IMG/VR virus record: IMGVR_UViG_3300044846_001093
Location: 1-64,000 of that record
Direction: 5' to 3' (one strand)
DNA length: 64,000 bases
Origin: a virus
Taxonomy: Duplodnaviria; Heunggongvirae; Uroviricota; Caudoviricetes
Part shown: positions 1-64,000 of the stretch, in pieces
Numbering within the stretch: position 1 is the first letter of the stretch
Layout of the letters: each line of letters begins with the position of its first letter
Notes under the pieces: generated by a model
What the model saw: only the letters and a program-made list of their open reading frames with translations
Told to the model about the DNA's origin: nothing
Databases searched by the model: none
Made by a program: the position numbers and the translations under genes

Positions 1-22
1 TTCTCCAGTTAGTTTCTCTATC

Positions 23-595
23 TTACAACAAAACGTCATCATTGTCAAGTGTCCATCCACGTTCCAGGAATTTCTGTTGCCTTTTCGCAACAGGCTCTCT
101 ACCACCAGGATTTTTTACCAATCTTTTCCTATCAATAACATCAAGTTGATTTTCCGAAATATAAAATACATTCTCAGCTAAATCCAAATATGGCAAGCAA
201 TGTATATAATCAAACTTTTTTCTTTCAGTGTAATAATCACCCAATGTAATTATTTGAAAGTCATTGATCAGTGTGATGGCATTTTCGGTAATTAGCGGTT
301 GTGAACTTTGTAGATTACCATACTTTGCAGCCACATCCATGATATAGTCAGAGTAGTCACAAATTATAATGTCGCGCAGGTATTGAATTTTTGCGGGATC
401 ACGGAGCCAGAAATCATAGTCTTTTGGCTCTTCTTTATGATATATTGAAGAGATACTAGAACCCGACAGAATGCAGTTATCGTGAATCATCCACCACAGC
501 GCCTCAGGCAACAAGTCCTTCTGTTTATAGAGCTTTTGTACTACATCGCCCTTCAAGCTAGTAGCAGTTTTATTCCAAGATGTATTAGTATTCAT
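23..595 (-). CDS. Nucleotidyltransferase-fold protein (minimal pol-beta-like NTase), 190 aa
   Basis: Complete ORF. Contains hG[GS]x9-13D.D signature (ILSGSSISS...KDYDFWL). Transcribed divergently from the early region. Confidence 0.45.
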   Translation of the reverse strand: MNTNTSWNKTATSLKGDVVQKLYKQKDLLPEALWWMIHDNCILSGSSISSIYHKEEPKDYDFWLRDPAKIQYLRDIIICDYSDYIMDVAAKYGNLQSSQPLITENAITLINDFQIITLGDYYTERKKFDYIHCLPYLDLAENVFYISENQLDVIDRKRLVKNPGGREPVAKRQQKFLERGWTLDNDDVLL

Positions 596-685
596 AAATT
601 ATTCTCAAGTACCGACACCGACGATTCTACGCACATTTCCACCAGTTGTCAAGTTGTTTTTTTGCAACATCAACATCTTTTACCT

Positions 686-714
686 ATTGACAATTACCGT
701 GAGTGTGGTATAAT
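686..714 (+). promoter_or_regulatory. Early sigma70-type promoter P1 (TTGACA-17-TATAAT, extended TG)
   Basis: tattgacaattaccgtgagtgtggtataatagagcc. Same cassette family as 11 others. Leader ccttagacagacagaaag then ATG. Confidence 0.7.
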
Positions 715-746
715 AGAGCCTTAGACAGACAGAAAGCGAGACTCTA

Positions 747-995
747 ATGCGAACCAAACAGTTGATCCGTGGCTTGAAAAATTCCCAACGTATCCGTGTG
801 ATCCTCAATAATGTAGCATTTTTTACTACAGCATCGGGGACTGACGATATCATGTATCGTAACCAGCGCCTCGCAGTTCAATTTGCACTGGAGCGCATGG
901 TTGCAGAAAAAATTACCGGACTCGCGACCACTGTTTCATGCTACAATGAAAAGATGGAATCCGAGCGTATCAATGTGCAAGTGGACTTAGTATGA
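747..995 (+). CDS. Hypothetical early protein, 82 aa
   Basis: First ORF after P1. Purine-rich leader acts as RBS. Confidence 0.5.
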   Translation: MRTKQLIRGLKNSQRIRVILNNVAFFTTASGTDDIMYRNQRLAVQFALERMVAEKITGLATTVSCYNEKMESERINVQVDLV

Positions 996-1153
996 CAAGA
1001 ATTCTTTTTTATCGCCTCCAAGCTCTGGAAGCCTTGCGCTGCACTTCAATGCAAGCCACCAAAATTGGTGATATTTGGTGCGAAGGTTGGATCAGCGAAG
1101 CGGACATGGAAACATTCCGACTGAATGGCTGGTGGTACGAAGTTCAGAAGTGA
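992..1153 (+). CDS. Hypothetical small early protein, 53 aa
   Basis: ATGA overlap with the upstream stop. Ends directly at the conserved TGAGTACTTT element preceding P2. Confidence 0.35.
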   Translation: MTRILFYRLQALEALRCTSMQATKIGDIWCEGWISEADMETFRLNGWWYEVQK

Positions 1154-1168
1154 GTACTTTTACTGTAC

Positions 1169-1196
1169 TTGACAATTACCTAGAACCTGGTATAAT
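1169..1196 (+). promoter_or_regulatory. Early promoter P2 (cassette family)
   Basis: acttgacaattacctagaacctggtataatagag. Confidence 0.75.
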
Positions 1197-1226
1197 AGAG
1201 ACTTAGAACGAAACGAAGGAATCAAA

Positions 1227-1394
1227 ATGGATATCACAACAGCAATCGCGCAAATCAACCAAGAAGCCGAACACTTGGGCTTGGGTCTTCTGGAAACATT
1301 GCAAGATATCCAAGAGCGTGGCGAGATGGTCTACAGTGACAAGACTATGCGCGCCTATCGCGTGTTCATGGCTCAAGGCGCTAAATTTTTCTAA
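1227..1394 (+). CDS. Hypothetical small early protein, 55 aa
   Basis: ATG 30 nt after the -10 with leader gaaacgaagga. Followed by AGGAG RBS of the next gene. Confidence 0.4.
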   Translation: MDITTAIAQINQEAEHLGLGLLETLQDIQERGEMVYSDKTMRAYRVFMAQGAKFF

Positions 1395-1403
1395 GGAGTA
1401 GTT

Positions 1404-1685
1404 ATGAAGCAAAATTACACAATGTACATCTACAAAACCGACCGCCGTTGCAAGACTGGCGAGCGTCTGTTCTCCACTACCGTGTGGACTGACCGTGATG
1501 ATGAAACCATGCGCCGCGAGTGCAACGACTTGTATGACCTGTACCCCGCAACAAAAGGCTGGCGCTTTGAGTGTCACCCAACCACAATTACCGTCAAAAG
1601 CTACATGACTGGCGAGGATGTCCAAATCGACCGCGACACACCATGGTGTTGTAATCCTGCGTCAGAATCTTTCTGGTCAATGTAA
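1404..1685 (+). CDS. Hypothetical early protein, 93 aa
   Basis: RBS ctaaggagtagttATG. Cys-rich (C..C...CC). Confidence 0.55.
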   Translation: MKQNYTMYIYKTDRRCKTGERLFSTTVWTDRDDETMRRECNDLYDLYPATKGWRFECHPTTITVKSYMTGEDVQIDRDTPWCCNPASESFWSM

Positions 1686-1692
1686 AAACCAC

Positions 1693-1720
1693 TTGACAAG
1701 TCTCCACCAATCTGTATAAT
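1693..1720 (+). promoter_or_regulatory. Early promoter P3 (TTGACA-16-TGTATAAT)
   Basis: acttgacaagtctccaccaatctgtataatagaacc. Confidence 0.65.
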
Positions 1721-1819
1721 AGAACCTATGAAACTGATCACTGAAATCTTCCAAGCCGCCATCATCGCCACTTTGATGTTTGGTCCTTTCTTTTATTACT
1801 TCCTTTTTATGATGAAACC

Positions 1820-1996
1820 ATGATCCGAGTTATTTTGGCCTGGGCGATCCTAAGCGCCCTCATTGCATTCTTGATTACCATGTTCAGAAGTTTGTCTGGT
1901 AAACAAAAATGGCAGTTGACAAAAGTTGTTGGCTATGCTACAATGTGTTCTCTTATCGCAGTAGCAATCCTTGTTGGTATTGTTGTACTCTTCTGA
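1820..1996 (+). CDS. Small hydrophobic membrane peptide, 58 aa
   Basis: ATGA overlap with an upstream 31-aa hydrophobic ORF (1728..1823). Strongly hydrophobic, TM-like. Confidence 0.3.
   Translation: MIRVILAWAILSALIAFLITMFRSLSGKQKWQLTKVVGYATMCSLIAVAILVGIVVLF
1916..1944 (+). promoter_or_regulatory. Weaker internal sigma70-like promoter (TTGACA-17-TGCTACAAT)
   Basis: agttgacaaaagttgttggctatgctacaatg, lying inside the 58-aa ORF. Confidence 0.35.
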
Positions 1997-2091
1997 GGTG
2001 ACATATGTTTCCTGATTTTCTTTTGCGACCCTTGTATTTCATCTTGGGTTTTCTTGTGTGCGCTAATCTTTTTCTTTATGGAGTTATCTAA

Positions 2092-2889
2092 ATGAATCGT
2101 TATCTAAAACTTGGCGTTATCGCCGGGGCTGTTGCTTTGACTTCCGCATGTACTCGGATTGAGACTGGTGAGGTCGGTGTTCGTGTCGGCTTTGATAAGC
2201 AGGTGCAGTCTGGTGAGTTGCTGCCCGGCTCGTTCAATCAGTCCATCGTTGGTACTATCCTGACATTCCCAGTCAAGGACGTAAACGTGGTCCTGGAGAA
2301 TATGACGCCCGTTGCAAAAGACAACAGCACAATGAAAGACTTGGACGCTGTGGTTGTTTACAACATCAATTCTGCACAGGTTGCAGAGTTGTATAGTACA
2401 AAGAACAAATCGTTCCATGCTGAATTCAAAGGCGACACCTATGTGATGTATAATTACATTGTGCAAAACGCACGGAATGCCATCTACAAATCCGCACGAA
2501 TGTATGAAGCATTGGACATGGCTGATAACCGTACGGAAATGGAAAACTATATCAAGGATGAAATTCAGCGAAACCTTGCTGAGGAAAAACTTGACGGTAG
2601 TATCACCATCTCTCAAGTCATGATTCGTAACGTATTGCCTAGCGATACTGTAGTAGAATCTGCGAATGCATTGGTTCGTAGCAAAAACGAATTGAAGCAA
2701 AAGGAAGTGGAAGTAAAAACTGCTGAGGCTGAAAGCCGTCGTATGGCTGCATTGGCTAACAACTCAGGTAGTTCCATTGCATTCATGCAAGCCCAAGCCA
2801 TGTTGAATATCTCCGAAGGTATCAAGAATGGTCAAGTGCAAACGATTGTGGTGCCATCCAACTTCAATGCCTTGATGATGGGTAAGTAA
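2092..2889 (+). CDS. SPFH/band-7 (stomatin/prohibitin-like) domain lipoprotein, 265 aa
   Basis: Signal peptide with Cys (ALTSAC). N-terminal GEVGVRVGF...LLPG...V pattern typical of SPFH domains. Coiled-coil C-terminal half. Confidence 0.5.
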   Translation: MNRYLKLGVIAGAVALTSACTRIETGEVGVRVGFDKQVQSGELLPGSFNQSIVGTILTFPVKDVNVVLENMTPVAKDNSTMKDLDAVVVYNINSAQVAELYSTKNKSFHAEFKGDTYVMYNYIVQNARNAIYKSARMYEALDMADNRTEMENYIKDEIQRNLAEEKLDGSITISQVMIRNVLPSDTVVESANALVRSKNELKQKEVEVKTAEAESRRMAALANNSGSSIAFMQAQAMLNISEGIKNGQVQTIVVPSNFNALMMGK

Positions 2890-2988
2890 ATGAGTGACAA
2901 GCCATCCTATTGTTGCCAACGATGTGGTGAAATGATCGGATGGCTTGGTCGTATTATGCCTTTTCATAAGTGTAAGAAAAATGAGTGA
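2890..2988 (+). CDS. Tiny zinc-ribbon-like peptide, 32 aa (CCQRCG...HKC)
   Basis: TAAATG junction with the upstream gene and ATGA overlap with the downstream gene. Cys/His spacing. Confidence 0.3.
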   Translation: MSDKPSYCCQRCGEMIGWLGRIMPFHKCKKNE

Positions 2989-3304
2989 ACTCAAAACATA
3001 CTATTATATTCCAAACATCTGGGAACGTGATGAATTGGATGTTGAACATGCATTAGCATTTCAATCAAGTCGTGATATTGTTGCAGTTAACTTTGGTCAC
3101 AAATATGATGACCTTGAGTTGGATTGGTTAGTTGAAGACATGGCTCAGGACTATATCTCCAATCGTGATGGTTGGGAAGTCGCAGAACATTGGCAAGGCC
3201 AAGAGCGTGAATTTGCAGTATGGGATTCCGATAAAACCTTTATTGGTAAATTTGACGTTCTGCTGGAGTATGAGCCACGATTTACTGCATGGAAGAAAAA
3301 ATGA
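2981..3304 (+). CDS. Hypothetical early protein, ~107 aa
   Basis: Start taken at MSELK (ATGA overlap). Acidic, Trp-rich. Confidence 0.45.
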   Translation: MSELKTYYYIPNIWERDELDVEHALAFQSSRDIVAVNFGHKYDDLELDWLVEDMAQDYISNRDGWEVAEHWQGQEREFAVWDSDKTFIGKFDVLLEYEPRFTAWKKK

Positions 3305-3516
3305 ACGAACGAATCCAAGAATTCATCCTGCAAGCAACAGAGACAACTGATGTGTATAATCCTGATACGGGTATCACACATTACCGTGAATTCTTTGACC
3401 ACGAAAAGTTTGCCGAGTTGATTATCAAAGAGACTTTACAAGTTGCCAAAGCTGGCGTTGAGTTTGGTCCCAGTATGGAAAAAGCAGTTTACACATATTT
3501 CGGAGTTGAAGAATGA
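3301..3516 (+). CDS. MNERI/HFGVEE paralog family member 1, 71 aa
   Basis: MNERIQEF...EKFAELIIKE...YFGVEE. ATGA overlaps on both sides. Confidence 0.6.
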   Translation: MNERIQEFILQATETTDVYNPDTGITHYREFFDHEKFAELIIKETLQVAKAGVEFGPSMEKAVYTYFGVEE

Positions 3517-3788
3517 ACGAACGAATTAAACAACTTGCTGAACAGGCTACTACTATTGTAGATATGGTTGGTCCACAAGGCTATACCAGCAGCTATGCTA
3601 ACTTTGATCGAGAAAAGTTTGCCGAGTTGATTGTTAGGGAATGCATGAAAGAATCGATGGATGAGATTGTTGCTGATGAAGACATTGCTCAAGAAAACGA
3701 TCCTCTAATTAGAGAATATCTCAATGGCAATAATCAAGGCATCGTTGATGCGGTTGTTAGATTTAGAAATCATTTTGGAGTAAAGTAA
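3513..3788 (+). CDS. MNERI/HFGVEE paralog family member 2, 91 aa
   Basis: MNERIKQLAEQAT...EKFAELIVRECMK...NHFGVK. Confidence 0.6.
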   Translation: MNERIKQLAEQATTIVDMVGPQGYTSSYANFDREKFAELIVRECMKESMDEIVADEDIAQENDPLIREYLNGNNQGIVDAVVRFRNHFGVK

Positions 3789-3952
3789 TGTGGAATAAAT
3801 TCAAATCATTGCCGTTGTCTGTGCAGATATCAATCGGATTCATATTGTGTTTGGTGACCATTGCTATTATAGCATTTCCTCCAGCAGGAATTGTCCTTGG
3901 AACAATTGCGGCTATTTTTCGCATCTTCTATTATTTGACTGAGGGTAAGTAA
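3788..3952 (+). CDS. Small membrane peptide, 54 aa
   Basis: TAATG junction. Two hydrophobic segments. Confidence 0.3.
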   Translation: MWNKFKSLPLSVQISIGFILCLVTIAIIAFPPAGIVLGTIAAIFRIFYYLTEGK

Positions 3953-4170
3953 TGGCTAAAAGAAAAGAAGCTAAGAAGTTTATGTACGGCGTAGGCTTCT
4001 ATTGGGAAGGCGATAGTGGTCACGTAGGACTGTATGCTTCTGGCAGTGAAGTGTTCTATGGTACAATGGAAGAAGCTAAGAACTTCCAAGCATACTGTCA
4101 GCGCCACCAACGCTTGGGTGAAGATAAACGCGAGTATAAGATATTCCAACTTATCGAGGTACCAGAGTGA
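3952..4170 (+). CDS. Hypothetical early protein, 72 aa
   Basis: TAATG junction. Lys/Glu-rich. Confidence 0.5.
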   Translation: MAKRKEAKKFMYGVGFYWEGDSGHVGLYASGSEVFYGTMEEAKNFQAYCQRHQRLGEDKREYKIFQLIEVPE

Positions 4171-4182
4171 AAGAAATCAACA

Positions 4183-4377
4183 ATGAACGATAAAGAAAAT
4201 ATCAAAGCCGGTGCAGACATAAACGCGGGCGATGGTGGTTACAGTGTAGGCACTCAGGAAGCATATGAGGAGTTTGTCAAACTGCGAAACGAAGCCATAG
4301 CACTAGCCAAGAAAGAAGGTATCAAAGAACGCCATTATACCAACTCTGGTAAACCGATTGACTTTCCAGAAAAGTAA
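4183..4377 (+). CDS. Hypothetical early protein, 64 aa
   Basis: RBS-like gaaagaaatcaacaATG. Confidence 0.45.
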   Translation: MNDKENIKAGADINAGDGGYSVGTQEAYEEFVKLRNEAIALAKKEGIKERHYTNSGKPIDFPEK

Positions 4378-4418
4378 TACTTTAGTCTTACACCAAGTTT
4401 AGTCAGGTATTGGTTGAC
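4378..4418 (+). repeat. 41-nt perfect direct repeat (copy A), immediately 5' of promoter P5
   Basis: tactttagtcttacaccaagtttagtcaggtattggttgac, identical to 8776..8816. Confidence 0.8.
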
Positions 4419-4441
4419 AATTACCGAAAACCTGGTATAAT
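4414..4441 (+). promoter_or_regulatory. Early promoter P5 (cassette family)
   Basis: ggttgacaattaccgaaaacctggtataatagagcc. Confidence 0.75.
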
Positions 4442-4470
4442 AGAGCCATAGACAGTAAGAAAGACAAATC

Positions 4471-4659
4471 ATGGCCTTTGAATCAAAAATCCTCTCCCTC
4501 GTTGCTAAAGTCACCACTGATGCAGAATTCACCTGTGGTACTTTGTTTGTGACTTGCACTCCACGCGAAGCCGCACGAATCCAAACAATCTTGGAAAATC
4601 CCGCTTACGGTGTGATTGTCTCTCCAGTTGGTGATCAATTTGCTTTTGACTTTGTTTGA
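4471..4659 (+). CDS. Hypothetical early protein, 62 aa
   Basis: First ORF after P5. Confidence 0.5.
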   Translation: MAFESKILSLVAKVTTDAEFTCGTLFVTCTPREAARIQTILENPAYGVIVSPVGDQFAFDFV

Positions 4660-4773
4660 TAGGAGTTTTTATGTTTGAATTTTTAATCGTTGTTTTTGTT
4701 GTGTTGGTCTTGGTTGGCGGTGCTGTTAGTGGCTCCGTTGAGACCTTAGGTTAATCTTTTCTTTGGAGTTACC

Positions 4774-5070
4774 ATGAAAATCGCACGAACCATTCTTGAT
4801 CAAATCGGACAGTTGGACCCATGGGCCTTGGGTGCATGGGGTGCAGTAGACCTCACCGATATGGGTGATGGCTTACAATTCAAGACCACAGGTATGACAC
4901 CATTCAAGGGCTTTGTGTATATCCAATACAAGCCATGCCCTGACCTGTATAACGTGAAGTTTATCCAAGTCCGTAACGTAAAAGGCGTTCCTACAGTGAA
5001 AGTCCGCAAGATAGTGGTGGACGTGTATGCTGAGGACTTGATCCGCACGATTGATGAATTCGTAGGATGA
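4774..5070 (+). CDS. Hypothetical early protein, 98 aa
   Basis: RBS ggagttaccATG. Confidence 0.55.
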   Translation: MKIARTILDQIGQLDPWALGAWGAVDLTDMGDGLQFKTTGMTPFKGFVYIQYKPCPDLYNVKFIQVRNVKGVPTVKVRKIVVDVYAEDLIRTIDEFVG

Positions 5071-5074
5071 TATT

Positions 5075-5278
5075 ATGAAACTGAATAAATTTATTGAACA
5101 ATTGCAAAAACTCCAATCTGAGGGTCATGGCGATAAGGAAGTTTTCTATCGTCATGGTGCCTCTGGTGATTGTGGTAAACTGTCCTCAGCATTCATTACC
5201 GATGAAGTAGATGGTGATTGTGGACCATTTGACCTGGACGAAGGTGAAGAGTATGTTTCCATCTACGCAGGAAATTGA
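5075..5278 (+). CDS. Hypothetical early protein, 67 aa (acidic)
   Basis: Tightly packed after the upstream gene. Confidence 0.5.
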   Translation: MKLNKFIEQLQKLQSEGHGDKEVFYRHGASGDCGKLSSAFITDEVDGDCGPFDLDEGEEYVSIYAGN

Positions 5279-5293
5279 GTACTTTCCACTGAC

Positions 5294-5321
5294 TTGACAA
5301 TTACCTAGAACCTGGTATAAT
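5294..5321 (+). promoter_or_regulatory. Early promoter P6 (cassette family)
   Basis: gacttgacaattacctagaacctggtataatagagac. Confidence 0.75.
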
Positions 5322-5346
5322 AGAGACTTAGACAGAAAGATTCCAA

Positions 5347-5571
5347 ATGACCAAACAATTCATCCAAGTCAGTGCCCACAAAGACAGCAATAACTTTGCC
5401 CACTGGAGCAACCTGAGTATCATGGCAAGCATGGGTCTGACCGCTGAACAGGCCCTGCGCCGTTTGCAAGCCATGGCTGATAACTATGCCGAGAACGGTT
5501 ATACCATTGAGTGGATCCGTGAGGATTTTGATGCCGCTTACGAAGAAATGTATGGAGAGTTGTTTGTATGA
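5347..5571 (+). CDS. Hypothetical early protein, 74 aa
   Basis: First ORF after P6. Confidence 0.5.
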   Translation: MTKQFIQVSAHKDSNNFAHWSNLSIMASMGLTAEQALRRLQAMADNYAENGYTIEWIREDFDAAYEEMYGELFV

Positions 5572-5774
5572 CAAAAGTATACACTGTTGAGTTCCATGAC
5601 AAGACTATGGACTACCGTCTGGTGCGATGGACTACCATTAGCCCAGGTATTCGCTCGGGTGAAGATATAGAACGGTTTGACTCCGAAGACGAAGCTATGG
5701 ACGCGGCCGACTGGATGAACGCGGGTGAAGAGTGGGACCTGTACCACCAGTGTGAGTGTGAATTTGATAATTGA
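5568..5774 (+). CDS. Hypothetical early protein, 68 aa
   Basis: ATGA overlap. Confidence 0.5.
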   Translation: MTKVYTVEFHDKTMDYRLVRWTTISPGIRSGEDIERFDSEDEAMDAADWMNAGEEWDLYHQCECEFDN

Positions 5775-5789
5775 GTACTTTTACTATAC

Positions 5790-5817
5790 TTGACAATTAC
5801 CTGAAACCTGGTATAAT
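5790..5817 (+). promoter_or_regulatory. Early promoter P7 (cassette family)
   Basis: tacttgacaattacctgaaacctggtataatagaacc. Confidence 0.75.
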
Positions 5818-5844
5818 AGAACCATACCAGACAGAAAGACACCA

Positions 5845-6003
5845 ATGAGAACCTACCAAGCCTTCTACAAAAACCGCGTTATCACCGTGACTGCATCCAC
5901 CTCTTATGAGGCGCAGTTGAAAGCCGCAGCCGTGTTCAAAGCACGTAAGTCCTATGATGTTGCTATCGTGTTGGCTGATACACCTGTGGTTATGGTAGAC
6001 TGA
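5845..6003 (+). CDS. Hypothetical small early protein, 52 aa
   Basis: ATG 28 nt after the -10. Followed by a 38-aa hydrophobic ORF (6006..6122). Confidence 0.4.
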   Translation: MRTYQAFYKNRVITVTASTSYEAQLKAAAVFKARKSYDVAIVLADTPVVMVD

Positions 6004-6128
6004 TCATGTTTGACTTTATACTGGCCTTGATACAGGCCGTTTTGATTTTCCTGATCGTATCTTTATGGGTGATGTTTGCGATCATACCTATAGTCTACCA
6101 TCTTGTGAAATTAGTACTTTAGACTGAC

Positions 6129-6156
6129 TTGACAATTACCTAGAATCTGGTATAAT
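6129..6156 (+). promoter_or_regulatory. Early promoter P8 (cassette family)
   Basis: gacttgacaattacctagaatctggtataatagaacc. Confidence 0.75.
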
Positions 6157-6184
6157 AGAACCATACACCAGAGAAGGAAAGAAC

Positions 6185-6421
6185 ATGTACACAACAATTT
6201 GGTCAGGTCGCAATGTCCGTGCTGCATTGACAGTAAAGGTGCTCCAAGAGTCACCAGCAGCTATCAAATTCGTAGTAGCGGATAATGAAAAAGCTACCTT
6301 TTGGTTGCCAAAGAAAGCCTTGAAAATGGTGGATGAATGCTATGACTTAGCATTTTGGTTCACAAAAGGTGAGTATCTGGCCAGTCTGTTCAACCGTTAC
6401 GCTAATCACTATAAGGCTTGA
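6185..6421 (+). CDS. Hypothetical early protein, 78 aa
   Basis: First ORF after P8. Confidence 0.5.
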   Translation: MYTTIWSGRNVRAALTVKVLQESPAAIKFVVADNEKATFWLPKKALKMVDECYDLAFWFTKGEYLASLFNRYANHYKA

Positions 6422-6514
6422 TATGAGCAAACGAACTGGCTTGATCATATGGGCCGTTACAGCCCTTGCGTTTCATGTTGCGGCATTCTCATTGGCTTAT
6501 TTGGGATTACTGAA

Positions 6515-6781
6515 ATGAATGAACGAATTAAAGAACTTGCCAAAGAGGCTGCAAGAGAAATGAACGAAACTGGGACTTATTCAGAACCCAAATTTCAGGA
6601 AAAGTTCGCCGAGTTGATTGTTCAGGAATGTACCGCGGCATTATTTGATGAATCGGAAAGATTGTCTGGATTGTATTCGGACGAAGACAATTGGGACTCG
6701 GCTGAGGAATATGAAATTCGTTCAAATCAATGTATTGATGACATAGCATTGATTGAAAAACATTTCGGAGTTGAAGAATGA
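6515..6781 (+). CDS. MNERI/HFGVEE paralog family member 3, 88 aa
   Basis: MNERIKELAKEAA...EKFAELIVQECTA...KHFGVEE. The track ORF 6449..6781 carries a spurious N-terminal extension. Confidence 0.6.
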   Translation: MNERIKELAKEAAREMNETGTYSEPKFQEKFAELIVQECTAALFDESERLSGLYSDEDNWDSAEEYEIRSNQCIDDIALIEKHFGVEE

Positions 6782-7008
6782 ACCAAGTTTTAGTAAACCT
6801 GCTGTCTAATCGAGCAGTAAGATTGGGTGAGCACTCTTGGCAATGGGCTGAGAAAAAGACTGGCAATCCTTCCTTGAAAAATTCTGTGACTTCTCGTATG
6901 TTTCGATCCAATCTTGTAGAAGTGGTCGGTGCAGAAATGAAACTTACTGCTATGGGCCGTATAGTAGCAGAACAACTTATCGGAGTTGAGGAATGTTTAA
7001 GAAGCTAA
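6778..7008 (+). CDS. Hypothetical early protein, 76 aa
   Basis: ATGA overlap. C-terminus ...LIGVEECLRS echoes the family C-terminus. Confidence 0.45.
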   Translation: MNQVLVNLLSNRAVRLGEHSWQWAEKKTGNPSLKNSVTSRMFRSNLVEVVGAEMKLTAMGRIVAEQLIGVEECLRS

Positions 7009-7223
7009 TTGACATATTCAAAGAGCCCGAGCATGGCATAGTGAAGTTGAGTTTCATTGCCCTGGACGAGAATGGAGAACCCTATGAGGATATTGCAACA
7101 ATGCCATATCATACACAATACATTCAAAGTGATGTGGAAGCAAAGTTTGTGGCATTCATGAGTTTACGGAATCACCGAGTTGTTGAAATCACAATACTAG
7201 AAGTAATTAAAACAAGTGGATAA
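6993..7223 (+). CDS. Hypothetical early protein, 76 aa
   Basis: Overlaps upstream gene by 16 nt. Confidence 0.45.
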   Translation: MFKKLIDIFKEPEHGIVKLSFIALDENGEPYEDIATMPYHTQYIQSDVEAKFVAFMSLRNHRVVEITILEVIKTSG

Positions 7224-7227
7224 TATA

Positions 7228-7449
7228 ATGAACGAACGAATTCAAAAACTTGCTGAACAGGCTTCCGAAATAGATGGTGATGACCTTCTATATTACAATC
7301 CTGTATTTGCTGAAAAGTTCGCCGAGTTGATTGTGAAAGAATTTTCAAAGCAGGTTCAAATTGAAGGTCGCTTTGGGCTCGAACGAGACCAGACTTTGAT
7401 TCGGCTTTGCTGTGAAAATGCCAAGAAACATTTCGGAGTTGAAGAATGA
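7228..7449 (+). CDS. MNERI/HFGVEE paralog family member 4, 73 aa
   Basis: MNERIQKLAEQASE...EKFAELIVKEF...KHFGVEE. Confidence 0.6.
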   Translation: MNERIQKLAEQASEIDGDDLLYYNPVFAEKFAELIVKEFSKQVQIEGRFGLERDQTLIRLCCENAKKHFGVEE

Positions 7450-7595
7450 ACGAAAAGCAAATCGAAGCCCTGTTTGAATGGTTGGATCATCAAACATACA
7501 TTGGTGAACCCGGTACTGATGGTGAATACATTCGTATGGAAGAAATGCGTAAGTACCTACCTGAAGCAATTAAGAAAATTATGGAGCAGGAATGA
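7446..7595 (+). CDS. Hypothetical small early protein, 49 aa
   Basis: ATGA overlaps at both ends. Sequence begins MNEKQIEALFEW.... Confidence 0.35.
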   Translation: MNEKQIEALFEWLDHQTYIGEPGTDGEYIRMEEMRKYLPEAIKKIMEQE

Positions 7596-7774
7596 AAAAC
7601 ACCCAACTAGGTAAAGTCCTCACACAGGAGCACCACGACTACCTGATTTGCCTGAGGGATTCTGGTGAGACCAATATGTGGGGAGCTACACCATATATTG
7701 AACGGGAGTTTGGTGTACCATACGTGGATGCCAAGACTATCCTATTGGAGTGGATTGAGTATATGTCTAAGTGA
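7592..7774 (+). CDS. Hypothetical early protein, 60 aa
   Basis: ATGA overlap. Ends at the conserved TGAGTACTTT element. Confidence 0.45.
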   Translation: MKNTQLGKVLTQEHHDYLICLRDSGETNMWGATPYIEREFGVPYVDAKTILLEWIEYMSK

Positions 7775-7789
7775 GTACTTTTACTGTAC

Positions 7790-7817
7790 TTGACAATTAC
7801 CGGATTCCTGGTATAAT
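7790..7817 (+). promoter_or_regulatory. Early promoter P9 (cassette family)
   Basis: tacttgacaattaccggattcctggtataatagagtc. Confidence 0.75.
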
Positions 7818-7823
7818 AGAGTC

Positions 7824-8310
7824 ATACCAGAGAGAAATACTAAGGCAACAACAAGTACTAGAGTAGATGGAAACCGACCCACGCGAGAATGCGTGGGCTT
7901 TGCGAAAGCAACGATGCGAGAGTAAGTCGGTCCAGTAGGGTAAGGAAAGAAGTTGCTGGCGGAAAAGCTGCTGGCCAGGACAGAAGTTAGGAAACTAACG
8001 CCGTGTAATCCTGGCATCATATTGAAGCACATTAGATCCTTTAGTATTCGGGCTCCACGGACCAACGGGTACTATCCCTTTTAGTGTGCTTCAATATGAC
8101 ACAAAAGTACTCTTCATGGACAAGGCTAGGCACATATGAACGCATAGCCGAGCGCCTGCTGATAGGACAACCTAAGCCAAAGCTATGGGGTCGGCTGGTA
8201 GGACACCGCTTTGAGACAGGCACCAAGAGTCTACACAGGACACCTCAGAGCCGTAGGTGGCGCCTGTTCTGGCGACTCAAAGACAATCGCCAGAAATGAA
8301 TACTTTCTAC
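7824..8310 (+). ncRNA. Candidate structured non-coding RNA (~490 nt) transcribed from P9
   Basis: No plausible ORF on either strand between P9 and P10. Several strong helices: cccacgc/gcgtggg; 10-bp long-range ttgaagcaca/tgtgcttcaa; gccagga/tcctggc; ctggcga/tcgccag. Confidence 0.3.
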
Positions 8311-8314
8311 TGAC

Positions 8315-8342
8315 TTGACTCTTACCTGATTCCTGGTATAAT
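8315..8342 (+). promoter_or_regulatory. Early promoter P10 (TTGACT variant)
   Basis: ctgacttgactcttacctgattcctggtataatagagtc. Confidence 0.75.
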
Positions 8343-8401
8343 AGAGTCATACCAGAGAGAAAGATACCAAATCGTTTGAAGGATCGTTAAGGAGTAATGA
8401 T

Positions 8402-8584
8402 ATGGCTTACAATAATGGAAGCGGATATGACAAGGAAGCAGAATATGCTAAAAAGTCTATGACTGAATTGATCGCCATTCGTACCCAATTTGAATTGGCC
8501 GTGGTGAAACGTCCGAATGGTACATTCAATGAACACCTTGAATGGGTTAAGTTGAAAATTGCAGAACGCATTGGAAAGAAGTAA
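8402..8584 (+). CDS. Hypothetical early protein, 60 aa
   Basis: RBS taaggagtaatgatATG. Confidence 0.5.
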   Translation: MAYNNGSGYDKEAEYAKKSMTELIAIRTQFELAVVKRPNGTFNEHLEWVKLKIAERIGKK

Positions 8585-8585
8585 T

Positions 8586-8774
8586 ATGGCCGAAGTGAAG
8601 TTGGGAACACTGTATAAAGTCACAGTGACCGAATATGACTGTGGTGTCCAAAGGGTTGATGACAACGACACCAAGTATTTCACCACACTAGAGGAAGCGG
8701 AGAAGTATAAGGCACACTGGGAGACTGGTGGTAACCGCGAATGCTACTGGAGAGCCAGCATTACCAAAATGTGA
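8586..8774 (+). CDS. Hypothetical early protein, ~62 aa
   Basis: Start placed at MAEVKLG, immediately after the upstream stop. Confidence 0.45.
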   Translation: MAEVKLGTLYKVTVTEYDCGVQRVDDNDTKYFTTLEEAEKYKAHWETGGNRECYWRASITKM

Positions 8775-8775
8775 G

Positions 8776-8816
8776 TACTTTAGTCTTACACCAAGTTTAG
8801 TCAGGTATTGGTTGAC
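8776..8816 (+). repeat. 41-nt perfect direct repeat (copy B), immediately 5' of promoter P11
   Basis: Identical to 4378..4418. Confidence 0.8.
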
Positions 8817-8839
8817 TCTTACCGGATTCCTGGTATAAT
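8813..8839 (+). promoter_or_regulatory. Early promoter P11 (TTGACT variant)
   Basis: ggttgactcttaccggattcctggtataatagagtc. Confidence 0.75.
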
Positions 8840-8870
8840 AGAGTCATACCAGAGAGAAAGAGATACCAAG

Positions 8871-9053
8871 ATGAACTACACTGTCCAAGAACTCGCCCTC
8901 CAATACGCCGAAAAGCTGACCGCATATTACGAGGCTATGCAAAGCGACTGGGACGATAAAAGACGCCAAATCCAACGTGCGCGAGATGAAATGTATGCTG
9001 CACAAAACGCTTTGGCCTATGCCTGCGAACGCGCGGCTGAACTTCTGGCTTGA
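8871..9053 (+). CDS. Hypothetical early protein, 60 aa
   Basis: Start at MNYTVQEL after leader ...gagaaagagataccaag. Track ORF 8808 start lies upstream of the promoter. Confidence 0.5.
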   Translation: MNYTVQELALQYAEKLTAYYEAMQSDWDDKRRQIQRARDEMYAAQNALAYACERAAELLA

Positions 9054-9066
9054 ATAAGGAATTAAC

Positions 9067-9228
9067 ATGGAACCCCAATTGACTGTTGCGGAATTGATCC
9101 GCGTGTTGCAAGCATTGCCTAACCAGGACGCTTTGGTTGAGATGGCGATGAACCAAGAGTATCAGGACGCTGTGTATGCCTCGGACGTACATGTCTGGAG
9201 CGATGAACTGGTTATCATAGGAGAATAA
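9067..9228 (+). CDS. Hypothetical small early protein, 53 aa
   Basis: RBS aataaggaattaacATG. Confidence 0.4.
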   Translation: MEPQLTVAELIRVLQALPNQDALVEMAMNQEYQDAVYASDVHVWSDELVIIGE

Positions 9229-9231
9229 GAT

Positions 9232-9438
9232 ATGTCGTGGATATTAGATGGACAGAAAATCTCGGCTTGCTACCTTGGCATAGCCGTCACTGGTCGAGTT
9301 ATCTCCAGTCGCGTGAAGTATGGTGGCAGTGTCCAGTACTCCCTAGTACTGGACGAACCTGTCCAACTGCCATGGCGCACAGAATCTACCAGTTTTCTTC
9401 TGGTGGATAAGAACGAAGTTATTGAGGTGATTGGGTGA
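9232..9438 (+). CDS. Hypothetical early protein, 68 aa
   Basis: RBS ggagaataagatATG. Confidence 0.5.
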   Translation: MSWILDGQKISACYLGIAVTGRVISSRVKYGGSVQYSLVLDEPVQLPWRTESTSFLLVDKNEVIEVIG

Positions 9439-9702
9439 AGCATTACTTTGTGGTCTATAAGTCCTACCAAAGACCTGGGCTAGAGCACTTTGAGGTTGAT
9501 GCTGCTAATAAAGCCGAAGCCCGGAGACTGTTCCTGGAAGCCAACATCAAGCACGATTACATTATCAAGATCATCCTATGAGACAATGGACTGTTAGAGT
9601 TTACGATGGGTTTTCTACTCAAGAATTCCAGCGATACGGAACCTATGAACAAGTCCGCACAACCCTAGCTGGTTATCCTCCTGGATATATTTGGAGCATT
9701 CA

Positions 9703-9981
9703 ATGAACGAACGAATTAGAGAATTGTCGGATATCGCATACAAAAACCATCTAGCCAGGAATCCACATTCCTCCTTTGGTCGCCGATACGATTATGATAA
9801 AGAATTCGCCGAGTTGATTGTTCAGGAATGCATGACAATGTGCGACAATGTATCTGCTGATTATTTTAAGCATCGCAAAGCCGCAGATGATTTTCGAGAT
9901 AAGAATATCTATGCCGAAGGTGAATCGGCTTGTGACGAGGTACGATACGAGATTAAGAAACATTTCGGAGTTGAAGAATGA
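9703..9981 (+). CDS. MNERI/HFGVEE paralog family member 5, 92 aa
   Basis: MNERIRELSDIAY...KEFAELIVQECMT...KHFGVEE. Confidence 0.6.
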   Translation: MNERIRELSDIAYKNHLARNPHSSFGRRYDYDKEFAELIVQECMTMCDNVSADYFKHRKAADDFRDKNIYAEGESACDEVRYEIKKHFGVEE

Positions 9982-10181
9982 CCCTCTTAGCAATAATCGG
10001 CTTCATCGCCATTTGTATTGTCGCCATGTACTTTACCTTTACCAGCATCGTGTGGCTTTACGGCGCTTCACTCTTCGGTGCAGGTTTGACCAGACTCTTA
10101 GTCACGGGAGCCATCGCAGGTGGCATGTGGACTCTAGCATGGCATCTTTCACCATTCACAATCTCAGTAAATCTTACCTAA
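9978..10181 (+). CDS. Small integral membrane protein, 67 aa
   Basis: ATGA overlap. Two TM-like segments. Confidence 0.45.
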   Translation: MTLLAIIGFIAICIVAMYFTFTSIVWLYGASLFGAGLTRLLVTGAIAGGMWTLAWHLSPFTISVNLT

Positions 10182-10195
10182 CACGGAGTCCAAGA

Positions 10196-10480
10196 ATGAA
10201 CGAACGAATTAAAGAACTTGCAGAACAGGCTGGATTGAAAGTTGAATACTTTATGGCCAATCCACCCAAGCCCTTTCAGATTCTCGGCAGCACTGAGCAG
10301 TTTGAAAAGTTCGCCGAGAAGATTGTGAAAGAATGTACTGAACAAATCAAGACACAGGGTATCAACGCCTCTAGTGAAGATTATGGCGATTATGAAATAG
10401 GATTTAACGCAGGGTTATTTCATGCCCTTCGCACAACCAAAGAACATTTCGGAGTGGATTATAATCCAGTTGAAGAATGA
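10196..10480 (+). CDS. MNERI/HFGVEE paralog family member 6, 94 aa
   Basis: MNERIKELAEQAGL...EKFAEKIVKECTE...EHFGVDYNPVEE. RBS acacggagtccaagaATG. Confidence 0.6.
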   Translation: MNERIKELAEQAGLKVEYFMANPPKPFQILGSTEQFEKFAEKIVKECTEQIKTQGINASSEDYGDYEIGFNAGLFHALRTTKEHFGVDYNPVEE

Positions 10481-10722
10481 AAACAGTATACCTGGTCTGT
10501 AGCACAGTTGATCTTGGTTATCATGCCGAGTATGGTTACACCTCAATTGAAAAAGCTGAAGCTAAGATGGTTGAACTGGTCACCCTGGCTAAAGAGCGGT
10601 ACATCAATTCAGCCATGACACCATCCCTTTATAACCTATTTCCTGTATACGAAAAGGTTGTCCAAGACGCCGAACGTTATCATGAGAAATATGAAATTGC
10701 ATCAGTGGAGATTGAAGAATGA
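10477..10722 (+). CDS. Hypothetical early protein, 81 aa
   Basis: ATGA overlap. Last gene before P12. Confidence 0.5.
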   Translation: MKTVYLVCSTVDLGYHAEYGYTSIEKAEAKMVELVTLAKERYINSAMTPSLYNLFPVYEKVVQDAERYHEKYEIASVEIEE

Positions 10723-10737
10723 GAACTTTCTTCTGAC

Positions 10738-10765
10738 TTGACAATTCCACCAGTCCTGGTATAAT
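10738..10765 (+). promoter_or_regulatory. Early promoter P12 (cassette family); no obvious downstream ORF
   Basis: tgacttgacaattccaccagtcctggtataatagaatt. Confidence 0.7.
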
Positions 10766-11006
10766 AGAATTGTCGAACAGAGGGGGATGGACGGTGGGAG
10801 TGGGCGTCCATATAGTCTGCTTCTTGTATGGAAGCAAAATGCTTATACTTGCTTCATCCTAAGAAAGCACCAGGTAACCTACGGATAGGTGCTACCATAC
10901 TAACCAGTGCAATAACCATCAATGGATCGTATATCCGAAATCCTTGTCCTGATTCCTCTTTAGAATCAACAACTTACAACCGCCCAAACCGAGAATTTAT
11001 CAAAAT

Positions 11007-11195
11007 TCAATTTAAGGCCATTGCTTCCTTTCGTGTTTTGAATGGACCAGCGACCAGTGTCATACCTTCTTGGGCATGATATTGTTCCAGTGTCAATCGA
11101 TTTTCATCTGGGCTTACAGTAGCATCCCAACGATGGTCATCCATTCTACCATCAGCCAACCGAACGCTGTACCAAACAAATCTACCGTAACTCAT
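11007..11195 (-). CDS. Hypothetical protein, 62 aa
   Basis: RBS ggaagaaggagatagattATG. Driven by minus-strand cassette promoter P13. Confidence 0.45.
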   Translation of the reverse strand: MSYGRFVWYSVRLADGRMDDHRWDATVSPDENRLTLEQYHAQEGMTLVAGPFKTRKEAMALN

Positions 11196-11217
11196 AATCT
11201 ATCTCCTTCTTCCATAC

Positions 11218-11246
11218 AATTATACCATGGTTCCAGGTAATTGTCA
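11218..11246 (-). promoter_or_regulatory. Cassette-family promoter P13 on the minus strand
   Basis: Reverse complement reads acttgacaattacctggaaccatggtataattg. Confidence 0.7.
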
Positions 11247-11260
11247 AGTCAGTGGATAGT

Positions 11261-11671
11261 TCAAACTTTGAGTATCAGGTTCCGCTTCATCACTTTACAG
11301 GAACACCACTCATTGTACCATCTGTCACTCAGTAACGCCTCAAACTGAAATATGTAATGAGTCTCATAATAGGTGCATTCGCTCTTACTCTTACACAGGC
11401 GGATTATGTACCTCTCAAAATTCTCTACCCCAAGTGTAGCAACATCCTCTAGTAATACTTTATTTGATCCATAGTAGTCTTGCCAATCACTTGCAAGGCG
11501 GAGCTTCTTCCTCTTACCCTTTACTGTTCTATAGCCAGCTTTGGTGAAAAACTTCTTACCAACATACCGGCGCCCTGTCACCTTGTTTCGTATAACGTAG
11601 ATGAAACCCCAGTGCCCATCTAGCATTTCATCGGTGACTGGCTTATCACCATCAATCGTCCATGCTGTCAT
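11261..11671 (-). CDS. GIY-YIG endonuclease (homing-endonuclease-like), 136 aa
   Basis: GFIYVIRNKVTGRRYVGKK matches the GIY...YIG motif. Confidence 0.6.
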   Translation of the reverse strand: MTAWTIDGDKPVTDEMLDGHWGFIYVIRNKVTGRRYVGKKFFTKAGYRTVKGKRKKLRLASDWQDYYGSNKVLLEDVATLGVENFERYIIRLCKSKSECTYYETHYIFQFEALLSDRWYNEWCSCKVMKRNLILKV

Positions 11672-11810
11672 CGGACTCCTCTGAAGGATTGTCTATGATG
11701 TATTCAGCGCAAAAAGGGCAATGGATCGGATCAGCGTTGCAAACCTCCTCATCATATACTATCTTGAAGGTGTTATCGCAATTCTCGCATTCGTGCTTTA
11801 TTGTATTCAT
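11652..11810 (-). CDS. Small zinc-ribbon protein, 52 aa
   Basis: ECENCDN...HCPFCAEY. RBS gaggaaatgcATG. ATGA-style overlap with GIY-YIG start. Confidence 0.35.
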   Translation of the reverse strand: MNTIKHECENCDNTFKIVYDEEVCNADPIHCPFCAEYIIDNPSEESDDSMDD

Positions 11811-11822
11811 GCATTTCCTCTA

Positions 11823-12140
11823 TTATAACCATGAGGTATCGTCCTCATCGTGATATGTATGCATGTTATCTGTGGTCAAAGGAATGTCCAGCATCCAATC
11901 CGGATCCTCTAGGACGTATTCACCGGACCGCTCAAGTGCTCTATTCTTATTGAGGCGACTGGCAAAATCCGATGCGATGGACCTGGTGGCGGCACCTTCA
12001 GGACTCGCGTGATAGGCCAATAGTTTCGCGGACTTCTGCGCCTTCAAGTCATCGGACTGTGGGCGTTTATTGCCACAGGATTGACCGCAAAAACGTCCTC
12101 TTTTGGTGTGGTTTACTCCACATACCGGACATGTTTTCAT
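11823..12140 (-). CDS. Hypothetical protein with N-terminal zinc-finger (CPVCG...FCGQSCG), 105 aa
   Basis: ORF with Cys motif. Confidence 0.5.
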   Translation of the reverse strand: MKTCPVCGVNHTKRGRFCGQSCGNKRPQSDDLKAQKSAKLLAYHASPEGAATRSIASDFASRLNKNRALERSGEYVLEDPDWMLDIPLTTDNMHTYHDEDDTSWL

Positions 12141-12227
12141 AATGCAATATTTATAGGAAACGTCAGTAGTGGAGTTGCAATGAAATAATATTGCTTGAAT
12201 TACACCAATATTGAAAGGATATTGCTA

Positions 12228-12416
12228 TTATTTCAGTGATTGAGCTATCTTCTGTGCCATTTCCATCAGTTGGTTATACTCATTCACCATCTCTTGGTAC
12301 CTATTTGTCTTGAATGATATACTGCTATATGTGGCTGATTCAAACTCTGCTTGTTTACCATTGATATAGTATTGAATAAGCTCTTGGACTTTTTTGTTGA
12401 TTGCTTCATTTGTCAT
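12228..12416 (-). CDS. Hypothetical protein, 62 aa
   Basis: ORF in minus-strand series. Confidence 0.4.
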   Translation of the reverse strand: MTNEAINKKVQELIQYYINGKQAEFESATYSSISFKTNRYQEMVNEYNQLMEMAQKIAQSLK

Positions 12417-12434
12417 TTGGTTTTTCCTTTTTGT

Positions 12435-12650
12435 TTACCAGTCTGATTCGTCTGTAATGGATACTGTTACTGTTGTGGCATAGTTGTTTATTGGTGCGTC
12501 TACACTTGCGGTGAGGATTGATCCTATACCGGATGTGCTATCGCATTCTATTGTTACTCTTGGTGTATCTGGGAATGCGTCTATGAATTTTTGAATGTCT
12601 ATTAGTTCTTGTCTGCTTAGGATGATTTTAGGCATTGTTCTATGCTCCAT
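12435..12650 (-). CDS. Hypothetical protein, 71 aa
   Basis: ORF. Confidence 0.4.
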   Translation of the reverse strand: MEHRTMPKIILSRQELIDIQKFIDAFPDTPRVTIECDSTSGIGSILTASVDAPINNYATTVTVSITDESDW

Positions 12651-13420
12651 GGGTTGGGTAAATATTTGCTCTGTTCTGGTGGTAGGATTTGTTCTGCATC
12701 GCCGTTGCGTCTGTTACTGTATATTACCTCAAACTTACAATTGTTTACTCGTTGATATGCTTCCACTACCTCTTTTACTGTATATCCATTACCGCTGCTT
12801 AGGTGTTCTATCCTATTGGCTGGCGCTGTGATTGCTTTACTGATTGCTTCACATAATTGGTGGATGTGGATATAGTCACGGATTGCTGTTCCGTCGCGTG
12901 TGTTATAGTCACTACCATGAATTGTGAATGGTTGGTGCTTGCGATTAGCTTCCATGAGATTATACATCAAGCCGTCTGCATTCGTTGGCTTACCGCCTAG
13001 CACGTTGTAGAACCGGAAGGTGGTATATTTGGCTCTTTGTGCTACCAGTGCTTCCGATGCTAGTTTACTCACTGCATATGGGCTTGTTGGATTGGCTGCG
13101 GCTCCGGTGCTTGCAAAGATAAAATGACCAGGGATTGCTAATGCATTCTTTGTGCCGATCAAATTAGTTTCATAGTAGGACCATGGTTGCGTGGTGCTTT
13201 CACCGACTTTGACTTGTGCTGCTAAATGTATCACCACATCATAGCGTGGAAGGTACATGGGCATTGGTTCTCTAATGTCATGGATGTATTGTGTCGCTAG
13301 TTTCACCTGTGCTGGTGCTATGTCAAGCCCATGCAATTGGTGCTCTGTGTGCTTCAGCAAATACTCCGACAGGTAACTGCCAATGTAGCCGGAGTTTCCG
13401 GTGATGAGTATCTTAGCCAA
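12617..13420 (-). CDS. NAD(P)-dependent sugar epimerase/dehydratase (extended SDR), 267 aa
   Basis: Rossmann motif ITGNSGYIGS. Catalytic YAVSK (YxxxK). Confidence 0.7.
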   Translation of the reverse strand: MAKILITGNSGYIGSYLSEYLLKHTEHQLHGLDIAPAQVKLATQYIHDIREPMPMYLPRYDVVIHLAAQVKVGESTTQPWSYYETNLIGTKNALAIPGHFIFASTGAAANPTSPYAVSKLASEALVAQRAKYTTFRFYNVLGGKPTNADGLMYNLMEANRKHQPFTIHGSDYNTRDGTAIRDYIHIHQLCEAISKAITAPANRIEHLSSGNGYTVKEVVEAYQRVNNCKFEVIYSNRRNGDAEQILPPEQSKYLPNPWSIEQCLKSS

Positions 13421-13422
13421 TT

Positions 13423-13770
13423 TCAGTCCGCTCCTCTTGCACCGCTTGGCTTACCGTGGTGCTCTAGGACCATTCGTGCTTTGTGCATTGCTTTGGCTGG
13501 CAACTTTGAATCAAATTTATGGCTCAACCATATGATTTCATAGATTTGTGTTGCTTCAGGTTTGAGATACCAGGTGCCGATGAATGAGCCATGGATTTCT
13601 TGGTGACCTCTGAGCATATTCGGATCACTGGCATACCGATAGGTATATTGCTCCAGTCTTTCAGGATGATTGCTTCTGATATCACGAACATAGTCCTCAT
13701 ATTCATTCCAAGTGCCTGCTATGATCCAATAGAATGGTTTACTCTTGAGGTCCATCACCTTTGGCTCCAT
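13423..13770 (-). CDS. Hypothetical protein, 115 aa
   Basis: ORF. Confidence 0.45.
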   Translation of the reverse strand: MEPKVMDLKSKPFYWIIAGTWNEYEDYVRDIRSNHPERLEQYTYRYASDPNMLRGHQEIHGSFIGTWYLKPEATQIYEIIWLSHKFDSKLPAKAMHKARMVLEHHGKPSGARGAD

Positions 13771-14326
13771 ATAAAATTTGCATCACATCAAGGATACAAT
13801 CGTCCACTGGATTGTGCTTTGTAATTTCAAGGAATGAGTCCCATTTTGGATAGTCCACTTTTACATACCCATTCTTGGTACCATACAGAAAATCTACCGC
13901 TGTTCGGACATCCCGCCATCTGTAGTGTGGGAACACATGCTCCAACTCGCATTGCTCAACGATATCATCCAGCACTAACTGATCCAGATTACCTCGGGCC
14001 CATACCCAACTGTCCGGTTCATCGTATGACCTAGCCCACTTACACATTCTTTCATAGCCCTGTTCAAATGGCACATCAATTGCGGATGGCTTGAAGGACT
14101 TGATTCTCACGTTCTCGCATTGCTTTGACCACCATTCAATGGTGCTCTTGTCACTCTCACGTTTCAGGCGTTGGATTTGGTCCGATACACTGAATTTAGC
14201 AAAGAAGGTATTGCCTCTCAGTGTCTCGGGTCTTGGCTTAGACTCAGGATCAAACCAGGTACAGGCCATTGATAGAATAACAGAATTGGATCGCTTACCT
14301 AGCGTCTCCACATCAAACATAAACAT
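13739..14326 (-). CDS. dexA: 3'-5' exonuclease, T4 DexA-like (DEDD family), 195 aa
   Basis: MFMFDVETLG exo motif I. STIEWWSKQ and C-terminal HNPVDDCILDV resemble T4 DexA. Confidence 0.75.
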   Translation of the reverse strand: MFMFDVETLGKRSNSVILSMACTWFDPESKPRPETLRGNTFFAKFSVSDQIQRLKRESDKSTIEWWSKQCENVRIKSFKPSAIDVPFEQGYERMCKWARSYDEPDSWVWARGNLDQLVLDDIVEQCELEHVFPHYRWRDVRTAVDFLYGTKNGYVKVDYPKWDSFLEITKHNPVDDCILDVMQILYGAKGDGPQE

Positions 14327-14628
14327 TATTTACGGGCCCTTCCGCATTCAAATGCGGCTTTCAAATAGTCAATCACAATCTGCTTGGTCTTTGTGTCCTC
14401 AGCATCAAACCATGATAGGAGCCACTCTGATCGCATACTGAATCCTTGCAGTTCATTGAACCAGTCGTCAAACTCTTCATATTCGTACCGCGTCAGGATA
14501 TTGCATTGTGATAGTGGACCATCCACATATTCCGAGTGGCATGTATCACACTGATAATAAAATAGGTTGTCGCTGAGTTTTATCTCCGCTTGGCCCTCGC
14601 CACAAACATCACAGGTTCTTGTTTTCAT
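14326..14628 (-). CDS. Hypothetical zinc-finger protein, 100 aa
   Basis: CDVCG...CDTCH. Confidence 0.45.
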   Translation of the reverse strand: MKTRTCDVCGEGQAEIKLSDNLFYYQCDTCHSEYVDGPLSQCNILTRYEYEEFDDWFNELQGFSMRSEWLLSWFDAEDTKTKQIVIDYLKAAFECGRARK

Positions 14629-14977
14629 TGTATATTTCCACGTTGTTCAAAATTGGTTCTTTGATTGTCTTACTTAGATGCACGAATGTTCTGAATTGTT
14701 TGCACCATGGTATGTCAGTCCGGATCACGTATGCCCACAGTCCACCACGTATCACGGCATCAACAGGACCAACATGCTGCTCATCGCATTTGAATGCTAT
14801 ACATTGGTGTGGTTCATCATTGGTTAATTTACCATTGTGTGTTGCGCACCAACGGTGACCGAATTCGTGATTGGTTATCACCTCAGTGATTTCAATCCAA
14901 GGCGGGATCGTATTCATGTATGCATTGAAATACTTCCAGTCATTGAATTGTGGATCAACCCATAACAATGTCTTCAT
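14609..14977 (-). CDS. Putative small zinc metallopeptidase (HExxH), 122 aa
   Basis: ITNHEFGHRW. Confidence 0.4.
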   Translation of the reverse strand: MKTLLWVDPQFNDWKYFNAYMNTIPPWIEITEVITNHEFGHRWCATHNGKLTNDEPHQCIAFKCDEQHVGPVDAVIRGGLWAYVIRTDIPWCKQFRTFVHLSKTIKEPILNNVEIYNENKNL

Positions 14978-15168
14978 AGGTAGTCACCACTATATTGTCT
15001 GCGAATATATTCAAACACTTGTTTGTGATCATAGTCCCACACATCCGCGGGTGTCTTCATATCAAACGAATGATTTGGTGTGTTCCACCACAGATTGACC
15101 AGCCGTTGATTACCGAGTAATGGCATCAGTAACCGATTCATTCTCTCAACCTCATCATCAATTTTCAC
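14974..15168 (-). CDS. Hypothetical protein, 64 aa
   Basis: ATGA overlap. Confidence 0.4.
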   Translation of the reverse strand: MKIDDEVERMNRLLMPLLGNQRLVNLWWNTPNHSFDMKTPADVWDYDHKQVFEYIRRQYSGDYL

Positions 15169-15443
15169 AATATTCTTTCATCTTGATATGAATAACCTTT
15201 ACCAAATACAATACCGAGAACGGTAATTGTTGTCAGTTCGTGACCATCATAATAAAATTGCTCATAGTCAAACAATCTAGCATCAATACCAAACAGAACA
15301 TACCAGTTTTCTTCATGCTCCCAATATTTACCACCATCATATGGATTAGGCGCAGCGTACCACTTGATCCTATAGTTCCAGTACAATATTTTGTTGAGTA
15401 ACTCAAAACGAGGTGTGTATTTCATGAGCCTATTATACTCCAA
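15165..15443 (-). CDS. Hypothetical protein, 92 aa (start uncertain; may be M7 at 15425)
   Basis: ORF. A minus-strand sigma70-like promoter overlaps its 5' end. Confidence 0.4.
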   Translation of the reverse strand: MEYNRLMKYTPRFELLNKILYWNYRIKWYAAPNPYDGGKYWEHEENWYVLFGIDARLFDYEQFYYDGHELTTITVLGIVFGKGYSYQDERIL

Positions 15444-15460
15444 AGAAAATCCCGAGTCAA
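15432..15460 (-). promoter_or_regulatory. Sigma70-like promoter (TTGACT-17-TATAAT) embedded in a terminator hairpin
   Basis: Minus strand reads gagcTTGACTcgggattttctttggagTATAATagg. The -10 context resembles the early cassette. Confidence 0.4.
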
Positions 15461-15470
15461 GCTCGGGATT
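15448..15470 (-). terminator. Rho-independent terminator (9-bp stem, U-tract on minus strand)
   Basis: aatcccgag-tcaag-ctcgggatt, then uuuucuuugg on the minus strand. Downstream of gene 15550..16086. Confidence 0.55.
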
Positions 15471-15549
15471 GATTGTTTACCGTAGCATCAGATATGTTTA
15501 ACACACTGAATGGGCATTCATTTGAACGAATACCAAAGTAACTGGTGCG

Positions 15550-16086
15550 TCACAAAATAGAAGCCGGTTTTTGCCATAATCGAGTGACATCTGCATATCC
15601 ATCTGATAATATACAACCGGGATTGAATCTGGAAATTAGCGCATCATGTTTGGGTCCAGCAGTGTAACCTTTCCATCTTGCGCCTATAGTTGACATTTCA
15701 ATTCCTTCATCCCATTTTTGAGCGGAGAATAATGCGAATCCTGCACACCATGCTCTCTCAACTATTCCTTTGCCATGTTGTTGACCAGGCTTCTGTATTC
15801 TTTTTTCCAAATCTTCTTTCGTGAGTTTATTCCATGCAGATTGTGGAACTTCAATATTCTCCACTCCAGGATGTTCATGTAGAGGAATGAGAGGATTTGG
15901 GTGAATGAAATACATTTCAAACTGATAGCGACCACTTCTAAAAAGACACGTTGCTGTGGCATCATCAGATAAAAATACTTCTGGTCTAGGCGGCATGAGT
16001 ATAGGCATACCCGAATTCAGATACCAGTAAGTGAATTCCACCAGATTTTCAAATTTAGGAACATCCTCATGAGTGATATTACGCAT
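15550..16086 (-). CDS. Cupin-fold protein, 178 aa
   Basis: IPLHEHPGVENIEV matches cupin motif 1 (HxH...E). Confidence 0.45.
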   Translation of the reverse strand: MRNITHEDVPKFENLVEFTYWYLNSGMPILMPPRPEVFLSDDATATCLFRSGRYQFEMYFIHPNPLIPLHEHPGVENIEVPQSAWNKLTKEDLEKRIQKPGQQHGKGIVERAWCAGFALFSAQKWDEGIEMSTIGARWKGYTAGPKHDALISRFNPGCILSDGYADVTRLWQKPASIL

Positions 16087-16438
16087 CTTGAGTAGTTAGT
16101 CTAGATAAAACATCAAATACTTCAACACCAGCGGGTACCATATTTGGATCAATAATGTCACCGGATTCCTCACGCAATGCATGTATACAGTAGGCTACGG
16201 TGTTATCGGACTGTGCTGTAAGCATGTGTACTGTGTTTGCTTTGATATAAATCATATGTGGAGCAACAAAGGATGTTTCCTCTCCGTTCACTCCGACAGT
16301 TAAGCTACCTTTTGCCAGTAGTGTTAAGTGATTATATGGATGTTTGTGTCCGATCTCTTGGTCACCGGATGATGCAAAGTGCATCTGACGAACGAAAACA
16401 TTCTGCACTGTTCCAATATTTACTTGTGGTTGGGTCAT
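16079..16438 (-). CDS. Cupin-domain protein, 119 aa
   Basis: GHKHPYNHLTLLAKG...H. Confidence 0.5.
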   Translation of the reverse strand: MTQPQVNIGTVQNVFVRQMHFASSGDQEIGHKHPYNHLTLLAKGSLTVGVNGEETSFVAPHMIYIKANTVHMLTAQSDNTVAYCIHALREESGDIIDPNMVPAGVEVFDVLSRLTTQDA

Positions 16439-16458
16439 AAAATTCCTTTAATTATTTG

Positions 16459-16887
16459 TTATATCACAGTCACTTCAATTTTTCCGGTGGCTTCTGTTGG
16501 AAATATTTTTCGTTTACCTGCTGGCAAAACGGGTCTACTGTGTTGTTTATGATACTCTGCGATTCTCTCAGGTGTTATATTCGGAACACTTATTCCTGAT
16601 TGAGGTTTGTATCTCTCAGATGCTTTTCGTTTATTCTCCAACTCAGATTCTGTATACTCACGAATTTCCTGTATGTATGTCCACTTACCATCAATTAATT
16701 TAGGTTGTGTTTCAACAAAATATTGATTAGTGCTCAACTCACTTGGCTCAGGCACGTAAACTAACTGAAACTCTGGCGGTAACACAAATTCTGTGCTCAC
16801 ATCAATGTTTGGATAAAGTAATTTTATATCTCCAACATATATTGGAAATTCCATGGTTTCTGTGTTAATGTAAATTTTATTAATCAT
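16459..16887 (-). CDS. Hypothetical protein, 142 aa (co-transcribed with the fibre-like gene)
   Basis: ATGA overlap with the upstream fibre-like gene. Confidence 0.45.
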   Translation of the reverse strand: MINKIYINTETMEFPIYVGDIKLLYPNIDVSTEFVLPPEFQLVYVPEPSELSTNQYFVETQPKLIDGKWTYIQEIREYTESELENKRKASERYKPQSGISVPNITPERIAEYHKQHSRPVLPAGKRKIFPTEATGKIEVTVI

Positions 16888-18458
16888 AAATTTAGTATGC
16901 TTGTAGTAAAATCCGGCGCGGTACTGTGTGGAGCCACGCCTGCGGTTTCAGTGTAAAGTGAACTGCTTGTTTCTGAAATATCTGTACGGTTAAAAGTGGC
17001 TATTATGAAGCCTGTATATGTAGTAATTGTAGAAGTTCCAAGTGTTACAGTAGTTGAACTATAATCAAAAGTTGATACATAAGCACTTTGATAATCTTCA
17101 AAACTTGTTGTAACAATCGTTCTACTACCATCATCTGGAACAGTAACAAGAAAGACGGATTGCGCTGAGGTGTATTCGTCGATAGTAACGGATGCATAGC
17201 CTTTAATAATAATATTACCGTGCGATACAATCGGTTCGTAAAAGGTAGCGCCAGCATCAGCGCCCAGATTTTTAATTTTTCTAGCCCATTGGATGGTTCC
17301 ACTTTCATCAATTTTTAAAATAGTTAAATATCGCGGGTTTTCGTCTAATTCATAGTAAACATAAAAGAAGTTAGTTGTTGGATCACTAATAACCGTAGGT
17401 GAGGTATAAAAATTAGCTGTTAGACTGCGACTCAAAATTTCTGCGCCTGAACTATTAAGTAATCTAAAATAATTAGTGGTTGAGGTGTAGCCACCCTGTA
17501 ATAAATTAAACGAAACTAAGACATTACCATTTGGATTAATAGCAAAACTACTTGTTGTGTAACCAGAACTGACGCTTTGAACAAACCAATATTTAGACCA
17601 AAGAAATGATCCATCTGCGCCAAATTTATGTAACTCTACACCTCTTCCATAGTTGTTTTCCTGAGATTTCGATGATCGAGTCATTAGATAAGGGTTATCT
17701 GATAAATCTGTCTTTATACCTGTTGGACTCCAACTTTCCCAACTGTTGGGCCAACCGTTTATTGTACCGTCTCGGGTAAAACCTTTAAACCACTGTCTGA
17801 CGCCACTAGAATTATATTTGATGATTCCTGCCGCTCCAGCATTTGTACCTCCAACAGTGGCCAAATAAACACCACCAGATACCGTGTTTGTGCTGTTGAG
17901 GGTAGGAAGCCAAATGTTGTCTTGGGGCTCAGTTGCAGGTGGAGAAATAGATTTACCCCACACCACTGCAAATGTGGTGGGGTCTAATTGTCCATGATAA
18001 TATGGATATGCTGAACTGTCGGGCTGCCATGCATAAGTTACATTTTGATCTGTTGTTCCATTCGTTGCACTATTAAGACGAATCGCACCACTCCAAGTTT
18101 TGGTGGAACCAATTGTTGTACCATTTAAACCAATTCTATAAATTTTAGTGTAAATTGAACCATTACCAAAATTTTGTCCCCGGTAGTCATAAAATGGGAC
18201 AATGATTTCATGATTTCTATAATGTATAGAATTTCCTAACAGTTGCTGTTTAGTGCCGTTATAATCGCCACCATCTAAATCAACATAAGTTCTTATCCAA
18301 GATGAGCTATCACCATAAAAACTTTCCAGCGAAATAGTGCCCGTCTGAACTCCAGCTAAAGAGCGGGATTTAACTGAACCCAGGGAAATTTCTCCTGTAT
18401 CAACAAGTTCATTCCTTATATCCGACAGTGAAATTTGACCTGATCCTTGTAATGCCAT
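16884..18458 (-). CDS. Putative virion fibre / receptor-binding structural protein, 524 aa
   Basis: N-terminus MALQGSGQISLSDIRNEL is typical of phage fibre proteins. Ser/Thr/Gly/Asn-rich beta-rich body. T4-type late promoter upstream. Confidence 0.5.
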   Translation of the reverse strand: MALQGSGQISLSDIRNELVDTGEISLGSVKSRSLAGVQTGTISLESFYGDSSSWIRTYVDLDGGDYNGTKQQLLGNSIHYRNHEIIVPFYDYRGQNFGNGSIYTKIYRIGLNGTTIGSTKTWSGAIRLNSATNGTTDQNVTYAWQPDSSAYPYYHGQLDPTTFAVVWGKSISPPATEPQDNIWLPTLNSTNTVSGGVYLATVGGTNAGAAGIIKYNSSGVRQWFKGFTRDGTINGWPNSWESWSPTGIKTDLSDNPYLMTRSSKSQENNYGRGVELHKFGADGSFLWSKYWFVQSVSSGYTTSSFAINPNGNVLVSFNLLQGGYTSTTNYFRLLNSSGAEILSRSLTANFYTSPTVISDPTTNFFYVYYELDENPRYLTILKIDESGTIQWARKIKNLGADAGATFYEPIVSHGNIIIKGYASVTIDEYTSAQSVFLVTVPDDGSRTIVTTSFEDYQSAYVSTFDYSSTTVTLGTSTITTYTGFIIATFNRTDISETSSSLYTETAGVAPHSTAPDFTTSILNL

Positions 18459-18496
18459 TACATAATCTCCTGTGCAATACTATGTTTATTATCTCT

Positions 18497-18504
18497 TATT
18501 TATA
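18497..18504 (-). promoter_or_regulatory. T4-type late promoter TATAAATA
   Basis: Minus strand reads TATAAATAagagataataaacatagtattgcacAGGAGattatgtaATG, 38-nt leader with SD. Confidence 0.55.
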
Positions 18505-18751
18505 CAGATAAAACAGTTGGATCCAACATCGTTATCATGTTGATGAATTTCACGGCATCATCCTCTTCAGTGAAGTACCGTAAGAATGTCTGTCCCGTGT
18601 ACTTAGACACAATGATCAATAGAATATCGGAATTTTTGTGAACGGAGAATTTTATAATCCATCCGTTCTTTAGCGCAGGCTGGAAGTATGATGTGTTACT
18701 TCTTATTTCCTGCAAAAGCAAGCTGCGAGCCTTCGATGATTTTTCTTGCAT
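18500..18751 (-). CDS. Hypothetical protein, 83 aa (start doubtful)
   Basis: No RBS at the annotated ATG. Overlaps 18696..18908 by 56 nt. Confidence 0.3.
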   Translation of the reverse strand: MQEKSSKARSLLLQEIRSNTSYFQPALKNGWIIKFSVHKNSDILLIIVSKYTGQTFLRYFTEEDDAVKFINMITMLDPTVLSV

Positions 18752-18908
18752 TCTTGGTAATTTCGTCTGCTACATTGGTTAGTCCATGTAAGTATGTAGC
18801 ATATTCAGTACCTGCAAATTTCTTCAGTGCATCAATGCCTGCGTGTGTAGCAGTTGAATTGATTTCAATAGCAGCAAGTGCTAGTTCTTTGAATTTAGTA
18901 TTGTCCAT
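18696..18908 (-). CDS. Hypothetical protein, 70 aa
   Basis: RBS acaataaggatacaATG. Confidence 0.45.
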   Translation of the reverse strand: MDNTKFKELALAAIEINSTATHAGIDALKKFAGTEYATYLHGLTNVADEITKNARKIIEGSQLAFAGNKK

Positions 18909-19068
18909 TTTGTATCCTTATTGTGAAGCGATTGGCGCTTTGCTGAATAGTGCTCGTATCTCAGCGATTGTTGATAGAATTGTTTTTAGCATGTTATATG
19001 GTGACCTCATTAGTGAGCAACACCATACAATTATATATCAGAAAATGCTGTATTGCAACATGGTTTTA

Positions 19069-19278
19069 CTAGACTACCGAGTCTAATCGTTGCTCTTGCA
19101 GCCACTCAGTTTCACCCACAAATTGTGGTGATTTTTCAAGCTGGTGTTGTGCTTCCCACAAAATCTGGTATAATTTTTTCTTGGCTTCAAATTGTGTGAA
19201 GCCATCATTGTGCATATCACGTACATACCATCCTAGGTCTTGTACTTGTGTCAGTGCAGATTTATTCATATCAATCAA
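19069..19278 (-). CDS. Hypothetical protein, 69 aa
   Basis: ORF. Confidence 0.45.
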   Translation of the reverse strand: MIDMNKSALTQVQDLGWYVRDMHNDGFTQFEAKKKLYQILWEAQHQLEKSPQFVGETEWLQEQRLDSVV

Positions 19279-19564
19279 TCTTATAAGCGGTACGTAGAAT
19301 TTTCACCTGATCATTTGGTGCTAGGTATGCACGAACACGAAAGGTGCGAGTAGCGCGGGCATGGTCTTCAGTCATAGTAAACTCAGCTAGTTTGTTTTCT
19401 AGCATATAACTGGCTAATTGAGTAATCAAAGACTCTTTTATTCTTTCTTTGCCACCAATAGTGTCCATCATATCAATTGCTTCCATCTCAGACATGGTGT
19501 GTGTTCCAACAACCATTTTGCCACCGATGGGATAGTCATATGAAGTGAACGTCACATCATTCAT
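19271..19564 (-). CDS. Hypothetical protein, 97 aa
   Basis: ORF. Confidence 0.45.
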   Translation of the reverse strand: MNDVTFTSYDYPIGGKMVVGTHTMSEMEAIDMMDTIGGKERIKESLITQLASYMLENKLAEFTMTEDHARATRTFRVRAYLAPNDQVKILRTAYKID

Positions 19565-19709
19565 CTTTACCTCTGAGATGCATCATGATTGCAACGGTCA
19601 GTAAGAACCACCAACCGGACCAGTCATGTACAGCAACAAGCCAAGCAGTGCCCGCGACAATCATAAAATTGTATATCAGTATAGCAATACTAATTGTAGT
19701 TTTATTCAT
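19557..19709 (-). CDS. Small Trp-rich membrane peptide, 50 aa
   Basis: ATGA overlaps at both ends. Hydrophobic sequence MNKTTISIAILIYNFMIVAGTAWLVAVHDWSGWWFLL.... Confidence 0.3.
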   Translation of the reverse strand: MNKTTISIAILIYNFMIVAGTAWLVAVHDWSGWWFLLTVAIMMHLRGKDE

Positions 19710-19909
19710 AGCTTTTTAACTTGGGCCCAGCCAATATCACTTGTTGGGCGTGTCATATGAATCGTGCCATCACTACATAATGCAAACAGAATCACCTGCC
19801 CTGTGTTGGTGCTTGATGCTGCGATCTGGATAGCTTTGCGATCCAATTCTTTTACTTTTTCTTGTTTAACTTCAGTTACCATTTTCTTCTTCCTTTGTTT
19901 TGAATGCAC
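19706..19909 (-). CDS. Hypothetical protein, 67 aa
   Basis: ORF. Confidence 0.4.
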   Translation of the reverse strand: MHSKQRKKKMVTEVKQEKVKELDRKAIQIAASSTNTGQVILFALCSDGTIHMTRPTSDIGWAQVKKL

Positions 19910-20141
19910 GAATTACGTCATACACGCCATCGGCGGTTTTGTCAATATAAATCTCTGGCCCAAAGCCAGCATACTCAAATTTGTGATCACCAACCAAATC
20001 AAAGGTGTCAATCATAATTTCTGGTTCACCCATCACTGAGTGGTACTCTTCATCATAAGAGTAATAGAGGTCTTCAAGTTCGCGGATTAGATCGATTAGC
20101 TTCATTTTTGCAGTCACACTTTCTTCCTTGATTACAATCAC
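19872..20141 (-). CDS. Hypothetical acidic protein, 89 aa
   Basis: ORF. Confidence 0.45.
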   Translation of the reverse strand: MIVIKEESVTAKMKLIDLIRELEDLYYSYDEEYHSVMGEPEIMIDTFDLVGDHKFEYAGFGPEIYIDKTADGVYDVIRAFKTKEEENGN

Positions 20142-20192
20142 CAGTACAGTCAGTATACATCATTTTTCTAAAAAATGCTATGATGAGCGATA

Positions 20193-20486
20193 TCATTTAC
20201 CAAACTCTTTTATTAGATCGTCAATGATTTGTTTTTTGACGCCACCAATCATGCCATGATCATATGTGGTAAATGTTTTCTTTTTGCATGATTCCTCAAC
20301 TGTCTGAATAACTTCCTCAAGCATCCTGTCATAGAGACCTTGAAGTTGTTCATCATACATTGAAGACCAGTCAATGTTATCTGGACCAGGACCATATGGT
20401 TCATCAGCCCAGAATAGAAATCCAGCGTCTTTCGCTAGTTCTTGAAGTTTTTTGTTTAGTGTCATAGTGACTCCATTATAATACAA
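20193..20486 (-). CDS. Hypothetical protein, 97 aa
   Basis: RBS ggagtcactATG. Confidence 0.45.
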   Translation of the reverse strand: MYYNGVTMTLNKKLQELAKDAGFLFWADEPYGPGPDNIDWSSMYDEQLQGLYDRMLEEVIQTVEESCKKKTFTTYDHGMIGGVKKQIIDDLIKEFGK

Positions 20487-20489
20487 AAT

Positions 20490-20511
20490 AGGGCAATTGT
20501 AAAGCTGCCCT
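20490..20511. terminator. Bidirectional rho-independent terminator downstream of nrdB
   Basis: agggca-attgtaaagc-tgccct, flanked by T-tracts on both strands. Confidence 0.5.
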
Positions 20512-20524
20512 GGTCATTTTTACC

Positions 20525-21523
20525 TTATGCCCAAACATCATCCCAGGTGCCGGACAATGCACCCTTAGCGTAGTCTGTGCTCCGATTCTCAAAGAAGTTG
20601 GTATGCGTAGGAGCATTGATCATCTCTTCAACCCATGGCAATGGATTCTTCTTGACCTTGAATATACCTTTCATACCCAAGCCAATCAATCTGCGATCAG
20701 CGATGTATCGGATGTATTTCTTCAACTCATCTTTGGTCAGGCCTTCCATCTCTGCGATACCGAAAGCTAGATCAATGAATCTGTCTTCCAATTCTACCAT
20801 TTTCTCAGCGATGGTATAAATGGAGCTTTTAAGTTCATCGTTCCATATCTCTGGATTCTCGCCGATGTATGTCTTGAAGAGCTTCATCATGTTCTCGGCA
20901 TGCATCGTTTCATCAACGATAGACCAAGTAACAATTTGACCCATGCCTTTCATCTTACCATGGCGAGGGAAGTTCAACAACATAATGAATGAACTGAACA
21001 ACTGCATACCTTCAGTGAATGCACTGAACACCGCAATGTGTCTTGCTGTGTTCTCCTTTGTACCATTCTTGTTTGAAATGTCTAGCAAATAGTCATGCTT
21101 GTCTTTCATTTCTTGATATGCTAAGAATTCGTTATAGGTTGTTTCTGGCAATCCAAGAGTTTCAATCAAGTGACTGTATGCAGCCACATGCAATGCTTCG
21201 CGGGCTGCGAAGCCCAGCAACATCATACGAACTTCTGGCTGTGGAAAGTATGGAAGATAATTCTTCACATAACCGCCAGCAACATCAATGTCACCCTGTG
21301 TAAAGAATCGAAAGATATTTGTGAGAAACTTCTTTTCATCTACAGTAAGGCGTTTCTTCCAGTCCTTGACGTCCTCCATCATCGGCACCTCGGTGTGCAG
21401 CCAGTGGCTCTGCTCATGTTTCAGCCATGCATCATATGCCCAAGGATAAGAAAATGGTTTGAACGAACTACGTTCATCAGTCAGTTTTGATTCTACATTT
21501 TTCTTTGTCATTCTTTTATCCAA
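20525..21523 (-). CDS. nrdB: Ribonucleotide reductase class Ia small subunit
   Basis: 332 aa. Di-iron/tyrosyl-radical R2 architecture. Confidence 0.9.
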   Translation of the reverse strand: MDKRMTKKNVESKLTDERSSFKPFSYPWAYDAWLKHEQSHWLHTEVPMMEDVKDWKKRLTVDEKKFLTNIFRFFTQGDIDVAGGYVKNYLPYFPQPEVRMMLLGFAAREALHVAAYSHLIETLGLPETTYNEFLAYQEMKDKHDYLLDISNKNGTKENTARHIAVFSAFTEGMQLFSSFIMLLNFPRHGKMKGMGQIVTWSIVDETMHAENMMKLFKTYIGENPEIWNDELKSSIYTIAEKMVELEDRFIDLAFGIAEMEGLTKDELKKYIRYIADRRLIGLGMKGIFKVKKNPLPWVEEMINAPTHTNFFENRSTDYAKGALSGTWDDVWA

Positions 21524-21753
21524 TTTTCTAATTTATCTTTTGTCACCAGGCCGACCATCCTACGAACTTCAATATTTTCATCAATCATCACCAGCGTAGG
21601 AACTGATCTGATACCATAATCAACTGCCAATTCTGACCGCTCATCAATGTCAATCACTTCAATTGGCAGATTGGTGTCAATATCTTCCATCAACTTGGCC
21701 ATGGCTTTGCATGGTTGGCACCATGATGCTGTAAATCTCAATACTTTTCTCAT
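21508..21753 (-). CDS. Thioredoxin/glutaredoxin-like protein (NrdC/NrdH-type), ~81 aa
   Basis: WCQPCK active site. Start taken at M18 to avoid overlap with the nuclease gene. Confidence 0.75.
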   Translation of the reverse strand: MRKVLRFTASWCQPCKAMAKLMEDIDTNLPIEVIDIDERSELAVDYGIRSVPTLVMIDENIEVRRMVGLVTKDKLENWIKE

Positions 21754-21754
21754 A

Positions 21755-22192
21755 TCAGCACCATGATGTTTTGGCTTCACCGTAGTACTCACGGGCAAAG
21801 CCATTTATGATCAACATTTGACGCAGGCTCTTACCGTCAAGTAAAATGTCACCCAAGACACGACCACCATATTTGTCCCAAGCCATCAACACAACTTGGC
21901 GTTTCTGTGCCCCATTGATTTGCACTTTCGTGAATGCTGTTGCCGCTTGTCCACGTGCATCTTCACTTGGGCAGGCCGCACGATGGCCTTTCTCGGGTGT
22001 ATCAACACCAAACACACGGATGCTCAGTTCCTTTTTCAGTGGATCTGGCAACCAATTAGCTTGAAATGCTACGGTGTCGCCATCAATTACTCTGGTTAAT
22101 ACTGCATCATATGCAACACCAGCCTTTTCTTTTTGTGCAAAACTTGCGATTGCTGTTAGTGCTAGAATAGCACCGATTATTACTTTTTTCAT
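21755..22192 (-). CDS. Secreted staphylococcal-nuclease (SNase/thermonuclease)-like nuclease, 145 aa
   Basis: N-terminal signal peptide. DGDT...R.FGVDTPE catalytic motifs. Confidence 0.7.
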   Translation of the reverse strand: MKKVIIGAILALTAIASFAQKEKAGVAYDAVLTRVIDGDTVAFQANWLPDPLKKELSIRVFGVDTPEKGHRAACPSEDARGQAATAFTKVQINGAQKRQVVLMAWDKYGGRVLGDILLDGKSLRQMLIINGFAREYYGEAKTSWC

Positions 22193-22827
22193 TTTTCTGT
22201 TCTTTCATACATGAAGGTATCAGTATCACCTAAAGCCCATTTAGCCTCAGTTTCAACAGACCATTTTCTTGTTGCTACTTTAAAGTCTGGATATTTTAAT
22301 TCACGAGGATTACTCGATGGTTCAAACACAATCATTCTATTGTTGGGCTGACATGCAAATTGACCATTATCGCACTTGATGAAATTGTAGGACTTATGGT
22401 CTTCAACGTCTTCAGACATACCAGTGTCTATAATATTGAAATCTGGATGTGCTGAATCTACAGTAAACATATATTCACCATACATCCAACCACCAGACTT
22501 TGTTTTGAATTTACATTTCATTGATTGAAGCTGTGCTTTCTTCAATATAGTGATATCATAACTCAAACAGTCCCACAATTGCAAGTGGTCCAATGGTAAT
22601 GGCTCACCTTCAATTGGTTTCCAGCAGTACGCACTGATAGGTAACTTGTCGTATAGTGCGCCATATTCATTCAAATACGATTCTATACGAAATGCTTGAC
22701 CTCTCAGTGATTTTACACTAACCCACCAGCAAGGAACAAGCTCACCGAATCCTTTTTGAAAATCATAAAGGTATTCTCTGCGAATGAAACACTTGACTGT
22801 GGGTAAATTTGCGATTATGTGTGACAT
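22189..22827 (-). CDS. Hypothetical protein, 212 aa
   Basis: ATGA overlap. Confidence 0.5.
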   Translation of the reverse strand: MSHIIANLPTVKCFIRREYLYDFQKGFGELVPCWWVSVKSLRGQAFRIESYLNEYGALYDKLPISAYCWKPIEGEPLPLDHLQLWDCLSYDITILKKAQLQSMKCKFKTKSGGWMYGEYMFTVDSAHPDFNIIDTGMSEDVEDHKSYNFIKCDNGQFACQPNNRMIVFEPSSNPRELKYPDFKVATRKWSVETEAKWALGDTDTFMYERTEK

Positions 22828-22828
22828 A

Positions 22829-24622
22829 TTATTGGCAAGCTAGGCATTCATCACCACCAATGATTGCACTCAAGTCCAATTCTTTGATGATTTCACGCTC
22901 AATGCGCTTTGATACTTTATCTGCTTTAGCCAGTTTCTCACTGCGGCAATAGTACAGGGTCTTCAGTCCACGTTTCCATGCTAAGAAGTGGCAAGCATGG
23001 ATATACTTGATGTGTGCATCTGGTCGGAAGAAAAGATTCAAACTCTGTGCTTGATCAATATATTGCTGTCTATCTGAGGCGTGTTCAATGACCCAACGCT
23101 GATCAATCTCCATAGAAGTCTTGAACACTTCACGATCATTCTCACTCATCCATGTTAGGTGTTGTACTGAGCCATCGTTAGCGATAATTGAAGACCAAAC
23201 TTCATCAGCCCAACCATTTGTATGACTCTCAGCTTCTTTCTGAATGATCTTGTCCAACCAACGATTCTTGTTCAGTGAAGAACCACTTAATGTATCTTGA
23301 CGATATGCATTTGCGCGATATGGCTCAATAGATGGTGACGTATTACCCATGATGATGGACGATGATGCATTTGGTGCAATAGCCCACATGTGACTAAATC
23401 TGCGACCTGTACCTGTGGCATCTGGCGCTTCACCACGCTCTTTACCCAACTCAAGATTAGCAATATCGCCCTTTGCATGGATGTTCTTAAAAATCTGAAT
23501 GTTGTAAGATTTAGCCATTACACCTTCAAATGCAATTCCTTTTTTCTGCAAGAATGCATGAAAGCCCAGTGCGCCGATGCCAATGCTTCGTTCACGCATA
23601 GCTGAGAATTTAGCTCTAGCAATGGTGTCTGGTGCATTGTCAATGAAGTATTGCAAAACGTTGTCTAACATCTCTGCGATATCACGAATGAATTGCGCAT
23701 CGTCTTTCCATTCATCATAGTATTCCAGATTCACAGAAGACAGGCAACACACTGCTGTGCGCTCTTTGTTCGTAGCAAGAATGATTTCTGAGCATAGATT
23801 GGACTGATTAATCTTCAAGCCCAAGTCTTTTTGGAACTGAGGCATTTCACGATTGCTGGTGTCAATGAAGTGAATGTATGGCTCACCAGTTAACATACGC
23901 ATTTCAAGGACCTGTTGCCACAATTCTTTAGCTGATACTGTGTCGCGAATTGTATTATCATGTGGATCACGAAAGTGCCAACTGTCATCAGCATTTGGAT
24001 CCAACATAGCTTTCTCAACCAATTGCATGAAGTCATCGGTGATATTGATACCATGATGCAAGTTCAATGCTCTCATATTAGGATCACCAGTGGGCTTTCT
24101 CATATCCAAAAATAGAGGAATATCTGGATGGCTAATATCAAGATAAGCGGCATAAGAACCACGGCGAGTACGGCCCTGCCTATATGCGAGGCTTGATGCA
24201 TCATAAGTCCGAAGATGAGGCATAATGCCAGTAGACTTGTCATCAGCAGAACGAATACCCAGTCCAATTCCAATACCTCCGCCTAGCATACTCAGCCAAT
24301 TTACCTCCGAGAGGCAATCCACCAAACCTTCTGCGCTATCGTGGAGATATGGTAGAAAGCAAGAAATAGGTAAGCCCCTACGGCTACGACCAAAAGAAAG
24401 GATAGGTGTAGAATAACTGAGCCAATGCTTAGAAGAATATTCATACAACCTCTGAGCATGTTCTTGATTAGATCCAAAAGTTTTGCTGACAAATGCGAAT
24501 CTCTCCTGTGGTGACTGTTCTTCATCTTTCATGTAGCTTTCTTTGAGGCGCTTCCTACCTAGATCATCAAATAGATTATCCCGAGAATAATCCACCCTAA
24601 TATCGTGAACGATACTTTCCAT
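22829..24622 (-). CDS. nrdA: Ribonucleotide reductase class I large subunit (short form, no ATP-cone)
   Basis: 597 aa. Active-site NLCSEI. C-terminal redox pair ECLACQ. Confidence 0.85.
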   Translation of the reverse strand: MESIVHDIRVDYSRDNLFDDLGRKRLKESYMKDEEQSPQERFAFVSKTFGSNQEHAQRLYEYSSKHWLSYSTPILSFGRSRRGLPISCFLPYLHDSAEGLVDCLSEVNWLSMLGGGIGIGLGIRSADDKSTGIMPHLRTYDASSLAYRQGRTRRGSYAAYLDISHPDIPLFLDMRKPTGDPNMRALNLHHGINITDDFMQLVEKAMLDPNADDSWHFRDPHDNTIRDTVSAKELWQQVLEMRMLTGEPYIHFIDTSNREMPQFQKDLGLKINQSNLCSEIILATNKERTAVCCLSSVNLEYYDEWKDDAQFIRDIAEMLDNVLQYFIDNAPDTIARAKFSAMRERSIGIGALGFHAFLQKKGIAFEGVMAKSYNIQIFKNIHAKGDIANLELGKERGEAPDATGTGRRFSHMWAIAPNASSSIIMGNTSPSIEPYRANAYRQDTLSGSSLNKNRWLDKIIQKEAESHTNGWADEVWSSIIANDGSVQHLTWMSENDREVFKTSMEIDQRWVIEHASDRQQYIDQAQSLNLFFRPDAHIKYIHACHFLAWKRGLKTLYYCRSEKLAKADKVSKRIEREIIKELDLSAIIGGDECLACQ

Positions 24623-24636
24623 CTTGTCTCCTGTTA

Positions 24637-25305
24637 TTATTTTGATACGAACTCATGTGCTAAGGGAAATACCTCAGCGATCACTTTTGCAATTTCAATT
24701 GCGATTTCTCTATGCTCTTTTTGTGTTGCTTTTTCAGAGCGGACTTCTATGTAGTGAATGAAGGAACGCAGTGTGCCATTGATGTACATGCGTGACACAG
24801 TGTTGCCTTCAGGCAATACAGCCCGTGCTTGCTCTTTTGCGATACCATTCTCAACAGCCCATGTATAGGCTTTCTTTGCAGCTTCAATCACATCATTCTG
24901 CATTGCGATCCACTTAGCATTCAGTGCAAGATCATCAGTTTCAATTGAGTTTTGACGATTCTTCAAGTCTTGCAGTCTTGCTTCACGGAATACAAAATCT
25001 AGATCCTTGGTTGGATCAGCATATCGTTGGCTAAACTCCTGAAACGAGAATGAACGATGGCGCAAAATCTGTCGGGCGATATCGCGGGTAGTTTCAACTT
25101 CAACACATGCAGACACCATTTCAAGAGGACTCCAGTGCTTATTCTTGACCAAGTAATTGATCAGCTTTGCGGAGGTTTCTGTGTTCAGTTGGTTTGCAGG
25201 ATTTGATACTCTTGCACAAAATGCAATTAGTTCTTGCATGTCATACAAGCCTTCACTGGCAATGTCTCGGGATGGTTTACTGTAGCTAATCAGTCGCGCT
25301 TTCAT
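24637..25305 (-). CDS. thyX: Flavin-dependent thymidylate synthase
   Basis: RHRSFSFQEFSQRY matches the ThyX motif (RHRx7-8S). Start taken at MKARLISYS. Confidence 0.85.
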   Translation of the reverse strand: MKARLISYSKPSRDIASEGLYDMQELIAFCARVSNPANQLNTETSAKLINYLVKNKHWSPLEMVSACVEVETTRDIARQILRHRSFSFQEFSQRYADPTKDLDFVFREARLQDLKNRQNSIETDDLALNAKWIAMQNDVIEAAKKAYTWAVENGIAKEQARAVLPEGNTVSRMYINGTLRSFIHYIEVRSEKATQKEHREIAIEIAKVIAEVFPLAHEFVSK

Positions 25306-25306
25306 T

Positions 25307-26338
25307 TTATATTTTCTTCCAATAATTATAATTGATTTGTGCTTCAATACCCTTGAAGGTGTTATTACTTATGATATCTTCTATTTCATCAGGTGATATC
25401 CCGTTCATGACCATTTCATTGATATCTTTGCCCTCTACGGTGTCGGGCCATACAACGATGTTATGACCCTGCTTGATTGCATCGCCCATCAGATTGACAA
25501 TTTCCTTATTTCTCGGCTCATTGTCATATATCAGGACAGTCTTTTCAGCATTCAATTGCTTTGCGGTGATGGACAAACTGGAATCTCCAGAGCCAACACA
25601 ATTGTTCAAGAACAACGAGTCAATCGGTCCTTCAACAATCTTTATGAGTTGAGATATATCTATGCGATCCAGGCCATAGATTAGTTTGTTTTCGCTGGTA
25701 TTTGTCTTGATGGTGACATAGCGCAACTTGTAGTCAGCAGTCACTAACGCACGACCTGAGACACCGATTAGTGCATTATACGAATCATAGAATGGTATGA
25801 TTAGCCTTGCATCAGCCGTGATCTTATCTTTGCCATGCTCAGGATACACCTCATCACAGAACTTTTTGTAGTTTGCAGTGAAGTATAGGTTCTTGTAATG
25901 CTCAAGTGGAATCTTGCGATTCTTCAGATAGGAAACACAGAAATGCTGGGCGGATAGTTTATCACATCGTTCAGCATTATCAAAAATCTTTTTCTCTACC
26001 TTACCAAATCGCGTCACAGGAACATCAAACAGCGTTCGGCGAGTTGCTACGCCATTATATTCACCGGACTTGTATTTTTCCAGGACATATTCTTTGTGGA
26101 TGGTACCATCAAGTCGCTTGATAAAATTACCAAGAGACATACTCTCACCACAGTTGTGGCAAAGGTAAAAAAGACCATTTCCGCGCCGGTAGATATACCC
26201 ACGCATCTTGGTCTTGTTTTTGTGTGAGTCCCCACATAGAGGACAACGGACGTTGAATAGGTAATCAGACTTGCGCTGATACTTATTGAAACGATGTGTG
26301 ATTCGTTGAACGAATGATAGATCGGTGGACAGACTCAT
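25307..26338 (-). CDS. gp61: DNA primase, T4 gp61-type (zinc ribbon + TOPRIM)
   Basis: 343 aa. CPLCGDSHKNKTKMRGY zinc ribbon. Size and N-terminus resemble T4 gp61. Confidence 0.75.
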   Translation of the reverse strand: MSLSTDLSFVQRITHRFNKYQRKSDYLFNVRCPLCGDSHKNKTKMRGYIYRRGNGLFYLCHNCGESMSLGNFIKRLDGTIHKEYVLEKYKSGEYNGVATRRTLFDVPVTRFGKVEKKIFDNAERCDKLSAQHFCVSYLKNRKIPLEHYKNLYFTANYKKFCDEVYPEHGKDKITADARLIIPFYDSYNALIGVSGRALVTADYKLRYVTIKTNTSENKLIYGLDRIDISQLIKIVEGPIDSLFLNNCVGSGDSSLSITAKQLNAEKTVLIYDNEPRNKEIVNLMGDAIKQGHNIVVWPDTVEGKDINEMVMNGISPDEIEDIISNNTFKGIEAQINYNYWKKI

Positions 26339-26346
26339 AGCTATAC

Positions 26347-26374
26347 ATTATATACACATCCACCAAAAAGTCAA
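26347..26374 (-). promoter_or_regulatory. Sigma70-like promoter directly upstream of the primase gene (very short leader)
   Basis: Minus strand reads TTGACTtgactttttggtggatgtgtaTATAATgtatagctATG. Confidence 0.4.
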
Positions 26375-26387
26375 GTCAACTGAATAA

Positions 26388-26419
26388 TTTACCTAATGTT
26401 TCTGTGGTAATTAGGTAAA
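26388..26419 (-). terminator. Strong hairpin (10-bp perfect stem) at the 3' end of gene 26411..26716
   Basis: tttacctaat-N12-attaggtaaa, then an A/U-rich tract on the minus strand. Confidence 0.4.
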
Positions 26420-26716
26420 CAGTGCTATAAGTTTTTCTGAGTGACCAGCAATCCAGCCACCCACAGCCAATCCACCAGCGGCCATCCAAGTCCAACGATC
26501 CTTCAAATTTTTAAGTGATCTAATCTCTTTAGCTAATGATTCATGCTGATCACATGATGCATTATACATTTTTTCAAGATCAGATTTTAAATCATCGCGT
26601 GTTTTATCGAGGCAATCGTGCATGTCTTTTACATCCACTTTTAATTCATCAAGTTTCTCACTGAGATTTTCAACCTTGGTCTCAACGATACCAATTCGTT
26701 CTACGGTGGTAGCCAT
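26411..26716 (-). CDS. Coiled-coil protein with C-terminal TM segment, 101 aa
   Basis: Heptad-rich N-terminal part. C-terminal WTWMAAGGLAVGGWIAG. Confidence 0.45.
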   Translation of the reverse strand: MATTVERIGIVETKVENLSEKLDELKVDVKDMHDCLDKTRDDLKSDLEKMYNASCDQHESLAKEIRSLKNLKDRWTWMAAGGLAVGGWIAGHSEKLIALFT

Positions 26717-26719
26717 GAT

Positions 26720-26911
26720 TTACTTCTTCTCTGGAACTTTGGTACCTTCAAGTTTCTTATGAATCTTGATTGTCTTGCAAACTTCTTTTACTTTACCAGT
26801 TTTTGCATCTTTTTCTTCAACGCAAACACGTTTGGTTTCTGGTTCTTTGTCTGTTGCATATGCTGGGCTCAATGCGATGGCCAGCATAATTGATGCGATA
26901 AGTTTTTTCAT
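26720..26911 (-). CDS. Small secreted Lys/Glu-rich protein, 63 aa
   Basis: Signal peptide MKKLIASIMLAIALSPAYA. Late promoter upstream. Confidence 0.45.
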   Translation of the reverse strand: MKKLIASIMLAIALSPAYATDKEPETKRVCVEEKDAKTGKVKEVCKTIKIHKKLEGTKVPEKK

Positions 26912-27141
26912 GAGTTGTTCTCCGTTTTCTTATTTATAGATGCGAATTTCTCTGATGCTGTAAAGCCAAGACCAGCCATTGCTAGGTATATCATGCCCTC
27001 AAACATGTATGATTCAACTTGGTAACCCCAAAATAGATTAGCAATGAATGCGATACCACATAGCAGAAATGCTAGAAAAGTCACAACTCTCTTACTGCTA
27101 AGAGATTTGTTGTGTGAGTCGTCTAGCATTCCTTTTAGCAT
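26908..27141 (-). CDS. Two-TM small membrane protein, 77 aa (holin candidate)
   Basis: Two hydrophobic helices. Charged C-terminus. Sits in the lysis neighbourhood. Confidence 0.35.
   Translation of the reverse strand: MLKGMLDDSHNKSLSSKRVVTFLAFLLCGIAFIANLFWGYQVESYMFEGMIYLAMAGLGFTASEKFASINKKTENNS
26931..26938 (-). promoter_or_regulatory. T4-type late promoter TATAAATA
   Basis: Minus strand reads TATAAATAagaaaacGGAGaacaactcATG, 19-nt leader with SD. Confidence 0.5.
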
Positions 27142-27686
27142 TATAGCTCAGGCTGTGGTGCTGGTGCTGGTGCTGGCTTACCGCCGTAACCCATGATAAC
27201 TTGTCCAGCTGGCATAGGTGCTTCAACGTTGAATGATGGTTCTGTTCTTGCAACAGGTGCTCTAACAGGCTCAGCTTGCGTCTTAGCAAACTCAACAGTA
27301 TTCTTAGCTGCTGAATTGGCATTGTCTTGTGCTTGCTTCATCATAGCAAGTTTAGCATCAGTCTCTTCTTTAGTACCACCAGCAAGCATGATGCCGGATA
27401 GTGTACCAGTCAAGAAAGTTGCAATAGGAACAATCAACTCAAAGAATTTTTGGTCAATTGGGCTGATAGCATTCAATGGTTGCGTCACAAAAATCAGTGA
27501 GTACAACACAACGAACACAATGCCAGTTAGTGTCAATGCAAGACATACGCCGATGAAAAACTTCAATCGGGCCATCAATTGCTCTTCAGTATACATTACT
27601 TCATTTTGCACAGGCTTCTCCTTTTGTGGGCGTTGGGCAAATTGCAGGCGTTGGCACAACTGCTCCAATAACATTTTTATTTTCAT
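27141..27686 (-). CDS. Multi-TM membrane protein with Ala/Pro-rich C-terminus, 181 aa
   Basis: 3 TM-like segments. C-terminal KPAPAPAPQPEL. Confidence 0.45.
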   Translation of the reverse strand: MKIKMLLEQLCQRLQFAQRPQKEKPVQNEVMYTEEQLMARLKFFIGVCLALTLTGIVFVVLYSLIFVTQPLNAISPIDQKFFELIVPIATFLTGTLSGIMLAGGTKEETDAKLAMMKQAQDNANSAAKNTVEFAKTQAEPVRAPVARTEPSFNVEAPMPAGQVIMGYGGKPAPAPAPQPEL

Positions 27687-27900
27687 CTAGTGGTCCTAAT
27701 CTAGGGTCTCTTTGTCCCTTAAATATATGTTGAGGACAAGTTCTTGTCACATCACATGTTGGCAATTTACATATTTCTTTTTCCCAGTTTTCTGGATTTT
27801 GGCATGGGTAACGAAATCTATCACCACCAAAAATAGCTAATGCTATAGGTATGAGTAAAAATACTCCAAGCCATTTGAATAGTTTTACATCACGATTCAT
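27601..27900 (-). CDS. Secreted cysteine-rich small protein, 99 aa
   Basis: N-terminal TM/signal. 6 Cys (CQNPENWEKEICKLPTCDVTRTC...C...C). Confidence 0.4.
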   Translation of the reverse strand: MNRDVKLFKWLGVFLLIPIALAIFGGDRFRYPCQNPENWEKEICKLPTCDVTRTCPQHIFKGQRDPRLGPLDENKNVIGAVVPTPAICPTPTKGEACAK

Positions 27901-28526
27901 CAGTGTGCTCCTAGTACATGTAGTGCATGTTCATAGTGCTTGATACGATCATCAAGACCAATTGTGCCACCGTTGATTCGTTTAGTCAGTGTAACGATAT
28001 CACCTTTGTCGGCCCACTGATTCAGATTGTTTGTTTCCCAGAACCAGCAAGCAGATTGTGCAGCGCCTTCAAACGTCAACAGATACTCAGATGCGTCCTC
28101 TACTGAAATTTGTAGGGACTCAGCAAACCATGTGTAATTGCTCTTGCCTGTCAATTGAATCAAGCCCTTGCCTGCATAGCGCCAGCCATCACCAGTTTCT
28201 GGTGCACCATTGCCCATACGATTAGCATACACCAGATTAGCAATAGCTTCTTGCTTATTTGGCTTACTTGCATATTCGTTTGCCATAGCATCAGTTGGAA
28301 AATACTTTGGAAAAATCTTACGTAGAGTTGGCGCACGATAATTCAGATTCTCTCTGAGTACCATGAAGTTACCTGATTCGTGAGCGCACTGTGCAACGAA
28401 TGCTGCAATACGCTGCGGTGTATTGATATTGTACTCAGGCAGCAACTGCGATAGCGCAGAATGCCACTGGTCAATATATGGATTCTTCGGAAGAAGTTTT
28501 TTCAGTTGGTCTTTTGTTAATTCCAT
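27900..28526 (-). CDS. Endolysin, glycoside hydrolase family 19 (chitinase-like lysozyme)
   Basis: AQCAHESGNF...ENLNY...GKGLIQLTGKSNY matches GH19 catalytic signatures. Confidence 0.8.
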   Translation of the reverse strand: MELTKDQLKKLLPKNPYIDQWHSALSQLLPEYNINTPQRIAAFVAQCAHESGNFMVLRENLNYRAPTLRKIFPKYFPTDAMANEYASKPNKQEAIANLVYANRMGNGAPETGDGWRYAGKGLIQLTGKSNYTWFAESLQISVEDASEYLLTFEGAAQSACWFWETNNLNQWADKGDIVTLTKRINGGTIGLDDRIKHYEHALHVLGAH

Positions 28527-28795
28527 TATTTTACACTCTCAAATATTATTTTTTGTTTATTGTACCATTCTATCCATGCGCTTGTCTTGACAGCACAAAC
28601 ATAATATTCAGTGTAATTCACAGTGATTGTCTTGGACACATCGCTCAATTTTGGTTCGCCGTCCAGCTTCTTTAGATCAGGACATTGTTCCATCATAATC
28701 TTACCTGGTGGTTCAGGAAATTTTGCTGCTACTGGCACTGTTGTTGAACAGCCCATTAGCAGTATTGTTGCACAGCACACCATCAATGTTTTCAT
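28526..28795 (-). CDS. Outer-membrane lipoprotein, o-spanin (Rz1-like) candidate, 89 aa
   Basis: Lipobox LLMGC. Pro-rich periplasmic part. ATGA overlap with upstream i-spanin candidate. Confidence 0.55.
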   Translation of the reverse strand: MKTLMVCCATILLMGCSTTVPVAAKFPEPPGKIMMEQCPDLKKLDGEPKLSDVSKTITVNYTEYYVCAVKTSAWIEWYNKQKIIFESVK

Positions 28796-29220
28796 TTGGC
28801 TACCTCAGCAGCTTTGTTGTGCGCTTCCACAAATTCTTTTGGTATCACACATCGTTCATCATACTTGACAACTTCACGATCTATGTATTGAATAACATCT
28901 TTGCCACGTTCTTTGTAATACTCACGCTTGACTACAACTTTTTCAACAATCTCTGTGTTGACTTTAGCTGCGGCTACTTCAGCGCCAGCAATCTTGAGTT
29001 CAAGTTCTTTGACTCTTGCTTCCCATTTTTCATTATTACTGATAGCACCAGCCATGTAAGTGCCAAATGCTATCAGAATGATGGATGATATTTGTATTGG
29101 AGATTTATAGATGTAGATGGCTGGAATGAACTTCAACACAGAAGTTGCAGCAAGACCTAACACGCCAGCAAAAAAGCAAGCATAGAAAATCCAACTAGGA
29201 AGCCATTCCAAAATCCACAC
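28792..29220 (-). CDS. Inner-membrane i-spanin (Rz-like) candidate, 142 aa
   Basis: N-terminal TM segments then coiled coil (EARVKELELKIAGAEVAAAKV). Confidence 0.5.
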   Translation of the reverse strand: MWILEWLPSWIFYACFFAGVLGLAATSVLKFIPAIYIYKSPIQISSIILIAFGTYMAGAISNNEKWEARVKELELKIAGAEVAAAKVNTEIVEKVVVKREYYKERGKDVIQYIDREVVKYDERCVIPKEFVEAHNKAAEVAK

Positions 29221-29221
29221 C

Positions 29222-29554
29222 TCAGTTGCCTCTACCGTATCTCAGATAGACCATAGCGCCAGTTTGTTCATCTTCCAGCACGATGCCTTCTTTCCAGTTA
29301 GCATTTGCATAGTCTGCAATTTCTTTGGACACATCAGGATCACCAAGATAGGACTCAAATCTAGCACCTTTGCGCTTGAGCATCTTAGCCATTACAAAAG
29401 ACTTTGATGGCACAGTGAACACGGTTGAGCCCGCAAACTTCTTACGTTTGATACCTGGTTCAGCTTGATTTGGAATATTAGGGTTTGGCACACCAATACC
29501 AGCTACATTACCACCAGCTACAGAGTTTGTTGGTGCATCTTCTTTTATTGTCAT
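29222..29554 (-). CDS. Hypothetical protein, 110 aa
   Basis: ORF. Confidence 0.45.
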   Translation of the reverse strand: MTIKEDAPTNSVAGGNVAGIGVPNPNIPNQAEPGIKRKKFAGSTVFTVPSKSFVMAKMLKRKGARFESYLGDPDVSKEIADYANANWKEGIVLEDEQTGAMVYLRYGRGN

Positions 29555-29967
29555 TTTATTTCCCTAAGAACTTCAGCAACTTTCAAGTCCACAGCTATGT
29601 CGGATGATATAATGTTCTGTCCTTTGATACCTCTTACCACACTCGGCATGTAATTTAGAAACAGCAAGTATGTTTTGAGTGTATGATAATCTTCTTTGTG
29701 TACGCGATAAAACAACAATCTAGTTGCAACCTCAACACCAAAAACATTATACAACACTATCAGGTGATTGATGACAAGACGCTCACGCATCTCGCCTTCT
29801 TTTCTGTACCTATAGAACAAGCGTTTCAAATAATTGAACCGCTTCATGTCTTCTTTGAACTCACTCATAATACAGTTGGGCTTATCGTAAGCCTTGACTG
29901 CATATAGTAGGACGTTCTCACTGGTCAAATCATCAAAAGACATTTTAGCTTTCGTCTTCCCCTTCAA
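29551..29967 (-). CDS. Hypothetical protein, 138 aa
   Basis: ATGA overlap. Confidence 0.45.
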   Translation of the reverse strand: MKGKTKAKMSFDDLTSENVLLYAVKAYDKPNCIMSEFKEDMKRFNYLKRLFYRYRKEGEMRERLVINHLIVLYNVFGVEVATRLLFYRVHKEDYHTLKTYLLFLNYMPSVVRGIKGQNIISSDIAVDLKVAEVLREIK

Positions 29968-30307
29968 GTTCAGACATTGCTTGTTCTACGCCACTTTCAT
30001 CCATAATTTCAGCATAAAAATCATAGTATCCATCATCCGTTGGATAATACAGAATATACAGAAAACTATCGCCAGATAAGTGTGTTGCTAATTCTTCACC
30101 TTCAGTGTTCAAATCATAAAGGGACTCAAATGCGATTCCCTCAAGATAAAGTATTTTACGAATCTTCGCGATACCAGATTCTGGTGTCAAGACAGGCTGA
30201 GTTAGCTCAACCATCAACATCAGATTGAGGTTATTCTGTGTCACAGGATCGATGGAGACTTCATCTCCACCTTCCATTGACTCTGTGATGAATTCTTTGA
30301 AATTCAT
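29945..30307 (-). CDS. Hypothetical acidic protein, 120 aa
   Basis: ORF. Confidence 0.45.
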   Translation of the reverse strand: MNFKEFITESMEGGDEVSIDPVTQNNLNLMLMVELTQPVLTPESGIAKIRKILYLEGIAFESLYDLNTEGEELATHLSGDSFLYILYYPTDDGYYDFYAEIMDESGVEQAMSELEGEDES

Positions 30308-30864
30308 TAGCTATTTGCAAATACTGCGTTTTCGGCGTCTGCAACACCACCAGTACCGATGCTGCTCATAGCAACAAGAGTCTCAGTGTGTTCACGACCA
30401 ACACGACCACCCATGGTGATTGTGATTGCTACGTTAGAGTTTGGCACTGCGCCAATTGTCGGTGCAGCCAAGTAGTTGCCGCCAGTTGTCAGTGTGATAC
30501 CAGTGATCAACTTTGCACCGTTTGTAACGATTTGTGCGTTAGCGGATGTATTGCCTGTACCACCACCAGAGAATGTGATGTACAAATTACCATCAGGTGA
30601 GTATGAACTTGCGTTCGCTGAGATAGTTGCAACAGGACCTGTGCCTTGCTTTACAACAACCCAACCAGCGTGTGCGCCTTTTGGATTTGCAGCAACGCGC
30701 TGTTCGGTGGTATCAACACCGAAGATACCCACAGCTTGCTTATCAGTAAATACACCGATAGTTGTGTTACCGAACAATGTTGCTCCGGTTGCATTTTTAG
30801 TAGCTGCAACGCCTGCATGTTTTGGTGCTGCGTTGCTTGAATCTGATCTTGACCATAGTGCCAT
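30307..30864 (-). CDS. Gly/Thr/Ala-rich beta-type protein, probable virion component, 185 aa
   Basis: Low-charge G/T/A/N-rich sequence. RBS aaaaggagtcATAAATG. Near-consensus late promoter upstream. Confidence 0.45.
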   Translation of the reverse strand: MALWSRSDSSNAAPKHAGVAATKNATGATLFGNTTIGVFTDKQAVGIFGVDTTEQRVAANPKGAHAGWVVVKQGTGPVATISANASSYSPDGNLYITFSGGGTGNTSANAQIVTNGAKLITGITLTTGGNYLAAPTIGAVPNSNVAITITMGGRVGREHTETLVAMSSIGTGGVADAENAVFANS

Positions 30865-30887
30865 TTATGACTCCTTTTGTTATTGTT

Positions 30888-30895
30888 TATTTATG
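30888..30895 (-). promoter_or_regulatory. Near-consensus late promoter (CATAAATA)
   Basis: Same 23-nt geometry to ATG as the consensus late promoter at 44012. One mismatch to TATAAATA. Confidence 0.25.
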
Positions 30896-32876
30896 TTTTG
30901 ATAATCTGTGATGAAAGCTCAGGTTCAGCTTGAAATGTATCAGCTTTCTCTTTGCTAGATGACTTAGAATTCTTAGCCAAATCTTTTACGATGCCAGCAG
31001 TCTTAGATAGTGATCGTCTTGCTGGTGTGCTAGTCTTTTCATAAGAATCTTCTGGCTCCTGCTCTTCCTTTAGCCCTGCTTGTTTACGTGCAGCAGTCTT
31101 CGCAAGATGCTTGACTCTAGACATTGCTGTGTGTTTTGCACCAGATTTGTCTGTTGTCACTTTCTTTGTGTTTTTGACATAAGGACCATCAAATGGAACT
31201 TCTTGGCGCTCTTTACCCAAGTCTGTTGCAGTTTGTTCAGCAGTAATGATAGGTGTTGGCTTCATAGGCTTCTTAGCTGGTCCAGATGTGAAACGACCTG
31301 CGTCTGGATTCTCGTTGGAGTTGCTAGTTTGACCAACTTCTTCCGCCACAACACTCTCAGCTTTGTACTTCTTAAACATATCAGTACCTTTTCTTGGCGC
31401 AAGACCTTGTGTGCGATATGCAGCAGCAGAAACAGCAGCGTATCGTTTCGTCTTCTTACTCGCTTCAGCGTTCGTGCCAGCACCTGGCAACTCTCTTGCG
31501 CTGTCCATTGCTTTATTGACATAAGAGCCAAGAGTTTTCTTAGACAACTCATCAATCTGCTCAACTTCTTCCTTCATATCATGTTTCTTCTTGAGATACT
31601 TTTCAACCTTGCGATCATATTCGCCTTTAGGTGATTTAGGTGTGCTGGTCTTCGCTTTGTCTAGAATTCTTTTATGTGCAGGATCAACTTCTTCCTTCAT
31701 CCCTGTACGGCGAGACTCACCTTCAATGTATGAGTGTAGAGATTCAACATCACTTTGAACTTTAGATAGTTTGTTCTGATACCACTCTTCAATTTCACCA
31801 CCCATCTCAATGAACTCAAGAATTTCTTCAGCAGCATACTTGATGAAATGCAGTTGCGTTTGAGCCATCTCAGTCTTTTCTGTGGTATCCGATTCAGCTT
31901 GCTCATTGATTTCAGCTTGTTTCAAAATACCTTTGACCAATGGTGCCTTCAATTGGCGATGACGCGGTACTGGAATGTGATGCTTTGCATCTGGATGTGT
32001 GTATACATCATGACTGCCTGATGTACGTGAGAGTTTCCAACCACGCTTCTTCAGATGTTGATGCACAGCACGGGTATCCATGTTAGCACCAGGCATTTCT
32101 TCTAGTTGTTCAACTTCCTCATGCTTCAATGTTCTCATTCCCGGATCAATGTTGCCTTTATTATCATAACGATGCTGAACACCTTTCTTACCTTGAGCTT
32201 CTAAATCTTTCATAGCCTTATTAGCGTCTGGATAGTTTGAATGTGTGCTAGTTTTGATCCAGTCACCTTTAGAATTTCTGTGACCTACGTGAATTGTTTC
32301 TTCCGTCACAACTTCAACAGACTCATCCCACTGCTTACCACGTGCCGCATTTCTAGCCGCAGCTTTTGCACCATAGTTCTGTTGTAGCCTCTCAGCATCA
32401 TACTTGTGTACTGTGGCGCCTTTAACCTTCTTTGCCACGTTCTCTGCATGAGACTTGGTTTCAAATGTCTTCCAGTGACGACCATTGACATGCACCGAGT
32501 GATAGTCTTTGGCATCAGCTTCGGCTAGTTCAACTTCCTCATTAGTCTGTGAGTTTTTCAAATCTTTCTCGGATGGTGCACCCTCTGAGCCAGGCTTACG
32601 CATACGTTCACCTGAGCCGCTCTTGATTCTTTCACGCTTGGCATGAATGTTGGCCCACAGACCAGCTTCTTCAATGGTTTCTTCTTTGACGGATTTGCCA
32701 GCCGATTTATCACCATAAGTTGCTTGACGTTTTTTAGCAAGGTCGATCTTATCTTTGACAGCTTTTCCTAACTTAGGATCAGCCTTCAACATCCATCCTG
32801 TTCCAAGAGACTTTTTACCCTCTTCCAAAATGTCCTCGCCGCGGACAAGACTTGCAATCTGCTTGAAACTTCTCAT
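30891..32876 (-). CDS. Large Lys-rich protein with embedded HicA/YcfA-like domain, 661 aa
   Basis: HQHLKKRGWKLSRTSGSHDVYTHPDAKHHIPVPRHRQLKAPLVKGILKQA matches the HicA fold consensus. Carries one EEVEQIDELSKKTLGSYVNKA module. Otherwise predicted disordered and K/E-rich. Confidence 0.55.
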   Translation of the reverse strand: MRSFKQIASLVRGEDILEEGKKSLGTGWMLKADPKLGKAVKDKIDLAKKRQATYGDKSAGKSVKEETIEEAGLWANIHAKRERIKSGSGERMRKPGSEGAPSEKDLKNSQTNEEVELAEADAKDYHSVHVNGRHWKTFETKSHAENVAKKVKGATVHKYDAERLQQNYGAKAAARNAARGKQWDESVEVVTEETIHVGHRNSKGDWIKTSTHSNYPDANKAMKDLEAQGKKGVQHRYDNKGNIDPGMRTLKHEEVEQLEEMPGANMDTRAVHQHLKKRGWKLSRTSGSHDVYTHPDAKHHIPVPRHRQLKAPLVKGILKQAEINEQAESDTTEKTEMAQTQLHFIKYAAEEILEFIEMGGEIEEWYQNKLSKVQSDVESLHSYIEGESRRTGMKEEVDPAHKRILDKAKTSTPKSPKGEYDRKVEKYLKKKHDMKEEVEQIDELSKKTLGSYVNKAMDSARELPGAGTNAEASKKTKRYAAVSAAAYRTQGLAPRKGTDMFKKYKAESVVAEEVGQTSNSNENPDAGRFTSGPAKKPMKPTPIITAEQTATDLGKERQEVPFDGPYVKNTKKVTTDKSGAKHTAMSRVKHLAKTAARKQAGLKEEQEPEDSYEKTSTPARRSLSKTAGIVKDLAKNSKSSSKEKADTFQAEPELSSQIIKT

Positions 32877-32877
32877 A

Positions 32878-34209
32878 TTACTCTCCTTTAGCTTGCTTTG
32901 TTGCTGTAGCGTACATCACAGACTTAGCATCTTTGCCATAACGCTCTTTGAAGCCAGCAATGTTCTTCTTCATGCCTTTGACATTCTTTTCCATTGCAGC
33001 CTTTTCGCCAGTGGACAATGAACGCTCTTCAATGTGCTCAACTTCTTCCTGTGTGACGCCACGTGGACCACGGTCATCTTTAACACCACCAGCTTTCATC
33101 AATGCAGCCCTGTCAGCATAGCTGGAACGCTTAACATCTTTAGCCGCAGTCTTGATTGTGGGAGTTTGATTTTTCTTGTCAATATGTTTCATTGCATCAA
33201 ATTTTGCCTCCGTGACTTGCTCAACTTCTTCTTTTTTCAGCATTTTCTTACCAGGTTCTGCTGCTTTATCTTTAGCCATTCGTTGTTTTTGCTTTTCTAC
33301 TGCGGCTCTATATTCAGGACTGTTTATATCTCTATATGGAGTTTTTTGTTTTTCTTTTGGGCCTGAACCCTCAACCACAACTTCTTCCTTAGCTAGACGA
33401 TCAACAGCTTTGCCCATGTTTTCGCGGCGCTTCCAAGACTTAGCAAACATCTTGTTGGATTTGTCGTCAGCTTTCTTTGCATCCCAATAATTTGAATCTT
33501 TTTTAGCAGCAGCCGAATCGTTAGCGAATTGGCGAGTCAATGCACCCTTGTGTGCCACATCATGAGATGCTTTCTTGACATAAGATGCTAGTGTAGACTT
33601 TTTCAATTCATCTAGTTGCTCAACTTCTTCTTTGGTCAGTCTGTCTGTGGCCTTGACAATAGAATCCGTTCTCTTATTCATATTTTTTGTGATGGGAGAC
33701 CACTTTTTCTTAGCAGCATACTGACCAGCACTAATACCTTTCTGGCCCAAATCAAAAGCTGCTTTTTTTACATATGAACCAAGAGTCTTTTTAGACAGTT
33801 CATCTAGTTGCTCAACTTGTTCGTTCTGAACAGCTTGCACGGCAGGCTTTGCAACTTGAGCTTTGCTCTTGCCCATAGACTTGTCTTGTGCAATCTTGAT
33901 TTCTTTGTTGAACTCTTCCTGAGATGCTTCCTCTTTTGTATACTTCTTAGTGTACACAGTGCCTGTGGAGATTTTCTTGGCTGTATGACCAGTCTTTTCA
34001 CCTTTTTCAGCCGTTTGGCGTGGAGTATTCTTCCAGTCAAATGGGCTAGCAGGCTTCTTGGCTTCCTCTTTGCGCAACAACTTGAAGTCGTGTGCATCAA
34101 CTTTGCCGTTTTTGTTTTTATCGATCTTGTGTTGATCGCCCTTTAGTGCTTCGTCCACAACAGCTTTCACTGCTTCGGCCACTGATTTTAGAATTTTATC
34201 GTTGAACAT
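32878..34209 (-). CDS. Lys-rich repeat protein, 443 aa
   Basis: Two copies of the (E)QVEQLDELSKKTLGSYVKKA..KG module plus degenerate EEVEQ/EEVEH copies. K ~20%. Confidence 0.55.
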   Translation of the reverse strand: MFNDKILKSVAEAVKAVVDEALKGDQHKIDKNKNGKVDAHDFKLLRKEEAKKPASPFDWKNTPRQTAEKGEKTGHTAKKISTGTVYTKKYTKEEASQEEFNKEIKIAQDKSMGKSKAQVAKPAVQAVQNEQVEQLDELSKKTLGSYVKKAAFDLGQKGISAGQYAAKKKWSPITKNMNKRTDSIVKATDRLTKEEVEQLDELKKSTLASYVKKASHDVAHKGALTRQFANDSAAAKKDSNYWDAKKADDKSNKMFAKSWKRRENMGKAVDRLAKEEVVVEGSGPKEKQKTPYRDINSPEYRAAVEKQKQRMAKDKAAEPGKKMLKKEEVEQVTEAKFDAMKHIDKKNQTPTIKTAAKDVKRSSYADRAALMKAGGVKDDRGPRGVTQEEVEHIEERSLSTGEKAAMEKNVKGMKKNIAGFKERYGKDAKSVMYATATKQAKGE

Positions 34210-34226
34210 GTTTTTCCTTTATTGTC

Positions 34227-34874
34227 TTAAATTTTCACAATAGTTAATATTGCACTTGGTAATGCAGGTCTTGCATATGGAGTAGTTTGCGCTGCTGTAT
34301 ATTCTAATTTCATAAGGTCGATTCTACTAACAGCAAATTTCAATTCCAGATAATCGTCCGCAGCGATACCGTCCACTAACCATTGCTTACTGATGTATTC
34401 ATACACTGGAGTTTCTACACTACCTTGTCTAACTTCTATTTTGACCGCAGATTCTGCTACGTTATTATTGTTTTTTGCCAACCACAAAAACACATCACGT
34501 GGTGCGTTGCCAGTAGTTTTAACCAGCATTTCCACTGTTATCAAATAATTGCCTGCAGAACTGAAAGTCACTTGAGTGGGCTGACCTGATGTTACAGTGA
34601 CACCCTGCGTATTGACATGGGCTGTTGTATTATTAAACCAGTCAAATGAAAATGCTGCGTTGGCTTCCGTTGCTACTACATCTGCTACTTTGTGAAAGCA
34701 ACCAAATACTGGATTACTTTCACCAAGTGATAGTCCACCAGCAGTAGAACCATCTGACATTCTTAATGAAGTAGTTGTTGGATCATAAAAAATCTCACCT
34801 TCATTACCAATATAATCAGATGCTTGGCGACCGCCCATCTTGTCGGCAGTTAATTTGAATGTTTTGTTAGCCAT
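34227..34874 (-). CDS. Beta-rich globular protein, possible virion/fibre-associated, 215 aa
   Basis: Non-repetitive, low-charge sequence unlike neighbours. TAAATG junction with the downstream gene. Confidence 0.45.
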   Translation of the reverse strand: MANKTFKLTADKMGGRQASDYIGNEGEIFYDPTTTSLRMSDGSTAGGLSLGESNPVFGCFHKVADVVATEANAAFSFDWFNNTTAHVNTQGVTVTSGQPTQVTFSSAGNYLITVEMLVKTTGNAPRDVFLWLAKNNNNVAESAVKIEVRQGSVETPVYEYISKQWLVDGIAADDYLELKFAVSRIDLMKLEYTAAQTTPYARPALPSAILTIVKI

Positions 34875-35252
34875 TTAGCAATTCCATTTTCTTAGTGCGA
34901 GAGCTTTACGAGACGGCTCTCCGTTAGGTTTCTTCATCGGACCTTCCACTCCACCCATTCTAGCGCAGAATGACTTGCGACGGTTAGCAGCTTTACTGCC
35001 TGGTGTCAATTTTGATGGTGGTGTTGTGACTGGTGCTTTTAGATTGCCGCCATCTTTTCTGTTGTAGTAGTCACGGCCCTTTTGAGTTAGACCACCAGTA
35101 GAACTCTTCAGTCCTTTGGCATCAACTGCGGCTTCCACTACAGTTTCTTCTTTGACACAAGAATCGGGTGAGTATGCTTTCTTACCTGGAACAGGCTTGT
35201 ATTTTGACCAGCAACGACCGGCTTCATTGATAAAATCTGTAAATTTTTTCAT
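34875..35252 (-). CDS. Basic Lys/Pro/Gly-rich protein, 125 aa
   Basis: ATGA overlap with the 820-aa gene. Confidence 0.4.
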   Translation of the reverse strand: MKKFTDFINEAGRCWSKYKPVPGKKAYSPDSCVKEETVVEAAVDAKGLKSSTGGLTQKGRDYYNRKDGGNLKAPVTTPPSKLTPGSKAANRRKSFCARMGGVEGPMKKPNGEPSRKALALRKWNC

Positions 35253-37711
35253 AAGTAGTTCTTTGCTTTAAATGTGCTTAGTGATATGCCCTGTTTAGCA
35301 AGTTCATCCTGTTTCTGTGCACCAATTGATGCTGTGGTTGAATCGCCACCCATTTCAGCAACTGGCTTCTTCTTCAAAGGATTCACTTTGCCACTCTTGT
35401 CATTGATCTCACCCATGTCGCGGCCGATGCTTTCGCCACCAGCCGCCATTGACATGCCAACTTCTACGCCTTTGTCGATGGCTTCTTTGAATGAGCTTTT
35501 GGCTTGCGAGAGGGTGAGCTTGCCTTTATAGCGGCTGGCTTCTTGGATGTTTTTGGAGCTGGCTTTGGCTCCTGTACTACCACTGATGCTTCTACCTTCG
35601 GTAATGGTTGTGGCTCCGGTAATACTACTGGCTCTGGTACTACCACTGGTGCTTCCACCTTCGGTAATGGTTGTGGCTCTGGTTCCACTGGTGGTTTGCT
35701 CTTCACAAAGAAACTTTTCAGAAATTTCAACATTTACATTCTCCTTCAATTTGACTATGTAACCTTTGTCTGTCTTGACCACTTCACCACCTTTGGTGTG
35801 TGCGTCTTTAGCAGCATTGTTTCGTATTGCATATACTTTAGGCTTATTGCCAGATGCAATATATGTAGCTCCGTCTTTTACGACTGTTCTTTCACCACTA
35901 ATACTTTCAGAGACAAACATAGGCTTGCCGAGCGTGAGAAGATTGTATGCACCAGAATCGGACATTACTATCTGATCCACGTGCTCTTCAACTTCTTGCT
36001 CCTCAGCATCTCCATTGCCTGTCATCATCTGTATTGTTTTTTGCAATTCTTCTGGAGTATCAGCTTTGAAAGTGACTGAAACAGCTTCAAAAAGATTCTG
36101 GAAATCTTCATTGATAGACTCTTTGACTGGTTTCTTGCGCGTGGGCTTCTGGCTACTAGCTCCACTCATAGGAACTTCAGCAGTCTTCTTGATCATCTTT
36201 TGCTGTTCAGTGTGTGTTGGATCCTGCACCAAAGTTCCATGAACTGAGTGATGCGTGACTTTACCATTCTTGCCGTATCTGCCATAGCCATAGTATTGAA
36301 GACCAAGGCGTCTAGCTTCATCAGTTGCTTTGTTTTCACCCTCAGCGGAGTGTGGAAGAGACTGTTCTGTGCCTTTCTTAGGAATAGGCAGTGTGTCTTT
36401 CTTCTGTAGTTCACCAGCAACCCATGCTTTAGCTTGTTCGTTCTTAGGTGGTGCTTGCACAAACTTTTGAACAGTCTTGAAGACTTTATCCATTTCCTCT
36501 TTTTTGGCTTTGACAACTTCTGGTGGTGCATTGCGCAAGTCTTCGGAGTTATCAAATTCAACATAACTGTTGCCAAACAGTTTAGCCATATCTGGGCGTG
36601 AATTGTGTACTGCGTCCCACTTTTCTTTACGAATGTTCTCGGGAACTGTACGACCACCTCTTTGCCCACGTTCAACGTTTCTCTGTGCAGAAACTTCATC
36701 TTGTGTGACAACTGCGACCATAGAAGTTTCGTAGCCAATCTCTTCTAGGTTCTTCTTTATCTTAGCATACTTTGCAGGATCATCGCCTGTGCCATTGATA
36801 ATGATACCGTTACGACCTAACAGCGCCAGCTTTTGCTTTAACTCTGTCATGTCTTTTGCTTTACCGCGAACAAGGGTTCGTGCGTCAGCTTCAGTCTCTG
36901 GCATTTTCTTGTCCAGATTGTTCTTATCCATCAGGAACTCAAGTGCTTTGTCTGAGTTGATTTCAATCAATCCATGACCAGCGAGTGTGTTATCCAGCAC
37001 ATAGTCTTTGCCTGAGCCTGGACCACCAGATAGAAACACAGCCTTGAAAATGCCTTTATCGTGGACACCTTCAGATAGAATCATCTGAATTTGTGATCGG
37101 AAGTCTTCTTTGACTTGCATTCCCTTACGCACATCGCTATACAATTCTTTAGCGTGTTCTGGTGCTACGTGACTTGGAATGCCTTTTTTAAATTCTTTGA
37201 AGTTGCCTTTTGATGCATGACTGCGCATCTTGGATGCAGACATACCAGATACGCCCTCAGCATCAGGATCGCGTTCACCAGCGGAGTGTACGTGAATACC
37301 ACGGAACTTGAAGTATCCATGCGTACCTTTTACGCCATTGTATTTGTGTAATATCTTTTCGTACTCACCAGTTCTATCGGAGCCTGCAACCATGTGCAAG
37401 TGTGTAGCGCCAGCTTTGTGGAGTTTTGATGCTTGAGCCAGAAAGTTTGGATGTTCTTTACTGGAGGTTGTGATATTCGTGTCAGGAAAATATCGTTGTG
37501 CGTGTTTGACTTTTTGCTCACCTGAGAGTGGATTCTTCTCAGCGTCCTGTGAATGCGATAGAACAACGTGGTGTGTTCCCTTCACAGATTTAGCAACATC
37601 TTTGACTTTATCAACCAGTTTTGCATGACCGGTTGTTGGTGGATTCATGCGGCCGAAAGCAAGGACCGCATGTTTTTCTGTTGTTTCTTCTAGATATTCT
37701 ATAAACTTCAT
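35249..37711 (-). CDS. Multidomain protein: N-terminal NadM-like NMN adenylyltransferase (HxGH NTase) + P-loop kinase + long Lys/Ser/Thr-rich disordered tail, 820 aa
   Basis: FGRMNPPTTGH matches NadM/NadR GRFxPxHxGH. SGMSASKMR matches ISGTxIR. Walker A LSGGPGSGKDY, and IINGTGDD. C-terminal TTITEGxSxSGST repeats. Confidence 0.55.
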   Translation of the reverse strand: MKFIEYLEETTEKHAVLAFGRMNPPTTGHAKLVDKVKDVAKSVKGTHHVVLSHSQDAEKNPLSGEQKVKHAQRYFPDTNITTSSKEHPNFLAQASKLHKAGATHLHMVAGSDRTGEYEKILHKYNGVKGTHGYFKFRGIHVHSAGERDPDAEGVSGMSASKMRSHASKGNFKEFKKGIPSHVAPEHAKELYSDVRKGMQVKEDFRSQIQMILSEGVHDKGIFKAVFLSGGPGSGKDYVLDNTLAGHGLIEINSDKALEFLMDKNNLDKKMPETEADARTLVRGKAKDMTELKQKLALLGRNGIIINGTGDDPAKYAKIKKNLEEIGYETSMVAVVTQDEVSAQRNVERGQRGGRTVPENIRKEKWDAVHNSRPDMAKLFGNSYVEFDNSEDLRNAPPEVVKAKKEEMDKVFKTVQKFVQAPPKNEQAKAWVAGELQKKDTLPIPKKGTEQSLPHSAEGENKATDEARRLGLQYYGYGRYGKNGKVTHHSVHGTLVQDPTHTEQQKMIKKTAEVPMSGASSQKPTRKKPVKESINEDFQNLFEAVSVTFKADTPEELQKTIQMMTGNGDAEEQEVEEHVDQIVMSDSGAYNLLTLGKPMFVSESISGERTVVKDGATYIASGNKPKVYAIRNNAAKDAHTKGGEVVKTDKGYIVKLKENVNVEISEKFLCEEQTTSGTRATTITEGGSTSGSTRASSITGATTITEGRSISGSTGAKASSKNIQEASRYKGKLTLSQAKSSFKEAIDKGVEVGMSMAAGGESIGRDMGEINDKSGKVNPLKKKPVAEMGGDSTTASIGAQKQDELAKQGISLSTFKAKNYL
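35567..35704 (-). repeat. Imperfect in-frame tandem repeat (~45-nt unit, about 2.5 copies) inside the 820-aa gene
   Basis: ggctc[ct]ggtactaccactg[ag]tgcttc[tc]accttcggtaatggttgt repeated. Encodes TTITEG.S.SGST units. Confidence 0.6.
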
Positions 37712-37765
37712 TTACTCCGCCTCTACAGCAAGTTTCATTATAGTCTATTTAGCAAAAAACAAATG

Positions 37766-38458
37766 TCAATCGTGAATCAGTTCTCCGGTTCTGGCGATTC
37801 TTCCAGTACAATACACACGATCAACCTCAACCAACTTGTCCTTAGGAATGTTCAAGAAATGGGCATGTTCGGTGTCCATTGAGCTAAGGCAGTCAAATAC
37901 ACCATTGAGAACGCCGAAATATTCATCAGCAAGACTACCACATAGAGAATAGAGCCTAGTATCAATACAGTGAGTTGCACCCATAACAACAGGATTCATC
38001 CATGTGGCATTCCTTCGTTTGAACACATATTTGCCCTGCTTGTCAGCATAATATGATATGTCAAAACCATCATCAAGAACATACCTACCAGATATCTTGA
38101 AAATTCTGTCGTATTTCAATTCATTTTTGAAAAGAAAATTCATCATTTCCATCATAATAACAGTCTCACTCTTACTCTGATATCTATTCTCAGAGAACAA
38201 TTTGACTGCCCTGTGGTCGTTGAAACTCACAATCTTACAGTATCTCTGCAACTCATCTGCTATTCCACCAAGCGATGCCATGGATATATCAGCGAGAAAA
38301 ATATCAGCGGTTGGATCTTTCTCACGAATTGACTTGAGTGTCTTTATGGTGTCTTCAAATCTTTCCATAGAATTGAAGACACCACTGTTCGTTAGCAATG
38401 CTGAGGTTACAATGAATACGTTCATGTGTGATTGAAATCTTTGAATATGACAAACCAA
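37766..38458 (-). CDS. Hypothetical protein, 230 aa (glycan-cluster member)
   Basis: ORF. Confidence 0.45.
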   Translation of the reverse strand: MVCHIQRFQSHMNVFIVTSALLTNSGVFNSMERFEDTIKTLKSIREKDPTADIFLADISMASLGGIADELQRYCKIVSFNDHRAVKLFSENRYQSKSETVIMMEMMNFLFKNELKYDRIFKISGRYVLDDGFDISYYADKQGKYVFKRRNATWMNPVVMGATHCIDTRLYSLCGSLADEYFGVLNGVFDCLSSMDTEHAHFLNIPKDKLVEVDRVYCTGRIARTGELIHD

Positions 38459-39237
38459 TAGCCTGGATTGACATAGTTGATTTTGAAGTCGTGTGGCGAC
38501 ATTCTATATGACATTAGCAACATGGACTGATCATCATCAATCAAATCAACGTTGACGTAACTCATCAATGCGTTTGTCATTAGTTTAGCCATTTTCTTCC
38601 ACTTGTCAATCGGTGCAACAATATGACAGCCCTGAACATACACGTTGTTTGTTTTGACAATATTGAATATGGGTTCAGCTTCGTCTGGATTAGAGAAACA
38701 GAATAGATTGATTAGATTCTGTGTGTTGAATTTCCATTCCATACCAGGTGGACAGAATGTATCTTCACGCACATAACCAAAGTCTAGCCAAGCAGCAGTG
38801 CCTGTCGGCACATAACCCATCTCAATCGCAGTATTTACAAACAGAGACTTGGCGTAATTTATGAACACATAATGTGGCGACCAATACTCAGGCATTGTTG
38901 GCTGATTTAGGTGTGCAATAAACTCAGGTCGTCTTTGAATGTGTGCTATGCGCCCAAGCAATTGTTTGTTGTCTTCAAAAATATTATCGGAAGGCACACA
39001 AATGATATCGTCACGATAACTTTTGATAGTATCAATGAACTTGCTTTCAGTGAATACTACGATAGGATTCTTTAGCTCTGTTAGTCGCTTAAATCTATCC
39101 AAATATGTTTGTGTGTCACGCTTGAGGTAGTGTGGCAGTGGCTGACCATTCAGGGAGCCTTCCCAGTTTGATCGGCCAATATCAAAGAACGCGGTGACAA
39201 TGGTGACAGTTTCACTCATTTCTTGATCCAGTACCAA
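38422..39237 (-). CDS. HtrL/YibB-like putative LPS-biosynthesis glycosyltransferase, 271 aa
   Basis: N-terminal TIVTAFFDIGRSNW motif, characteristic of the HtrL_YibB family as I recall it. Confidence 0.4.
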   Translation of the reverse strand: MVLDQEMSETVTIVTAFFDIGRSNWEGSLNGQPLPHYLKRDTQTYLDRFKRLTELKNPIVVFTESKFIDTIKSYRDDIICVPSDNIFEDNKQLLGRIAHIQRRPEFIAHLNQPTMPEYWSPHYVFINYAKSLFVNTAIEMGYVPTGTAAWLDFGYVREDTFCPPGMEWKFNTQNLINLFCFSNPDEAEPIFNIVKTNNVYVQGCHIVAPIDKWKKMAKLMTNALMSYVNVDLIDDDQSMLLMSYRMSPHDFKINYVNPGYWFVIFKDFNHT

Positions 39238-39770
39238 ACATCATTAGGGCAAGTTTGAACTTCAGCGCCATGCTTTGCTGCAAATTCATTGACTGCACGA
39301 TTCACACCCTCAATGACATTGTAGTCATGGCCGGCGAATACACCACCAGATTTTACCTTACTGAAGTAATTCTCACAGTCAATTGTGACTTGTTCATATG
39401 TGTGTAGACCATCAATGAATATGAAATCTAGAGAATCATCTTCAAAATGATTGACCATGTTATCTGAGAAATCACGATGCATAATGAATCTATCACCGAA
39501 CTCAGCACAGTAGTCTAAAATTTGTTTATGCATGTCAACACGATCAGACAAGAATCTACCATTCCAATCTTGATAGTTCACATAGGGATCAATTCCATGT
39601 AATACCAATTCAGGTAAGTTTCTCAGCAAGTAATGTGTTGTATGACCTTCAGCACAGCCAATCTCCAAGCCGACTTGTGGTCCTTTGCCTTGCAAAAGCA
39701 GTAGAAGTCCTTTACCAGAACAAATCCACTCATCCGCAGGATTAGTATTCAATACAAGATATTCGCTCAT
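39216..39770 (-). CDS. Class I SAM-dependent (O-)methyltransferase, TylF/MycF-like, 184 aa
   Basis: LEIGCAEGHTT (motif I). IFIDGLHTYEQV. Confidence 0.55.
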   Translation of the reverse strand: MSEYLVLNTNPADEWICSGKGLLLLLQGKGPQVGLEIGCAEGHTTHYLLRNLPELVLHGIDPYVNYQDWNGRFLSDRVDMHKQILDYCAEFGDRFIMHRDFSDNMVNHFEDDSLDFIFIDGLHTYEQVTIDCENYFSKVKSGGVFAGHDYNVIEGVNRAVNEFAAKHGAEVQTCPNDVWYWIKK

Positions 39771-39779
39771 AATTTTCTC

Positions 39780-40667
39780 TCATGTAGTAATAGTAAAATA
39801 CTTAGGTGATGACCCAGTATCAGTTTCAGTTGTAATCTTCACATCATACTTATCATAGAAGTATTTGACCCATTCAGGAACGCGATCATACTGATGCACA
39901 ATAACAAAAGGTTTACCATCAGCATTCTTCACTATACCATCTTCCATGTATGGTCGTTCTTCTAGCAAGTGTGGTCCAAATTCTTCCATATGATTAGGCA
40001 TATTTGTCACATGTGCATTGACTGCCCAACCATCCATCAGTGGAAGATATGTTGTTACAGTATTCCATGGTTTGAAACTCAGCAGCATGTTGTATGCGGC
40101 TTGATCCGCAACCCAATCCGCACGATTACCAGACATTTGAAATAGCGCAAAGCACAAGTCTTTGATGTATTCTGTTGTGCCAGCTAGAATGCCAACGTTG
40201 AAGACTTCATGATCTTTGATATCTTCATAGAAGTATTGACCGAAGTTCTTGATGATGTTATCGCGATTCCATTGCTCATGGCGAATCAGAATGGCTTCAG
40301 ACTGTGCAATAATTCCTTTATCTCTGCTACCATACAGTTTTTGCATGTATAAGCTAGGATTGCTTTGAAATATAACATCCCGAACATCTGTGGTAATAAC
40401 ATAACGATATTTGTTATGGTGCTTTTTCAGAAAATCATAGATGTATAGAAATCGCATCATGTGAATCATCATGTTGCCTTGCTTAGGGTGTTCAATCACA
40501 GTTACACCAGCATCTTCAATCTCCAACACAATACTCTTCGGTGCATCAATCGCAATCAATACAACATCACCATCAAAGTCAGTTTCTTTGATTGAATTAA
40601 TCCAAGGTTTGACAACGTTGAAGTCGCTGTAGTTGCTAAAAGCACCAATGATTAAATCTTTCGCCAT
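39780..40667 (-). CDS. Hypothetical protein, possible nucleotide-sugar transferase, 295 aa
   Basis: ORF in glycan cluster. No firm motif. Confidence 0.4.
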   Translation of the reverse strand: MAKDLIIGAFSNYSDFNVVKPWINSIKETDFDGDVVLIAIDAPKSIVLEIEDAGVTVIEHPKQGNMMIHMMRFLYIYDFLKKHHNKYRYVITTDVRDVIFQSNPSLYMQKLYGSRDKGIIAQSEAILIRHEQWNRDNIIKNFGQYFYEDIKDHEVFNVGILAGTTEYIKDLCFALFQMSGNRADWVADQAAYNMLLSFKPWNTVTTYLPLMDGWAVNAHVTNMPNHMEEFGPHLLEERPYMEDGIVKNADGKPFVIVHQYDRVPEWVKYFYDKYDVKITTETDTGSSPKYFTITT

Positions 40668-41380
40668 GGATAATTTCCTTTCAATTCTTGTTGCATCATA
40701 TTATTACCACGAATGAAGAATGAGTCCTGTACAGAGTCTGCACGACTGGCTACTCTGTAGTTTACACTATATTGACCATTCGTGTCAAATGTTTTTGACT
40801 TGGCCATCATAAAGGCCGAGAGAATTCTATCAACTTCTGGCTGATCGTCAGGATGTCTAGCTCTACGATACCAATACGGAGCAAATGAAAGTGCGGCCAG
40901 CTTTGGTATCATGAAGCAGTTCACATCAACGAAATTGTCACCAATGACAGACTTCCATTTACCTAAGGACTCACAATCATCGTTGCAAATGTAATTACCA
41001 CCTTGATCAACAATCTTGCGTAATGAGTATGCCCAATCATTACCTCGTGTGAGTTGATTGACTAGCGATTCAATATGATTTTCATCATACCAATTATCTT
41101 GGTCTAGAAAGCACAGATATTCACCTTCAGCGATAAATGTCATCGCGCCATAGATGCGATGACCATTGTATTGGCTATGACCTGTGTTATATGGTAATGT
41201 AAGTATACTAGCATATCGCGATCCAACAATGGAATCTAGTGCATTTTCATAATGCTCAACTCCATCAACAACGATTAGATGCTGGATGTTTTTGTATGTT
41301 TGATTATCAACAGACCGAACTGCATCAGCTAGTTGTGCAGAACCTGTTGTTGGTGTAATTACTGTGATCAATGGATTCAT
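40652..41380 (-). CDS. Glycosyltransferase family 2 (GT-A fold)
   Basis: LITVITPTTGSAQLADAVRSVDNQTY. DxD-like FLDQDNWY. Confidence 0.75.
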   Translation of the reverse strand: MNPLITVITPTTGSAQLADAVRSVDNQTYKNIQHLIVVDGVEHYENALDSIVGSRYASILTLPYNTGHSQYNGHRIYGAMTFIAEGEYLCFLDQDNWYDENHIESLVNQLTRGNDWAYSLRKIVDQGGNYICNDDCESLGKWKSVIGDNFVDVNCFMIPKLAALSFAPYWYRRARHPDDQPEVDRILSAFMMAKSKTFDTNGQYSVNYRVASRADSVQDSFFIRGNNMMQQELKGNYPWRKI

Positions 41381-41396
41381 AATAAAATTGAGTTAG

Positions 41397-41702
41397 TTAC
41401 TGACCTGGTGTATCTCGTTTATATCGCTTGACTAGCGTGTCTGTACCATCTTGACCAGCGCCAGCTACAGGAAGAATGTCTGGATTAGGAGACTTCTTTT
41501 CTTCATGCACACTTTTATGTAGCTGAACTCCAGTGACTTTCTGGACCATATCCCAAGCATCTTTTGTTCGCTTGTTCTTCACATGATCATCAAATTTCTT
41601 CTTCTGATCTGGTGTAGCTTTTTGCTTGAATTTGATAAGCTCCATGATGCCGATGTTACCAGCATAAGCGGCTTCTTTGACAAGTTCTTTGAACGACTGC
41701 AT
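41397..41702 (-). CDS. Hypothetical Lys-rich protein, 101 aa
   Basis: ORF. Confidence 0.45.
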   Translation of the reverse strand: MQSFKELVKEAAYAGNIGIMELIKFKQKATPDQKKKFDDHVKNKRTKDAWDMVQKVTGVQLHKSVHEEKKSPNPDILPVAGAGQDGTDTLVKRYKRDTPGQ

Positions 41703-41989
41703 TATTCGCCTCGCGTCAATGTTAGTATTTTTTGTATTTGTGATTCTATCATTGGACCACGATTAGGCCATTTGATGACAGGCTGATCAGCAGTCTTCAG
41801 TAATCTAGTCAGAAATGGAATTATCAGCTTTTCCAATTCTTTCATTCGCTTCTTATACTCTTCAACCGTCTCGTCCTTCTGCGCAATGACAGCAGTGAAG
41901 TCTTCTTCCTGTTCTGCGGTGAAACCGAAGTCGTCATCACCATATTCTTCCATGATCTTGGTCAGATCAAACTTTTTCATTTGTCCCAC
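41702..41989 (-). CDS. Hypothetical acidic protein, 95 aa
   Basis: ORF. Confidence 0.45.
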   Translation of the reverse strand: MGQMKKFDLTKIMEEYGDDDFGFTAEQEEDFTAVIAQKDETVEEYKKRMKELEKLIIPFLTRLLKTADQPVIKWPNRGPMIESQIQKILTLTRGE

Positions 41990-43209
41990 GCTTTCTGGGC
42001 GGTGAAGTTGGCATGGCTGAATTCAAGTCTATCAACTAGCTTGACTGCATTGCCTTTCAATCTATCAACAGCAACAAAGCCTTCTGGATTTGTAACTTTG
42101 AATCCATTATCAGTACGCAAGAATGCACCAGTGACTTGACGCATCTGTTGCAATTTCTTGATGATTATGTTTTTTGAATCTACGATCATGTTCATAATAT
42201 CAAAAATCTTTACAAGCTCGGCAAAGTTGTTTCTGTAGAATCGCATGATCTCATTCTTTTCAGCTTGACGCTTTAGCTTAGTGTCTTCTCTCTTAGCTGC
42301 AATAATCTCTTTATTCAACTTGTCTTCAATCCACTTCAACAATCCTTTTGCATGTTCGGTTGTATCCTTGATGTGTTCACCGGAACGCACTTTCGTGTTG
42401 TTGTATGTCTTGATCTGCACATTGAATATTTCAGAGGTAGCAATACGATTTAGTGTCATGCTACTGGTTCTTTGAAATAATGAGCCGGCTTGAGATAGTA
42501 TGGCTGTGATTTCTTTAGTCTCTTTTTCGGTAAATGTTACTGTGCCAGATGCATCAACAAAATATGCATCACGGAACCAAACATCTTTAGTTGCTTTCAT
42601 TCTACCGATATCAATGTTGAATGAAGCCTTCAAATCTGCAATTGTCTTTCCTGTGTATGCTGTGTGAAACACGATACCCATTTGTGCAGCCAACATAGAC
42701 TTAGCCAGTGCAGAGTCTTCAGGAACTGCATACACAAGTGTATTTGGCTGAAATGTCACATACTTTACACCATCAATCGTTGCTTTCTTGATATCGCCTT
42801 TAGCAAACATCATATCGCCTTGCAGAATGCCGTCAATACCAATCTTTGGCAAGTATGCTAGTGCAACTTTCAATTTCTTATTCAGTCCTTCACCAGGATG
42901 ATTTCTATCAATATCATCATCTGTGTAGTTTAGCTTTGCATCCTTGTTGAAGATACCCTTTGTAGCAACAAAGAATTTACCATTCTCAGGATTAGTGCCA
43001 GCAAATACAGCAGGTGCACCATCCCACTTCGTGCTGACGTATACCTTACCATCTGAGTTGCCAGCAAGCATGTCTCTAAGTGATCGCAAAAAGTTAATTG
43101 CATCCCTCGTACCAGCTACACCACGATTTAGAACTTCTTCCTCAATATGCTCTAGGTGAACGTTCTTGCCTTCTTTTGAGGCCTCTGTTAGGAATTCTTT
43201 GAATTTCAT
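41977..43209 (-). CDS. rnlA: RNA ligase 1 family (T4 RnlA/gp63-like)
   Basis: Motif I STKWDGAPAVF...KG (KxDG). Motif IV NPEGFVAVDRLKGNAVKLVDR parallels T4 Rnl1 EGYVAV...KIK. 410 aa. Confidence 0.6.
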   Translation of the reverse strand: MKFKEFLTEASKEGKNVHLEHIEEEVLNRGVAGTRDAINFLRSLRDMLAGNSDGKVYVSTKWDGAPAVFAGTNPENGKFFVATKGIFNKDAKLNYTDDDIDRNHPGEGLNKKLKVALAYLPKIGIDGILQGDMMFAKGDIKKATIDGVKYVTFQPNTLVYAVPEDSALAKSMLAAQMGIVFHTAYTGKTIADLKASFNIDIGRMKATKDVWFRDAYFVDASGTVTFTEKETKEITAILSQAGSLFQRTSSMTLNRIATSEIFNVQIKTYNNTKVRSGEHIKDTTEHAKGLLKWIEDKLNKEIIAAKREDTKLKRQAEKNEIMRFYRNNFAELVKIFDIMNMIVDSKNIIIKKLQQMRQVTGAFLRTDNGFKVTNPEGFVAVDRLKGNAVKLVDRLEFSHANFTAQKAWDK

Positions 43210-43988
43210 ATTTCTTTTGCCTTGGATCCAAGCAGTCGCTTGGGCATAATCAACACACGAACACCACTATATGTTTTACCTTTAGACTCATAGTTACGAC
43301 CGGAAGAGTATCTAGCTCCAATGATCGCAGTGTAGTCATCTTTCTTGAAGTCTGCAATGTCTGGATTATATACAGCATGAGCAGAAAAATCCAACATATG
43401 CTTCTCACCAGTTTTTCTAAACACAGCATCACCCTGACCGATAAGATGGATGTTGTCTATGCCAAACTGTGATGCGCCATAAAGTGGACCATATATCGCT
43501 TTACCAATCAAATTTTTATCTTTAATTGTTCTGTAGAATCGTTCTTTGCCACCAACAACAGCTTCATGAAATCCTGTCAGTGTGTCCAAGAATCCCATGA
43601 CAGTCTTATCTTTAGATATTGCACCGGCTTTGGCACCATCAGCCTTTGTTGTAATTCCACTGTATTGCTGAAATCCACTAGCATCAGTACCCATCTTGTG
43701 AGATATGAAACATACATCTTTGAATTTCTTAGATTTTGCGTCATATGTCACCAAGGCAATATCAGCCTTAGGTGTTCCCTCAACTTTGTTGGCGCCATAA
43801 ATGTCTTTGAATACATGTTTACCAGCTTGTATCGTGATAGGTTTACCGACTTTCATGATATAACCATTGATTTGTTGCAGAACAGCTAATTCACCACGCT
43901 CCGTTGGAGTTGGTGAATATAGATTATATGTTTTGTCGAGGTCTTTGAACTTATGTAAAAGCCCATGAACTTTCGCTGATCCTGCCAT
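43206..43988 (-). CDS. Hypothetical protein co-transcribed with rnlA, 260 aa
   Basis: ATGA overlap with rnlA. Late promoter plus SD upstream. Confidence 0.5.
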   Translation of the reverse strand: MAGSAKVHGLLHKFKDLDKTYNLYSPTPTERGELAVLQQINGYIMKVGKPITIQAGKHVFKDIYGANKVEGTPKADIALVTYDAKSKKFKDVCFISHKMGTDASGFQQYSGITTKADGAKAGAISKDKTVMGFLDTLTGFHEAVVGGKERFYRTIKDKNLIGKAIYGPLYGASQFGIDNIHLIGQGDAVFRKTGEKHMLDFSAHAVYNPDIADFKKDDYTAIIGARYSSGRNYESKGKTYSGVRVLIMPKRLLGSKAKEI

Positions 43989-44011
43989 GTAAACTCCAAT
44001 GTTTTATTGGA

Positions 44012-44019
44012 TATTTATA
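44012..44019 (-). promoter_or_regulatory. T4-type late promoter TATAAATA
   Basis: Minus strand reads TATAAATAtccaataaaacattGGAGtttacATG, 23-nt leader. Confidence 0.5.
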
Positions 44020-45451
44020 CACGAACACCTTCAAACTTTGAGTTGAATTTACGCTCACGATTACCAAAGGTATTGATGGGCTTGTCATCAACTTGACCAG
44101 AATCTATGATGTTCTGTGCAATATCCTCAACATCATACAGCCTCATCTTGGATTTGTCAACACCAATCACAAACTTTTTGTTCTCGTTAGGATCACTATA
44201 TCGATTCTTGAGTTGTTTCACCATGATCTGATTCAGTTGGTGCAATTCTTCTGTACTGATTAGTGCAAACATAAAGTCAGCAGTTGCAGGCAAACCAAAC
44301 GATTCTGAAGTATCTTCAAGTCCAACGTCTGAGTTACTGAAACCACTTCGCGTGGTCTGTGTCGCAGAAACGATAGGCACATTGAATTCAACTGCAAGGC
44401 CACGCAACTCTTCAGCAATCGCTTTGATGTATGTGTATGAGTTTACGCTTGCACCCATCTTCATTCTGGAAGAACAGCAGATATTCAAATAGTCAATAAA
44501 GATAATCTTTGGTTGGAAATTCTTTTTCAGGTGCAACTCATTCAACAGTGAACGAAAGTGCATTGATCCAGCAGCCGCAGTTGGATATTCTTTAATGACC
44601 AACTTACCCTGTGCTTTGTTTTGAACAGCTTTGAATCTGCGAACATAATCTTCTTTACTGATAACATGAAGATCATTGATTGAGATGTTCAATAGATTTG
44701 CATCAATTCTTTCAGCAATCTTTTCTTCGGACATTTCCATGGTGATGTACAACACATCAGTGCCCGCCGAGATGCAACCAGCAGCAACGTGACACATGAA
44801 CAAACTCTTACCAACACCAGTGCCAGCAAGTGCGATGTTCAGTGTTTTGTTAGGCAAACCACCCTTGGTGATTTTGTTGAAGTAATCTAGGTCAAACGGA
44901 ACACGCTCTTCTTTTCTGTGATAGAATTCAAAGCGGCTTTCATAATCATGAATGTAATCATGGCCAACGTTTTGATCAAATGACACACCCAAGGCATCAG
45001 CAAGAATCTTAGGAATCTCACCTTTGCCTTTGGTGCTTTTCTTATCATCAAGAATCGTTACAGATTCCATGATAGCATTGTAGATTGCTTTGTCTTGACA
45101 AAACTTCTCTGTCTGATCAGTCAACCAATCAATGTTGGTTTCTTCATTACGTTGCTCATGAATTTCATTCAGCAATTCAATTGCGCCACGAACCTGCTCT
45201 TCGGTATGACTCTTGCCTTCAGTCAGATTGATAATCAATGCTTCGTGTGTAGGCAAATTCTTGTACTTGTCCAGAAACTCACGAACTTCATTGAATACAA
45301 GTTTCTCTACGTTATCAGAGAAGTATTCCTCTTGAATGAACGGTATTGTTTTTCTGGTAAAGTCTTCATTATAAATCAGACTCTTCAGAATAGATTTTTC
45401 TAGGCGATTCAATTTGTGTTTCCGATAAAATAATTTGAGAGAGGATGTCAC
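44015..45451 (-). CDS. gp41: Replicative DnaB-like helicase, T4 gp41 homologue
   Basis: 478 aa. Walker A GTGVGKSL. N-terminus aligns with T4 gp41 (IYNEDFTRK...EEYFSD). True start probably downstream of 45451 and non-ATG. Confidence 0.9.
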   Translation of the reverse strand: MTSSLKLFYRKHKLNRLEKSILKSLIYNEDFTRKTIPFIQEEYFSDNVEKLVFNEVREFLDKYKNLPTHEALIINLTEGKSHTEEQVRGAIELLNEIHEQRNEETNIDWLTDQTEKFCQDKAIYNAIMESVTILDDKKSTKGKGEIPKILADALGVSFDQNVGHDYIHDYESRFEFYHRKEERVPFDLDYFNKITKGGLPNKTLNIALAGTGVGKSLFMCHVAAGCISAGTDVLYITMEMSEEKIAERIDANLLNISINDLHVISKEDYVRRFKAVQNKAQGKLVIKEYPTAAAGSMHFRSLLNELHLKKNFQPKIIFIDYLNICCSSRMKMGASVNSYTYIKAIAEELRGLAVEFNVPIVSATQTTRSGFSNSDVGLEDTSESFGLPATADFMFALISTEELHQLNQIMVKQLKNRYSDPNENKKFVIGVDKSKMRLYDVEDIAQNIIDSGQVDDKPINTFGNRERKFNSKFEGVRV

Positions 45452-45737
45452 CTAACATTGTAACAAATTCCTCACTATTTTCTAAGTCTTTTTTGTTGTG
45501 ATTACCAGGTTTGACAACTTGATAACCAAACTTGAGTCTGGCACCCATGCCAACTTCTTCTATGCTGGCATTAGTATAATAATAAATGACACCCTCATAC
45601 TCTGGTCGGAGTATGAGGATACCAGTCAAATCGCTATCCTCAAAGTCGTGGAAGGAAAAGTCCTTCCCGACCTCAATTGACTTCGGCGCTCTCCAGAACG
45701 TCAACATTGCCCATAATTGATCCATAAGAGATTTCAT
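45369..45737 (-). CDS. Hypothetical protein, 122 aa
   Basis: ORF. Overlaps the annotated gp41 start by 83 nt. Confidence 0.4.
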   Translation of the reverse strand: MKSLMDQLWAMLTFWRAPKSIEVGKDFSFHDFEDSDLTGILILRPEYEGVIYYYTNASIEEVGMGARLKFGYQVVKPGNHNKKDLENSEEFVTMLGDILSQIILSETQIESPRKIYSEESDL

Positions 45738-46728
45738 ATTTTTTCCTCACATATTCACCAAACTTTGGACTGGCAAGTAAGTCTTTCCAGAATTCTTCTG
45801 TTTGTGTTGCATCATAACGTTTCTTGTCACCCAATTCACCAGTCTCTTGATCAACTTTTGCATACCATCCGTTGCTTGGCTTCTGCACAAAGTTACCTTC
45901 AAGTGCAATGTCCAATAGACCAGAGTACTTGTTGATACCACCTTCAAATGTTACGTTGACTGAAATCTTAGATTTTTCACGAACATAGCGTGATTTTTCA
46001 ACGTTGATGATGAAATTGTATCCGATAATCTCAGTGCCATCTTTTTCTTGCTGACGGCCAAGAATATAAATGTTATCTGCGGAGTAGTAAGAACCTGTGC
46101 CACCGCCAACAACATCTTTGGCATAAAGTTCCATAGTCTTATATGTGTGATTCACAACGACCATAGGAATGTCTTTCAATGACAAGTGCGGAGTTACCAT
46201 TCGGAACAAAGACTTGACTTGTTTTGCACGAGACATATCAGCAACAGACTTGCCTTCAAGTGCATCTTCAACTTCTTTCTTGGATGCTAAGTTGCCAATA
46301 GAATCCAACAGAATCATGACACGATCATTTCGCTCAATGCCTTCCAACTGTTTCATGATATCAAACTTCAACTGTTCAATGTCTGTCAGTGGTGTATGGA
46401 TAACACGTTCAGGATCAATTCCAAATGTGTCAAAGTATGCTTGTGGTGTTCCAAACTCAGAGTCATAGAACAGGAGAACGGACTCAGGATACTTGTCCAT
46501 ATATGCTTTAGCCATCAACAGACTGAATGCTGTCTTGAAGTGTTTAGATGGACCAGCCCACATTGTTAGACCTGGTGCAAAGCCACCATCTAATCGTCCA
46601 GAGAGTGCAACGTTGATCATGGGAATTGATGTTTGAATCATATCCTTTTCCATGAAAAACTTTGACTTCGCTAGAATAGATGAGTCTTTGATTGTGGAGT
46701 TCTTTTTGATTTTATCAAGTAGTGACAT
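45673..46728 (-). CDS. uvsX: RecA-like recombinase UvsX
   Basis: 351 aa. Extensive identity to T4 UvsX (PMMNIALSG.., GPSK.FK, DSEFG..P.Y...G.DPERVIHTP). Confidence 0.9.
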   Translation of the reverse strand: MSLLDKIKKNSTIKDSSILAKSKFFMEKDMIQTSIPMINVALSGRLDGGFAPGLTMWAGPSKHFKTAFSLLMAKAYMDKYPESVLLFYDSEFGTPQAYFDTFGIDPERVIHTPLTDIEQLKFDIMKQLEGIERNDRVMILLDSIGNLASKKEVEDALEGKSVADMSRAKQVKSLFRMVTPHLSLKDIPMVVVNHTYKTMELYAKDVVGGGTGSYYSADNIYILGRQQEKDGTEIIGYNFIINVEKSRYVREKSKISVNVTFEGGINKYSGLLDIALEGNFVQKPSNGWYAKVDQETGELGDKKRYDATQTEEFWKDLLASPKFGEYVRKKYEISYGSIMGNVDVLESAEVN

Positions 46729-46736
46729 TATGATCC

Positions 46737-49283
46737 TTAGAAAAATGCGTCAAGTGAATTTGTTTTCTCTGGCTTCCAATCAATACAGTCAAGAATGATT
46801 TTGATTGGATCCAGATATGCTTTCTGGAATTGTACATCATAATCTACATAGTTGTCAAGTCCAAACTCGGTAGGCAGTCTAGATGGATACGAGATTACCG
46901 TATCATTGATGGGATTTGGCTGACGTAGATATGTAAATTTCAGCTTTTCACCTTCTTGAATCACCTGATACTTTTTGGTTAGATCGTGCTTTTTCAAAAG
47001 GTAATTATAGAGTAGCGCACCCTTAACATGAATAGGTGTGCCCTTAGTATATATCTGGCTACTGTCTGAGTATGTGCTTAGACCATTCACAGAACGAGGA
47101 AATGATATCTCTTCAGGCGGTAATTGACTAAACTCATTTCGGAAGTCTTCAATGAATTTCTGCACAGTTTCTTCATCAGTGGTAACAATCAACTTGATCG
47201 TTGCTTTCATCTTTTCACGGATAGCTGACGGTGTTGAAGACTTGACCATTTCCAAACCCATAACTTTCATATGTGGTTCAGCATACTGGACACCTTCGTT
47301 GTTGTACACGTTCAGAATGTAACGCTTCTTTGCTGTCCAGATACCTTTATCAGACAAGCCTTCGCGTTTCATTTGCATCTTCTGCGCAAATGCTTTTACA
47401 TACGTAGCAAGGTCAAGATAAGACTTATCAATAAACGGTTGAATCTTATCTTCACAGACACGGTCCATGAATTCAATGACTTTCGCTGGAGGGAGCGCAA
47501 GTTTATCTGGCGCACCATACACCTTTGTAACAAGCTCATTGAGCCTGAGATAAATTGAGTCCGTATCCGATGCAATAACATAATCAGTCCCGTTCGTTTT
47601 CAGTAGGCTATTCATGTAGCCATTCAGTTTGTTTTCAATCCAGCGAATCGACAACTGACCAGCAAGAGTAACGGCTAACGCGATTCTCAAGTCATAAAAA
47701 CGAAAGTACTGTGAACCCATAGCACCATATGCAGAGTTCAATGAAACTTTCTTAGCAAGTTGCAGATTATTATATCTAGCAATTTTATTCTCTAATTCCG
47801 TGCGTTTTACAGAATCTTTTTCATTCTCATACTCTTGTTGAGCACCCAACATCATCTTCTTGAATTTCTTACGATCATTATACATGTCCTCAAGCATCTT
47901 AGGCACAAAGCCTTGAATGTCTGTGCGAAAGAATTGGCCGTTCGGTGTCAATGTAGCATTCTCAAGCTCTGTCAAATCTATTTCCTGATTTAACATTCGT
48001 TCAACGTCAACATTGGACGACATAATCTTGCGCATGACAGGAGTATAATCTTTTGGATCAATCAATGTCTCAGGCGAGATATTATATTGCATCATCAAGT
48101 GAGGATACAATGAGTTCAAGTCAAACGATGCAACCCACTTGTGCAAACCAACCTGTGGGTCTTTGACATATGCACCCTCAAAGGCACCATCTTTCTTAGT
48201 GCTACCCTTAGGAGGAACAATGATGTTTCGCTCCAGCAGGTAGTTGTGCATGATCGCATCCCACATGCGAGTCTGTGTGAATACATCTTCAAAATTGGAC
48301 TTGGTGTCAAATGCGAGAGTCAGCGACAACTCCAGCAGCTTCAGCTTGTCCTCAAGCTCTTCAATCAGCAAAACGTCAACGATGTTATACTCAATGAACT
48401 TTTGATAATTCATTTTATATAATTGGTGCAAGCTATCAAATTCATCATATGATAGCTTGCTCTTACCCAATTCAACGTTGGCGATGTTGTCTAGGCGATA
48501 TGATTCTTGTGACTTACCACCTGGCGCAAACCATTTGTACAATTCAATGTAATCTAGTGATGCAACACCCTTGATTTCATAAGCAGTCATGTCGCGACCA
48601 TTCACAACAGCTTTACGCTCATGAATCATATTCCATGGAGAAAGGCGCCTTGTTTGTTCTTCGCCAAGAATCTTCATGAACCTATTGTACAGATATGGAA
48701 TATCAAAGAACTTGGTGTTCCAACCAGTTATGATATCTGGGCAGTCATGGAACCAATCTTCAAGGAATCTTTTACACAAATCATATTCATCACGGCACTT
48801 CATGTAGGTGACGTTATCATTATAATTGTTGAAATCACCACAGCCATACACTTTCATGTGCCCGCCGATGCGCTTCACTGCGATAGCGGTGATAGGTTCA
48901 TTGGCTTTGTATGGATCAGGAAAGCCATTCTCGGAGCCAACTTCAATGTCAATGATATCAATAGCAATATGTTCTTGCTTCCAATCGACCATGCCTTTAT
49001 GTTCATCAGCGATAAATGCATACTCATACTTGGTCATGCCAAAAATCTTGAAGTTCTGAACACCATCATACTTTTCAATGAAATCACGGCACTCACGAAT
49101 GGACCCAGGCTTAATTTCATCAAGATATTCACCTTGAAGATTCTTCCATTGTGTTTGCTTATTGGTAGTCAAAAACAGTGACGGCGAGTAAGCAATTTTC
49201 ATCCTTACTCGCCGCCCGTTTTCTACACCACGATAAAGAATATTGTTGCCAATACTGATTACGTTTGTGTAAAAGTTGCTCAT
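46737..49283 (-). CDS. gp43: Family B DNA polymerase, T4 gp43 homologue
   Basis: 848 aa. Exo motif FDIE. Pol motif C IASDTDSIY. Confidence 0.95.
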   Translation of the reverse strand: MSNFYTNVISIGNNILYRGVENGRRVRMKIAYSPSLFLTTNKQTQWKNLQGEYLDEIKPGSIRECRDFIEKYDGVQNFKIFGMTKYEYAFIADEHKGMVDWKQEHIAIDIIDIEVGSENGFPDPYKANEPITAIAVKRIGGHMKVYGCGDFNNYNDNVTYMKCRDEYDLCKRFLEDWFHDCPDIITGWNTKFFDIPYLYNRFMKILGEEQTRRLSPWNMIHERKAVVNGRDMTAYEIKGVASLDYIELYKWFAPGGKSQESYRLDNIANVELGKSKLSYDEFDSLHQLYKMNYQKFIEYNIVDVLLIEELEDKLKLLELSLTLAFDTKSNFEDVFTQTRMWDAIMHNYLLERNIIVPPKGSTKKDGAFEGAYVKDPQVGLHKWVASFDLNSLYPHLMMQYNISPETLIDPKDYTPVMRKIMSSNVDVERMLNQEIDLTELENATLTPNGQFFRTDIQGFVPKMLEDMYNDRKKFKKMMLGAQQEYENEKDSVKRTELENKIARYNNLQLAKKVSLNSAYGAMGSQYFRFYDLRIALAVTLAGQLSIRWIENKLNGYMNSLLKTNGTDYVIASDTDSIYLRLNELVTKVYGAPDKLALPPAKVIEFMDRVCEDKIQPFIDKSYLDLATYVKAFAQKMQMKREGLSDKGIWTAKKRYILNVYNNEGVQYAEPHMKVMGLEMVKSSTPSAIREKMKATIKLIVTTDEETVQKFIEDFRNEFSQLPPEEISFPRSVNGLSTYSDSSQIYTKGTPIHVKGALLYNYLLKKHDLTKKYQVIQEGEKLKFTYLRQPNPINDTVISYPSRLPTEFGLDNYVDYDVQFQKAYLDPIKIILDCIDWKPEKTNSLDAFF

Positions 49284-49580
49284 TTAATATTTTGGAATTG
49301 TTGATGCAATCTGGATGCCTGATCCGAACATTGTATTATACTGATTTTCTAGCTCACGCACAGGTGAATTTATGGTAAGAATGTCACTACGATATATTGT
49401 GATACCAGTTTCAAACTCTTGTGCATATTCCAGGTATGGAATAAAGCCTAGCATTGGACCATCTTTAGTCACTTGAGTTGCGACTTGGACAGGCTTCTTG
49501 ATACTAATCGAGTCGCCGCCTTGTTCAACATCACCAAGAACCGTTTGATTGGTTTTGAAGGTAATAAGTTTCAATGTCAT
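49284..49580 (-). CDS. Hypothetical protein, 98 aa
   Basis: Start immediately after gp43 stop. Confidence 0.45.
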   Translation of the reverse strand: MTLKLITFKTNQTVLGDVEQGGDSISIKKPVQVATQVTKDGPMLGFIPYLEYAQEFETGITIYRSDILTINSPVRELENQYNTMFGSGIQIASTIPKY

Positions 49581-49876
49581 CGTGCTGGCTCCAGCAACTT
49601 GTTGACATTGGCTTCACCGAAAAATGTTTTCAGTGTTACCCACTTCTTGGGAAACAACATTTCACGACCACGGAAGTCATTGATGTTCAATGTTGGATCA
49701 TTGACCAGACCAACAAGCTCGACCATATTGTCAAACTCACGCAGAAACAAGTCATACTTGTATGCTTGTAGATTGTTAGCTACAGCCAATTTATAGGCCA
49801 GCTTTGATGTATCGATATTATTCAATTTCAATATTACTCCATTGTTTGAGTTTCGTGAATTTATGTTGTTTAGCAA
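49577..49876 (-). CDS. Hypothetical protein, 99 aa
   Basis: ATGA overlap. Confidence 0.4.
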   Translation of the reverse strand: MLNNINSRNSNNGVILKLNNIDTSKLAYKLAVANNLQAYKYDLFLREFDNMVELVGLVNDPTLNINDFRGREMLFPKKWVTLKTFFGEANVNKLLEPAR

Positions 49877-50096
49877 GCATTAGTCCTTTCCATTCTACGC
49901 CAACGTTCTTTTTTACAAGCAAATCAATCATGGCTAACAGATCACCCAATTCTTCTTGGAGCATCTGGATATTCGTACAATCTTTACCAGGTTTTATCTG
50001 ATCAGGACCGAAACGAAAGCACTTACTAATTGCTTGAGTTACCTCTGCACATTCTTCTTGGAGAATAAGCAGTATCTCTCTGGTATCTTCGTTCAT
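49818..50096 (-). CDS. MazG-like all-alpha NTP pyrophosphohydrolase, 92 aa
   Basis: LQEECAEV (EExxE) and QEELGDLLAMIDLL (ExxD) motifs. Confidence 0.55.
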   Translation of the reverse strand: MNEDTREILLILQEECAEVTQAISKCFRFGPDQIKPGKDCTNIQMLQEELGDLLAMIDLLVKKNVGVEWKGLMLAKQHKFTKLKQWSNIEIE

Positions 50097-50100
50097 TATA

Positions 50101-50646
50101 TCATACTTTCACAAAGGGTGCAAGCACTGGAGCAGTCCAACCCTCAGGTTTTAGAACTTTACCATCAGCGCGTTTGATAACTTTACCAGTGTCCAAGTCA
50201 ATCTTAGCTAAGTTACTTCGCGCAACCTCAGTCCATGCTCCATCAACATCGTAGCCTTTCATCTTGCAGTAACCTAAGATAACCCAGATCATGTCCATAC
50301 ATGCATCAAGTTGTTCAACTTCATCATTCGCTTTGATAGCGGCTTGAAATTCCCAATACTCTTCATTGATCAGATTACGATACAGGCTAACATTCTCTTT
50401 GCTAGGCAGTTGATCACATGCATCAATGAATGTATTCACGTCCTGATTCATGTCGGTGTTCAGTTTTTTCAAAATAATTGCTCCATTTTCCATGCTAATA
50501 TTTAATTTGGTACCTTCATACCAACCCATGTCTTCAACTAGATCGTCAGGCAACTCTAGAATGGCATCACCATTATCCAGAATTTCAACGACTTCTGCCT
50601 GATAAGTTTTATTCTTCAATTGATACTCTCTTCCATTCATCACCAA
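50101..50646 (-). CDS. Fusion of AbrB/MazE-like swapped-hairpin domain with MazG-like NTP-PPase domain, 181 aa
   Basis: N-terminal GDAILELPDDLVEDMGWYEGTKLNISMENGAIILKKL. C-terminal EEYWE...EQLDACMDMIWVILG. Confidence 0.45.
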   Translation of the reverse strand: MVMNGREYQLKNKTYQAEVVEILDNGDAILELPDDLVEDMGWYEGTKLNISMENGAIILKKLNTDMNQDVNTFIDACDQLPSKENVSLYRNLINEEYWEFQAAIKANDEVEQLDACMDMIWVILGYCKMKGYDVDGAWTEVARSNLAKIDLDTGKVIKRADGKVLKPEGWTAPVLAPFVKV

Positions 50647-50923
50647 TTTTCATCCACAATCTATCATCTTTTCCTACAGCCATCGCAACAGAGTTTGTTA
50701 CCCGTGGATTATACTGAAATTGAATTCCATAAGGACTAGCAGGAATTTTTGATTCATCATATGATCCAGTGAGTTGTAGTGTATAAGCAGTTTTTGGTGG
50801 TGCAAGATGTGTGATATCGCGATTGGCTTCCGCAACTTCTTTTACCTGTCTATATGATGCCGCACCTACGGCGAATGCACCGATGATGCCTGCGCCCCTC
50901 AAAAAATTTCTTCGCATGTTCAT
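50609..50923 (-). CDS. Small Tat-exported protein, 104 aa
   Basis: Twin-arginine signal MNMRRNFLRGAGIIGAFAVGAAS. Confidence 0.5.
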   Translation of the reverse strand: MNMRRNFLRGAGIIGAFAVGAASYRQVKEVAEANRDITHLAPPKTAYTLQLTGSYDESKIPASPYGIQFQYNPRVTNSVAMAVGKDDRLWMKIGDEWKRVSIEE

Positions 50924-51348
50924 AATTTTTCCACTTTCACTCCAGCTCTTTCCAAGAATTGAATGCCATCAGCATTACGATAATGATTACGATAATACAC
51001 AGAATAGATACCACTTTGAAAAACAAGTTTGGCGCAATCAATACAAGGGGCATGAGTGATAAACATAGTAGCACCGTCGCCAGACTCAGTGCTTTTTGCC
51101 AGTTTTGCGATTGCGTTGGTTTCTGCATGAAGTACCTCTGGTTTTGTTTTTAGTACAGGTTCACCTTTATCATAACCAACAATATTTTCACATGTATTGT
51201 CCCAGCCAGATGGCATGCCATTATACCCGATGGATATAATCCTATCATCTTTCACAACGATAGCACCGACCTGCAATCTGACTGCGGTTGAACAACCAGC
51301 AAATGTTTCAGCAGTCGCCATGAATGCTTCAATGTGCTTTGTCTTCAT
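50920..51348 (-). CDS. cd: dCMP deaminase (cytidine/deoxycytidylate deaminase zinc-binding)
   Basis: HAETNAI...PCIDCAKLV. Confidence 0.8.
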   Translation of the reverse strand: MKTKHIEAFMATAETFAGCSTAVRLQVGAIVVKDDRIISIGYNGMPSGWDNTCENIVGYDKGEPVLKTKPEVLHAETNAIAKLAKSTESGDGATMFITHAPCIDCAKLVFQSGIYSVYYRNHYRNADGIQFLERAGVKVEKL

Positions 51349-51362
51349 AACAAATATGTATG

Positions 51363-51878
51363 TCAGTTAGCTAGGACTTTTGATACAGAATTCATGACTG
51401 CGGCAATTCTACCGATATCACGCAACTGTTCTACCGTGTATCCCTCTTTCTTCAAAGTCTCATAGTGAGCCTTGACACAGAAGTGACACTTGCCAACAAT
51501 GCTTGCAGCAAGACTGTATGCTTCAAACTTTGCTTTGGTGGTACCACCATGAGATAGGATAGCATTCATTCTCAATTGTGCTGGTAAACCAGCCAATGCT
51601 GTATCATCAGCCATTTCAACATAAGGATACCAAACGTTGTTCTGTGCCATGATGCTTGCGGCTGCAAGTGCGGCATCAGCCTCTTTACGATCAGTCAGTA
51701 CGCCGTACAACCAAGTCCACAGCTTTGTGTTTCCAGCAGCAAATGCAGCAGCAAGGGCAATCGCCTCTGCTTCTTCAGGTGAGATTGTGCTTCGCTTGAT
51801 TACCGCATCAATATTCAGTTTGGTATCCTTCGCATAATCAGGAATAGTTTCTTTGAGTTGATCAACCCATGTTGTCAT
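51363..51878 (-). CDS. AhpD-like / carboxymuconolactone decarboxylase family protein
   Basis: KCHFCVKAH matches CxxCxxxH. Confidence 0.55.
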   Translation of the reverse strand: MTTWVDQLKETIPDYAKDTKLNIDAVIKRSTISPEEAEAIALAAAFAAGNTKLWTWLYGVLTDRKEADAALAAASIMAQNNVWYPYVEMADDTALAGLPAQLRMNAILSHGGTTKAKFEAYSLAASIVGKCHFCVKAHYETLKKEGYTVEQLRDIGRIAAVMNSVSKVLAN

Positions 51879-52270
51879 TTTGTTTTCTCCGCTAATTGTT
51901 TATAACCTGTTGTTGTAGGATGAACACCGTCTTTACTCAGTCCTGTAATTGGAAGAACGGTGTCACCATACTCTTTTGATACATCTTTGACCATCGCTTG
52001 AATTTCTGGTTTTATCGCAGGTAGAATCCAGAATACTCTAGCTGTACCAACTTTCTCACGAATACGGTGAAGTTCAGCTTTCGTTCTAATGCCCTTATGA
52101 TCGTTACTACCTAAACTAATGATCACAGTCTTTGCGGACAAATCATTTTTCAGATAGTCACGATTCCACTGCATACTGTTCCAACCAGTCTTTGCATATA
52201 CGGCACACTCAGGTCTAGCCATCTGTGTGCCGACTGCAATGCTATCACCGAGGATCAAGCATTCAATCAT
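51875..52270 (-). CDS. SGNH/GDSL-type hydrolase (short), 131 aa
   Basis: Block I LGDSIAVG. Block III LGSNDH. Block V DGVHPT. Confidence 0.6.
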   Translation of the reverse strand: MIECLILGDSIAVGTQMARPECAVYAKTGWNSMQWNRDYLKNDLSAKTVIISLGSNDHKGIRTKAELHRIREKVGTARVFWILPAIKPEIQAMVKDVSKEYGDTVLPITGLSKDGVHPTTTGYKQLAEKTK

Positions 52271-52824
52271 GACAGAGTTTCGCCACCAACTGTACGATTA
52301 CATGCACACAGTTCACCCGTTTGCAGTGCATCAAGAATGCGCAGTGTTTCTTCTGGATTACGACCAACGTTCAGGTTATTGACTGTAACGTGTTGAATAA
52401 CGTTATCAGGACCAACAATGAATGTTGCACGGAGAGCGGCACCTGCTGGTGAATAAAATACACCCAGTTGTTCAATGAGGCTTAGATTACCAGTCTCTGG
52501 ATTCCATCGCTGTGTATCAGCAAATTGGAAGTGCTTGATCTTTTTCAAGTCTTCATGTGAAGATTGCCATGCAACTTTACAAAATTCATTGTCAGTTGAG
52601 CCTGTCAATAGAACAGCATCACGGTCTGCAAAATCTTGATACAATTTATCGTATGCTACAATCTCAGTTGGGCACACGAATGTAAAGTCCTTAGGGTAAT
52701 AGACAATGACTTTCCACTTTCCTGAGAAAGAGTTTTCATCAATATCAAAAAATGCATCAGCAGGTTGACCTGGCTTGACACCAGTTACCAAGAATGAGTC
52801 TAATTTATGTCCGACGGTTTTCAT
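52267..52824 (-). CDS. Peroxiredoxin (AhpC/TSA, 2-Cys Prx family)
   Basis: FTFVCPTEI peroxidatic Cys motif. Start taken at MKTVGHKL (RBS AAGGAAA), not the overlapping upstream ATG. Confidence 0.8.
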   Translation of the reverse strand: MKTVGHKLDSFLVTGVKPGQPADAFFDIDENSFSGKWKVIVYYPKDFTFVCPTEIVAYDKLYQDFADRDAVLLTGSTDNEFCKVAWQSSHEDLKKIKHFQFADTQRWNPETGNLSLIEQLGVFYSPAGAALRATFIVGPDNVIQHVTVNNLNVGRNPEETLRILDALQTGELCACNRTVGGETLS

Positions 52825-52855
52825 ATTTTCCTTATGTTGTAATTTTGTTATGATA

Positions 52856-53773
52856 TCAAATATCAATGTATTGAAGTTCAAAGCGATCAGCGCAGTCCTC
52901 ATAGTTGATGTAACCACGTGGATTACATACAATACGAGTTGAGCCAATCATGTAGTCAAAACGATCATGTGTATGACCGTGTGTCCAGAGTTTGATCTGT
53001 GGATGATCGAGAATAAACTCAGACAAGTCGGAAGAGTATGCACCATTCATCAAAACATCGTCTTGATATTGTGGCTTTGTTGACAACTTACATGGAGCGT
53101 GGTGACCCACAACTACAAATTTGTCATCAAACATTCCCTCAATAACATGGCGAATATATTCTTTCATGGCTACATGATCTTCATATGCATCTTCTGGGCT
53201 GAATCTCGCAATTTCTTCTTTGAATTTGAATCCATCCTGAATCGTCATTCCTTTTTCATCAAGTGCATATTGACCAGCATCGTCACGCTTGTATACAGGA
53301 ACTTTGCGAGTGAGTTTTCTCTTACTGTTTTGAACAATGCGAAAATCATTCATCATACCACGAACATGATACAATGTTAGTGCATCGCCATTGTTCATAT
53401 CAGTCCACAAAGTGCCACCGATAAATGTCACACCATCCAAGGTAACATACTCACGGTCTAGAATGTGGAGATTTTTCAGATAGCCAAGTTTCTCTTTGAG
53501 TCTAGGAAGAGACAATGCATAATCACCATGATAGTGTTCATGGTTGCCTGCAACATACAAGACCGTAGGAAATCGCTCCGAGCATTCTTGAAAGAATGTG
53601 TGATAGCGATTAGACTTGTCGGTTTCACCCAACAGATTATGGACATCCTGGTCGTTCAACTCATTAGCTAAACAAATGTCACCAGAAAGAATCAAAACAT
53701 CAGCGTTTTCTGTGTTTTGAAGAGAGATTGTTCCGAACTCTAGGTGTAGATCGGATGCAAGTGCAATTTTCAT
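52856..53773 (-). CDS. Calcineurin-like metallophosphoesterase, 305 aa
   Basis: DLH...GDI...GNHEHYHGD motifs. Confidence 0.75.
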   Translation of the reverse strand: MKIALASDLHLEFGTISLQNTENADVLILSGDICLANELNDQDVHNLLGETDKSNRYHTFFQECSERFPTVLYVAGNHEHYHGDYALSLPRLKEKLGYLKNLHILDREYVTLDGVTFIGGTLWTDMNNGDALTLYHVRGMMNDFRIVQNSKRKLTRKVPVYKRDDAGQYALDEKGMTIQDGFKFKEEIARFSPEDAYEDHVAMKEYIRHVIEGMFDDKFVVVGHHAPCKLSTKPQYQDDVLMNGAYSSDLSEFILDHPQIKLWTHGHTHDRFDYMIGSTRIVCNPRGYINYEDCADRFELQYIDI

Positions 53774-53831
53774 AATATAAGATGCCTTTCTATGCTATTA
53801 GTGTAACACAGAAAGGCTTTCCTGTCAAGTA

Positions 53832-54323
53832 TTACTCTTGAAGAAGAGTTTTATTTTTGGTAGAAGTGAGTACTTTATCGTTACCACCAGAAGCGATTGG
53901 AATGCGTTTTGGCAGCTTTTCCTCAGGAATGACGTTCACTAGCTTGACGGTCAGGATACCGTTCTCCAGAGCCGCTCCATCCACTTGAACCGTGTCCGCT
54001 AGGCGAACAACTTTCTTGAATGCGCGAGTACCGATGCCACGATGCAAATAAGAACGATTCTCATCCACAGTAGCTTTCTTGCCACTGATGGTCAATTCGC
54101 CCTTTAGCGTTTCAATTTCAATTTCGTCTTCCGAGAATCCAGCCACAGCAAGTTCAACCAAATAATTGTTGTCGTCTAACTTGACGATGTTATGTGGTGG
54201 AAAAGTGTTTGCTGGAAGTTTGTCTAGCGCAAGTTGATCAAATGCATCAAAGAAACGATCAAAGCCGACAGTTTGTGGCACCAATGGTGCAAAGTTTATA
54301 CGTCCTAGATTTAGGTGCGTCAT
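53832..54323 (-). CDS. Small heat-shock protein (Hsp20/alpha-crystallin, IbpA-like)
   Basis: 163 aa. GFDRFFDAFD, alpha-crystallin core, IPI-like C-terminus. Confidence 0.85.
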   Translation of the reverse strand: MTHLNLGRINFAPLVPQTVGFDRFFDAFDQLALDKLPANTFPPHNIVKLDDNNYLVELAVAGFSEDEIEIETLKGELTISGKKATVDENRSYLHRGIGTRAFKKVVRLADTVQVDGAALENGILTVKLVNVIPEEKLPKRIPIASGGNDKVLTSTKNKTLLQE

Positions 54324-54553
54324 GAGTTTTCTCCTATAAAAGCAAGTTATGAAATATCTGCCTCGAAAGCACAGAATAAACCGGTTACAAATCCGGTGTT
54401 GTCTTATCGGAACAACTGCTCTATTCCCGCTGTGATCATATTCAATGGCGTTGAATATTATATTTTACGTTGTGATTACAGAGCAACGGACGCCTGAGAG
54501 TAATTACTTATTCTCTAACCGTTAACGTCAAACGGCCCTAAGGTGGGTTCTAT

Positions 54554-54561
54554 TATTTATA
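54554..54561 (-). promoter_or_regulatory. T4-type late promoter TATAAATA, ~230 nt upstream of the hsp20 ATG
   Basis: Exact TATAAATA on the minus strand at the 3' end of ORF 54557..54739. Confidence 0.35.
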
Positions 54562-54739
54562 CAATTTTGACAAAAGCAGCACCATTCACAAAGTACTTTC
54601 TTTGTGGATTTTGCTCAGTGTACACTTGTATGAATGTCATTGTGCTATCAACACGTTTCTCATACAGGTTGCTTGTTATGACAACTTCACCTGTATAGAT
54701 GTTCTTTAGCTTCGTTAGTTTCTCTTTCACTTTTTTCAT
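54557..54739 (-). CDS. Hypothetical protein, 60 aa
   Basis: ORF. Confidence 0.4.
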   Translation of the reverse strand: MKKVKEKLTKLKNIYTGEVVITSNLYEKRVDSTMTFIQVYTEQNPQRKYFVNGAAFVKIV

Positions 54740-54748
54740 AATATAAAA

Positions 54749-55150
54749 TCACTCTGGACTCTTCTTACCTATGTTGTATTTGCTGATTAGTTGCCAATCA
54801 TCCTTCTCACGGAAAGGAATGATCTTGATCTGGTGAATCTCGGCGATCTTGTCTACCATAATTTCTGGATTGACAATCGTAACTAAGCCCCATTGCTCCA
54901 GTAACTTAGCGATTGCATTACGTCTTTCAATATCATTGTCTATGATGCTAGATGGTTTTCCATCCAGTGCAAACAGTTCTTTGAAATGTGTAATGTAGTA
55001 TTGGCCGCGCTTGTGTAGGATATGACACGACTGGTACAGTATCTTCTCCTTGCGAGAAGACACACCAATCCGAGTCAATGTTTCACGTACCTTCAAAAAA
55101 TCATCTTGTTCTTTCAGCTTCACCTCAACAAATGTTGATAAATCTACCAT
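54749..55150 (-). CDS. regA: Translational repressor RegA
   Basis: 133 aa. FLKVRETLTRIGV...ILYQSCHILHKRGQYYITHFKE closely matches T4 RegA. Confidence 0.8.
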   Translation of the reverse strand: MVDLSTFVEVKLKEQDDFLKVRETLTRIGVSSRKEKILYQSCHILHKRGQYYITHFKELFALDGKPSSIIDNDIERRNAIAKLLEQWGLVTIVNPEIMVDKIAEIHQIKIIPFREKDDWQLISKYNIGKKSPE

Positions 55151-55152
55151 GG

Positions 55153-55539
55153 CTACTTCCCCAATCCACCTTTATCGGCTTTTTCTTTTAGTTCTTGGAT
55201 TTGTTTGTCAGTAAGCAGTCTGAGTGCATCCCTAGCTTTCGCATCAGAGAAACCGTAGAAAGATTTTATACATGCTATATCATCACTTTTTTCAGGCTTT
55301 ATCCACTTATTGAAAGGCCTTTTCTTAGCCCTGATAGTATTTAGTAAATAATCATTCTGTAACTTTTTATCCAGTTGGTGTCTACGATTCATTTCATTGG
55401 CATACAATACACAGTCTTTATGATATGACAGTGCTCGGTTGACCATGAAAGGAACGTATTCAGCCTCAGTAGGTTCATCAACGATCAGTTGTTTCTTACC
55501 TTGCAGGATTTGATTTGCGAATTCAAATGGATTACTCAT
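55153..55539 (-). CDS. Hypothetical protein, 128 aa; position equivalent to T4 gene 62 (clamp-loader small subunit), tentative
   Basis: Directly upstream of regA as gene 62 is in T4. Identity unverified. Confidence 0.3.
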   Translation of the reverse strand: MSNPFEFANQILQGKKQLIVDEPTEAEYVPFMVNRALSYHKDCVLYANEMNRRHQLDKKLQNDYLLNTIRAKKRPFNKWIKPEKSDDIACIKSFYGFSDAKARDALRLLTDKQIQELKEKADKGGLGK

Positions 55540-56537
55540 TTTCTGTAAATCTCTGTTATATCACTACTCTTGGCATTTCCGATATCGTTTTGCAACGCAG
55601 GACGTTTACTACTAACTACAGCACAAGATTCCCATTTATTATAATTCATTTTTGTATGAGCGACAAGCACATCATCAAACATATTCCGTCCCGCAACTTT
55701 GCCTACATTCCAACAACTGACACCGCCATCATTTAACAGAAGTAAACTTTTATGGATCAATGGCTCCAAAAATACAGTATTCCAATTATCATAGTTGGAT
55801 GTATTTTTAATGGACTGCGTATCTTCATGAGTGTAAACTTCCAAATCAAAATACGGAGGGCTTGTTAGCACCATATCAACATTAGGCAAAGAGTATTCTT
55901 CCATTTTCATTGCGTCATCACAAATCAATCTAACCCTGTTCTCAATTCCCAGAAATACAGACAATTTTGCAAGATTTTCATATGTTTTTGTGTTTGGTTC
56001 AAAAGCGATGTACTCAGCGCCAGATGCAACAACACCCAACATTCTTCCACCCCATCCAGCACAGGGATCAAAAACAATTTTTGGTTGATATTTCATACAC
56101 AATAATTTAGCCATTTGTGGACGAAACATGGTACTCTTAGTCATGCCACAACAAAAATAAATTCCTCTCCTCAATTCCGACAGATATGGTGTACTATGGC
56201 TCTTTCTATTCCATCTCAAAATTTTCTCAAGATTATTTTTTGTCCAAAGATTGGTGAAACTTTTTCCCTTGTTATTTTCAATGTCGTAGAAATTAGGAAA
56301 GAAGTTCTCACATAATTTCATGCCGATTCGTGAAGTTGAATTTATGTAATCCTCATTCGTCTTCCACTTGCATAGATTGTTCCAATCAGTTTTTAGCTGT
56401 TGATTCGTATACTGCGTAATGTACTCAACGTTTTGCAATTGTGTAGCGAGTTCAGGAAGAATACGTTCAAATTCAACATCACTTAGATTTCGTGTAGAAT
56501 TTCTAACGTTCAAAAAATCTTTAATGTTTACATCCAT
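55536..56537 (-). CDS. DNA methyltransferase (N6-adenine/N4-cytosine class) with ~140-aa N-terminal extension
   Basis: Motif I DPCAGWGG. Motif IV LTSPPYFDL. Confidence 0.7.
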   Translation of the reverse strand: MDVNIKDFLNVRNSTRNLSDVEFERILPELATQLQNVEYITQYTNQQLKTDWNNLCKWKTNEDYINSTSRIGMKLCENFFPNFYDIENNKGKSFTNLWTKNNLEKILRWNRKSHSTPYLSELRRGIYFCCGMTKSTMFRPQMAKLLCMKYQPKIVFDPCAGWGGRMLGVVASGAEYIAFEPNTKTYENLAKLSVFLGIENRVRLICDDAMKMEEYSLPNVDMVLTSPPYFDLEVYTHEDTQSIKNTSNYDNWNTVFLEPLIHKSLLLLNDGGVSCWNVGKVAGRNMFDDVLVAHTKMNYNKWESCAVVSSKRPALQNDIGNAKSSDITEIYRK

Positions 56538-57085
56538 AATTCAATTCCTATTTTCTTCACGCCGTCATTCAACCACGTATCCATTCCTTGCAGAATTCCA
56601 GAATCTTCCAGAAAAGAGTAATTACTGGCAAACATATAATCATCATTTTTTCCGGACTCACCACCTTGTTGATGTTTGAATATGCGCTTATTTGAATTGA
56701 TGTTTGCCATAAAATCTTCTTTGTAGATCCAATTCATGCGAAAATGATTGTCTGGATTTACACCAAGTAATATAAGTCTTTCCCAATCTTTGTGACAAGC
56801 GAGATGGTTAAATGTAAAATAATCTTTTCTTCTACTAAGACTAAATTTTATTTCTGTGTTGTATCCATCAATAATTCTATCGTGTCCAATATTAGTCCTC
56901 GGACAAACATCACTACAACGTTTTTCCATAATCTTAGATACTAGAATTTCTCCGAAAGCACCCATTTGAGTGCCTGATAAATGCAAATATCCCTCATATA
57001 GGGTTCCCAACCAAGGATCAAAAGTTTTTTCTTTTACATAATTTTGAAGAGTACCATCTTCAAAGAAAATATCAAAAGAAGTCAT
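56528..57085 (-). CDS. Hypothetical protein, 185 aa
   Basis: ORF. Confidence 0.45.
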   Translation of the reverse strand: MTSFDIFFEDGTLQNYVKEKTFDPWLGTLYEGYLHLSGTQMGAFGEILVSKIMEKRCSDVCPRTNIGHDRIIDGYNTEIKFSLSRRKDYFTFNHLACHKDWERLILLGVNPDNHFRMNWIYKEDFMANINSNKRIFKHQQGGESGKNDDYMFASNYSFLEDSGILQGMDTWLNDGVKKIGIELWM

Positions 57086-57369
57086 GCTAACATCCTAATC
57101 AAACCGATAGTGTCAATGGCAGTAAGCAAGAGGTAGTTAGCCAACATGCCAAAAGATTTGCGAGTAAAAGCAGCCCAAGCATAGAGGCTACACCCGATAA
57201 TCCAAATAGGGTAAAGAGCAAGTAGGGGCGGATTCGGGACTGTAAGAGCCATGGTAATGCTACAGCCAATTGAAATAGCCCAAGCAAGCAACTCAACGCC
57301 AAAACGAAAAGGATGAGAGTCGAGATCATGTTTTATCCACTCAATTGTTGGTTTGAAGATTTTGATCAT
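57082..57369 (-). CDS. Small membrane protein, 95 aa
   Basis: Two or three TM segments. Confidence 0.4.
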   Translation of the reverse strand: MIKIFKPTIEWIKHDLDSHPFRFGVELLAWAISIGCSITMALTVPNPPLLALYPIWIIGCSLYAWAAFTRKSFGMLANYLLLTAIDTIGLIRMLA

Positions 57370-58301
57370 TTGAATTCTACACCAACCATCAACTCAGTCA
57401 GACATGCTACAGTGTTGATTTCAGCATCGGCAACGAATGCATGTTTATACTGGTAGTCTGCAAGAATGATGACAGCTTGAGGAATACTCTGTGGCTGCAA
57501 TACATCATACATTCCATCATAGAGTTTACGATACAGTGTAGCAGGATCAATATCGGTTGATGCAACCCACTTACGCAATGCACCAAAGTCTTTGTCTTTC
57601 AAAAACTTGATGACTTCACTCATGCTTACGTCACCAACTTGCGACAGAATACCAACGTCAATAGTCTTATCTACGTTGGATGAATATCTCTGCAACTCAT
57701 TCAGTACACGGCGAAAGTCTGGAAAGTGTTTCTTCACGACCTCAGCAATTACTTTAGGATCAAACTTGACATTTTCCTCAGCAAGAATACCAGAGACTCG
57801 CTTGAAGAATTGACCAGCCATTCCAGTTTTCTCTGGAGCTTTCAGAGTGAAGTCAACAACTGCACAGCGACTGTGTAGTGGGTCAATGATCTTGTTTTTG
57901 AAATTGCATGTGAAGATGAATGAGCAGTTAGATGCAAACTCTTCAATCACATTTCGGAACGCAGCCTGTGCGTTTGGTGAAAGATAATCAGCCTCATCAA
58001 CGATAATGACTTTTCGCCCACCAGTGAATGACATGGTAGAAGCAAAGTCTTTGATCTTGCTTCGTACCATATCAACACCAGTTTCATCTGAGCCGTTGAT
58101 AACCAGATAGTCTGCATCAACCTCATTACACATCGCCTTAGCAACAGTAGTTTTACCAACACCTGCGCCACCATGTAGCAACAGATTTGGGATTTCATTC
58201 TTGTTGACGTACTCCTGAAAAGGAGCTTTCAGACGATCAGGAAGAATACACTCAGCAATAGTTTTAGGACGATACCGTTCCGTCCACAAAAGATGTTCCA
58301 T
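57366..58301 (-). CDS. gp44: Clamp loader large subunit, T4 gp44 homologue (AAA+)
   Basis: 311 aa. Walker A GGAGVGKTT. EKYRP-like start (ERYRPKTIAECILP). Confidence 0.9.
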   Translation of the reverse strand: MEHLLWTERYRPKTIAECILPDRLKAPFQEYVNKNEIPNLLLHGGAGVGKTTVAKAMCNEVDADYLVINGSDETGVDMVRSKIKDFASTMSFTGGRKVIIVDEADYLSPNAQAAFRNVIEEFASNCSFIFTCNFKNKIIDPLHSRCAVVDFTLKAPEKTGMAGQFFKRVSGILAEENVKFDPKVIAEVVKKHFPDFRRVLNELQRYSSNVDKTIDVGILSQVGDVSMSEVIKFLKDKDFGALRKWVASTDIDPATLYRKLYDGMYDVLQPQSIPQAVIILADYQYKHAFVADAEINTVACLTELMVGVEFK

Positions 58302-58342
58302 AATACCTCATAATAAAAAATAAATCAATTTGAATGGAACAA

Positions 58343-59026
58343 TCAGGCTTCGCTGTTTGAACCAATCTCAGTTGCGATCCAATACTGAATCTGCTTTGCG
58401 GTATTCTTGAAACTTGCGATACCCTTGAATGAGATAGACACATCGTATGTGCCAGGAATCATTTTCAAGTTTTCTGTTTTGAACAGCATGGTATATCGCT
58501 TACCGTTTCCGTTACCAACATCAAGTTGATTTGTGTGTGCCGATGTATTCTTATTGTCCAATGCATGTATAAAGATTTTTGATCCATCAGACTTGACAGC
58601 AACGTGTGGCGTGGCAAGACGACCAGATGCTTTTACAATGTGTTCCAAATCTTCCTGTGACAACTGAAATGATACATCAGGTGCAGGCATAGTAACGCCT
58701 TTTTCTGGTGCATTCTTGATGTTGCTTGCATCACAAATGCGATACACTGTTTTGCTCCGACCAGATGCGGCTGAGACAACAACAGACTTGGTAGATTCAT
58801 CAAACTCAAGTTGAGAATTCTCACCCTCAAGATCAAGTGCTGACAAGAAACGATTCAAGTCAAAGATGCCAAAATCGTTGGGAATGCTTTCACCGATTGT
58901 AGTCTCAGCGAGAACCTGTTTCTGTGCGTCACATGTACGCAAAACATTTCCTTGACGAAAGACAATTCCATCATTGATGTTTGCAAAATTCTTCAAAATA
59001 CTCAGTGTGTCTTTAGATAGCTTCAT
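58343..59026 (-). CDS. gp45: Sliding clamp, T4 gp45 homologue
   Basis: Start at MKLSKDTLSILKNFANINDGI, almost identical to T4 gp45 N-terminus. 227 aa. Confidence 0.9.
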   Translation of the reverse strand: MKLSKDTLSILKNFANINDGIVFRQGNVLRTCDAQKQVLAETTIGESIPNDFGIFDLNRFLSALDLEGENSQLEFDESTKSVVVSAASGRSKTVYRICDASNIKNAPEKGVTMPAPDVSFQLSQEDLEHIVKASGRLATPHVAVKSDGSKIFIHALDNKNTSAHTNQLDVGNGNGKRYTMLFKTENLKMIPGTYDVSISFKGIASFKNTAKQIQYWIATEIGSNSEA

Positions 59027-59047
59027 AATATACTCCAATAAAAAATC

Positions 59048-59077
59048 AATTGTACAACATTCATTCTGCTTTGTCAA
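59048..59077 (-). promoter_or_regulatory. Sigma70-like promoter upstream of gp45 (TTGACA-18-TACAAT)
   Basis: Minus strand reads ctgTTGACAaagcagaatgaatgttgTACAATtgattttttattGGAGtatattATG. Confidence 0.4.
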
Positions 59078-59426
59078 CAGAATATTTCACATCATGCTCA
59101 TACAGAAAATATAAACAACATGCGGCATGAGCGATGTGATGAATACCAGATTCTTTGTCCAGTTTTTCACCTTGTTTCCAAGCCCACAGATGACGTTGCA
59201 TGGCGGCAAAGTATCTGCGTTTAGATTCGGGTACTTTTTGCCAGTTGTCTGGCTCATACTTCTGTGCGCCGAACGTCAGAACCTTTACCATTTCCTCTAA
59301 TGCTAATGGCGGTATCAAATCGTAACGCAACTTATCGCCATCAAATTTACGACCAGGTGTCGGTCCTGGTGTTGAATCAGTTACACTCACATGGACAATT
59401 TCATCATCAGTAAAATTAGGCATCAC
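59061..59426 (-). CDS. Hypothetical protein, 121 aa
   Basis: GAQKYEPDNWQK motif, possibly all-alpha NTP-PPase-like. Unverified. Confidence 0.4.
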   Translation of the reverse strand: MMPNFTDDEIVHVSVTDSTPGPTPGRKFDGDKLRYDLIPPLALEEMVKVLTFGAQKYEPDNWQKVPESKRRYFAAMQRHLWAWKQGEKLDKESGIHHIAHAACCLYFLYEHDVKYSVDKAE

Positions 59427-60238
59427 AGTCTTCCAGTTAGCTCGGCGATCTTGGCCATATTACCAGTGAATGGATATGTACCGATGTGTTGTGTTTTCAT
59501 CCATGGGCATAGGAAGATTTTACCACCAATTTTGCGCCACAGTTGGCAGAACATGTAGTCCTCAGATAGATACCGATCAGAGCCACCACCAGTTGCACTA
59601 TCTTTGGTATCAATGATTGTGTCAAAGTATGCATGGATATATCGTGAGCCATCAAAGTTGGCTTGACCAACGTGATCGGGCTTGTATCGCAATTGTGGGA
59701 ATGCTTTTTCTAGTTGCGGGAATACTTCACGCTTGATCATCATGTAGCCTGTGCCAATTTCCATAACTTCAAGTGGCTCAGTGACTGAGAATTGTTGAGT
59801 GCCTTTAACAACGTTGAAAACATAATCGCCGACAAGTGCTTCCAACTCATGCGGAGGCAATTCAGGATGCTTTCGTGCAGCCAGTGCAACGTTTGACCAG
59901 TTGATTGATTTCTTTGGATATGGTCCACCGATAACATCTTTATCTAGTGCCAACATAGCAATTACATCCTGTGGACTGTAATGTATGTCAGAATCAATGA
60001 ATAGCATATGCGTACAATCAGAACGCAAGAATTCATCGACCAAATAATTTCGTGCGCGAGTGATTAGTGACTCATTGAATAGGAAGGAGAATCGTGTTTC
60101 AACTCCATATTTGGACATGAGTCCCTGTAAATCTAAACTCGCTTTGATATACATGCCATGGGCCATGCCTCCATACATCGGAGTGGCAATGAACAGTTTG
60201 TTCTTTTTCAATTCTTCAATTTTGACTTTGATTTCCAT
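59423..60238 (-). CDS. Putative GT-A fold glycosyltransferase, 271 aa
   Basis: LFIATPMYGG beta-strand. HMLFIDSDIHY DxD-like motif. Confidence 0.4.
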   Translation of the reverse strand: MEIKVKIEELKKNKLFIATPMYGGMAHGMYIKASLDLQGLMSKYGVETRFSFLFNESLITRARNYLVDEFLRSDCTHMLFIDSDIHYSPQDVIAMLALDKDVIGGPYPKKSINWSNVALAARKHPELPPHELEALVGDYVFNVVKGTQQFSVTEPLEVMEIGTGYMMIKREVFPQLEKAFPQLRYKPDHVGQANFDGSRYIHAYFDTIIDTKDSATGGGSDRYLSEDYMFCQLWRKIGGKIFLCPWMKTQHIGTYPFTGNMAKIAELTGRL

Positions 60239-60256
60239 AATGTTTCCATAAATAAA

Positions 60257-60283
60257 GGGAGTGATACAGTATATATCACTCCC
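60257..60283. terminator. Rho-independent terminator (9-bp stem) between 60306..60569 and the GT gene
   Basis: gggagtgat-acagtatat-atcactccc. U-tract on the minus strand (ccuuuauuuaugg). Confidence 0.55.
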
Positions 60284-60305
60284 TTGATCAGATTTTGTTG
60301 ATCAA

Positions 60306-60569
60306 TCAGGCAAAAGTGGCAACACGCTTTGTTTTTGTTTGAGTGGCCAACATGCGCTTAGTTGGCTTACCCAAACGATAGAAACTGATCTTGCGACCAT
60401 CTTCCAGAGTTTTGGTGTTGGTGTAGATAGCATGACCTTCTTTGCGCAACTCATTGATCCGTGCGGCGACATTGGCAACACCAAATCGTACACGGGCTTG
60501 TGCGGTAGTAAAGGTATTGTATCCTTCGGTTTTGCTCAGAGCAAGCAACATTTTCTGTTTTACGTTCAT
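60306..60569 (-). CDS. Putative winged-helix DNA-binding protein, 87 aa
   Basis: Basic helix-rich sequence ...TAQARVRFGVANVAARINELRKEGHAIYT.... Confidence 0.4.
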   Translation of the reverse strand: MNVKQKMLLALSKTEGYNTFTTAQARVRFGVANVAARINELRKEGHAIYTNTKTLEDGRKISFYRLGKPTKRMLATQTKTKRVATFA

Positions 60570-60685
60570 AAGAACTCCATAATAAAATCACACTTTGATA
60601 TATGAGAGGTGATTAAAATCTCATAACGCTATGATAGCATAACGCCCAGAGTAAATCAATACTCTAGGCGGTAAACATGTACTAA

Positions 60686-61888
60686 TTAGAAAGGAATTTC
60701 TTCATCGGCGGGAATTGGCACTGATTTAGGAACAGCTTGTTCATCCGCTGGCAATTTGGCTTTTGTAGCCTCAACATCCAGTTTAGTGTACAGATCAAGG
60801 AAGGATGTTTTGGTATCAATATCAAAACGATTCAGACACAAGCCAACAGCCTTCAAACGATCACCATGCACACCATAAGTTTTGCAGATGTGCACCAGAC
60901 GGCGAGTGGAGATAATTTCGTCCACACCACCTTCAGCAAAGGTCTTCCGTGTGATATCAGCCCAAGTCACCAACAAGTCGGCGAATTCATTATCTCCACG
61001 ACCGAATGCAGCCATTTCCTTACGCACAATTTTCTTTTCAACTGCGGTAGGTGGATATTCTTGTTCATACGTATTCAAGAAACGCTCAAGGAAGGCTTCG
61101 TTCAAAACGTTGGTGAACATATAGCGACCATCATCGGAGCCTTTACCTTTTGTGTTAGCCGTAGCAACAACGGTAAAGCCTTCAGCGGGTGCAACCAATT
61201 CATTCTTCTTTTTCAGCAAGAATGGTTTGCCTTCCAGAACACGTTGGAGACAAGCCAAATTCTGTGCACCATAATCGATTTCGTCAATACACAATACAGC
61301 GCCTTGTCGGGCTGCTACAGTAACAGGACCATCACGCCATTCCATCTGACCATTGATCAACACATAGTTACCAAGCAAGTCACCTTCATCGGTATCAGGT
61401 GTCATTGACACACAGATAAATTTACGACCAAGTTTGGCACAAGCCTGTTCAACAGACATGGTCTTACCGTTACCAGATTGACCAGTGATAAAGATGGGAA
61501 AGAATTGGTTGCTTTTGAAGATGGAAACCAAGTCATCAAAATTACCGAACGGAACATAATTCTTGTACTTTTGTGGCACAAGATTCTCAGTTTCCAATTG
61601 AGTCACGAGATTGGAAATTCGTGGTGCATCAACCACTTCTTTTTTAGAATCAGTCTTTTTCATAGGAAGAACATTTTGCACCAATGCAGTGGGCAATTTA
61701 TACATGCCACGTCCTGCACGATTGGCTAGGTCTTTGAGGAACCATTGAGGTTCCTTGATATCATTTTCGGCACACAGGTTTTTGACTTCCTGCAGTGTCA
61801 TAAACTCTTTACCAGTTGCTCCGGCAATGGCAATAAACTTCTCACGCTTGTCCATCTGAATGGTACGCATAATATAAACTCCAATCAA
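60686..61888 (-). CDS. cobS: CobS-like AAA+ ATPase (MoxR/cobaltochelatase small-subunit family)
   Basis: Walker A ITGQSGNGKT. Walker B VLCIDEID. Size ~400 aa. Paired with vWA protein. Confidence 0.65.
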   Translation of the reverse strand: MIGVYIMRTIQMDKREKFIAIAGATGKEFMTLQEVKNLCAENDIKEPQWFLKDLANRAGRGMYKLPTALVQNVLPMKKTDSKKEVVDAPRISNLVTQLETENLVPQKYKNYVPFGNFDDLVSIFKSNQFFPIFITGQSGNGKTMSVEQACAKLGRKFICVSMTPDTDEGDLLGNYVLINGQMEWRDGPVTVAARQGAVLCIDEIDYGAQNLACLQRVLEGKPFLLKKKNELVAPAEGFTVVATANTKGKGSDDGRYMFTNVLNEAFLERFLNTYEQEYPPTAVEKKIVRKEMAAFGRGDNEFADLLVTWADITRKTFAEGGVDEIISTRRLVHICKTYGVHGDRLKAVGLCLNRFDIDTKTSFLDLYTKLDVEATKAKLPADEQAVPKSVPIPADEEIPF

Positions 61889-61950
61889 TCAAATCAATAA
61901 ACTAATTATACAAGGAACATACCACAATGTCAAGTGGTATGTTGTAAAAA

Positions 61951-63972
61951 TCATACAGCGATTTCTGTAATGAATCGGTTCACAAGAACGCGACTGACTT
62001 GCTTCTTTTTATTCATCTTGATAAATGCATTCTTTAGTTTGCTTGCTGTGAAGTTACCAGAAATTTCCAGTTCACCATCATCGGCTTGCAGGTCAGCATC
62101 ACCAGGAATAAAGAAAAACTTATTGTATCCAAGATTGAAGGATTCCACAAACCGTTCTTCCTTCAAATCCTCAGTAAGTTTTTTAGCCACGTCTTGGCGT
62201 CTGTGGTAGCCACCATCACGATCAGGATATTTCTCATACAAGTTTTGACCTGTAGAGTCTGTGTATCGGCGAGACAAGTTAGACCGTGCTGAGGCACCAG
62301 TACCAGCAATATAGAAACCAATGATTTTGGCACCAGTTGCATTGCGATACCAATCAAAAATTACACTGCGCAAGGAAGTATCGTAATTGCCATAAGGAGA
62401 CAACTTCTGGAACTTAGTTTTAGTGTCAACCAAAACATAGTTTTTACTACCGAAATAATTGTGCATTGTGTTGCTACCACTATTTACATAATGGTACGAA
62501 ATTTCATCGGCATCACCATCATGAATCAAAGCAAGGTTCACAATATCAAGATTGTTGACTTTGCGAAATTGCTCTGTCAAAGGCTTCAATGCAACCATTG
62601 CTTCCATCATCGGTGTTGCAGACAATGGCTCACTCAAAGGAACACTAAAATTACGTGGATCAGGCCAATTCTTTTTAGTATATGCATCAGCCAATGTAAC
62701 CATGTTGCGAACACAGTTATTGAATTCAACATTACCCATACGTGAATTTAAATATTCACGCAAGAACACATGAGAGAATCCCAACTCATTTTCGCCACGG
62801 GTAAATGAGTCTTTGGCGTGACGACCATGGTCTTTTCTGAATCCATCTGTCTCATTACCAAAACCATAAACCACAAAAGGAATACTGACTTTGCGGCAGA
62901 ACATAACAAGAATCAAAATCTGTTCAATAGCAGCCGCCATTTGGCTCTTCATTGAACCAGAACGATCAAGCACCAGAATCAAACCATGTGATTTACCTTT
63001 CGGCACACGGTTCATTTTCTTGAAGATGTTATCATCAATTTGGTATTTGTAGATGCGATTCACATCAATGTCACCAGTATTGGACACTTTGGTCTTGGAA
63101 AACTTTTCTGCGGCTTTACGCATTTCAAATTCTTTAGCCAACAGACTGATATAACGATCATTGTTGCTTTTGAATTCTTTGACCAATGCATCTTGTTCGG
63201 CGCGCTTATTTGGGCTCCAAAACTCCTGCATTTGTTTATGCACAATGGATGCTGGTGTCAGAATCTCAGACATGATCGGAGTAGGAACATTCAGGTAAGA
63301 ATAGTCTTTAGACTTTTCATCCAAAAGTTTGTACTCATTTTCACGATAGGCTTCATCCGTTTCACAAGTTGGCTCAAAGTCATCCTCGCCAGCAACAGAT
63401 TGTGTTGGCTTGAAACGATTGATTTGGTTGCCAGATTTTGAGTCTTCTGTTTTTTCATCGGACTTTTTGGCATCAGTATCTGACTTTTTATTGCCAGGCT
63501 TTTGCTCACCGTCTTCGGAAGATTCCTCAGTCTCTTTACCTGGACCATTGCCGGTTGATTCCTCAGATTCATCAGACTGATCCGAATCGCCAAAGTCATC
63601 AGACTCAGACTCGGTGAATTCATCATCCATGCCCATATCAGACTGCATGAATGGAAGTTTGTTTTGTTTTTGTTGCTCTTGCTTAGAGTAATCAAAAATT
63701 GCACCAGTGATTTCTACAACATCATCCCAAGTCTCAGCGGCTTCAACTTTGCTAACAAACTCAGACTCTTCATCCGTAAATTTGACACCAGTTGAAATAC
63801 CACCTTTAGTGTGTACGTTCAGGCGATCAATGAATGGGAAGGTATTGATATCACGGTCACCGAGACCGAAGAAGTCGCGGGTCAACAATTCACCATATGC
63901 TTTGACGAATGAATTACGGAGACCAGGGAAGCGGCGCTTGATTTTCTTTTCAATGCGGGCATCTTCAACCAC
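61951..63972 (-). CDS. cobT: CobT-like von Willebrand factor A domain protein with acidic central region (start may lie beyond window)
   Basis: MIDAS VLDRSGSM. Long D/E/S-rich stretch typical of CobT. Confidence 0.6.
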   Translation of the reverse strand: MVEDARIEKKIKRRFPGLRNSFVKAYGELLTRDFFGLGDRDINTFPFIDRLNVHTKGGISTGVKFTDEESEFVSKVEAAETWDDVVEITGAIFDYSKQEQQKQNKLPFMQSDMGMDDEFTESESDDFGDSDQSDESEESTGNGPGKETEESSEDGEQKPGNKKSDTDAKKSDEKTEDSKSGNQINRFKPTQSVAGEDDFEPTCETDEAYRENEYKLLDEKSKDYSYLNVPTPIMSEILTPASIVHKQMQEFWSPNKRAEQDALVKEFKSNNDRYISLLAKEFEMRKAAEKFSKTKVSNTGDIDVNRIYKYQIDDNIFKKMNRVPKGKSHGLILVLDRSGSMKSQMAAAIEQILILVMFCRKVSIPFVVYGFGNETDGFRKDHGRHAKDSFTRGENELGFSHVFLREYLNSRMGNVEFNNCVRNMVTLADAYTKKNWPDPRNFSVPLSEPLSATPMMEAMVALKPLTEQFRKVNNLDIVNLALIHDGDADEISYHYVNSGSNTMHNYFGSKNYVLVDTKTKFQKLSPYGNYDTSLRSVIFDWYRNATGAKIIGFYIAGTGASARSNLSRRYTDSTGQNLYEKYPDRDGGYHRRQDVAKKLTEDLKEERFVESFNLGYNKFFFIPGDADLQADDGELEISGNFTASKLKNAFIKMNKKKQVSRVLVNRFITEIAV

Positions 63973-64000
63973 ATTCAGAAAATGCTTGAAGTTGCGGCTG

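Follow-up and report, generated by a model that had tools for sequence, protein, structure and literature searches.

Two adjacent genes of an uncultured T4-like aquatic phage encode lysine-rich proteins made of many small modules, one of which carries an embedded HicA domain. What are such proteins for, and when in the infection would they act? The phage is T4-like and of the Kyanoviridae type, and the stretch of its DNA analysed here, the window, is 64 kb long. We hypothesize, with a probability of roughly 0.55, that A661 and B443 (B443 only probably) are protease-processed precursors of capsid cargo that would deliver basic peptides and a HicA RNase along with the DNA, as polyprotein counterparts in function of T4 IPI-III and Alt.

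The two proteins and the HicA domain

The two genes are neighbours on the same strand:

30891..32876, minus strand: A661, a 661-aa Lys-rich mosaic protein with a leader, about seven modules including HicA, and a conserved C-terminal peptide (from the ORF, homologues and AF2 map)
32878..34209, minus strand: B443, a 443-aa Lys-rich mosaic protein, 18.7% Lys, net charge +32 (from the ORF, composition and AF2)

A first-pass annotation had called these ORFs, correctly delimited at 661 and 443 aa, giant and about 20% lysine. They are large rather than giant, and the lysine figure roughly suits B443 and not A661 (13.5%, net charge +20). What it described as largely low-complexity is better termed helical or disordered at low confidence, since AF2 predicts most of each chain in this way (mean pLDDT 52.9 for A661 and 54.5 for B443). 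A search of B443 against the PDB gave no fold match (best E=1). The segments, with an arrow at the predicted cut sites, are:

32820..32876, minus strand: A661 leader, residues 1-19, MRSFKQIASLVRGEDILEE↓G, similar to a capsid-targeting sequence (CTS), ending I-L-E / L-E-E
32520..32666, minus strand: A661 residues 71-119, basic module AGLWANIHAKRERIKSGSGERMRKPGSEGAP..., phrog_16028 (PHROG match 1.3e-17), with T-I-E-E↓A directly before it
32097..32519, minus strand: A661 residues 120-260, small beta-beta-alpha-beta domain and a degenerate second copy, junction EEVEQLEE at the end
31902..32096, minus strand: A661 HicA domain, residues 261-325, MPGANM...KQAEINE, flanked by Q-L-E-E↓M and E-I-N-E↓Q
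31548..31901, minus strand: A661 residues 326-443, acidic helical segment and basic stretch, junction EEVEQIDE at the end
31065..31547, minus strand: A661 residues 444-604, third LSKKTLGSYV(N/K)KA module copy and conserved basic tail, predicted disordered
30894..30935, minus strand: A661 extreme C-terminus, FQAEPELSSQIIKT, conserved peptide
33799..34209, minus strand: B443 residues 1-137, family-specific N-terminal domain (MFNDKILKSVAEAV...) with an EF-hand-like loop DKNKNGKVDAHD, not a canonical CTS
33607..33798, minus strand: B443 residues 138-201, module copy 1 (LSKKTLGSYVKKA...)
33370..33606, minus strand: B443 residues 202-280, module copy 2 (LKKSTLASYVKKA...)
32881..33024, minus strand: B443 residues 396-443, C-terminal helical-hairpin module (...GKDAKSVMYATATKQAKGE) preceded by H-I-E-E↓R, AF2 pLDDT 81-85

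Residues 120-260 of A661 have no Pfam match, and the beta-beta-alpha-beta domain is confidently predicted at about 121-160 (pLDDT 71-86). Helices are predicted at 325-357 and 364-391, the basic tail of 444-604 contains conserved positions, and 100 of the 120 best A661 homologues have a PEL[ST][ST] core among their final 25 residues. In the B443 family the N-termini are conserved; EF-hand matches there are below threshold (14.2-16.1 bits), and none of the strict leader patterns described below matches B443. Stretches homologous to module copy 2 occur in P-TIM68 and Cr30 proteins, and the C-terminal hairpin is also found in Synechococcus phage S-B05 and its relatives.

The HicA assignment is firm. 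Pfam PF07927 matches residues 271-323 at 48.3 bits (cutoff 27), the segment has a pLDDT of 85-89, and Foldseek aligns it to the HicA of 6G26 with a TM of 0.84-0.86 and an rmsd of 1.0 A. The first-pass annotation had thus recognised a real HicA/YcfA fold and quoted its sequence correctly, although it placed the domain at about 295-350 instead of 261-325. The histidine of GSH, which it took to be of catalytic type and conserved, aligns in PDB sequences with catalytic His24 of Burkholderia pseudomallei HicA (PDB 4C26 is the H24A mutant); 112 of 113 relatives retain it. The whole domain is near-invariant among these 113, which indicates that HicA is under strong purifying selection amid shuffling surroundings. 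Also as first noted, no HicB is near: no HicB family match was found among neighbours within ~10 kb of A661, and the precomputed Pfam annotation for a 172-kb syntenic contig lists none. The acidic segment (326-443) follows HicA in some family members only and is therefore not an obligate cis-antitoxin.

Shuffled modules and their common linker

The LSKKTLGSYVKKA module is common to both proteins, and the earlier count of at least three copies of a ~30-aa module holds: full copies of (E/Q)VEQ[LI]DEL[SK]K[KS]TL[GA]SYV[KN]KA start at B130, B194 and A436, and form at the DNA level a 90-nt family of three copies with 61-72% identity. More widespread is an 8-residue linker, EEVEQ(L/I)xE, with six copies within A661 and B443. 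A six-frame translation of the window contains six matches to its strict form, E[EQD][VI][EDV][QEH][LIV].E, and all six fall inside these two proteins, far above chance:

33799..33822, minus strand: junction EQVEQLDE, B130-137
33607..33630, minus strand: junction EEVEQLDE, B194-201
33208..33231, minus strand: junction EEVEQVTE, B327-334
33025..33048, minus strand: junction EEVEHIEE, B388-395
32097..32120, minus strand: junction EEVEQLEE, A253-260, directly before HicA
31548..31571, minus strand: junction EEVEQIDE, A436-443

Both families are unannotated and module-shuffling, with more than 1,358 (A661) and 5,535 (B443) homologues among metagenomic proteins. HicA occurs in 111 of the 120 best A661 homologues, and the fusion architecture with HicA is conserved in more than 100 diverse proteins; no carrier of either protein was found among cultured phages. 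Beyond HicA, no part of A661 or B443 has a name in Pfam, NCBIfam, PHROGs, the PDB, BFVD or the literature, in line with the earlier impression that no family of this architecture had been described, and viral HicA matches in BFVD are all small proteins of 56-101 aa.

Across 261 unique junction contexts the consensus is K-E-E-V-E-Q-[IL]-D-E, with 99 upstream-sequence clusters before the junction and 43 downstream-sequence clusters after it. The same junction precedes HicA regardless of the upstream module, and [IV]-x-E always follows HicA. Because one linker joins dozens of different modules, it marks, at the level of sequence, the points where modules are exchanged between phages. An L/I-x-E motif closes every module junction, as it closes the leader; in the family member P0051 the leader leads directly to the junction and HicA (...VRQEHAVQLDE↓MPGAN), so leader end and junction are interchangeable. 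The A661 sites of this type, at the leader end and between modules (E18/19, 70, 119, 260, 325, 443, 604), lie in segments with pLDDT <50, and residues 13-33 are likewise below 50. Against composition shuffles, overall [LI]xE counts are not raised (P=0.06 for A661, 0.5 for B443). The residue after the cut (P1') is A, S, G or T in all leaders and in the T4 sites examined, and mostly L, R, M or I at junctions. Junction conservation spans 8-9 residues, more than the 3-residue protease motif needs, and the linker may therefore have another purpose.

Leaders resembling capsid-targeting sequences and the genomic setting

In T4, leaders are 10-19 residues long, with positions 4 and 7 driving targeting and positions 8 and 10 processing, and gp21 cleaves after L/I-X-E (PMC9026906). 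The leader is the sole feature common to T-even internal proteins (PMC12373910, PMC3012670). T4 IPII and IPIII start with MKTYQEFIAE↓A and IPI with MKTFKEFTSTTTPVSTITE↓A; the A661 leader has the length and pattern of the latter, matches the long pattern P2, and its type is kept across the family. Strict T4-derived patterns, which take in positions 4, 7, 8 and 10 and not MK alone, match seven true gene starts in the window. Six of these seven lie within 29.9-43.2 kb, that of A661 and those of five genes listed here with a promoter:

29945..30307, minus strand: g120, 120 aa, acidic (net -23), leader MNFKEFITE↓S
34875..35252, minus strand: g125, leader MKKFTDFINE↓A (strict pattern P1), linker VKEETVVE↓A and DUF6321 basic domain (Pfam, 91 bits)
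35249..37711, minus strand: g820, leader MKFIEYLEE↓T, cytidylyltransferase/NMNAT-like domain, Zeta-toxin/AAA_33 P-loop kinase and disordered tail
41397..41702, minus strand: g101, a 101-aa gene, leader MQSFKELVKE↓A
41977..43209, minus strand: g410, DUF6267 protein, leader MKFKEFLTE↓A
37742..37769, minus strand: sigma70-like promoter, TTGACA-16-TAGACT, at the head of the compact g820-g125-g215-B443-A661 string

The string lies amid replication and nucleotide-metabolism genes. Its locus is conserved in T4-like aquatic phages, with the order cytidylyltransferase, Lys-rich mosaic protein(s), MALW protein, DUF7207 kept in P-TIM68, Cr30, S-B05, Melnitz, S-CREM2 and S-SCSM1.

In S-CREM2, a cultured relative, the strict leader predicts presence in the virion. 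All four annotated strict-leader genes of S-CREM2 (SAM hydrolase gp6, kinase gp14, gp136 and cytidylyltransferase gp154) are in its MS virion proteome, which comprises 52 of 219 ORFs (hypergeometric P=0.0029), and the near-matches gp13, gp15 and gp155 are virion proteins too. Replication in S-SCSM1 is weak, with one of two strict-leader genes detected. The g820 homologues S-CREM2 gp154 and S-SCSM1 ORF91 have canonical leaders and were detected in virions by MS, as were the mosaic-like S-SCSM1 ORF92 (520 aa, 18% Lys, net +41, containing NKEEVELDE↓R) and S-CREM2 gp160 (297 aa, 19.9% Lys, net +30), the latter having a module in common with P0034, a family member that contains HicA (iE 1e-10). An apparent similarity by eye between the N-termini of B443 and ORF92 was discarded, as profile-search scores were no better than those of shuffled decoys.

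Some of the same modules occur outside T4-like phages. T7-like marine podoviruses encode the phrog_16028 module as a separate gene of 49-50 aa, such as Eistla gp44, which sits between the scaffold and capsid genes, and DUF6321 in podoviruses is likewise a stand-alone gene without a leader. In podoviruses, which lack the T4-type CTS system, these modules are tiny leaderless genes near scaffold and capsid genes.

Proposed function, alternatives and known systems

A661 and B443 are probably injected cargo, because they carry the signals that T4 uses for capsid loading and cutting. The CTS-type leader would bring A661 into the prohead core, as its sequence and the virion proteomes of relatives suggest, and the prohead protease, a gp21 homologue cutting after L/I-x-E, would take it off. 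The same protease probably cuts the inter-module linker KEEVEQ(L/I)(D/E)E↓, which would split each protein into ~6-8 small pieces, most of them basic. The window contains no prohead protease gene; the protease's specificity is plausibly conserved between T4 and cyanophages, since the gp23 maturation sites are alike (SFLTE↓AE in T4, SFLNE↓AP in S-CAM9). T4 internal proteins touch DNA phosphates with their lysines, and by analogy the Lys-rich pieces would lie on packaged DNA; at infection they could exit with it via the tail. The HicA piece, 65 aa with a pI of 10.4 when excised at its flanking motifs and with its catalytic His intact, may then cut host RNA as soon as infection begins, serving shut-off or counter-defence, as its fold and conservation suggest. 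The idea of internal or ejected proteins, raised in the first-pass annotation, gains substantial indirect support from leaders, L/I-x-E junctions, a conserved locus and the virion MS of relatives.

A possible but doubtful alternative is that both are early, cytoplasmic, non-packaged multi-module proteins for host takeover or anti-defence, with EEVEQLDE as flexible helical linkers or recombination joints and MKxFxEF N-termini serving efficient translation initiation. The sigma70-like early promoter, the replication and nucleotide-metabolism surroundings and the absence of TATAAATA directly upstream of either ORF agree with this, but in T4, too, the ip genes lie behind early-type promoters and have no TATAAATA, so the timing argument is neutral. 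Junctions conserved beyond protease need, with atypical P1' residues, fit it as well, and relatives could have been detected in virions as co-purified proteins, which the cyanophage proteome authors allow for abundant non-structural ones (PMC10665884). It accounts poorly for the strict-leader association with virions in S-CREM2 (4/4, P=0.003) and for the podovirus versions, whose lack of a leader argues for the leader being an added signal and not a translation feature.

We regard as improbable a purely structural role, in which DNA-condensing or core-scaffold head proteins are never delivered and HicA is a non-catalytic, dsRBD-like nucleic-acid-binding module. The lysine-rich composition and positive charge (+20 and +32), the low-confidence, mostly helical structure, EEVE-type motifs in scaffolds (AEEEVEK in T4 gp22, EEEVISEEE in S-CAM9 gp22) and the tiny basic homologues between podovirus scaffold and capsid genes would suit it. 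However, near-invariance of the catalytic His and entire HicA core points to enzymatic constraint, module content varies widely among close relatives (266 aa in a B443 homologue, 443 aa in B443), unlike that of an essential scaffold, and the basic internal proteins of T4 bind DNA and are injected as well (PMC3012670). Very unlikely is a HicA toxin (TA, addiction or abortive infection), orphaned or degenerate, that became fused to an unrelated protein, its antitoxin unrecognised nearby or in cis. Most HicA proteins are type II TA toxins, stand-alone HicA occurs in temperate phages (HP1, HP2 and Bbif-1 among them), and the acidic helical segment after HicA in A661 could be such a partner; but no HicB match was found within ~10 kb or in the Pfam annotation of the syntenic contig, at least 10 different modules follow HicA among relatives, leaving no fixed cis-partner, the genome type is lytic and T4-like, and the fusion persists in its many diverse carriers.

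Under the cargo reading, the general concepts are already known, namely the T-even internal proteins targeted by a CTS, and packaged polyvalent proteins. HicA toxins of HicAB systems (PF07927; PDB 6G26, 4C26, 1WHZ) share the fold, the ~60-aa size and the G-S-H catalytic histidine, whereas the A661 domain sits within a 661-aa protein of a lytic T4-like phage, without HicB and with L/I/V-x-E flanks. Polyvalent proteins of phages and conjugative elements (Iyer et al. 2017, PMC5512222) also combine many small domains, extreme mosaicism and predicted capsid packaging and host delivery. They are defined by recognisable enzymatic or anti-restriction domains, and that paper contains no occurrence of HicA; A661 and B443 have one recognisable effector domain, the rest being basic and disordered, and stand out by a universal linker with a protease motif. 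In the phiKZ-like giant phages phiKZ, 201phi2-1 and SPN3US, a prohead protease related to gp21 processes the head-internal inner-body and ejection proteins, cleaving behind Glu at short motifs and often more than once per protein. These proteins are packaged with DNA and in some cases ejected (PMC9026906), but their motif is S/A-X-E, they lack a CTS-type leader and any sequence relationship, and they belong to another lineage and capsid size.

The virion-associated S-CREM2 gp154, gp155 and gp160 and S-SCSM1 ORF91, ORF92 and ORF93 are encoded at the corresponding locus, which follows the cytidylyltransferase/NMNAT gene and precedes those for the MALW protein and DUF7207. Their composition is similar (18-20% Lys, net +30 to +41), ORF92 has a KEEVE(L)DE-type junction, gp160 shares the P0034 module, and their cytidylyltransferases have canonical leaders. 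They lack HicA and significant direct similarity to A661 or B443, and are annotated as hypothetical or only as "virion protein", with no link made to CTS or processing. T4 IPI, IPII, IPIII and Alt, which are CTS-directed, gp21-processed and co-injected with DNA, share with A661 a 10-19-residue leader, aromatic at position 4, hydrophobic at 7 and ending in L/I-x-E. Both sets are Lys-rich (12.6-15% in T4 IPs), basic, hypervariable without homology beyond the leader, and encoded in T4-like phages near the endolysin gene behind early-type promoters. Known T4 IPs are GmrSD inhibitors (PMC12373910), whereas one A661 module is a predicted TA-type RNase; B443 lacks a leader. Each T4 IP is one small protein (95-193 aa), whereas A661 and B443 chain ~6-8 modules over 443-661 aa by a universal linker, which would imply multiple internal cuts.

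Architecture of the two lysine-rich proteins

The two lysine-rich mosaic proteins are encoded by adjacent minus-strand ORFs, in which the B443 stop and the A661 start are separated by one base and A661 is preceded by a Shine-Dalgarno-like AAAGGAG:

30891..32876, minus strand: A661, 661-aa ORF, 13.5% Lys, net charge +20
32878..34209, minus strand: B443, 443-aa ORF, 18.7% Lys, net charge +32

The first-pass annotation had put both at about 20% Lys, which is roughly right for B443 and too high for A661. It had also counted three or more copies of a repeated module, and three full copies of (E/Q)VEQ[LI]DEL[SK]K[KS]TL[GA]SYV[KN]KA were indeed found (B130, B194 and A436). At the DNA level they form a 90-nt family (n=3) with 61-72% identity, indicating that the duplications are old rather than recent. 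Assignment of the SKKTLGSYVKKA module to DUF7443 (PF24227) was considered and not adopted, as the scores are 16.3 and 12.1 bits against a threshold of 27, with ~19 profile positions covered; P0195, a relative with five module copies, reaches 28.1 bits, just above the 27-bit gathering threshold.

In AF2 models, mean pLDDT is 52.9 for A661 and 54.5 for B443. Only two confident folds are predicted besides HicA, a beta-beta-alpha-beta element (A661 121-160) and a helical hairpin (B443 400-440), and the remainder is helix or coil at low confidence. No PDB structure matches the B443 fold (best E=1), the A661 fold matches nothing in BFVD other than HicA, and Pfam, NCBIfam and PHROGs assign neither protein to a named family apart from HicA. 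Residues 30-42 of B443 (34084..34122, minus strand), in the conserved N-terminal domain of its family, form an EF-hand/dockerin-like loop, DKNKNGKVDAHDF, with sub-threshold EF-hand Pfam scores (14.2-16.1 bits). ORF92 of phage S-SCSM1 has DLDKDGNKKE at a similar position. The two N-termini look alike by eye, this loop included, but a profile HMM built from 71 B-family N-termini scores ORF92 no better than shuffled decoys and so gives the likeness no support.

The HicA domain of A661 is recognized by PF07927 (48.3 bits versus a cutoff of 27, residues 271-323) and by phrog_353 'toxin' (9e-15). AF2 predicts an alpha-beta-beta-beta-alpha, dsRBD-like fold for the segment (pLDDT 85-89), and Foldseek aligns it to chains E and F of 6G26, the Burkholderia pseudomallei HicAB complex (6G26_E/F, TM 0.84-0.86, rmsd 1.0 A, 30% identity), and also to 1WHZ and to the H24A mutant 4C26. 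The HicA/YcfA fold called from sequence is therefore genuine, at residues 261-325 rather than at ~295-350. Its GSH motif (G287-S288-H289) aligns to the catalytic His24 of B. pseudomallei HicA, and the histidine, described in the first-pass annotation as conserved, is retained in 112/113 relatives; HicA is near-invariant while the remaining parts of the protein diverge and shuffle. Taken together, the sequence and the model suggest that A661 HicA may act as an RNase. Pfam detected no HicB-type family among the neighbours, and the precomputed Pfam annotations for a syntenic 172-kb contig list none either, in agreement with the earlier remark that no HicB is nearby. Neutralization in cis by the acidic helical segment that follows HicA (A661 326-395) was considered as a substitute for an antitoxin, and was discarded as a general mechanism, since in relatives HicA is followed by no fewer than 10 different modules.

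Homologues are abundant in metagenomes (>1,358 for A661 and >5,535 for B443, on contigs of up to about 170 kb). The whole proteins occur in no cultured phage, where only individual modules are found, and megablast against 50,697 phage records gave no match. Both families are strongly mosaic, and the position of HicA varies from about residue 22 to 368. The A family comprises three constant parts, an N-terminal leader, HicA and a C-terminal peptide, around a shuffled middle; among the 120 best of the >1,358 A661 homologues, HicA is present in 111 and the C-terminal peptide FQAEPELSSQI(I/V)K(T/V) in at least 100. In A661 this end (30894..30935, minus strand) reads FQAEPELSSQIIKT and is conserved despite the predicted-disordered tail that precedes it. 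The peptide might serve as a second signal for targeting or docking. C-terminal processing also occurs in T4 Alt and gp21.

Capsid-targeting-like leaders and the inter-module junction

In T4, propeptides of 10-19 residues act as capsid-targeting sequences (CTS), in which positions 4 and 7 serve targeting and positions 8 and 10 processing, and the prohead protease gp21 cleaves after L/I-X-E (PMC9026906). The leader is the sole common part of the T-even internal proteins (PMC12373910, PMC3012670); it reads MKTYQEFIAE|A in IPII/IPIII and MKTFKEFTSTTTPVSTITE|A in IPI, the bar marking the cut site. We scanned gene starts in the window with leader patterns derived strictly from T4. These match seven true gene starts, six of them inside 13 kb. 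Leader-bearing genes at the locus are:

29945..30307, minus strand: g120, leader MNFKEFITE|S
30891..32876, minus strand: A661, leader MRSFKQIASLVRGEDILEE|G, matching pattern P2; 19 aa, the same length as in IPI, with the aromatic residue typical of a CTS at position 4 (F4) and the hydrophobic one at position 7 (I7)
34875..35252, minus strand: g125, leader MKKFTDFINE|A
35249..37711, minus strand: g820, leader MKFIEYLEE|T
41397..41702, minus strand: g101, leader MQSFKELVKE|A
41977..43209, minus strand: g410, leader MKFKEFLTE|A

The A661 leader closes with I-L-E18/L-E-E19 followed by G, and those of relatives with L-E-E|G, L-D-E|G or L-D-E|M. The N-terminus of B443, MFNDKILKSVAEAV..., matched none of the strict patterns and is a family-specific domain. 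Syntenic genes of the OM43 myophage Melnitz carry the same leaders.

A second recurrent element lies between modules. Translated in six frames, the 64-kb window contains the motif E[EQD][VI][EDV][QEH][LIV].E six times, 6/6 within A661 and B443. Among 240 listed A661 and B443 homologues there are 261 unique junction contexts, with the consensus K-E-E-V-E-Q-[I/L]-D-E and an end that is always L/I/V-x-E. Directly before MPGANM, the start of HicA, EEVEQL(D/E)E is invariant across at least 20 differing upstream contexts, and [IV]-x-E always follows HicA. The junction stands upstream of 43 downstream-sequence clusters and downstream of 99 upstream-sequence clusters, which argues for a universal inter-module linker rather than a helix at the N-terminus of a single domain family. 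In the family member P0051 the leader leads directly into junction and HicA (...VRQEHAVQLDE|MPGAN), indicating that leader end and junction are equivalent.

The A661 leader end and the inter-module L/I-x-E sites lie in segments with AF2 pLDDT <50, and cleavage at those sites would give pieces of 49-161 aa, including a 65-aa HicA with a pI of 10.4. The predicted 49-aa piece starts AGLWANIH..., nearly matching the start of a stand-alone podovirus gene, MAKRGLYANIH.... The maturation site of the MCP is kept between T4 (SFLTE|AE) and cyanophage S-CAM9 (SFLNE|AP), so that prohead-protease specificity is plausibly the same in this lineage. At junctions the P1' residue, that after the cut, is usually L, R, M or I, not A, S or G, and conservation of the junction extends across more residues than protease recognition requires. 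Global enrichment of [LI]xE in A661 and B443 is not significant, which leaves a positional and conservation argument for cleavage. The window contains no head genes, and the prohead protease gene lies outside it; in the relatives S-CAM9, S-CREM2 and S-SCSM1 the protease is encoded and gp23 retains its L-x-E|A site.

Some similar sequences were seen elsewhere. The prohead proteases of S-CAM9 (L010 3175..3825, annotated as 'prohead assembly (scaffolding) protein') and S-CREM2 (gp143) start MKLIREEIEQVEVIVEE|R and MKLIREEIETVELLTEE|R, respectively, N-terminal stretches that resemble the KEEVEQLDE junction; this is resemblance only, as the strict motif is not matched. Nor is it matched by EEEVISEEE in the S-CAM9 scaffold gp22 or KEEVISEEE in a Lys-rich protein of Melnitz.

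Locus context, synteny and virion proteomes

The window carries T4-like markers (PolB, ~51% identity to cyanomyoviruses, UvsX, clamp loader, DnaB and RNR) and an endolysin with spanins. The lysis cassette (27900..29220, minus strand), downstream of the locus, comprises the endolysin (phrog_181, 2.9e-76), a lipoprotein-type o-spanin (MKTLMVCCATILLMGCS...) and an overlapping i-spanin-like gene. The nearest cultured relative, identified through the DUF6267 protein g410, is Melnitz (50% identity); its proteins at the equivalent locus position have no detectable homology to A661 or B443. The gene upstream of B443, g215 (34227..34874, minus strand), has a phrog_36222-like N-terminus and is replaced in the syntenic 172-kb contig by an unrelated 241-aa gene (L005 8455..9180). 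In the same contig the B443 homologue has only 266 aa. Judged from these sequences, close relatives seem to vary at the level of cassettes.

Exact TATAAATA occurs five times in the window, always on the coding (minus) strand and shortly upstream of gene starts. Two late-promoter-like motifs fall in the 27-46-kb region:

44012..44019, minus strand: (N)ATAAATA, exactly 31 nt upstream of start codon 43988
30888..30895, minus strand: (N)ATAAATA, exactly 31 nt upstream of start codon 30864

The latter overlaps the A661 stop codon and would drive g185, which encodes the MALW protein. No T4 late promoter lies directly upstream of A661 or B443. T4 ipII and ipIII adjoin the endolysin gene, as in the window, and have early-type promoters upstream, not TATAAATA; the absence of late promoters at A661 and B443 is therefore uninformative, and a sigma70-like promoter upstream of g820 is compatible with an ip-type locus.

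The neighbouring g820 (35249..37711, minus strand) combines a CTS-like leader, a cytidylyltransferase/NMNAT-like domain (9-205), a Zeta-toxin/AAA_33 P-loop kinase (223-367) and a long Ser/Thr/Gly-rich tail. The Pfam Zeta_toxin match (49.5 bits) makes this a second TA-toxin-type domain at the locus, and g820 homologues have been detected by MS in cyanophage virions. NadR joins NMNAT and kinase in a similar architecture, and the domain content of g820 hints at an NAD-related counter-defence delivered by the virion. On the other side of A661, g120 (29945..30307, minus strand; leader MNFKEFITE|S) is a strongly acidic protein of 120 aa (22.5% D+E, net -23) and a candidate injected DNA mimic or anti-restriction protein. 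Its acidic counterpart in Melnitz starts MKNFKNHIAE|E.

The order cytidylyltransferase, Lys-rich mosaic protein(s), MALW protein, DUF7207 is kept in six phages (P-TIM68, Cr30, S-B05, Melnitz, S-CREM2 and S-SCSM1). By tblastn, g185 matches Cr30 only, without a functional name. MS of CsCl-purified S-CREM2 virions detected gp154, gp155, gp156 and gp160 (PMC10665884, Table 3). Of these, gp154 is the cytidylyltransferase (leader MKNFSSFLTE|A, 33.5% identity to g820), gp155 has 16.8% Lys, and gp160 is a mosaic protein of 297 aa (19.9% Lys, net +30) that has a module in common with the HicA-bearing family member P0034 (iE 1.2e-10). In S-SCSM1, ORF90, ORF91, ORF92, ORF93, ORF95 and ORF97 are flagged as virion proteins (PMC9602691 and GenBank record); they include the NMNAT-like ORF91 (leader MKSFLQFLKE|A), the 520-aa ORF92 (18.1% Lys, net +41), which contains NKEEVELDE|R, and the MALW protein ORF95. 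Proteins of P-TIM68, Cr30, S-B05 and Melnitz have modules in common with 10-118 family members (best iE 1e-15 to 1e-21).

Across the S-CREM2 genome (OR473000), the strict leader occurs at four annotated starts: gp6 (SAM hydrolase), gp14 (APH-like kinase), gp136 and gp154. The virion proteome, which comprises 52 of 219 ORFs, includes every one of the four (P=0.0029), and it also includes the near-matches gp13, gp15 and gp155. Replication in S-SCSM1 is weaker (1/2): ORF91 is a virion protein and ORF30 (MKTFKQFMSE|S) is unflagged, although virion-protein genes flank it. Contamination may also contribute to virion proteomes. Judged by these leader matches, the T4-type capsid-targeting leader marks non-structural virion proteins of S-CREM2.

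T7-like marine podoviruses encode the same modules as tiny genes placed side by side, very basic and without a leader. In Pelagibacter phage Eistla, gp44 corresponds to the A661 71-119 module and gp45 to DUF6321, between the scaffold and capsid genes. In the T4-like phage, modules bear a leader of their own (g125) or are strung behind one, a difference to be expected if the leader was added for targeting. Clusters of such extremely basic proteins (34-81 aa) were seen in Eistla (gp43-gp45, L007 2406..2911) and P-GSP1 (L006 1926..2674), and two of the podovirus basic proteins have homologues among the modules of A661 and g125. These podovirus proteins may be unrecognized internal DNA-associated capsid proteins.

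Proposed capsid cargo and comparison with known systems

The best-supported interpretation casts A661, and probably B443 as well, as precursors of cargo inside the capsid. From the anatomy and conservation of the proteins, the synteny of the locus and the virion detection of relatives' proteins, we infer packaging, cleavage and ejection of A661 and B443, and RNase function. A661 would be loaded into the prohead via its CTS-like leader, and the prohead protease would cut at the leader and probably also at the junctions. The released pieces would bind DNA through their lysines and be injected with it, one of them being the HicA RNase.

A more ambitious reading, which we hold tentatively (probability of roughly 0.3), is that Kyanoviridae-type T4-likes use T4-like capsid targeting with cassette polyproteins as cargo, and inject a free HicA RNase as a first-strike weapon. 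A single leader would bring up to ~8 modules into the prohead, with the 8-9-residue KEEVEQ(L/I)DE serving as both protease cut site and recombination joint for cassette swaps. Maturation would then free basic DNA-coating peptides and the 65-aa HicA RNase for injection with the genome, and the Zeta-like kinase/NMNAT protein g820 and the acidic 120-aa g120 would be further injected effectors. An antitoxin would be unnecessary, because HicA would be synthesized late, trapped within a polyprotein and then confined to the capsid. If true, this would be the first TA toxin domesticated as a virion-delivered weapon. Kyanoviridae-type T4-likes are among the most abundant aquatic phages.

If the capsid-cargo interpretation is correct, leader targeting, protease release and co-injection extend from a few coliphages to cyanophage-, pelagiphage- and methylophage-type T4-likes, and thousands of "hypothetical" Lys-rich metagenomic proteins gain a provisional function. 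The leader and the L/I-x-E rule would reveal injected effectors from sequence, as suggested in S-CREM2 by the SAM hydrolase, the kinase and the NMNAT-like enzyme. A HicA RNase fold delivered as virion cargo would be a new use of a TA toxin, and a modular polyprotein suggests a way to carry many small cargos that is relevant to engineering phage capsids for protein delivery.

The first-pass annotation knew of no described family with this architecture, and family databases and the searchable literature likewise name none. In those same sources we found no CTS-like system described in cyanophage-type T4-likes/Kyanoviridae, no universal linker by which shuffled cargo modules are strung into polyproteins, and no HicA as presumptive virion cargo; literature searches for HicA in T4-likes and for DUF6321, DUF6267, DUF7207 and DUF7443 gave no matches. 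What is already known is HicA itself, CTS-directed internal proteins and polyvalent packaged proteins. HicA toxins typically cleave mRNA independently of the ribosome, arrest growth and are encoded by a small stand-alone gene beside HicB, whereas A661 HicA lies inside a 661-aa protein without HicB. Polyvalent proteins contain at least two recognizable conflict-related domains, in contrast to HicA alone in A661 and B443, and HicA is absent from the text of the paper describing them (Iyer et al. 2017). In T4-type internal proteins the cargo is hypervariable, leader aside; the A661 and B443 families likewise shuffle the order and content of their modules.

Follow-up and report, generated by a model that had tools for sequence, protein, structure and literature searches.

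Which reactions would be catalysed by a large fusion protein of a T4-like tailed phage (Caudoviricetes), and at what stage of the infection would it act? The gene lies in IMG/VR record IMGVR_UViG_3300044846_001093, of which positions 1 to 64,000 were analysed (the window), and its product had been described in an initial annotation as an NMN adenylyltransferase joined to a P-loop kinase and a disordered repeat tail, that is, as a candidate enzyme of NAD+ salvage or counter-defence.

Gene and domain architecture

The open reading frame was recovered as annotated at 35249-37711. It is located on the minus strand, encodes 820 amino acids from an ATG start codon, and has a GGAG ribosome-binding site 4 nt 5' of this ATG. 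A promoter-like sequence of the sigma-70 type (TTGACA-N16-TAGACT) is present 5' of the gene, and no T4 late TATAAATA box was found near it. The following features were identified:

37685-37711, minus strand: T4-type capsid-targeting signal (CTS)-like N-terminus MKFIEYLEE with an L-x-E prohead-protease site (residues 1-9)
37097-37672, minus strand: nucleotidyltransferase domain of the HIGH superfamily (TxGH), cyanophage 'cytidylyltransferase / NMNAT-like' family (residues 14-205; PHROG, tblastn, AF2), with motifs AVLAFGRMNPPTTGH (residues 15-29) and SGMSASKMR (residues 155-163)
36392-37072, minus strand: P-loop kinase domain (residues 214-440; Pfam, PDB profile, Foldseek), with motifs FLSGGPGSGKDY (Walker A, residues 226-237) and IINGTGDD (residues 304-311)
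35252-36391, minus strand: Lys/Ser/Thr/Gly-rich tail with conserved islands and variable stretches (residues 441-820)
36218-36316, minus strand: mobile motif RRLGLQYYGYGRYGKNGKVTHHSVHGTLVQ, conserved (residues 466-498)

All motifs quoted in the initial annotation were thus found, with slightly shifted residue numbers, and its domain order, a nucleotidyltransferase (here assigned to the HIGH superfamily) ahead of a P-loop kinase, was borne out by the motifs and the predicted fold. In homologues down to 35% identity, residues G20, R21, G28, H29, N60, P61, D112, R113, G145, R147, S158, K161, and R163 of the nucleotidyltransferase and G229, S233, G234, K235, R354, and N388 of the kinase are invariant or nearly so, and the motifs therefore cannot be attributed to chance. 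The AlphaFold/Foldseek comparison proposed in the initial annotation was carried out on residues 1-440. The AF2 model (mean pLDDT 87.5) contains two confidently folded domains, and its best PDB match over both domains was NadR.

The nucleotidyltransferase domain and its family

The N-domain was matched by PHROG 3041 (E = 5e-66) and PHROG 395 (E = 3e-43), and tblastn detected it in 555 phage records (with 549 matches spanning 80% or more of its length), mostly of T4-like cyanophages; about 460 of these records represent T4-like phages of Synechococcus and Prochlorococcus. By sequence similarity, it belongs to a known, uncharacterised family that occurs in T4-like cyanophages and pelagiphages and is termed 'cytidylyltransferase / NMNAT-like' (PHROG 3041/395, T4-GC190). 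The modelled domain adopts a Rossmann-like alpha/beta fold (pLDDT above 90) whose nearest folds are NadR and NadD, with TmcAL also among the structural matches. Both HIGH-superfamily motifs are present (T26-T-G28-H29 and S158-x-x-K161-x-R163), and G28, H29, S158, K161, and R163 are invariant in 24 diverse family members. The Pfam model PF01467 (CTP_transf_like) matched the fusion protein with 17.9 bits, below its gathering cutoff of 21 bits, which is exceeded by the relatives P0172, P0210, and P0236.

The preference of the initial annotation for a NadM/NadR-type enzyme over PPAT was only partly upheld. In its favour, NadR was the best structural match (6gyf and 6gzo; E = 8e-6, about 1e-5, 12% identity), with an alignment of approximately 447 columns over both domains, although with a TM score of only ~0.26-0.31. 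The fusion protein thus has the NadR-type layout of an NMNAT fold followed by a P-loop kinase fold; an ATP sulfurylase with an APS-kinase-like domain (1i2d) was also among the top fold matches. NMNAT models were likewise the commoner among weak NCBIfam matches in the 24 family members (nadR 17/24, NadD 16/24, PRK01153 14/24, coaD 7/24). On the other hand, the first His of the HxGH signature is replaced by Thr as in PPAT, and the hhalign probability was 19% for CoaD, 11.7% for NadR, and 1.8% for NadD. PPAT matched the N-domain in the PDB profile search with E = 0.04-0.24. The NadR model TIGR01526 reached 17.4 bits, with a cutoff of 341, and aligned to residues 17-84 only; the best NMNAT-model score among the 24 members (E = 6e-6) lay below the curated equivalog cutoffs (TIGR01526, TIGR01527, TIGR00482), as did the best CoaD match (PPAT, TIGR01510; 2.6e-3) below its own. 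Since these scores are far under the thresholds and do not separate NMNAT from PPAT, membership in NadR, NadM, NadD, or PPAT is not established. Nor is the architecture, which had been suggested to be a new variant, new in kind, because a NadR-like phage NAD+ pathway, NARP3, has been published (PMC13464706) and the N-domain family was previously named NMNAT-like and virion-associated (PMC9602691, PMC10665884).

The kinase domain

The kinase matched Pfam Zeta_toxin (PF06414; E = 4.5e-13, 49.5 bits versus a cutoff of 22.3) and AAA_33 (PF13671; E = 4e-8, 34.1 bits versus 27) above the gathering thresholds, with G229-x-x-G-S-G-K235 and D254 conserved. It comprises the Walker A motif GGPGSGK235, the putative general base D254, and the lid R344-N-x-x-R348-G-x-x-G-G-R354. 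In the profile search against the PDB, the adenylate kinase AK1 scored 2e-7, UMP/CMP kinase 1e-5, T4 polynucleotide kinase (PNK) 2.4e-4, and zeta toxin 1.7e-3. The PNK/zeta/ribosylnicotinamide kinase type assigned initially is therefore backed for PNK and zeta toxin, but not for the third group, as the NadR kinase domain is absent among the 60 best matches listed. PHROG 505 'polynucleotide kinase' matched at 5e-4, and superposition on the Clostridium thermocellum PNK kinase domain gave a Foldseek TM score of 0.65-0.68. The lid aligns with that of AK1 (RNVERGQRGGR versus RLLKRGETSGR, E = 2e-7). The Arg pair of the NMP-kinase acceptor site, which we take to be R44 in GDLLR and R97 in GYPR of AK1, was not found, the family reading NSD254-K-A-L-E and N-G-T-G-D-D at these places. 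The alignments indicate that the kinase combines an adenylate-kinase-like lid with an Asp-type hydroxyl-acceptor site. Relatives have the two domains as fusions of either order or in neighbouring genes (HTVC008M gp129/gp130), and the kinase homologue of cyanophage PSS2 is situated within a 'minor head protein'.

The tail and a mobile motif

The term 'disordered repeat tail' agrees with the low-complexity composition rich in Lys, Ser, Thr, and Gly, but the sole repeat is an imperfect 21-aa duplication (63-nt unit, 35566-35691, 84% identity), and three islands (residues ~461-500, 601-660, and 741-820) are well conserved in full-length homologues. Pfam and PHROG families gave no match to residues 441-820. 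The motif RRLGLQYYGYGRYGKNGKVTHHSVHGTLVQ follows Walker A at a distance of ~237 aa in 32 of 114 kinase-bearing representatives, and in Syn9 gp184 it is found after the CTS and ahead of the nucleotidyltransferase domain (blastp E = 0.001), as also in P-TIM68 gp158.

Putative capsid-targeting signal and virion association of orthologues

The N-terminal motif, some 10 residues long with a final (L/I)-x-E, resembles, at the motif level, the signal of encapsidated T4 proteins, which in a T4 internal protein reads MKTYQEFIAE (PMC8442874). M1, F3, L7, and E9 do not vary among 28 full-length homologues, and CTS-like motifs occur in 115 of 119 close homologues of the fusion protein as well as in cyanophage orthologues (P-TIM68 MKSFTSFFTEA, S-SZBM1_140 MRFRQFIIEA, Syn9 gp184 MKKFSAFLSEA). 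Five open reading frames of the window have such a start, compared to 0.22 expected by chance. Besides the fusion gene these are the following:

29945-30307, minus strand: 120-aa ORF, start MNFKEFITES, candidate encapsidated protein
34875-35252, minus strand: DUF6321 gene, 125 aa, downstream of the fusion gene, start MKKFTDFINEA (Pfam DUF6321, E = 7.7e-26)
41397-41702, minus strand: 101-aa ORF, start MQSFKELVKEA, candidate encapsidated protein
41977-43209, minus strand: DUF6267, 410 aa, start MKFKEFLTEA, conserved partner of the nucleotidyltransferase

Orthologues of the fusion protein were detected by published LC-MS in CsCl-purified virions of four cyanophages (S-SZBM1, S-CREM2, S-SCSM1, S-CBWM1), the authors warning that soluble proteins of high abundance may be carried along in virion preparations. 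Of these, S-SZBM1_140 shares 39% identity with the fusion protein (E = 3e-33) and the same locus between gp41 and primase. The earlier guess of a virion-packaged neighbourhood is thus strongly backed by the five CTS-like starts and by the orthologues in virions. As a T4-style capsid-targeting signal precedes both domains, it is probable that the fusion protein travels inside the phage head and enters the host by injection. Against a packaged enzyme, apart from the co-purification warning, it can be noted that the virion data come from orthologues, the role of the CTS is assigned by similarity alone, and the gene combines the sigma-70-like promoter with the lack of a nearby late box.

The DUF6321 gene overlaps the stop codon of the fusion gene (ATGA). 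By homology, DUF6321 is a C-terminal domain of the fusion protein in other phages, and the layout of P0210 and P0218 consists of nucleotidyltransferase and/or kinase, a long stretch, and a C-terminal DUF6321. DUF6267 is probably an enzyme of the polynucleotide ligase type (KxDG), as judged from its motifs. KxDG, EGFV, and K-L-V-D-R are invariant, a CTS-like motif is present in 119 of 119 homologues, and in ~460 phage genomes the protein is either fused to the nucleotidyltransferase or encoded next to it. Its structural model has a pLDDT of 71.6, low around K61, and retrieved nothing significant in the Foldseek and PDB profile searches. Upstream of the fusion gene, a cluster of four or five genes at 37766-41380 encodes glycosyltransferases and methyltransferases (HtrL_YibB, Methyltransf_24, two glycosyltransferases).

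Proposed function and alternatives

On balance, we favour the view that the gene product is a two-enzyme member of the T4-like cyanophage/pelagiphage 'cytidylyltransferase / NMNAT-like' family, targeted to the capsid and carried in the virion. MKFIEYLEE would act as a T4-like CTS and direct the protein into the prohead core, where a gp21-type prohead protease would cut off the signal peptide after Glu9. The basic, Lys-rich tail may accompany the packaged DNA, and the protein would be ejected with the genome into the next host, in keeping with the virion association of its homologues. Within the cell, a P-loop kinase site, with Asp as general base and a lid like that of adenylate kinases, and a nucleotidyltransferase site of the TxGH / S-x-x-K-x-R type, linked in one protein, would act sequentially on one small substrate, either in NadR-like order, with phosphorylation of a hydroxyl group followed by adenylylation, or in the reverse, CoA-synthase-like order. 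Packaging of a two-step enzyme is the part of this scheme that we consider fairly likely. The shuffling of domains in relatives, which carry DUF6321, a Pol-beta nucleotidyltransferase, and a weak ART-PolyVal domain (under the Pfam cutoff), also conforms to the pattern known from injected 'polyvalent proteins'. Conversely, T4-like cyanophages have the nucleotidyltransferase without a kinase of the fusion type, and the ligase-like nature of the universal partner DUF6267 points to nucleic-acid chemistry.

The most specific candidate reaction, from nicotinamide riboside (NR) via NMN to NAD+, would equip the host in advance with a capacity for NAD+ synthesis and is proposed tentatively. The profiles fail to separate NMNAT from PPAT, the kinase sequence does not resemble the NadR ribosylnicotinamide kinase, and NAD+-depleting defences release nicotinamide and ADP-ribose rather than NR. 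NadV, PnuC, and Nudix genes were not found among the window genes scanned, with ~100 kb of the genome lying outside the window. For these reasons NAD+ salvage or counter-defence, as put forward initially, is retained as a hypothesis. A wider scenario, in which a virion-borne NR kinase/NMNAT rebuilds NAD+ at genome entry together with the CTS-tagged, ligase-like DUF6267, as a pre-emptive answer to NAD+-depleting or nuclease immunity that is widespread in marine and freshwater T4-like phages, appears rather unlikely; the cofactor of DUF6267 could in that case be regenerated by the fusion protein.

An injected nucleic-acid 'heal-and-seal' kit, in which the kinase phosphorylates 5'-OH ends, DUF6267 seals them, and the nucleotidyltransferase has an accessory task such as regeneration of the ligase cofactor, would act on phage DNA, or on host tRNA or other RNA, cut by host nucleases right after injection. 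The invariant DUF6267 motifs and the linkage of this protein to the nucleotidyltransferase argue for it, as do the bacterial and T4 polynucleotide kinases that are the best single-domain folds of the kinase and its T4 PNK and PHROG 505 matches. We nevertheless regard this kit as unlikely: AK1 scores above PNK in the profile search, the Arg that binds the substrate in PNK, three positions beyond the catalytic Asp (R38 in T4), is not conserved, an end-healing phosphatase domain is lacking, and the DUF6267 model is of moderate quality with no significant Foldseek or PDB profile match. HIGH-type nucleotidyltransferases are not known to act in pathways of ligation. The CTS and the virion proteomes, which favour packaging, make it improbable that the protein is a cytoplasmic NadR-like (NRK + NMNAT) enzyme of NAD+ salvage made during infection to counter Sir2, TIR, or Thoeris. 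Such an enzyme would agree with NadR as top structural match, with the NMNAT models leading the weak NCBIfam matches, and with the existence of NARP3; yet every family score is far under threshold, PnuC and NadV were not found among the scanned genes, and an NR route would not recycle the nicotinamide and ADP-ribose left by NAD+-depleting defences.

A host-takeover toxin of the zeta/AvrRxo1 type, whose injected kinase would phosphorylate UDP-GlcNAc, the 3'-OH of NAD, or a similar target while the nucleotidyltransferase supplies or alters the nucleotide, would weaken the cell wall or halt the metabolism of the host upon entry. Zeta_toxin was the best Pfam match of the kinase, zeta and PezT were among the fold and profile matches, the PSS2 homologue resides in a minor head protein, and Iyer et al. 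interpreted zeta-like kinases, where joined to MuF head proteins, as injected effectors. This explanation is very improbable in our opinion, as the similarity to zeta toxin in the profile search is weaker than that to AK1 and the conserved link to the nucleotidyltransferase and DUF6267 would be left unexplained. The sugar-modification genes directly upstream led us to consider synthesis of NDP-sugar or CDP-polyol precursors for this cluster (HldE, TagD, or AfhE-like phage DNA glycosylation). HldE domain II and TagD share the HIGH nucleotidyltransferase superfamily, and phage DNA arabinosylation uses bifunctional kinase/nucleotidyltransferase enzymes. However, HTVC008M, S-SZBM1, Syn9, and P-TIM68 keep the nucleotidyltransferase at this locus without the glycosyltransferase cluster, a CTS and packaging are ill-suited to a biosynthetic role, and the NCBIfam scan gave no sugar-nucleotidyltransferase match, rendering this function highly improbable. 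Hardly any weight can be given to the alternative named in the initial annotation, a CoA-synthase-like PPAT plus dephospho-CoA kinase. The TxGH motif and a 'KKNPL-S-x-EQ' stretch do align with PPAT (E = 0.04-0.2), the CoaD hhalign alignment (51 columns) is the longest among the CoaD, NadR, and NadD comparisons, and Walker A weakly matches dephospho-CoA kinase. These kinase matches are limited to the P-loop, however, coaD was hit in a minority of the family members, and PPAT is outside the top 50 fold matches, which include NadR and NadD.

The nucleotidyltransferase is thus frequent among phages and recurrent in virion proteomes, and DUF6267 accompanies most of its Synechococcus and Prochlorococcus phage occurrences. 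A T4-type CTS on the fusion protein and its neighbours offers a concrete, testable packaging mechanism and, for a phage clade that is abundant and uncultured, a set of candidate injected proteins. Should the enzyme produce NAD+, or cooperate with the ligase-like DUF6267, this would demonstrate that phages can use injected metabolic or repair enzymes for a first-minute counter-defence. Otherwise, a misleading 'cytidylyltransferase' annotation would still be corrected and a probable fold provided for two Pfam DUFs.

Comparison with known systems

The fusion protein has its two catalytic domains in common with NadR and the phage NARP3 enzyme Bas30_86, both in fold and in order, and shares the implied logic of a kinase step followed by adenylylation. 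It differs from NadR by a sequence identity of only ~12% and by a kinase whose sequence lies closer to AK1 and PNK than to the ribosylnicotinamide kinase domain of NadR. NARP3 is an expressed pathway of transporter and enzyme for which packaging is not mentioned, whereas the fusion protein has a CTS and a tail and no PnuC partner among the scanned genes. HIGH-type nucleotidyltransferases and P-loop kinases are likewise fused in eukaryotic CoA synthase (PPAT + DPCK), PAPS synthase, and fungal ATP sulfurylase, but these show no family-level sequence match and differ in domain order and substrates.

Polyvalent proteins (Iyer et al., 2017) are similar in their shuffled enzymatic domains, which among relatives of the fusion protein comprise nucleotidyltransferase, kinase, DUF6321, DUF6267, weak ART-PolyVal, and Pol-beta nucleotidyltransferase. 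In the fusion protein, a T4-type CTS would serve for targeting in place of their MuF or MPTase hub. The terms 'cytidylyltransferase' and 'NMNAT' occur 0 times in the text of that work, and the passages considered contain no HIGH-type nucleotidyltransferase. With T4 IPI/II/III and Alt, the fusion protein has in common an N-terminal CTS of ~10 residues ending in (L/I)-x-E, a basic character, and the setting in a cluster of diverse, fast-evolving genes. Unlike this large two-enzyme protein, whose cleavage and ejection are inferred, the internal proteins of T4 are small and either act as inhibitors or associate with DNA.

Close counterparts are also the virion-associated proteins of cyanophages (Syn9 gp184, S-SZBM1_140, S-SCSM1 ORF91, S-CREM2 ORF154), whose homologous nucleotidyltransferase shares 37-44% identity (E down to 1e-43). 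Cyanophage 'cytidylyltransferase' proteins also have the gp41-to-primase locus, the CTS-like N-terminus, the DUF6267 partner, and a 35-aa GRYG motif in common with the fusion protein. The four examined, including Syn9 gp184, P-TIM68 gp158, and S-SZBM1_140, have 362-401 aa and no kinase, whereas the fusion protein adds a P-loop kinase and a 380-aa tail to this arrangement.

Gene, conserved motifs and family

The target open reading frame (ORF) was confirmed as an ATG-initiated gene on the minus strand (35249-37711) that encodes 820 amino acids and carries a GGAG ribosome-binding site 4 nt 5' of the start codon. Its product consists of a nucleotidyltransferase (N-domain, residues 14-205), a P-loop kinase (residues 214-440) and a Lys/Ser/Thr/Gly-rich tail (residues 441-820). 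All motifs quoted in the initial annotation were found in the protein, with slightly shifted numbering:

Residues 15-29, AVLAFGRMNPPTTGH
Residues 155-163, SGMSASKMR
Residues 226-237, FLSGGPGSGKDY
Residues 304-311, IINGTGDD

These motifs are not due to chance; in alignments down to 35% identity, each domain retains its key residues with little or no variation. The family is very large in metagenomes, with 4869 matches among 8000 scored candidates in one search and 5468 cluster representatives (E <= 1e-3; library of 1.8 billion proteins) in a second. Full-length homologues sharing 58-96% identity are located on contigs of approximately 165 kb together with UvsX, gp41 helicase and other T4-like genes. 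The tail alone had no match in scans of Pfam and PHROG; it is not a pure tandem-repeat array, as only a single 21-aa duplication was found.

Fold and identity of the two domains

The N-domain matched PHROG 3041 (E = 5e-66) and PHROG 395 (E = 3e-43), both labelled "cytidyltransferase", and weakly the Pfam family CTP_transf_like (17.9 bits, under the cutoff), whereas the kinase exceeded the Pfam thresholds of Zeta_toxin and AAA_33. A phmmer search of the whole protein against the PDB retrieved marginal adenylate-kinase matches only. The AlphaFold2 model of residues 1-440 (34 sequences; mean pLDDT 87.5) comprises two well-defined alpha/beta domains connected by a flexible linker (residues 207-212). 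Foldseek searches against the PDB ranked Lactococcus NadR (6gyf, 6gzo) first, with both domains aligned (E about 1e-5, 12% identity), followed by the polynucleotide kinase (PNK) domains of C. thermocellum and T4 (TM 0.65-0.68), and then by adenylate and UMP/CMP kinases and an ATP sulfurylase with an APS-kinase-like domain; TmcAL, zeta/PezT and NadD were also among the matches. Since NadR ranks first over both domains, the NadR-like architecture proposed from the sequence is real at the fold level.

The more specific assignment to the NadR/NMNAT enzyme family for NAD+ salvage was not supported by the sequence scores, which did not reach the family thresholds. A profile of 24 diverse N-domains searched against all PDB sequences matched MJ0951/TmcAL-like proteins (8e-4), PPAT (0.04-0.24), RibF (0.25) and the M. 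jannaschii NMNAT (0.6), a range in which NMNAT is not singled out. In an NCBIfam scan of the same 24 members, NMNAT-type models were the commonest weak matches (nadR 17/24, NadD 16/24, PRK01153 14/24, archaeal NMNAT 8/24, coaD 7/24), but the best score was orders of magnitude under the curated cutoffs and the matches spanned the (H/T)xGH region only. The same limitation to this region applied to hhalign comparisons of the N-domain alignment with E. coli NadR (11.7% probability), NadD (1.8%) and CoaD (19%). The first motif, initially read as NadM/NadR- rather than PPAT-like, is mixed: its "GR" follows the NadM pattern, whereas its "TxGH" follows that of PPAT. Sequence methods do not decide which nucleotidyltransferase the N-domain is; the most fitting description is a distinct branch of the HIGH superfamily that is specific to phages, with NMNAT and NaMNAT as its closest solved folds.

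The kinase-domain profile matched AK1 best (2e-7), followed by UMP/CMP kinase (1e-5), T4 PNK (2.4e-4) and zeta toxin (1.7e-3), and the lid aligns convincingly with that of AK1 (RNVERGQRGGR versus RLLKRGETSGR). In AK1, two arginines hold the phosphate of the acceptor NMP. Both are replaced in the target, where the corresponding positions are N-S-D254 and G-T-G-D-D, and D254 is nearly invariant in the kinase family. PNK, zeta toxin and dephospho-CoA kinase (DPCK) are P-loop kinases that phosphorylate a hydroxyl by means of an Asp base. The loss of the arginines together with this Asp-base signature indicates that the predicted acceptor of the target kinase is a hydroxyl.

A 35-aa motif, (R/K)LGLxYYGxGRYGKxGxVTHxSxxGKLV, lies at target residues 466-498 (36218-36316, minus strand); in 32 of 114 representatives with the kinase, it occurs after that domain at a constant spacing. 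[quoted passage not shown]

Distribution and probable capsid targeting

The N-domain, annotated as "cyti(ti)dyltransferase", was found in 555 phage records. T4-like phages infecting Synechococcus and Prochlorococcus account for about 460 of these, and the domain is likewise present in pelagiphage HTVC008M, in Melnitz, a phage of OM43, and in several jumbo phages. Members of the family have been detected by LC-MS in purified particles of four cyanophages, S-SZBM1 (PMC9146016), S-CREM2 (PMC10665884), and S-SCSM1 and S-CBWM1 (PMC9602691), and the protein was described as NMNAT-like and suggested to be carried into the host (PMC9602691, PMC10665884). S-SZBM1_140 is homologous to the target (39% identity, E = 3e-33) and occupies the same gp41-to-primase locus.

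The N-terminus of the target, MKFIEYLEE, resembles the CTS of T4 internal proteins, MKTYQEFIAE, which directs them to the prohead and is cleaved off immediately after this sequence of approximately 10 residues (PMC8442874). No variation was seen at M1, F3, L7 or E9 among 28 full-length homologues, and 115 of 119 close homologues of the target carry the CTS-like motif, as do all 119 homologues of the partner protein DUF6267. The core motif occurs nine times across all window ORFs, five of these at an N-terminus. Five ORFs of the window start with such a motif (0.22 expected):

35249-37711, minus strand, target, MKFIEYLEE
34875-35252, minus strand, DUF6321, immediately downstream of the target, MKKFTDFINEA
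41977-43209, minus strand, DUF6267, MKFKEFLTEA
29945-30307, minus strand, small ORF, MNFKEFITES
41397-41702, minus strand, small ORF, MQSFKELVKEA

On the basis of these starts, the five ORFs represent a candidate set of encapsidated proteins. The cyanophage orthologues begin likewise (P-TIM68, MKSFTSFFTEA; S-SZBM1_140, MRFRQFIIEA; Syn9 gp184, MKKFSAFLSEA), and a CTS-like start common to them and the target offers a mechanism for the virion-proteome detections.

Domain shuffling and the partner DUF6267

HTVC008M encodes the kinase (gp129) apart from the nucleotidyltransferase with tail (gp130), in neighbouring genes whose order is opposite to that in the target. Some cluster representatives carry DUF6321 C-terminally of nucleotidyltransferase and kinase, which identifies the 125-aa gene overlapping the target stop codon as a C-terminus that has split off. 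Further representatives combine DUF6267 with the nucleotidyltransferase, the kinase with a Pol-beta and a HIGH nucleotidyltransferase, or a weak ART-PolyVal match with the following nucleotidyltransferase and kinase. The sole cyanophage match of the kinase search is part of the PSS2 "minor head protein".

DUF6267 is found in 466 phage records, essentially the cyanomyovirus set of the N-domain, and normally adjoins the nucleotidyltransferase gene. Its invariant residues correspond to covalent-nucleotidyltransferase motifs, and a ligase-type fold is probable:

Motif I, K61-x-D-G
Motif III-like, Q-G-D
Motif IV, N-P-E-G-F-V-A-V
Motif V, V-K390-L-V-D-R

Genomic setting

The window represents a T4-like phage replication module, with genes for DNA polymerase, UvsX, gp41, gp44, gp45, primase, NrdA/B, ThyX, and CobS-like and MazG-like proteins; the isolate phage collection contained no DNA near-identical to it. 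T4 late promoters (TATAAATA) occurred five times in the window (2.65 expected), none of them upstream of the target. Immediately 5' of the target is a promoter-like TTGACA-N16-TAGACT (37742-37769, minus strand; 10/12 matches), accompanied by TATAAT a few bases beyond, and there is no TATAAATA nearby; the sigma-70 and terminator scan gave no result above chance.

Further regions were recorded. The stretch 3289-9850 (plus strand) is almost devoid of ORFs of at least 100 aa, and Rfam and tRNA scans of the window, including this stretch, yielded no matches. Rather than being non-coding, the stretch holds about 25 closely packed short genes (50-110 aa) that begin with ATG and run on the plus strand, against the orientation elsewhere in the window; such an array is typical of a T4-like early-gene block. 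A sugar-modification cluster (37766-41380, minus strand) forms an insertion that separates DUF6267 from the target and may function in DNA or virion glycosylation; it comprises an uncharacterised 230-aa protein, HtrL_YibB-like, Methyltransf_24 and two glycosyltransferases. Two Lys-rich proteins are encoded on the minus strand: a 661-aa protein (30891-32876) with a PHROG 16028 motif (residues 71-109) and an embedded HicA-toxin domain (residues 271-323; Pfam E = 1e-12), which may be another injected multi-domain effector, and a 443-aa protein (32878-34209) with internal repeats (EEVEQLDELxKKTLxSYVKKAxxD) and a start lacking a CTS-like motif.

Proposed role and alternative explanations

The best-supported account is that the CTS directs the target into the prohead, where it would be trimmed after Glu9 and would stay inside the head alongside the DNA, retention being favoured by the Lys-rich tail; upon ejection into the next host, the two active sites would act sequentially on one substrate. 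Packaging is supported by the identity of the CTS motif and the proteomics of the orthologues. The most specific candidate for the reaction is NR→NMN→NAD+, based on the fold match to NadR and on profile matches that lean weakly towards NMNAT. Several observations argue against it: the kinase sequence is unlike RNK, NAD+-depleting defences release nicotinamide and ADP-ribose rather than NR, cyanophages retain the nucleotidyltransferase without the kinase, and no PnuC, NadV or Nudix genes were seen among the window genes scanned.

The constant association with a ligase-like DUF6267 also counts against this candidate, and the main rival explanation is that the kinase and DUF6267 form an injected kit for end healing and sealing. 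Lesser rivals are an effector of the zeta/AvrRxo1 type; the CoA-synthase-like enzyme that the initial annotation had named as its alternative; and sugar activation for the adjacent glycosyltransferases, against which counts the lack of the cluster at the equivalent locus in HTVC008M, S-SZBM1, Syn9 and P-TIM68.

Comparison with known systems

A literature search on "cytitidyltransferase" and DUF6267 retrieved no papers, and neither the kinase fusion, the T4-type CTS common to a neighbouring gene set, the split DUF6321, the mobile 35-aa motif nor the ligase-like nature of DUF6267 was found in the literature searched. Earlier work had already reported the nucleotidyltransferase family, labelled it NMNAT-like and detected it in virions, and a 2026 publication describes NARP3, a NadR-like NAD+ pathway of phages. 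The domain shuffling in the target family follows the pattern of injected "polyvalent proteins" reported by Iyer et al.
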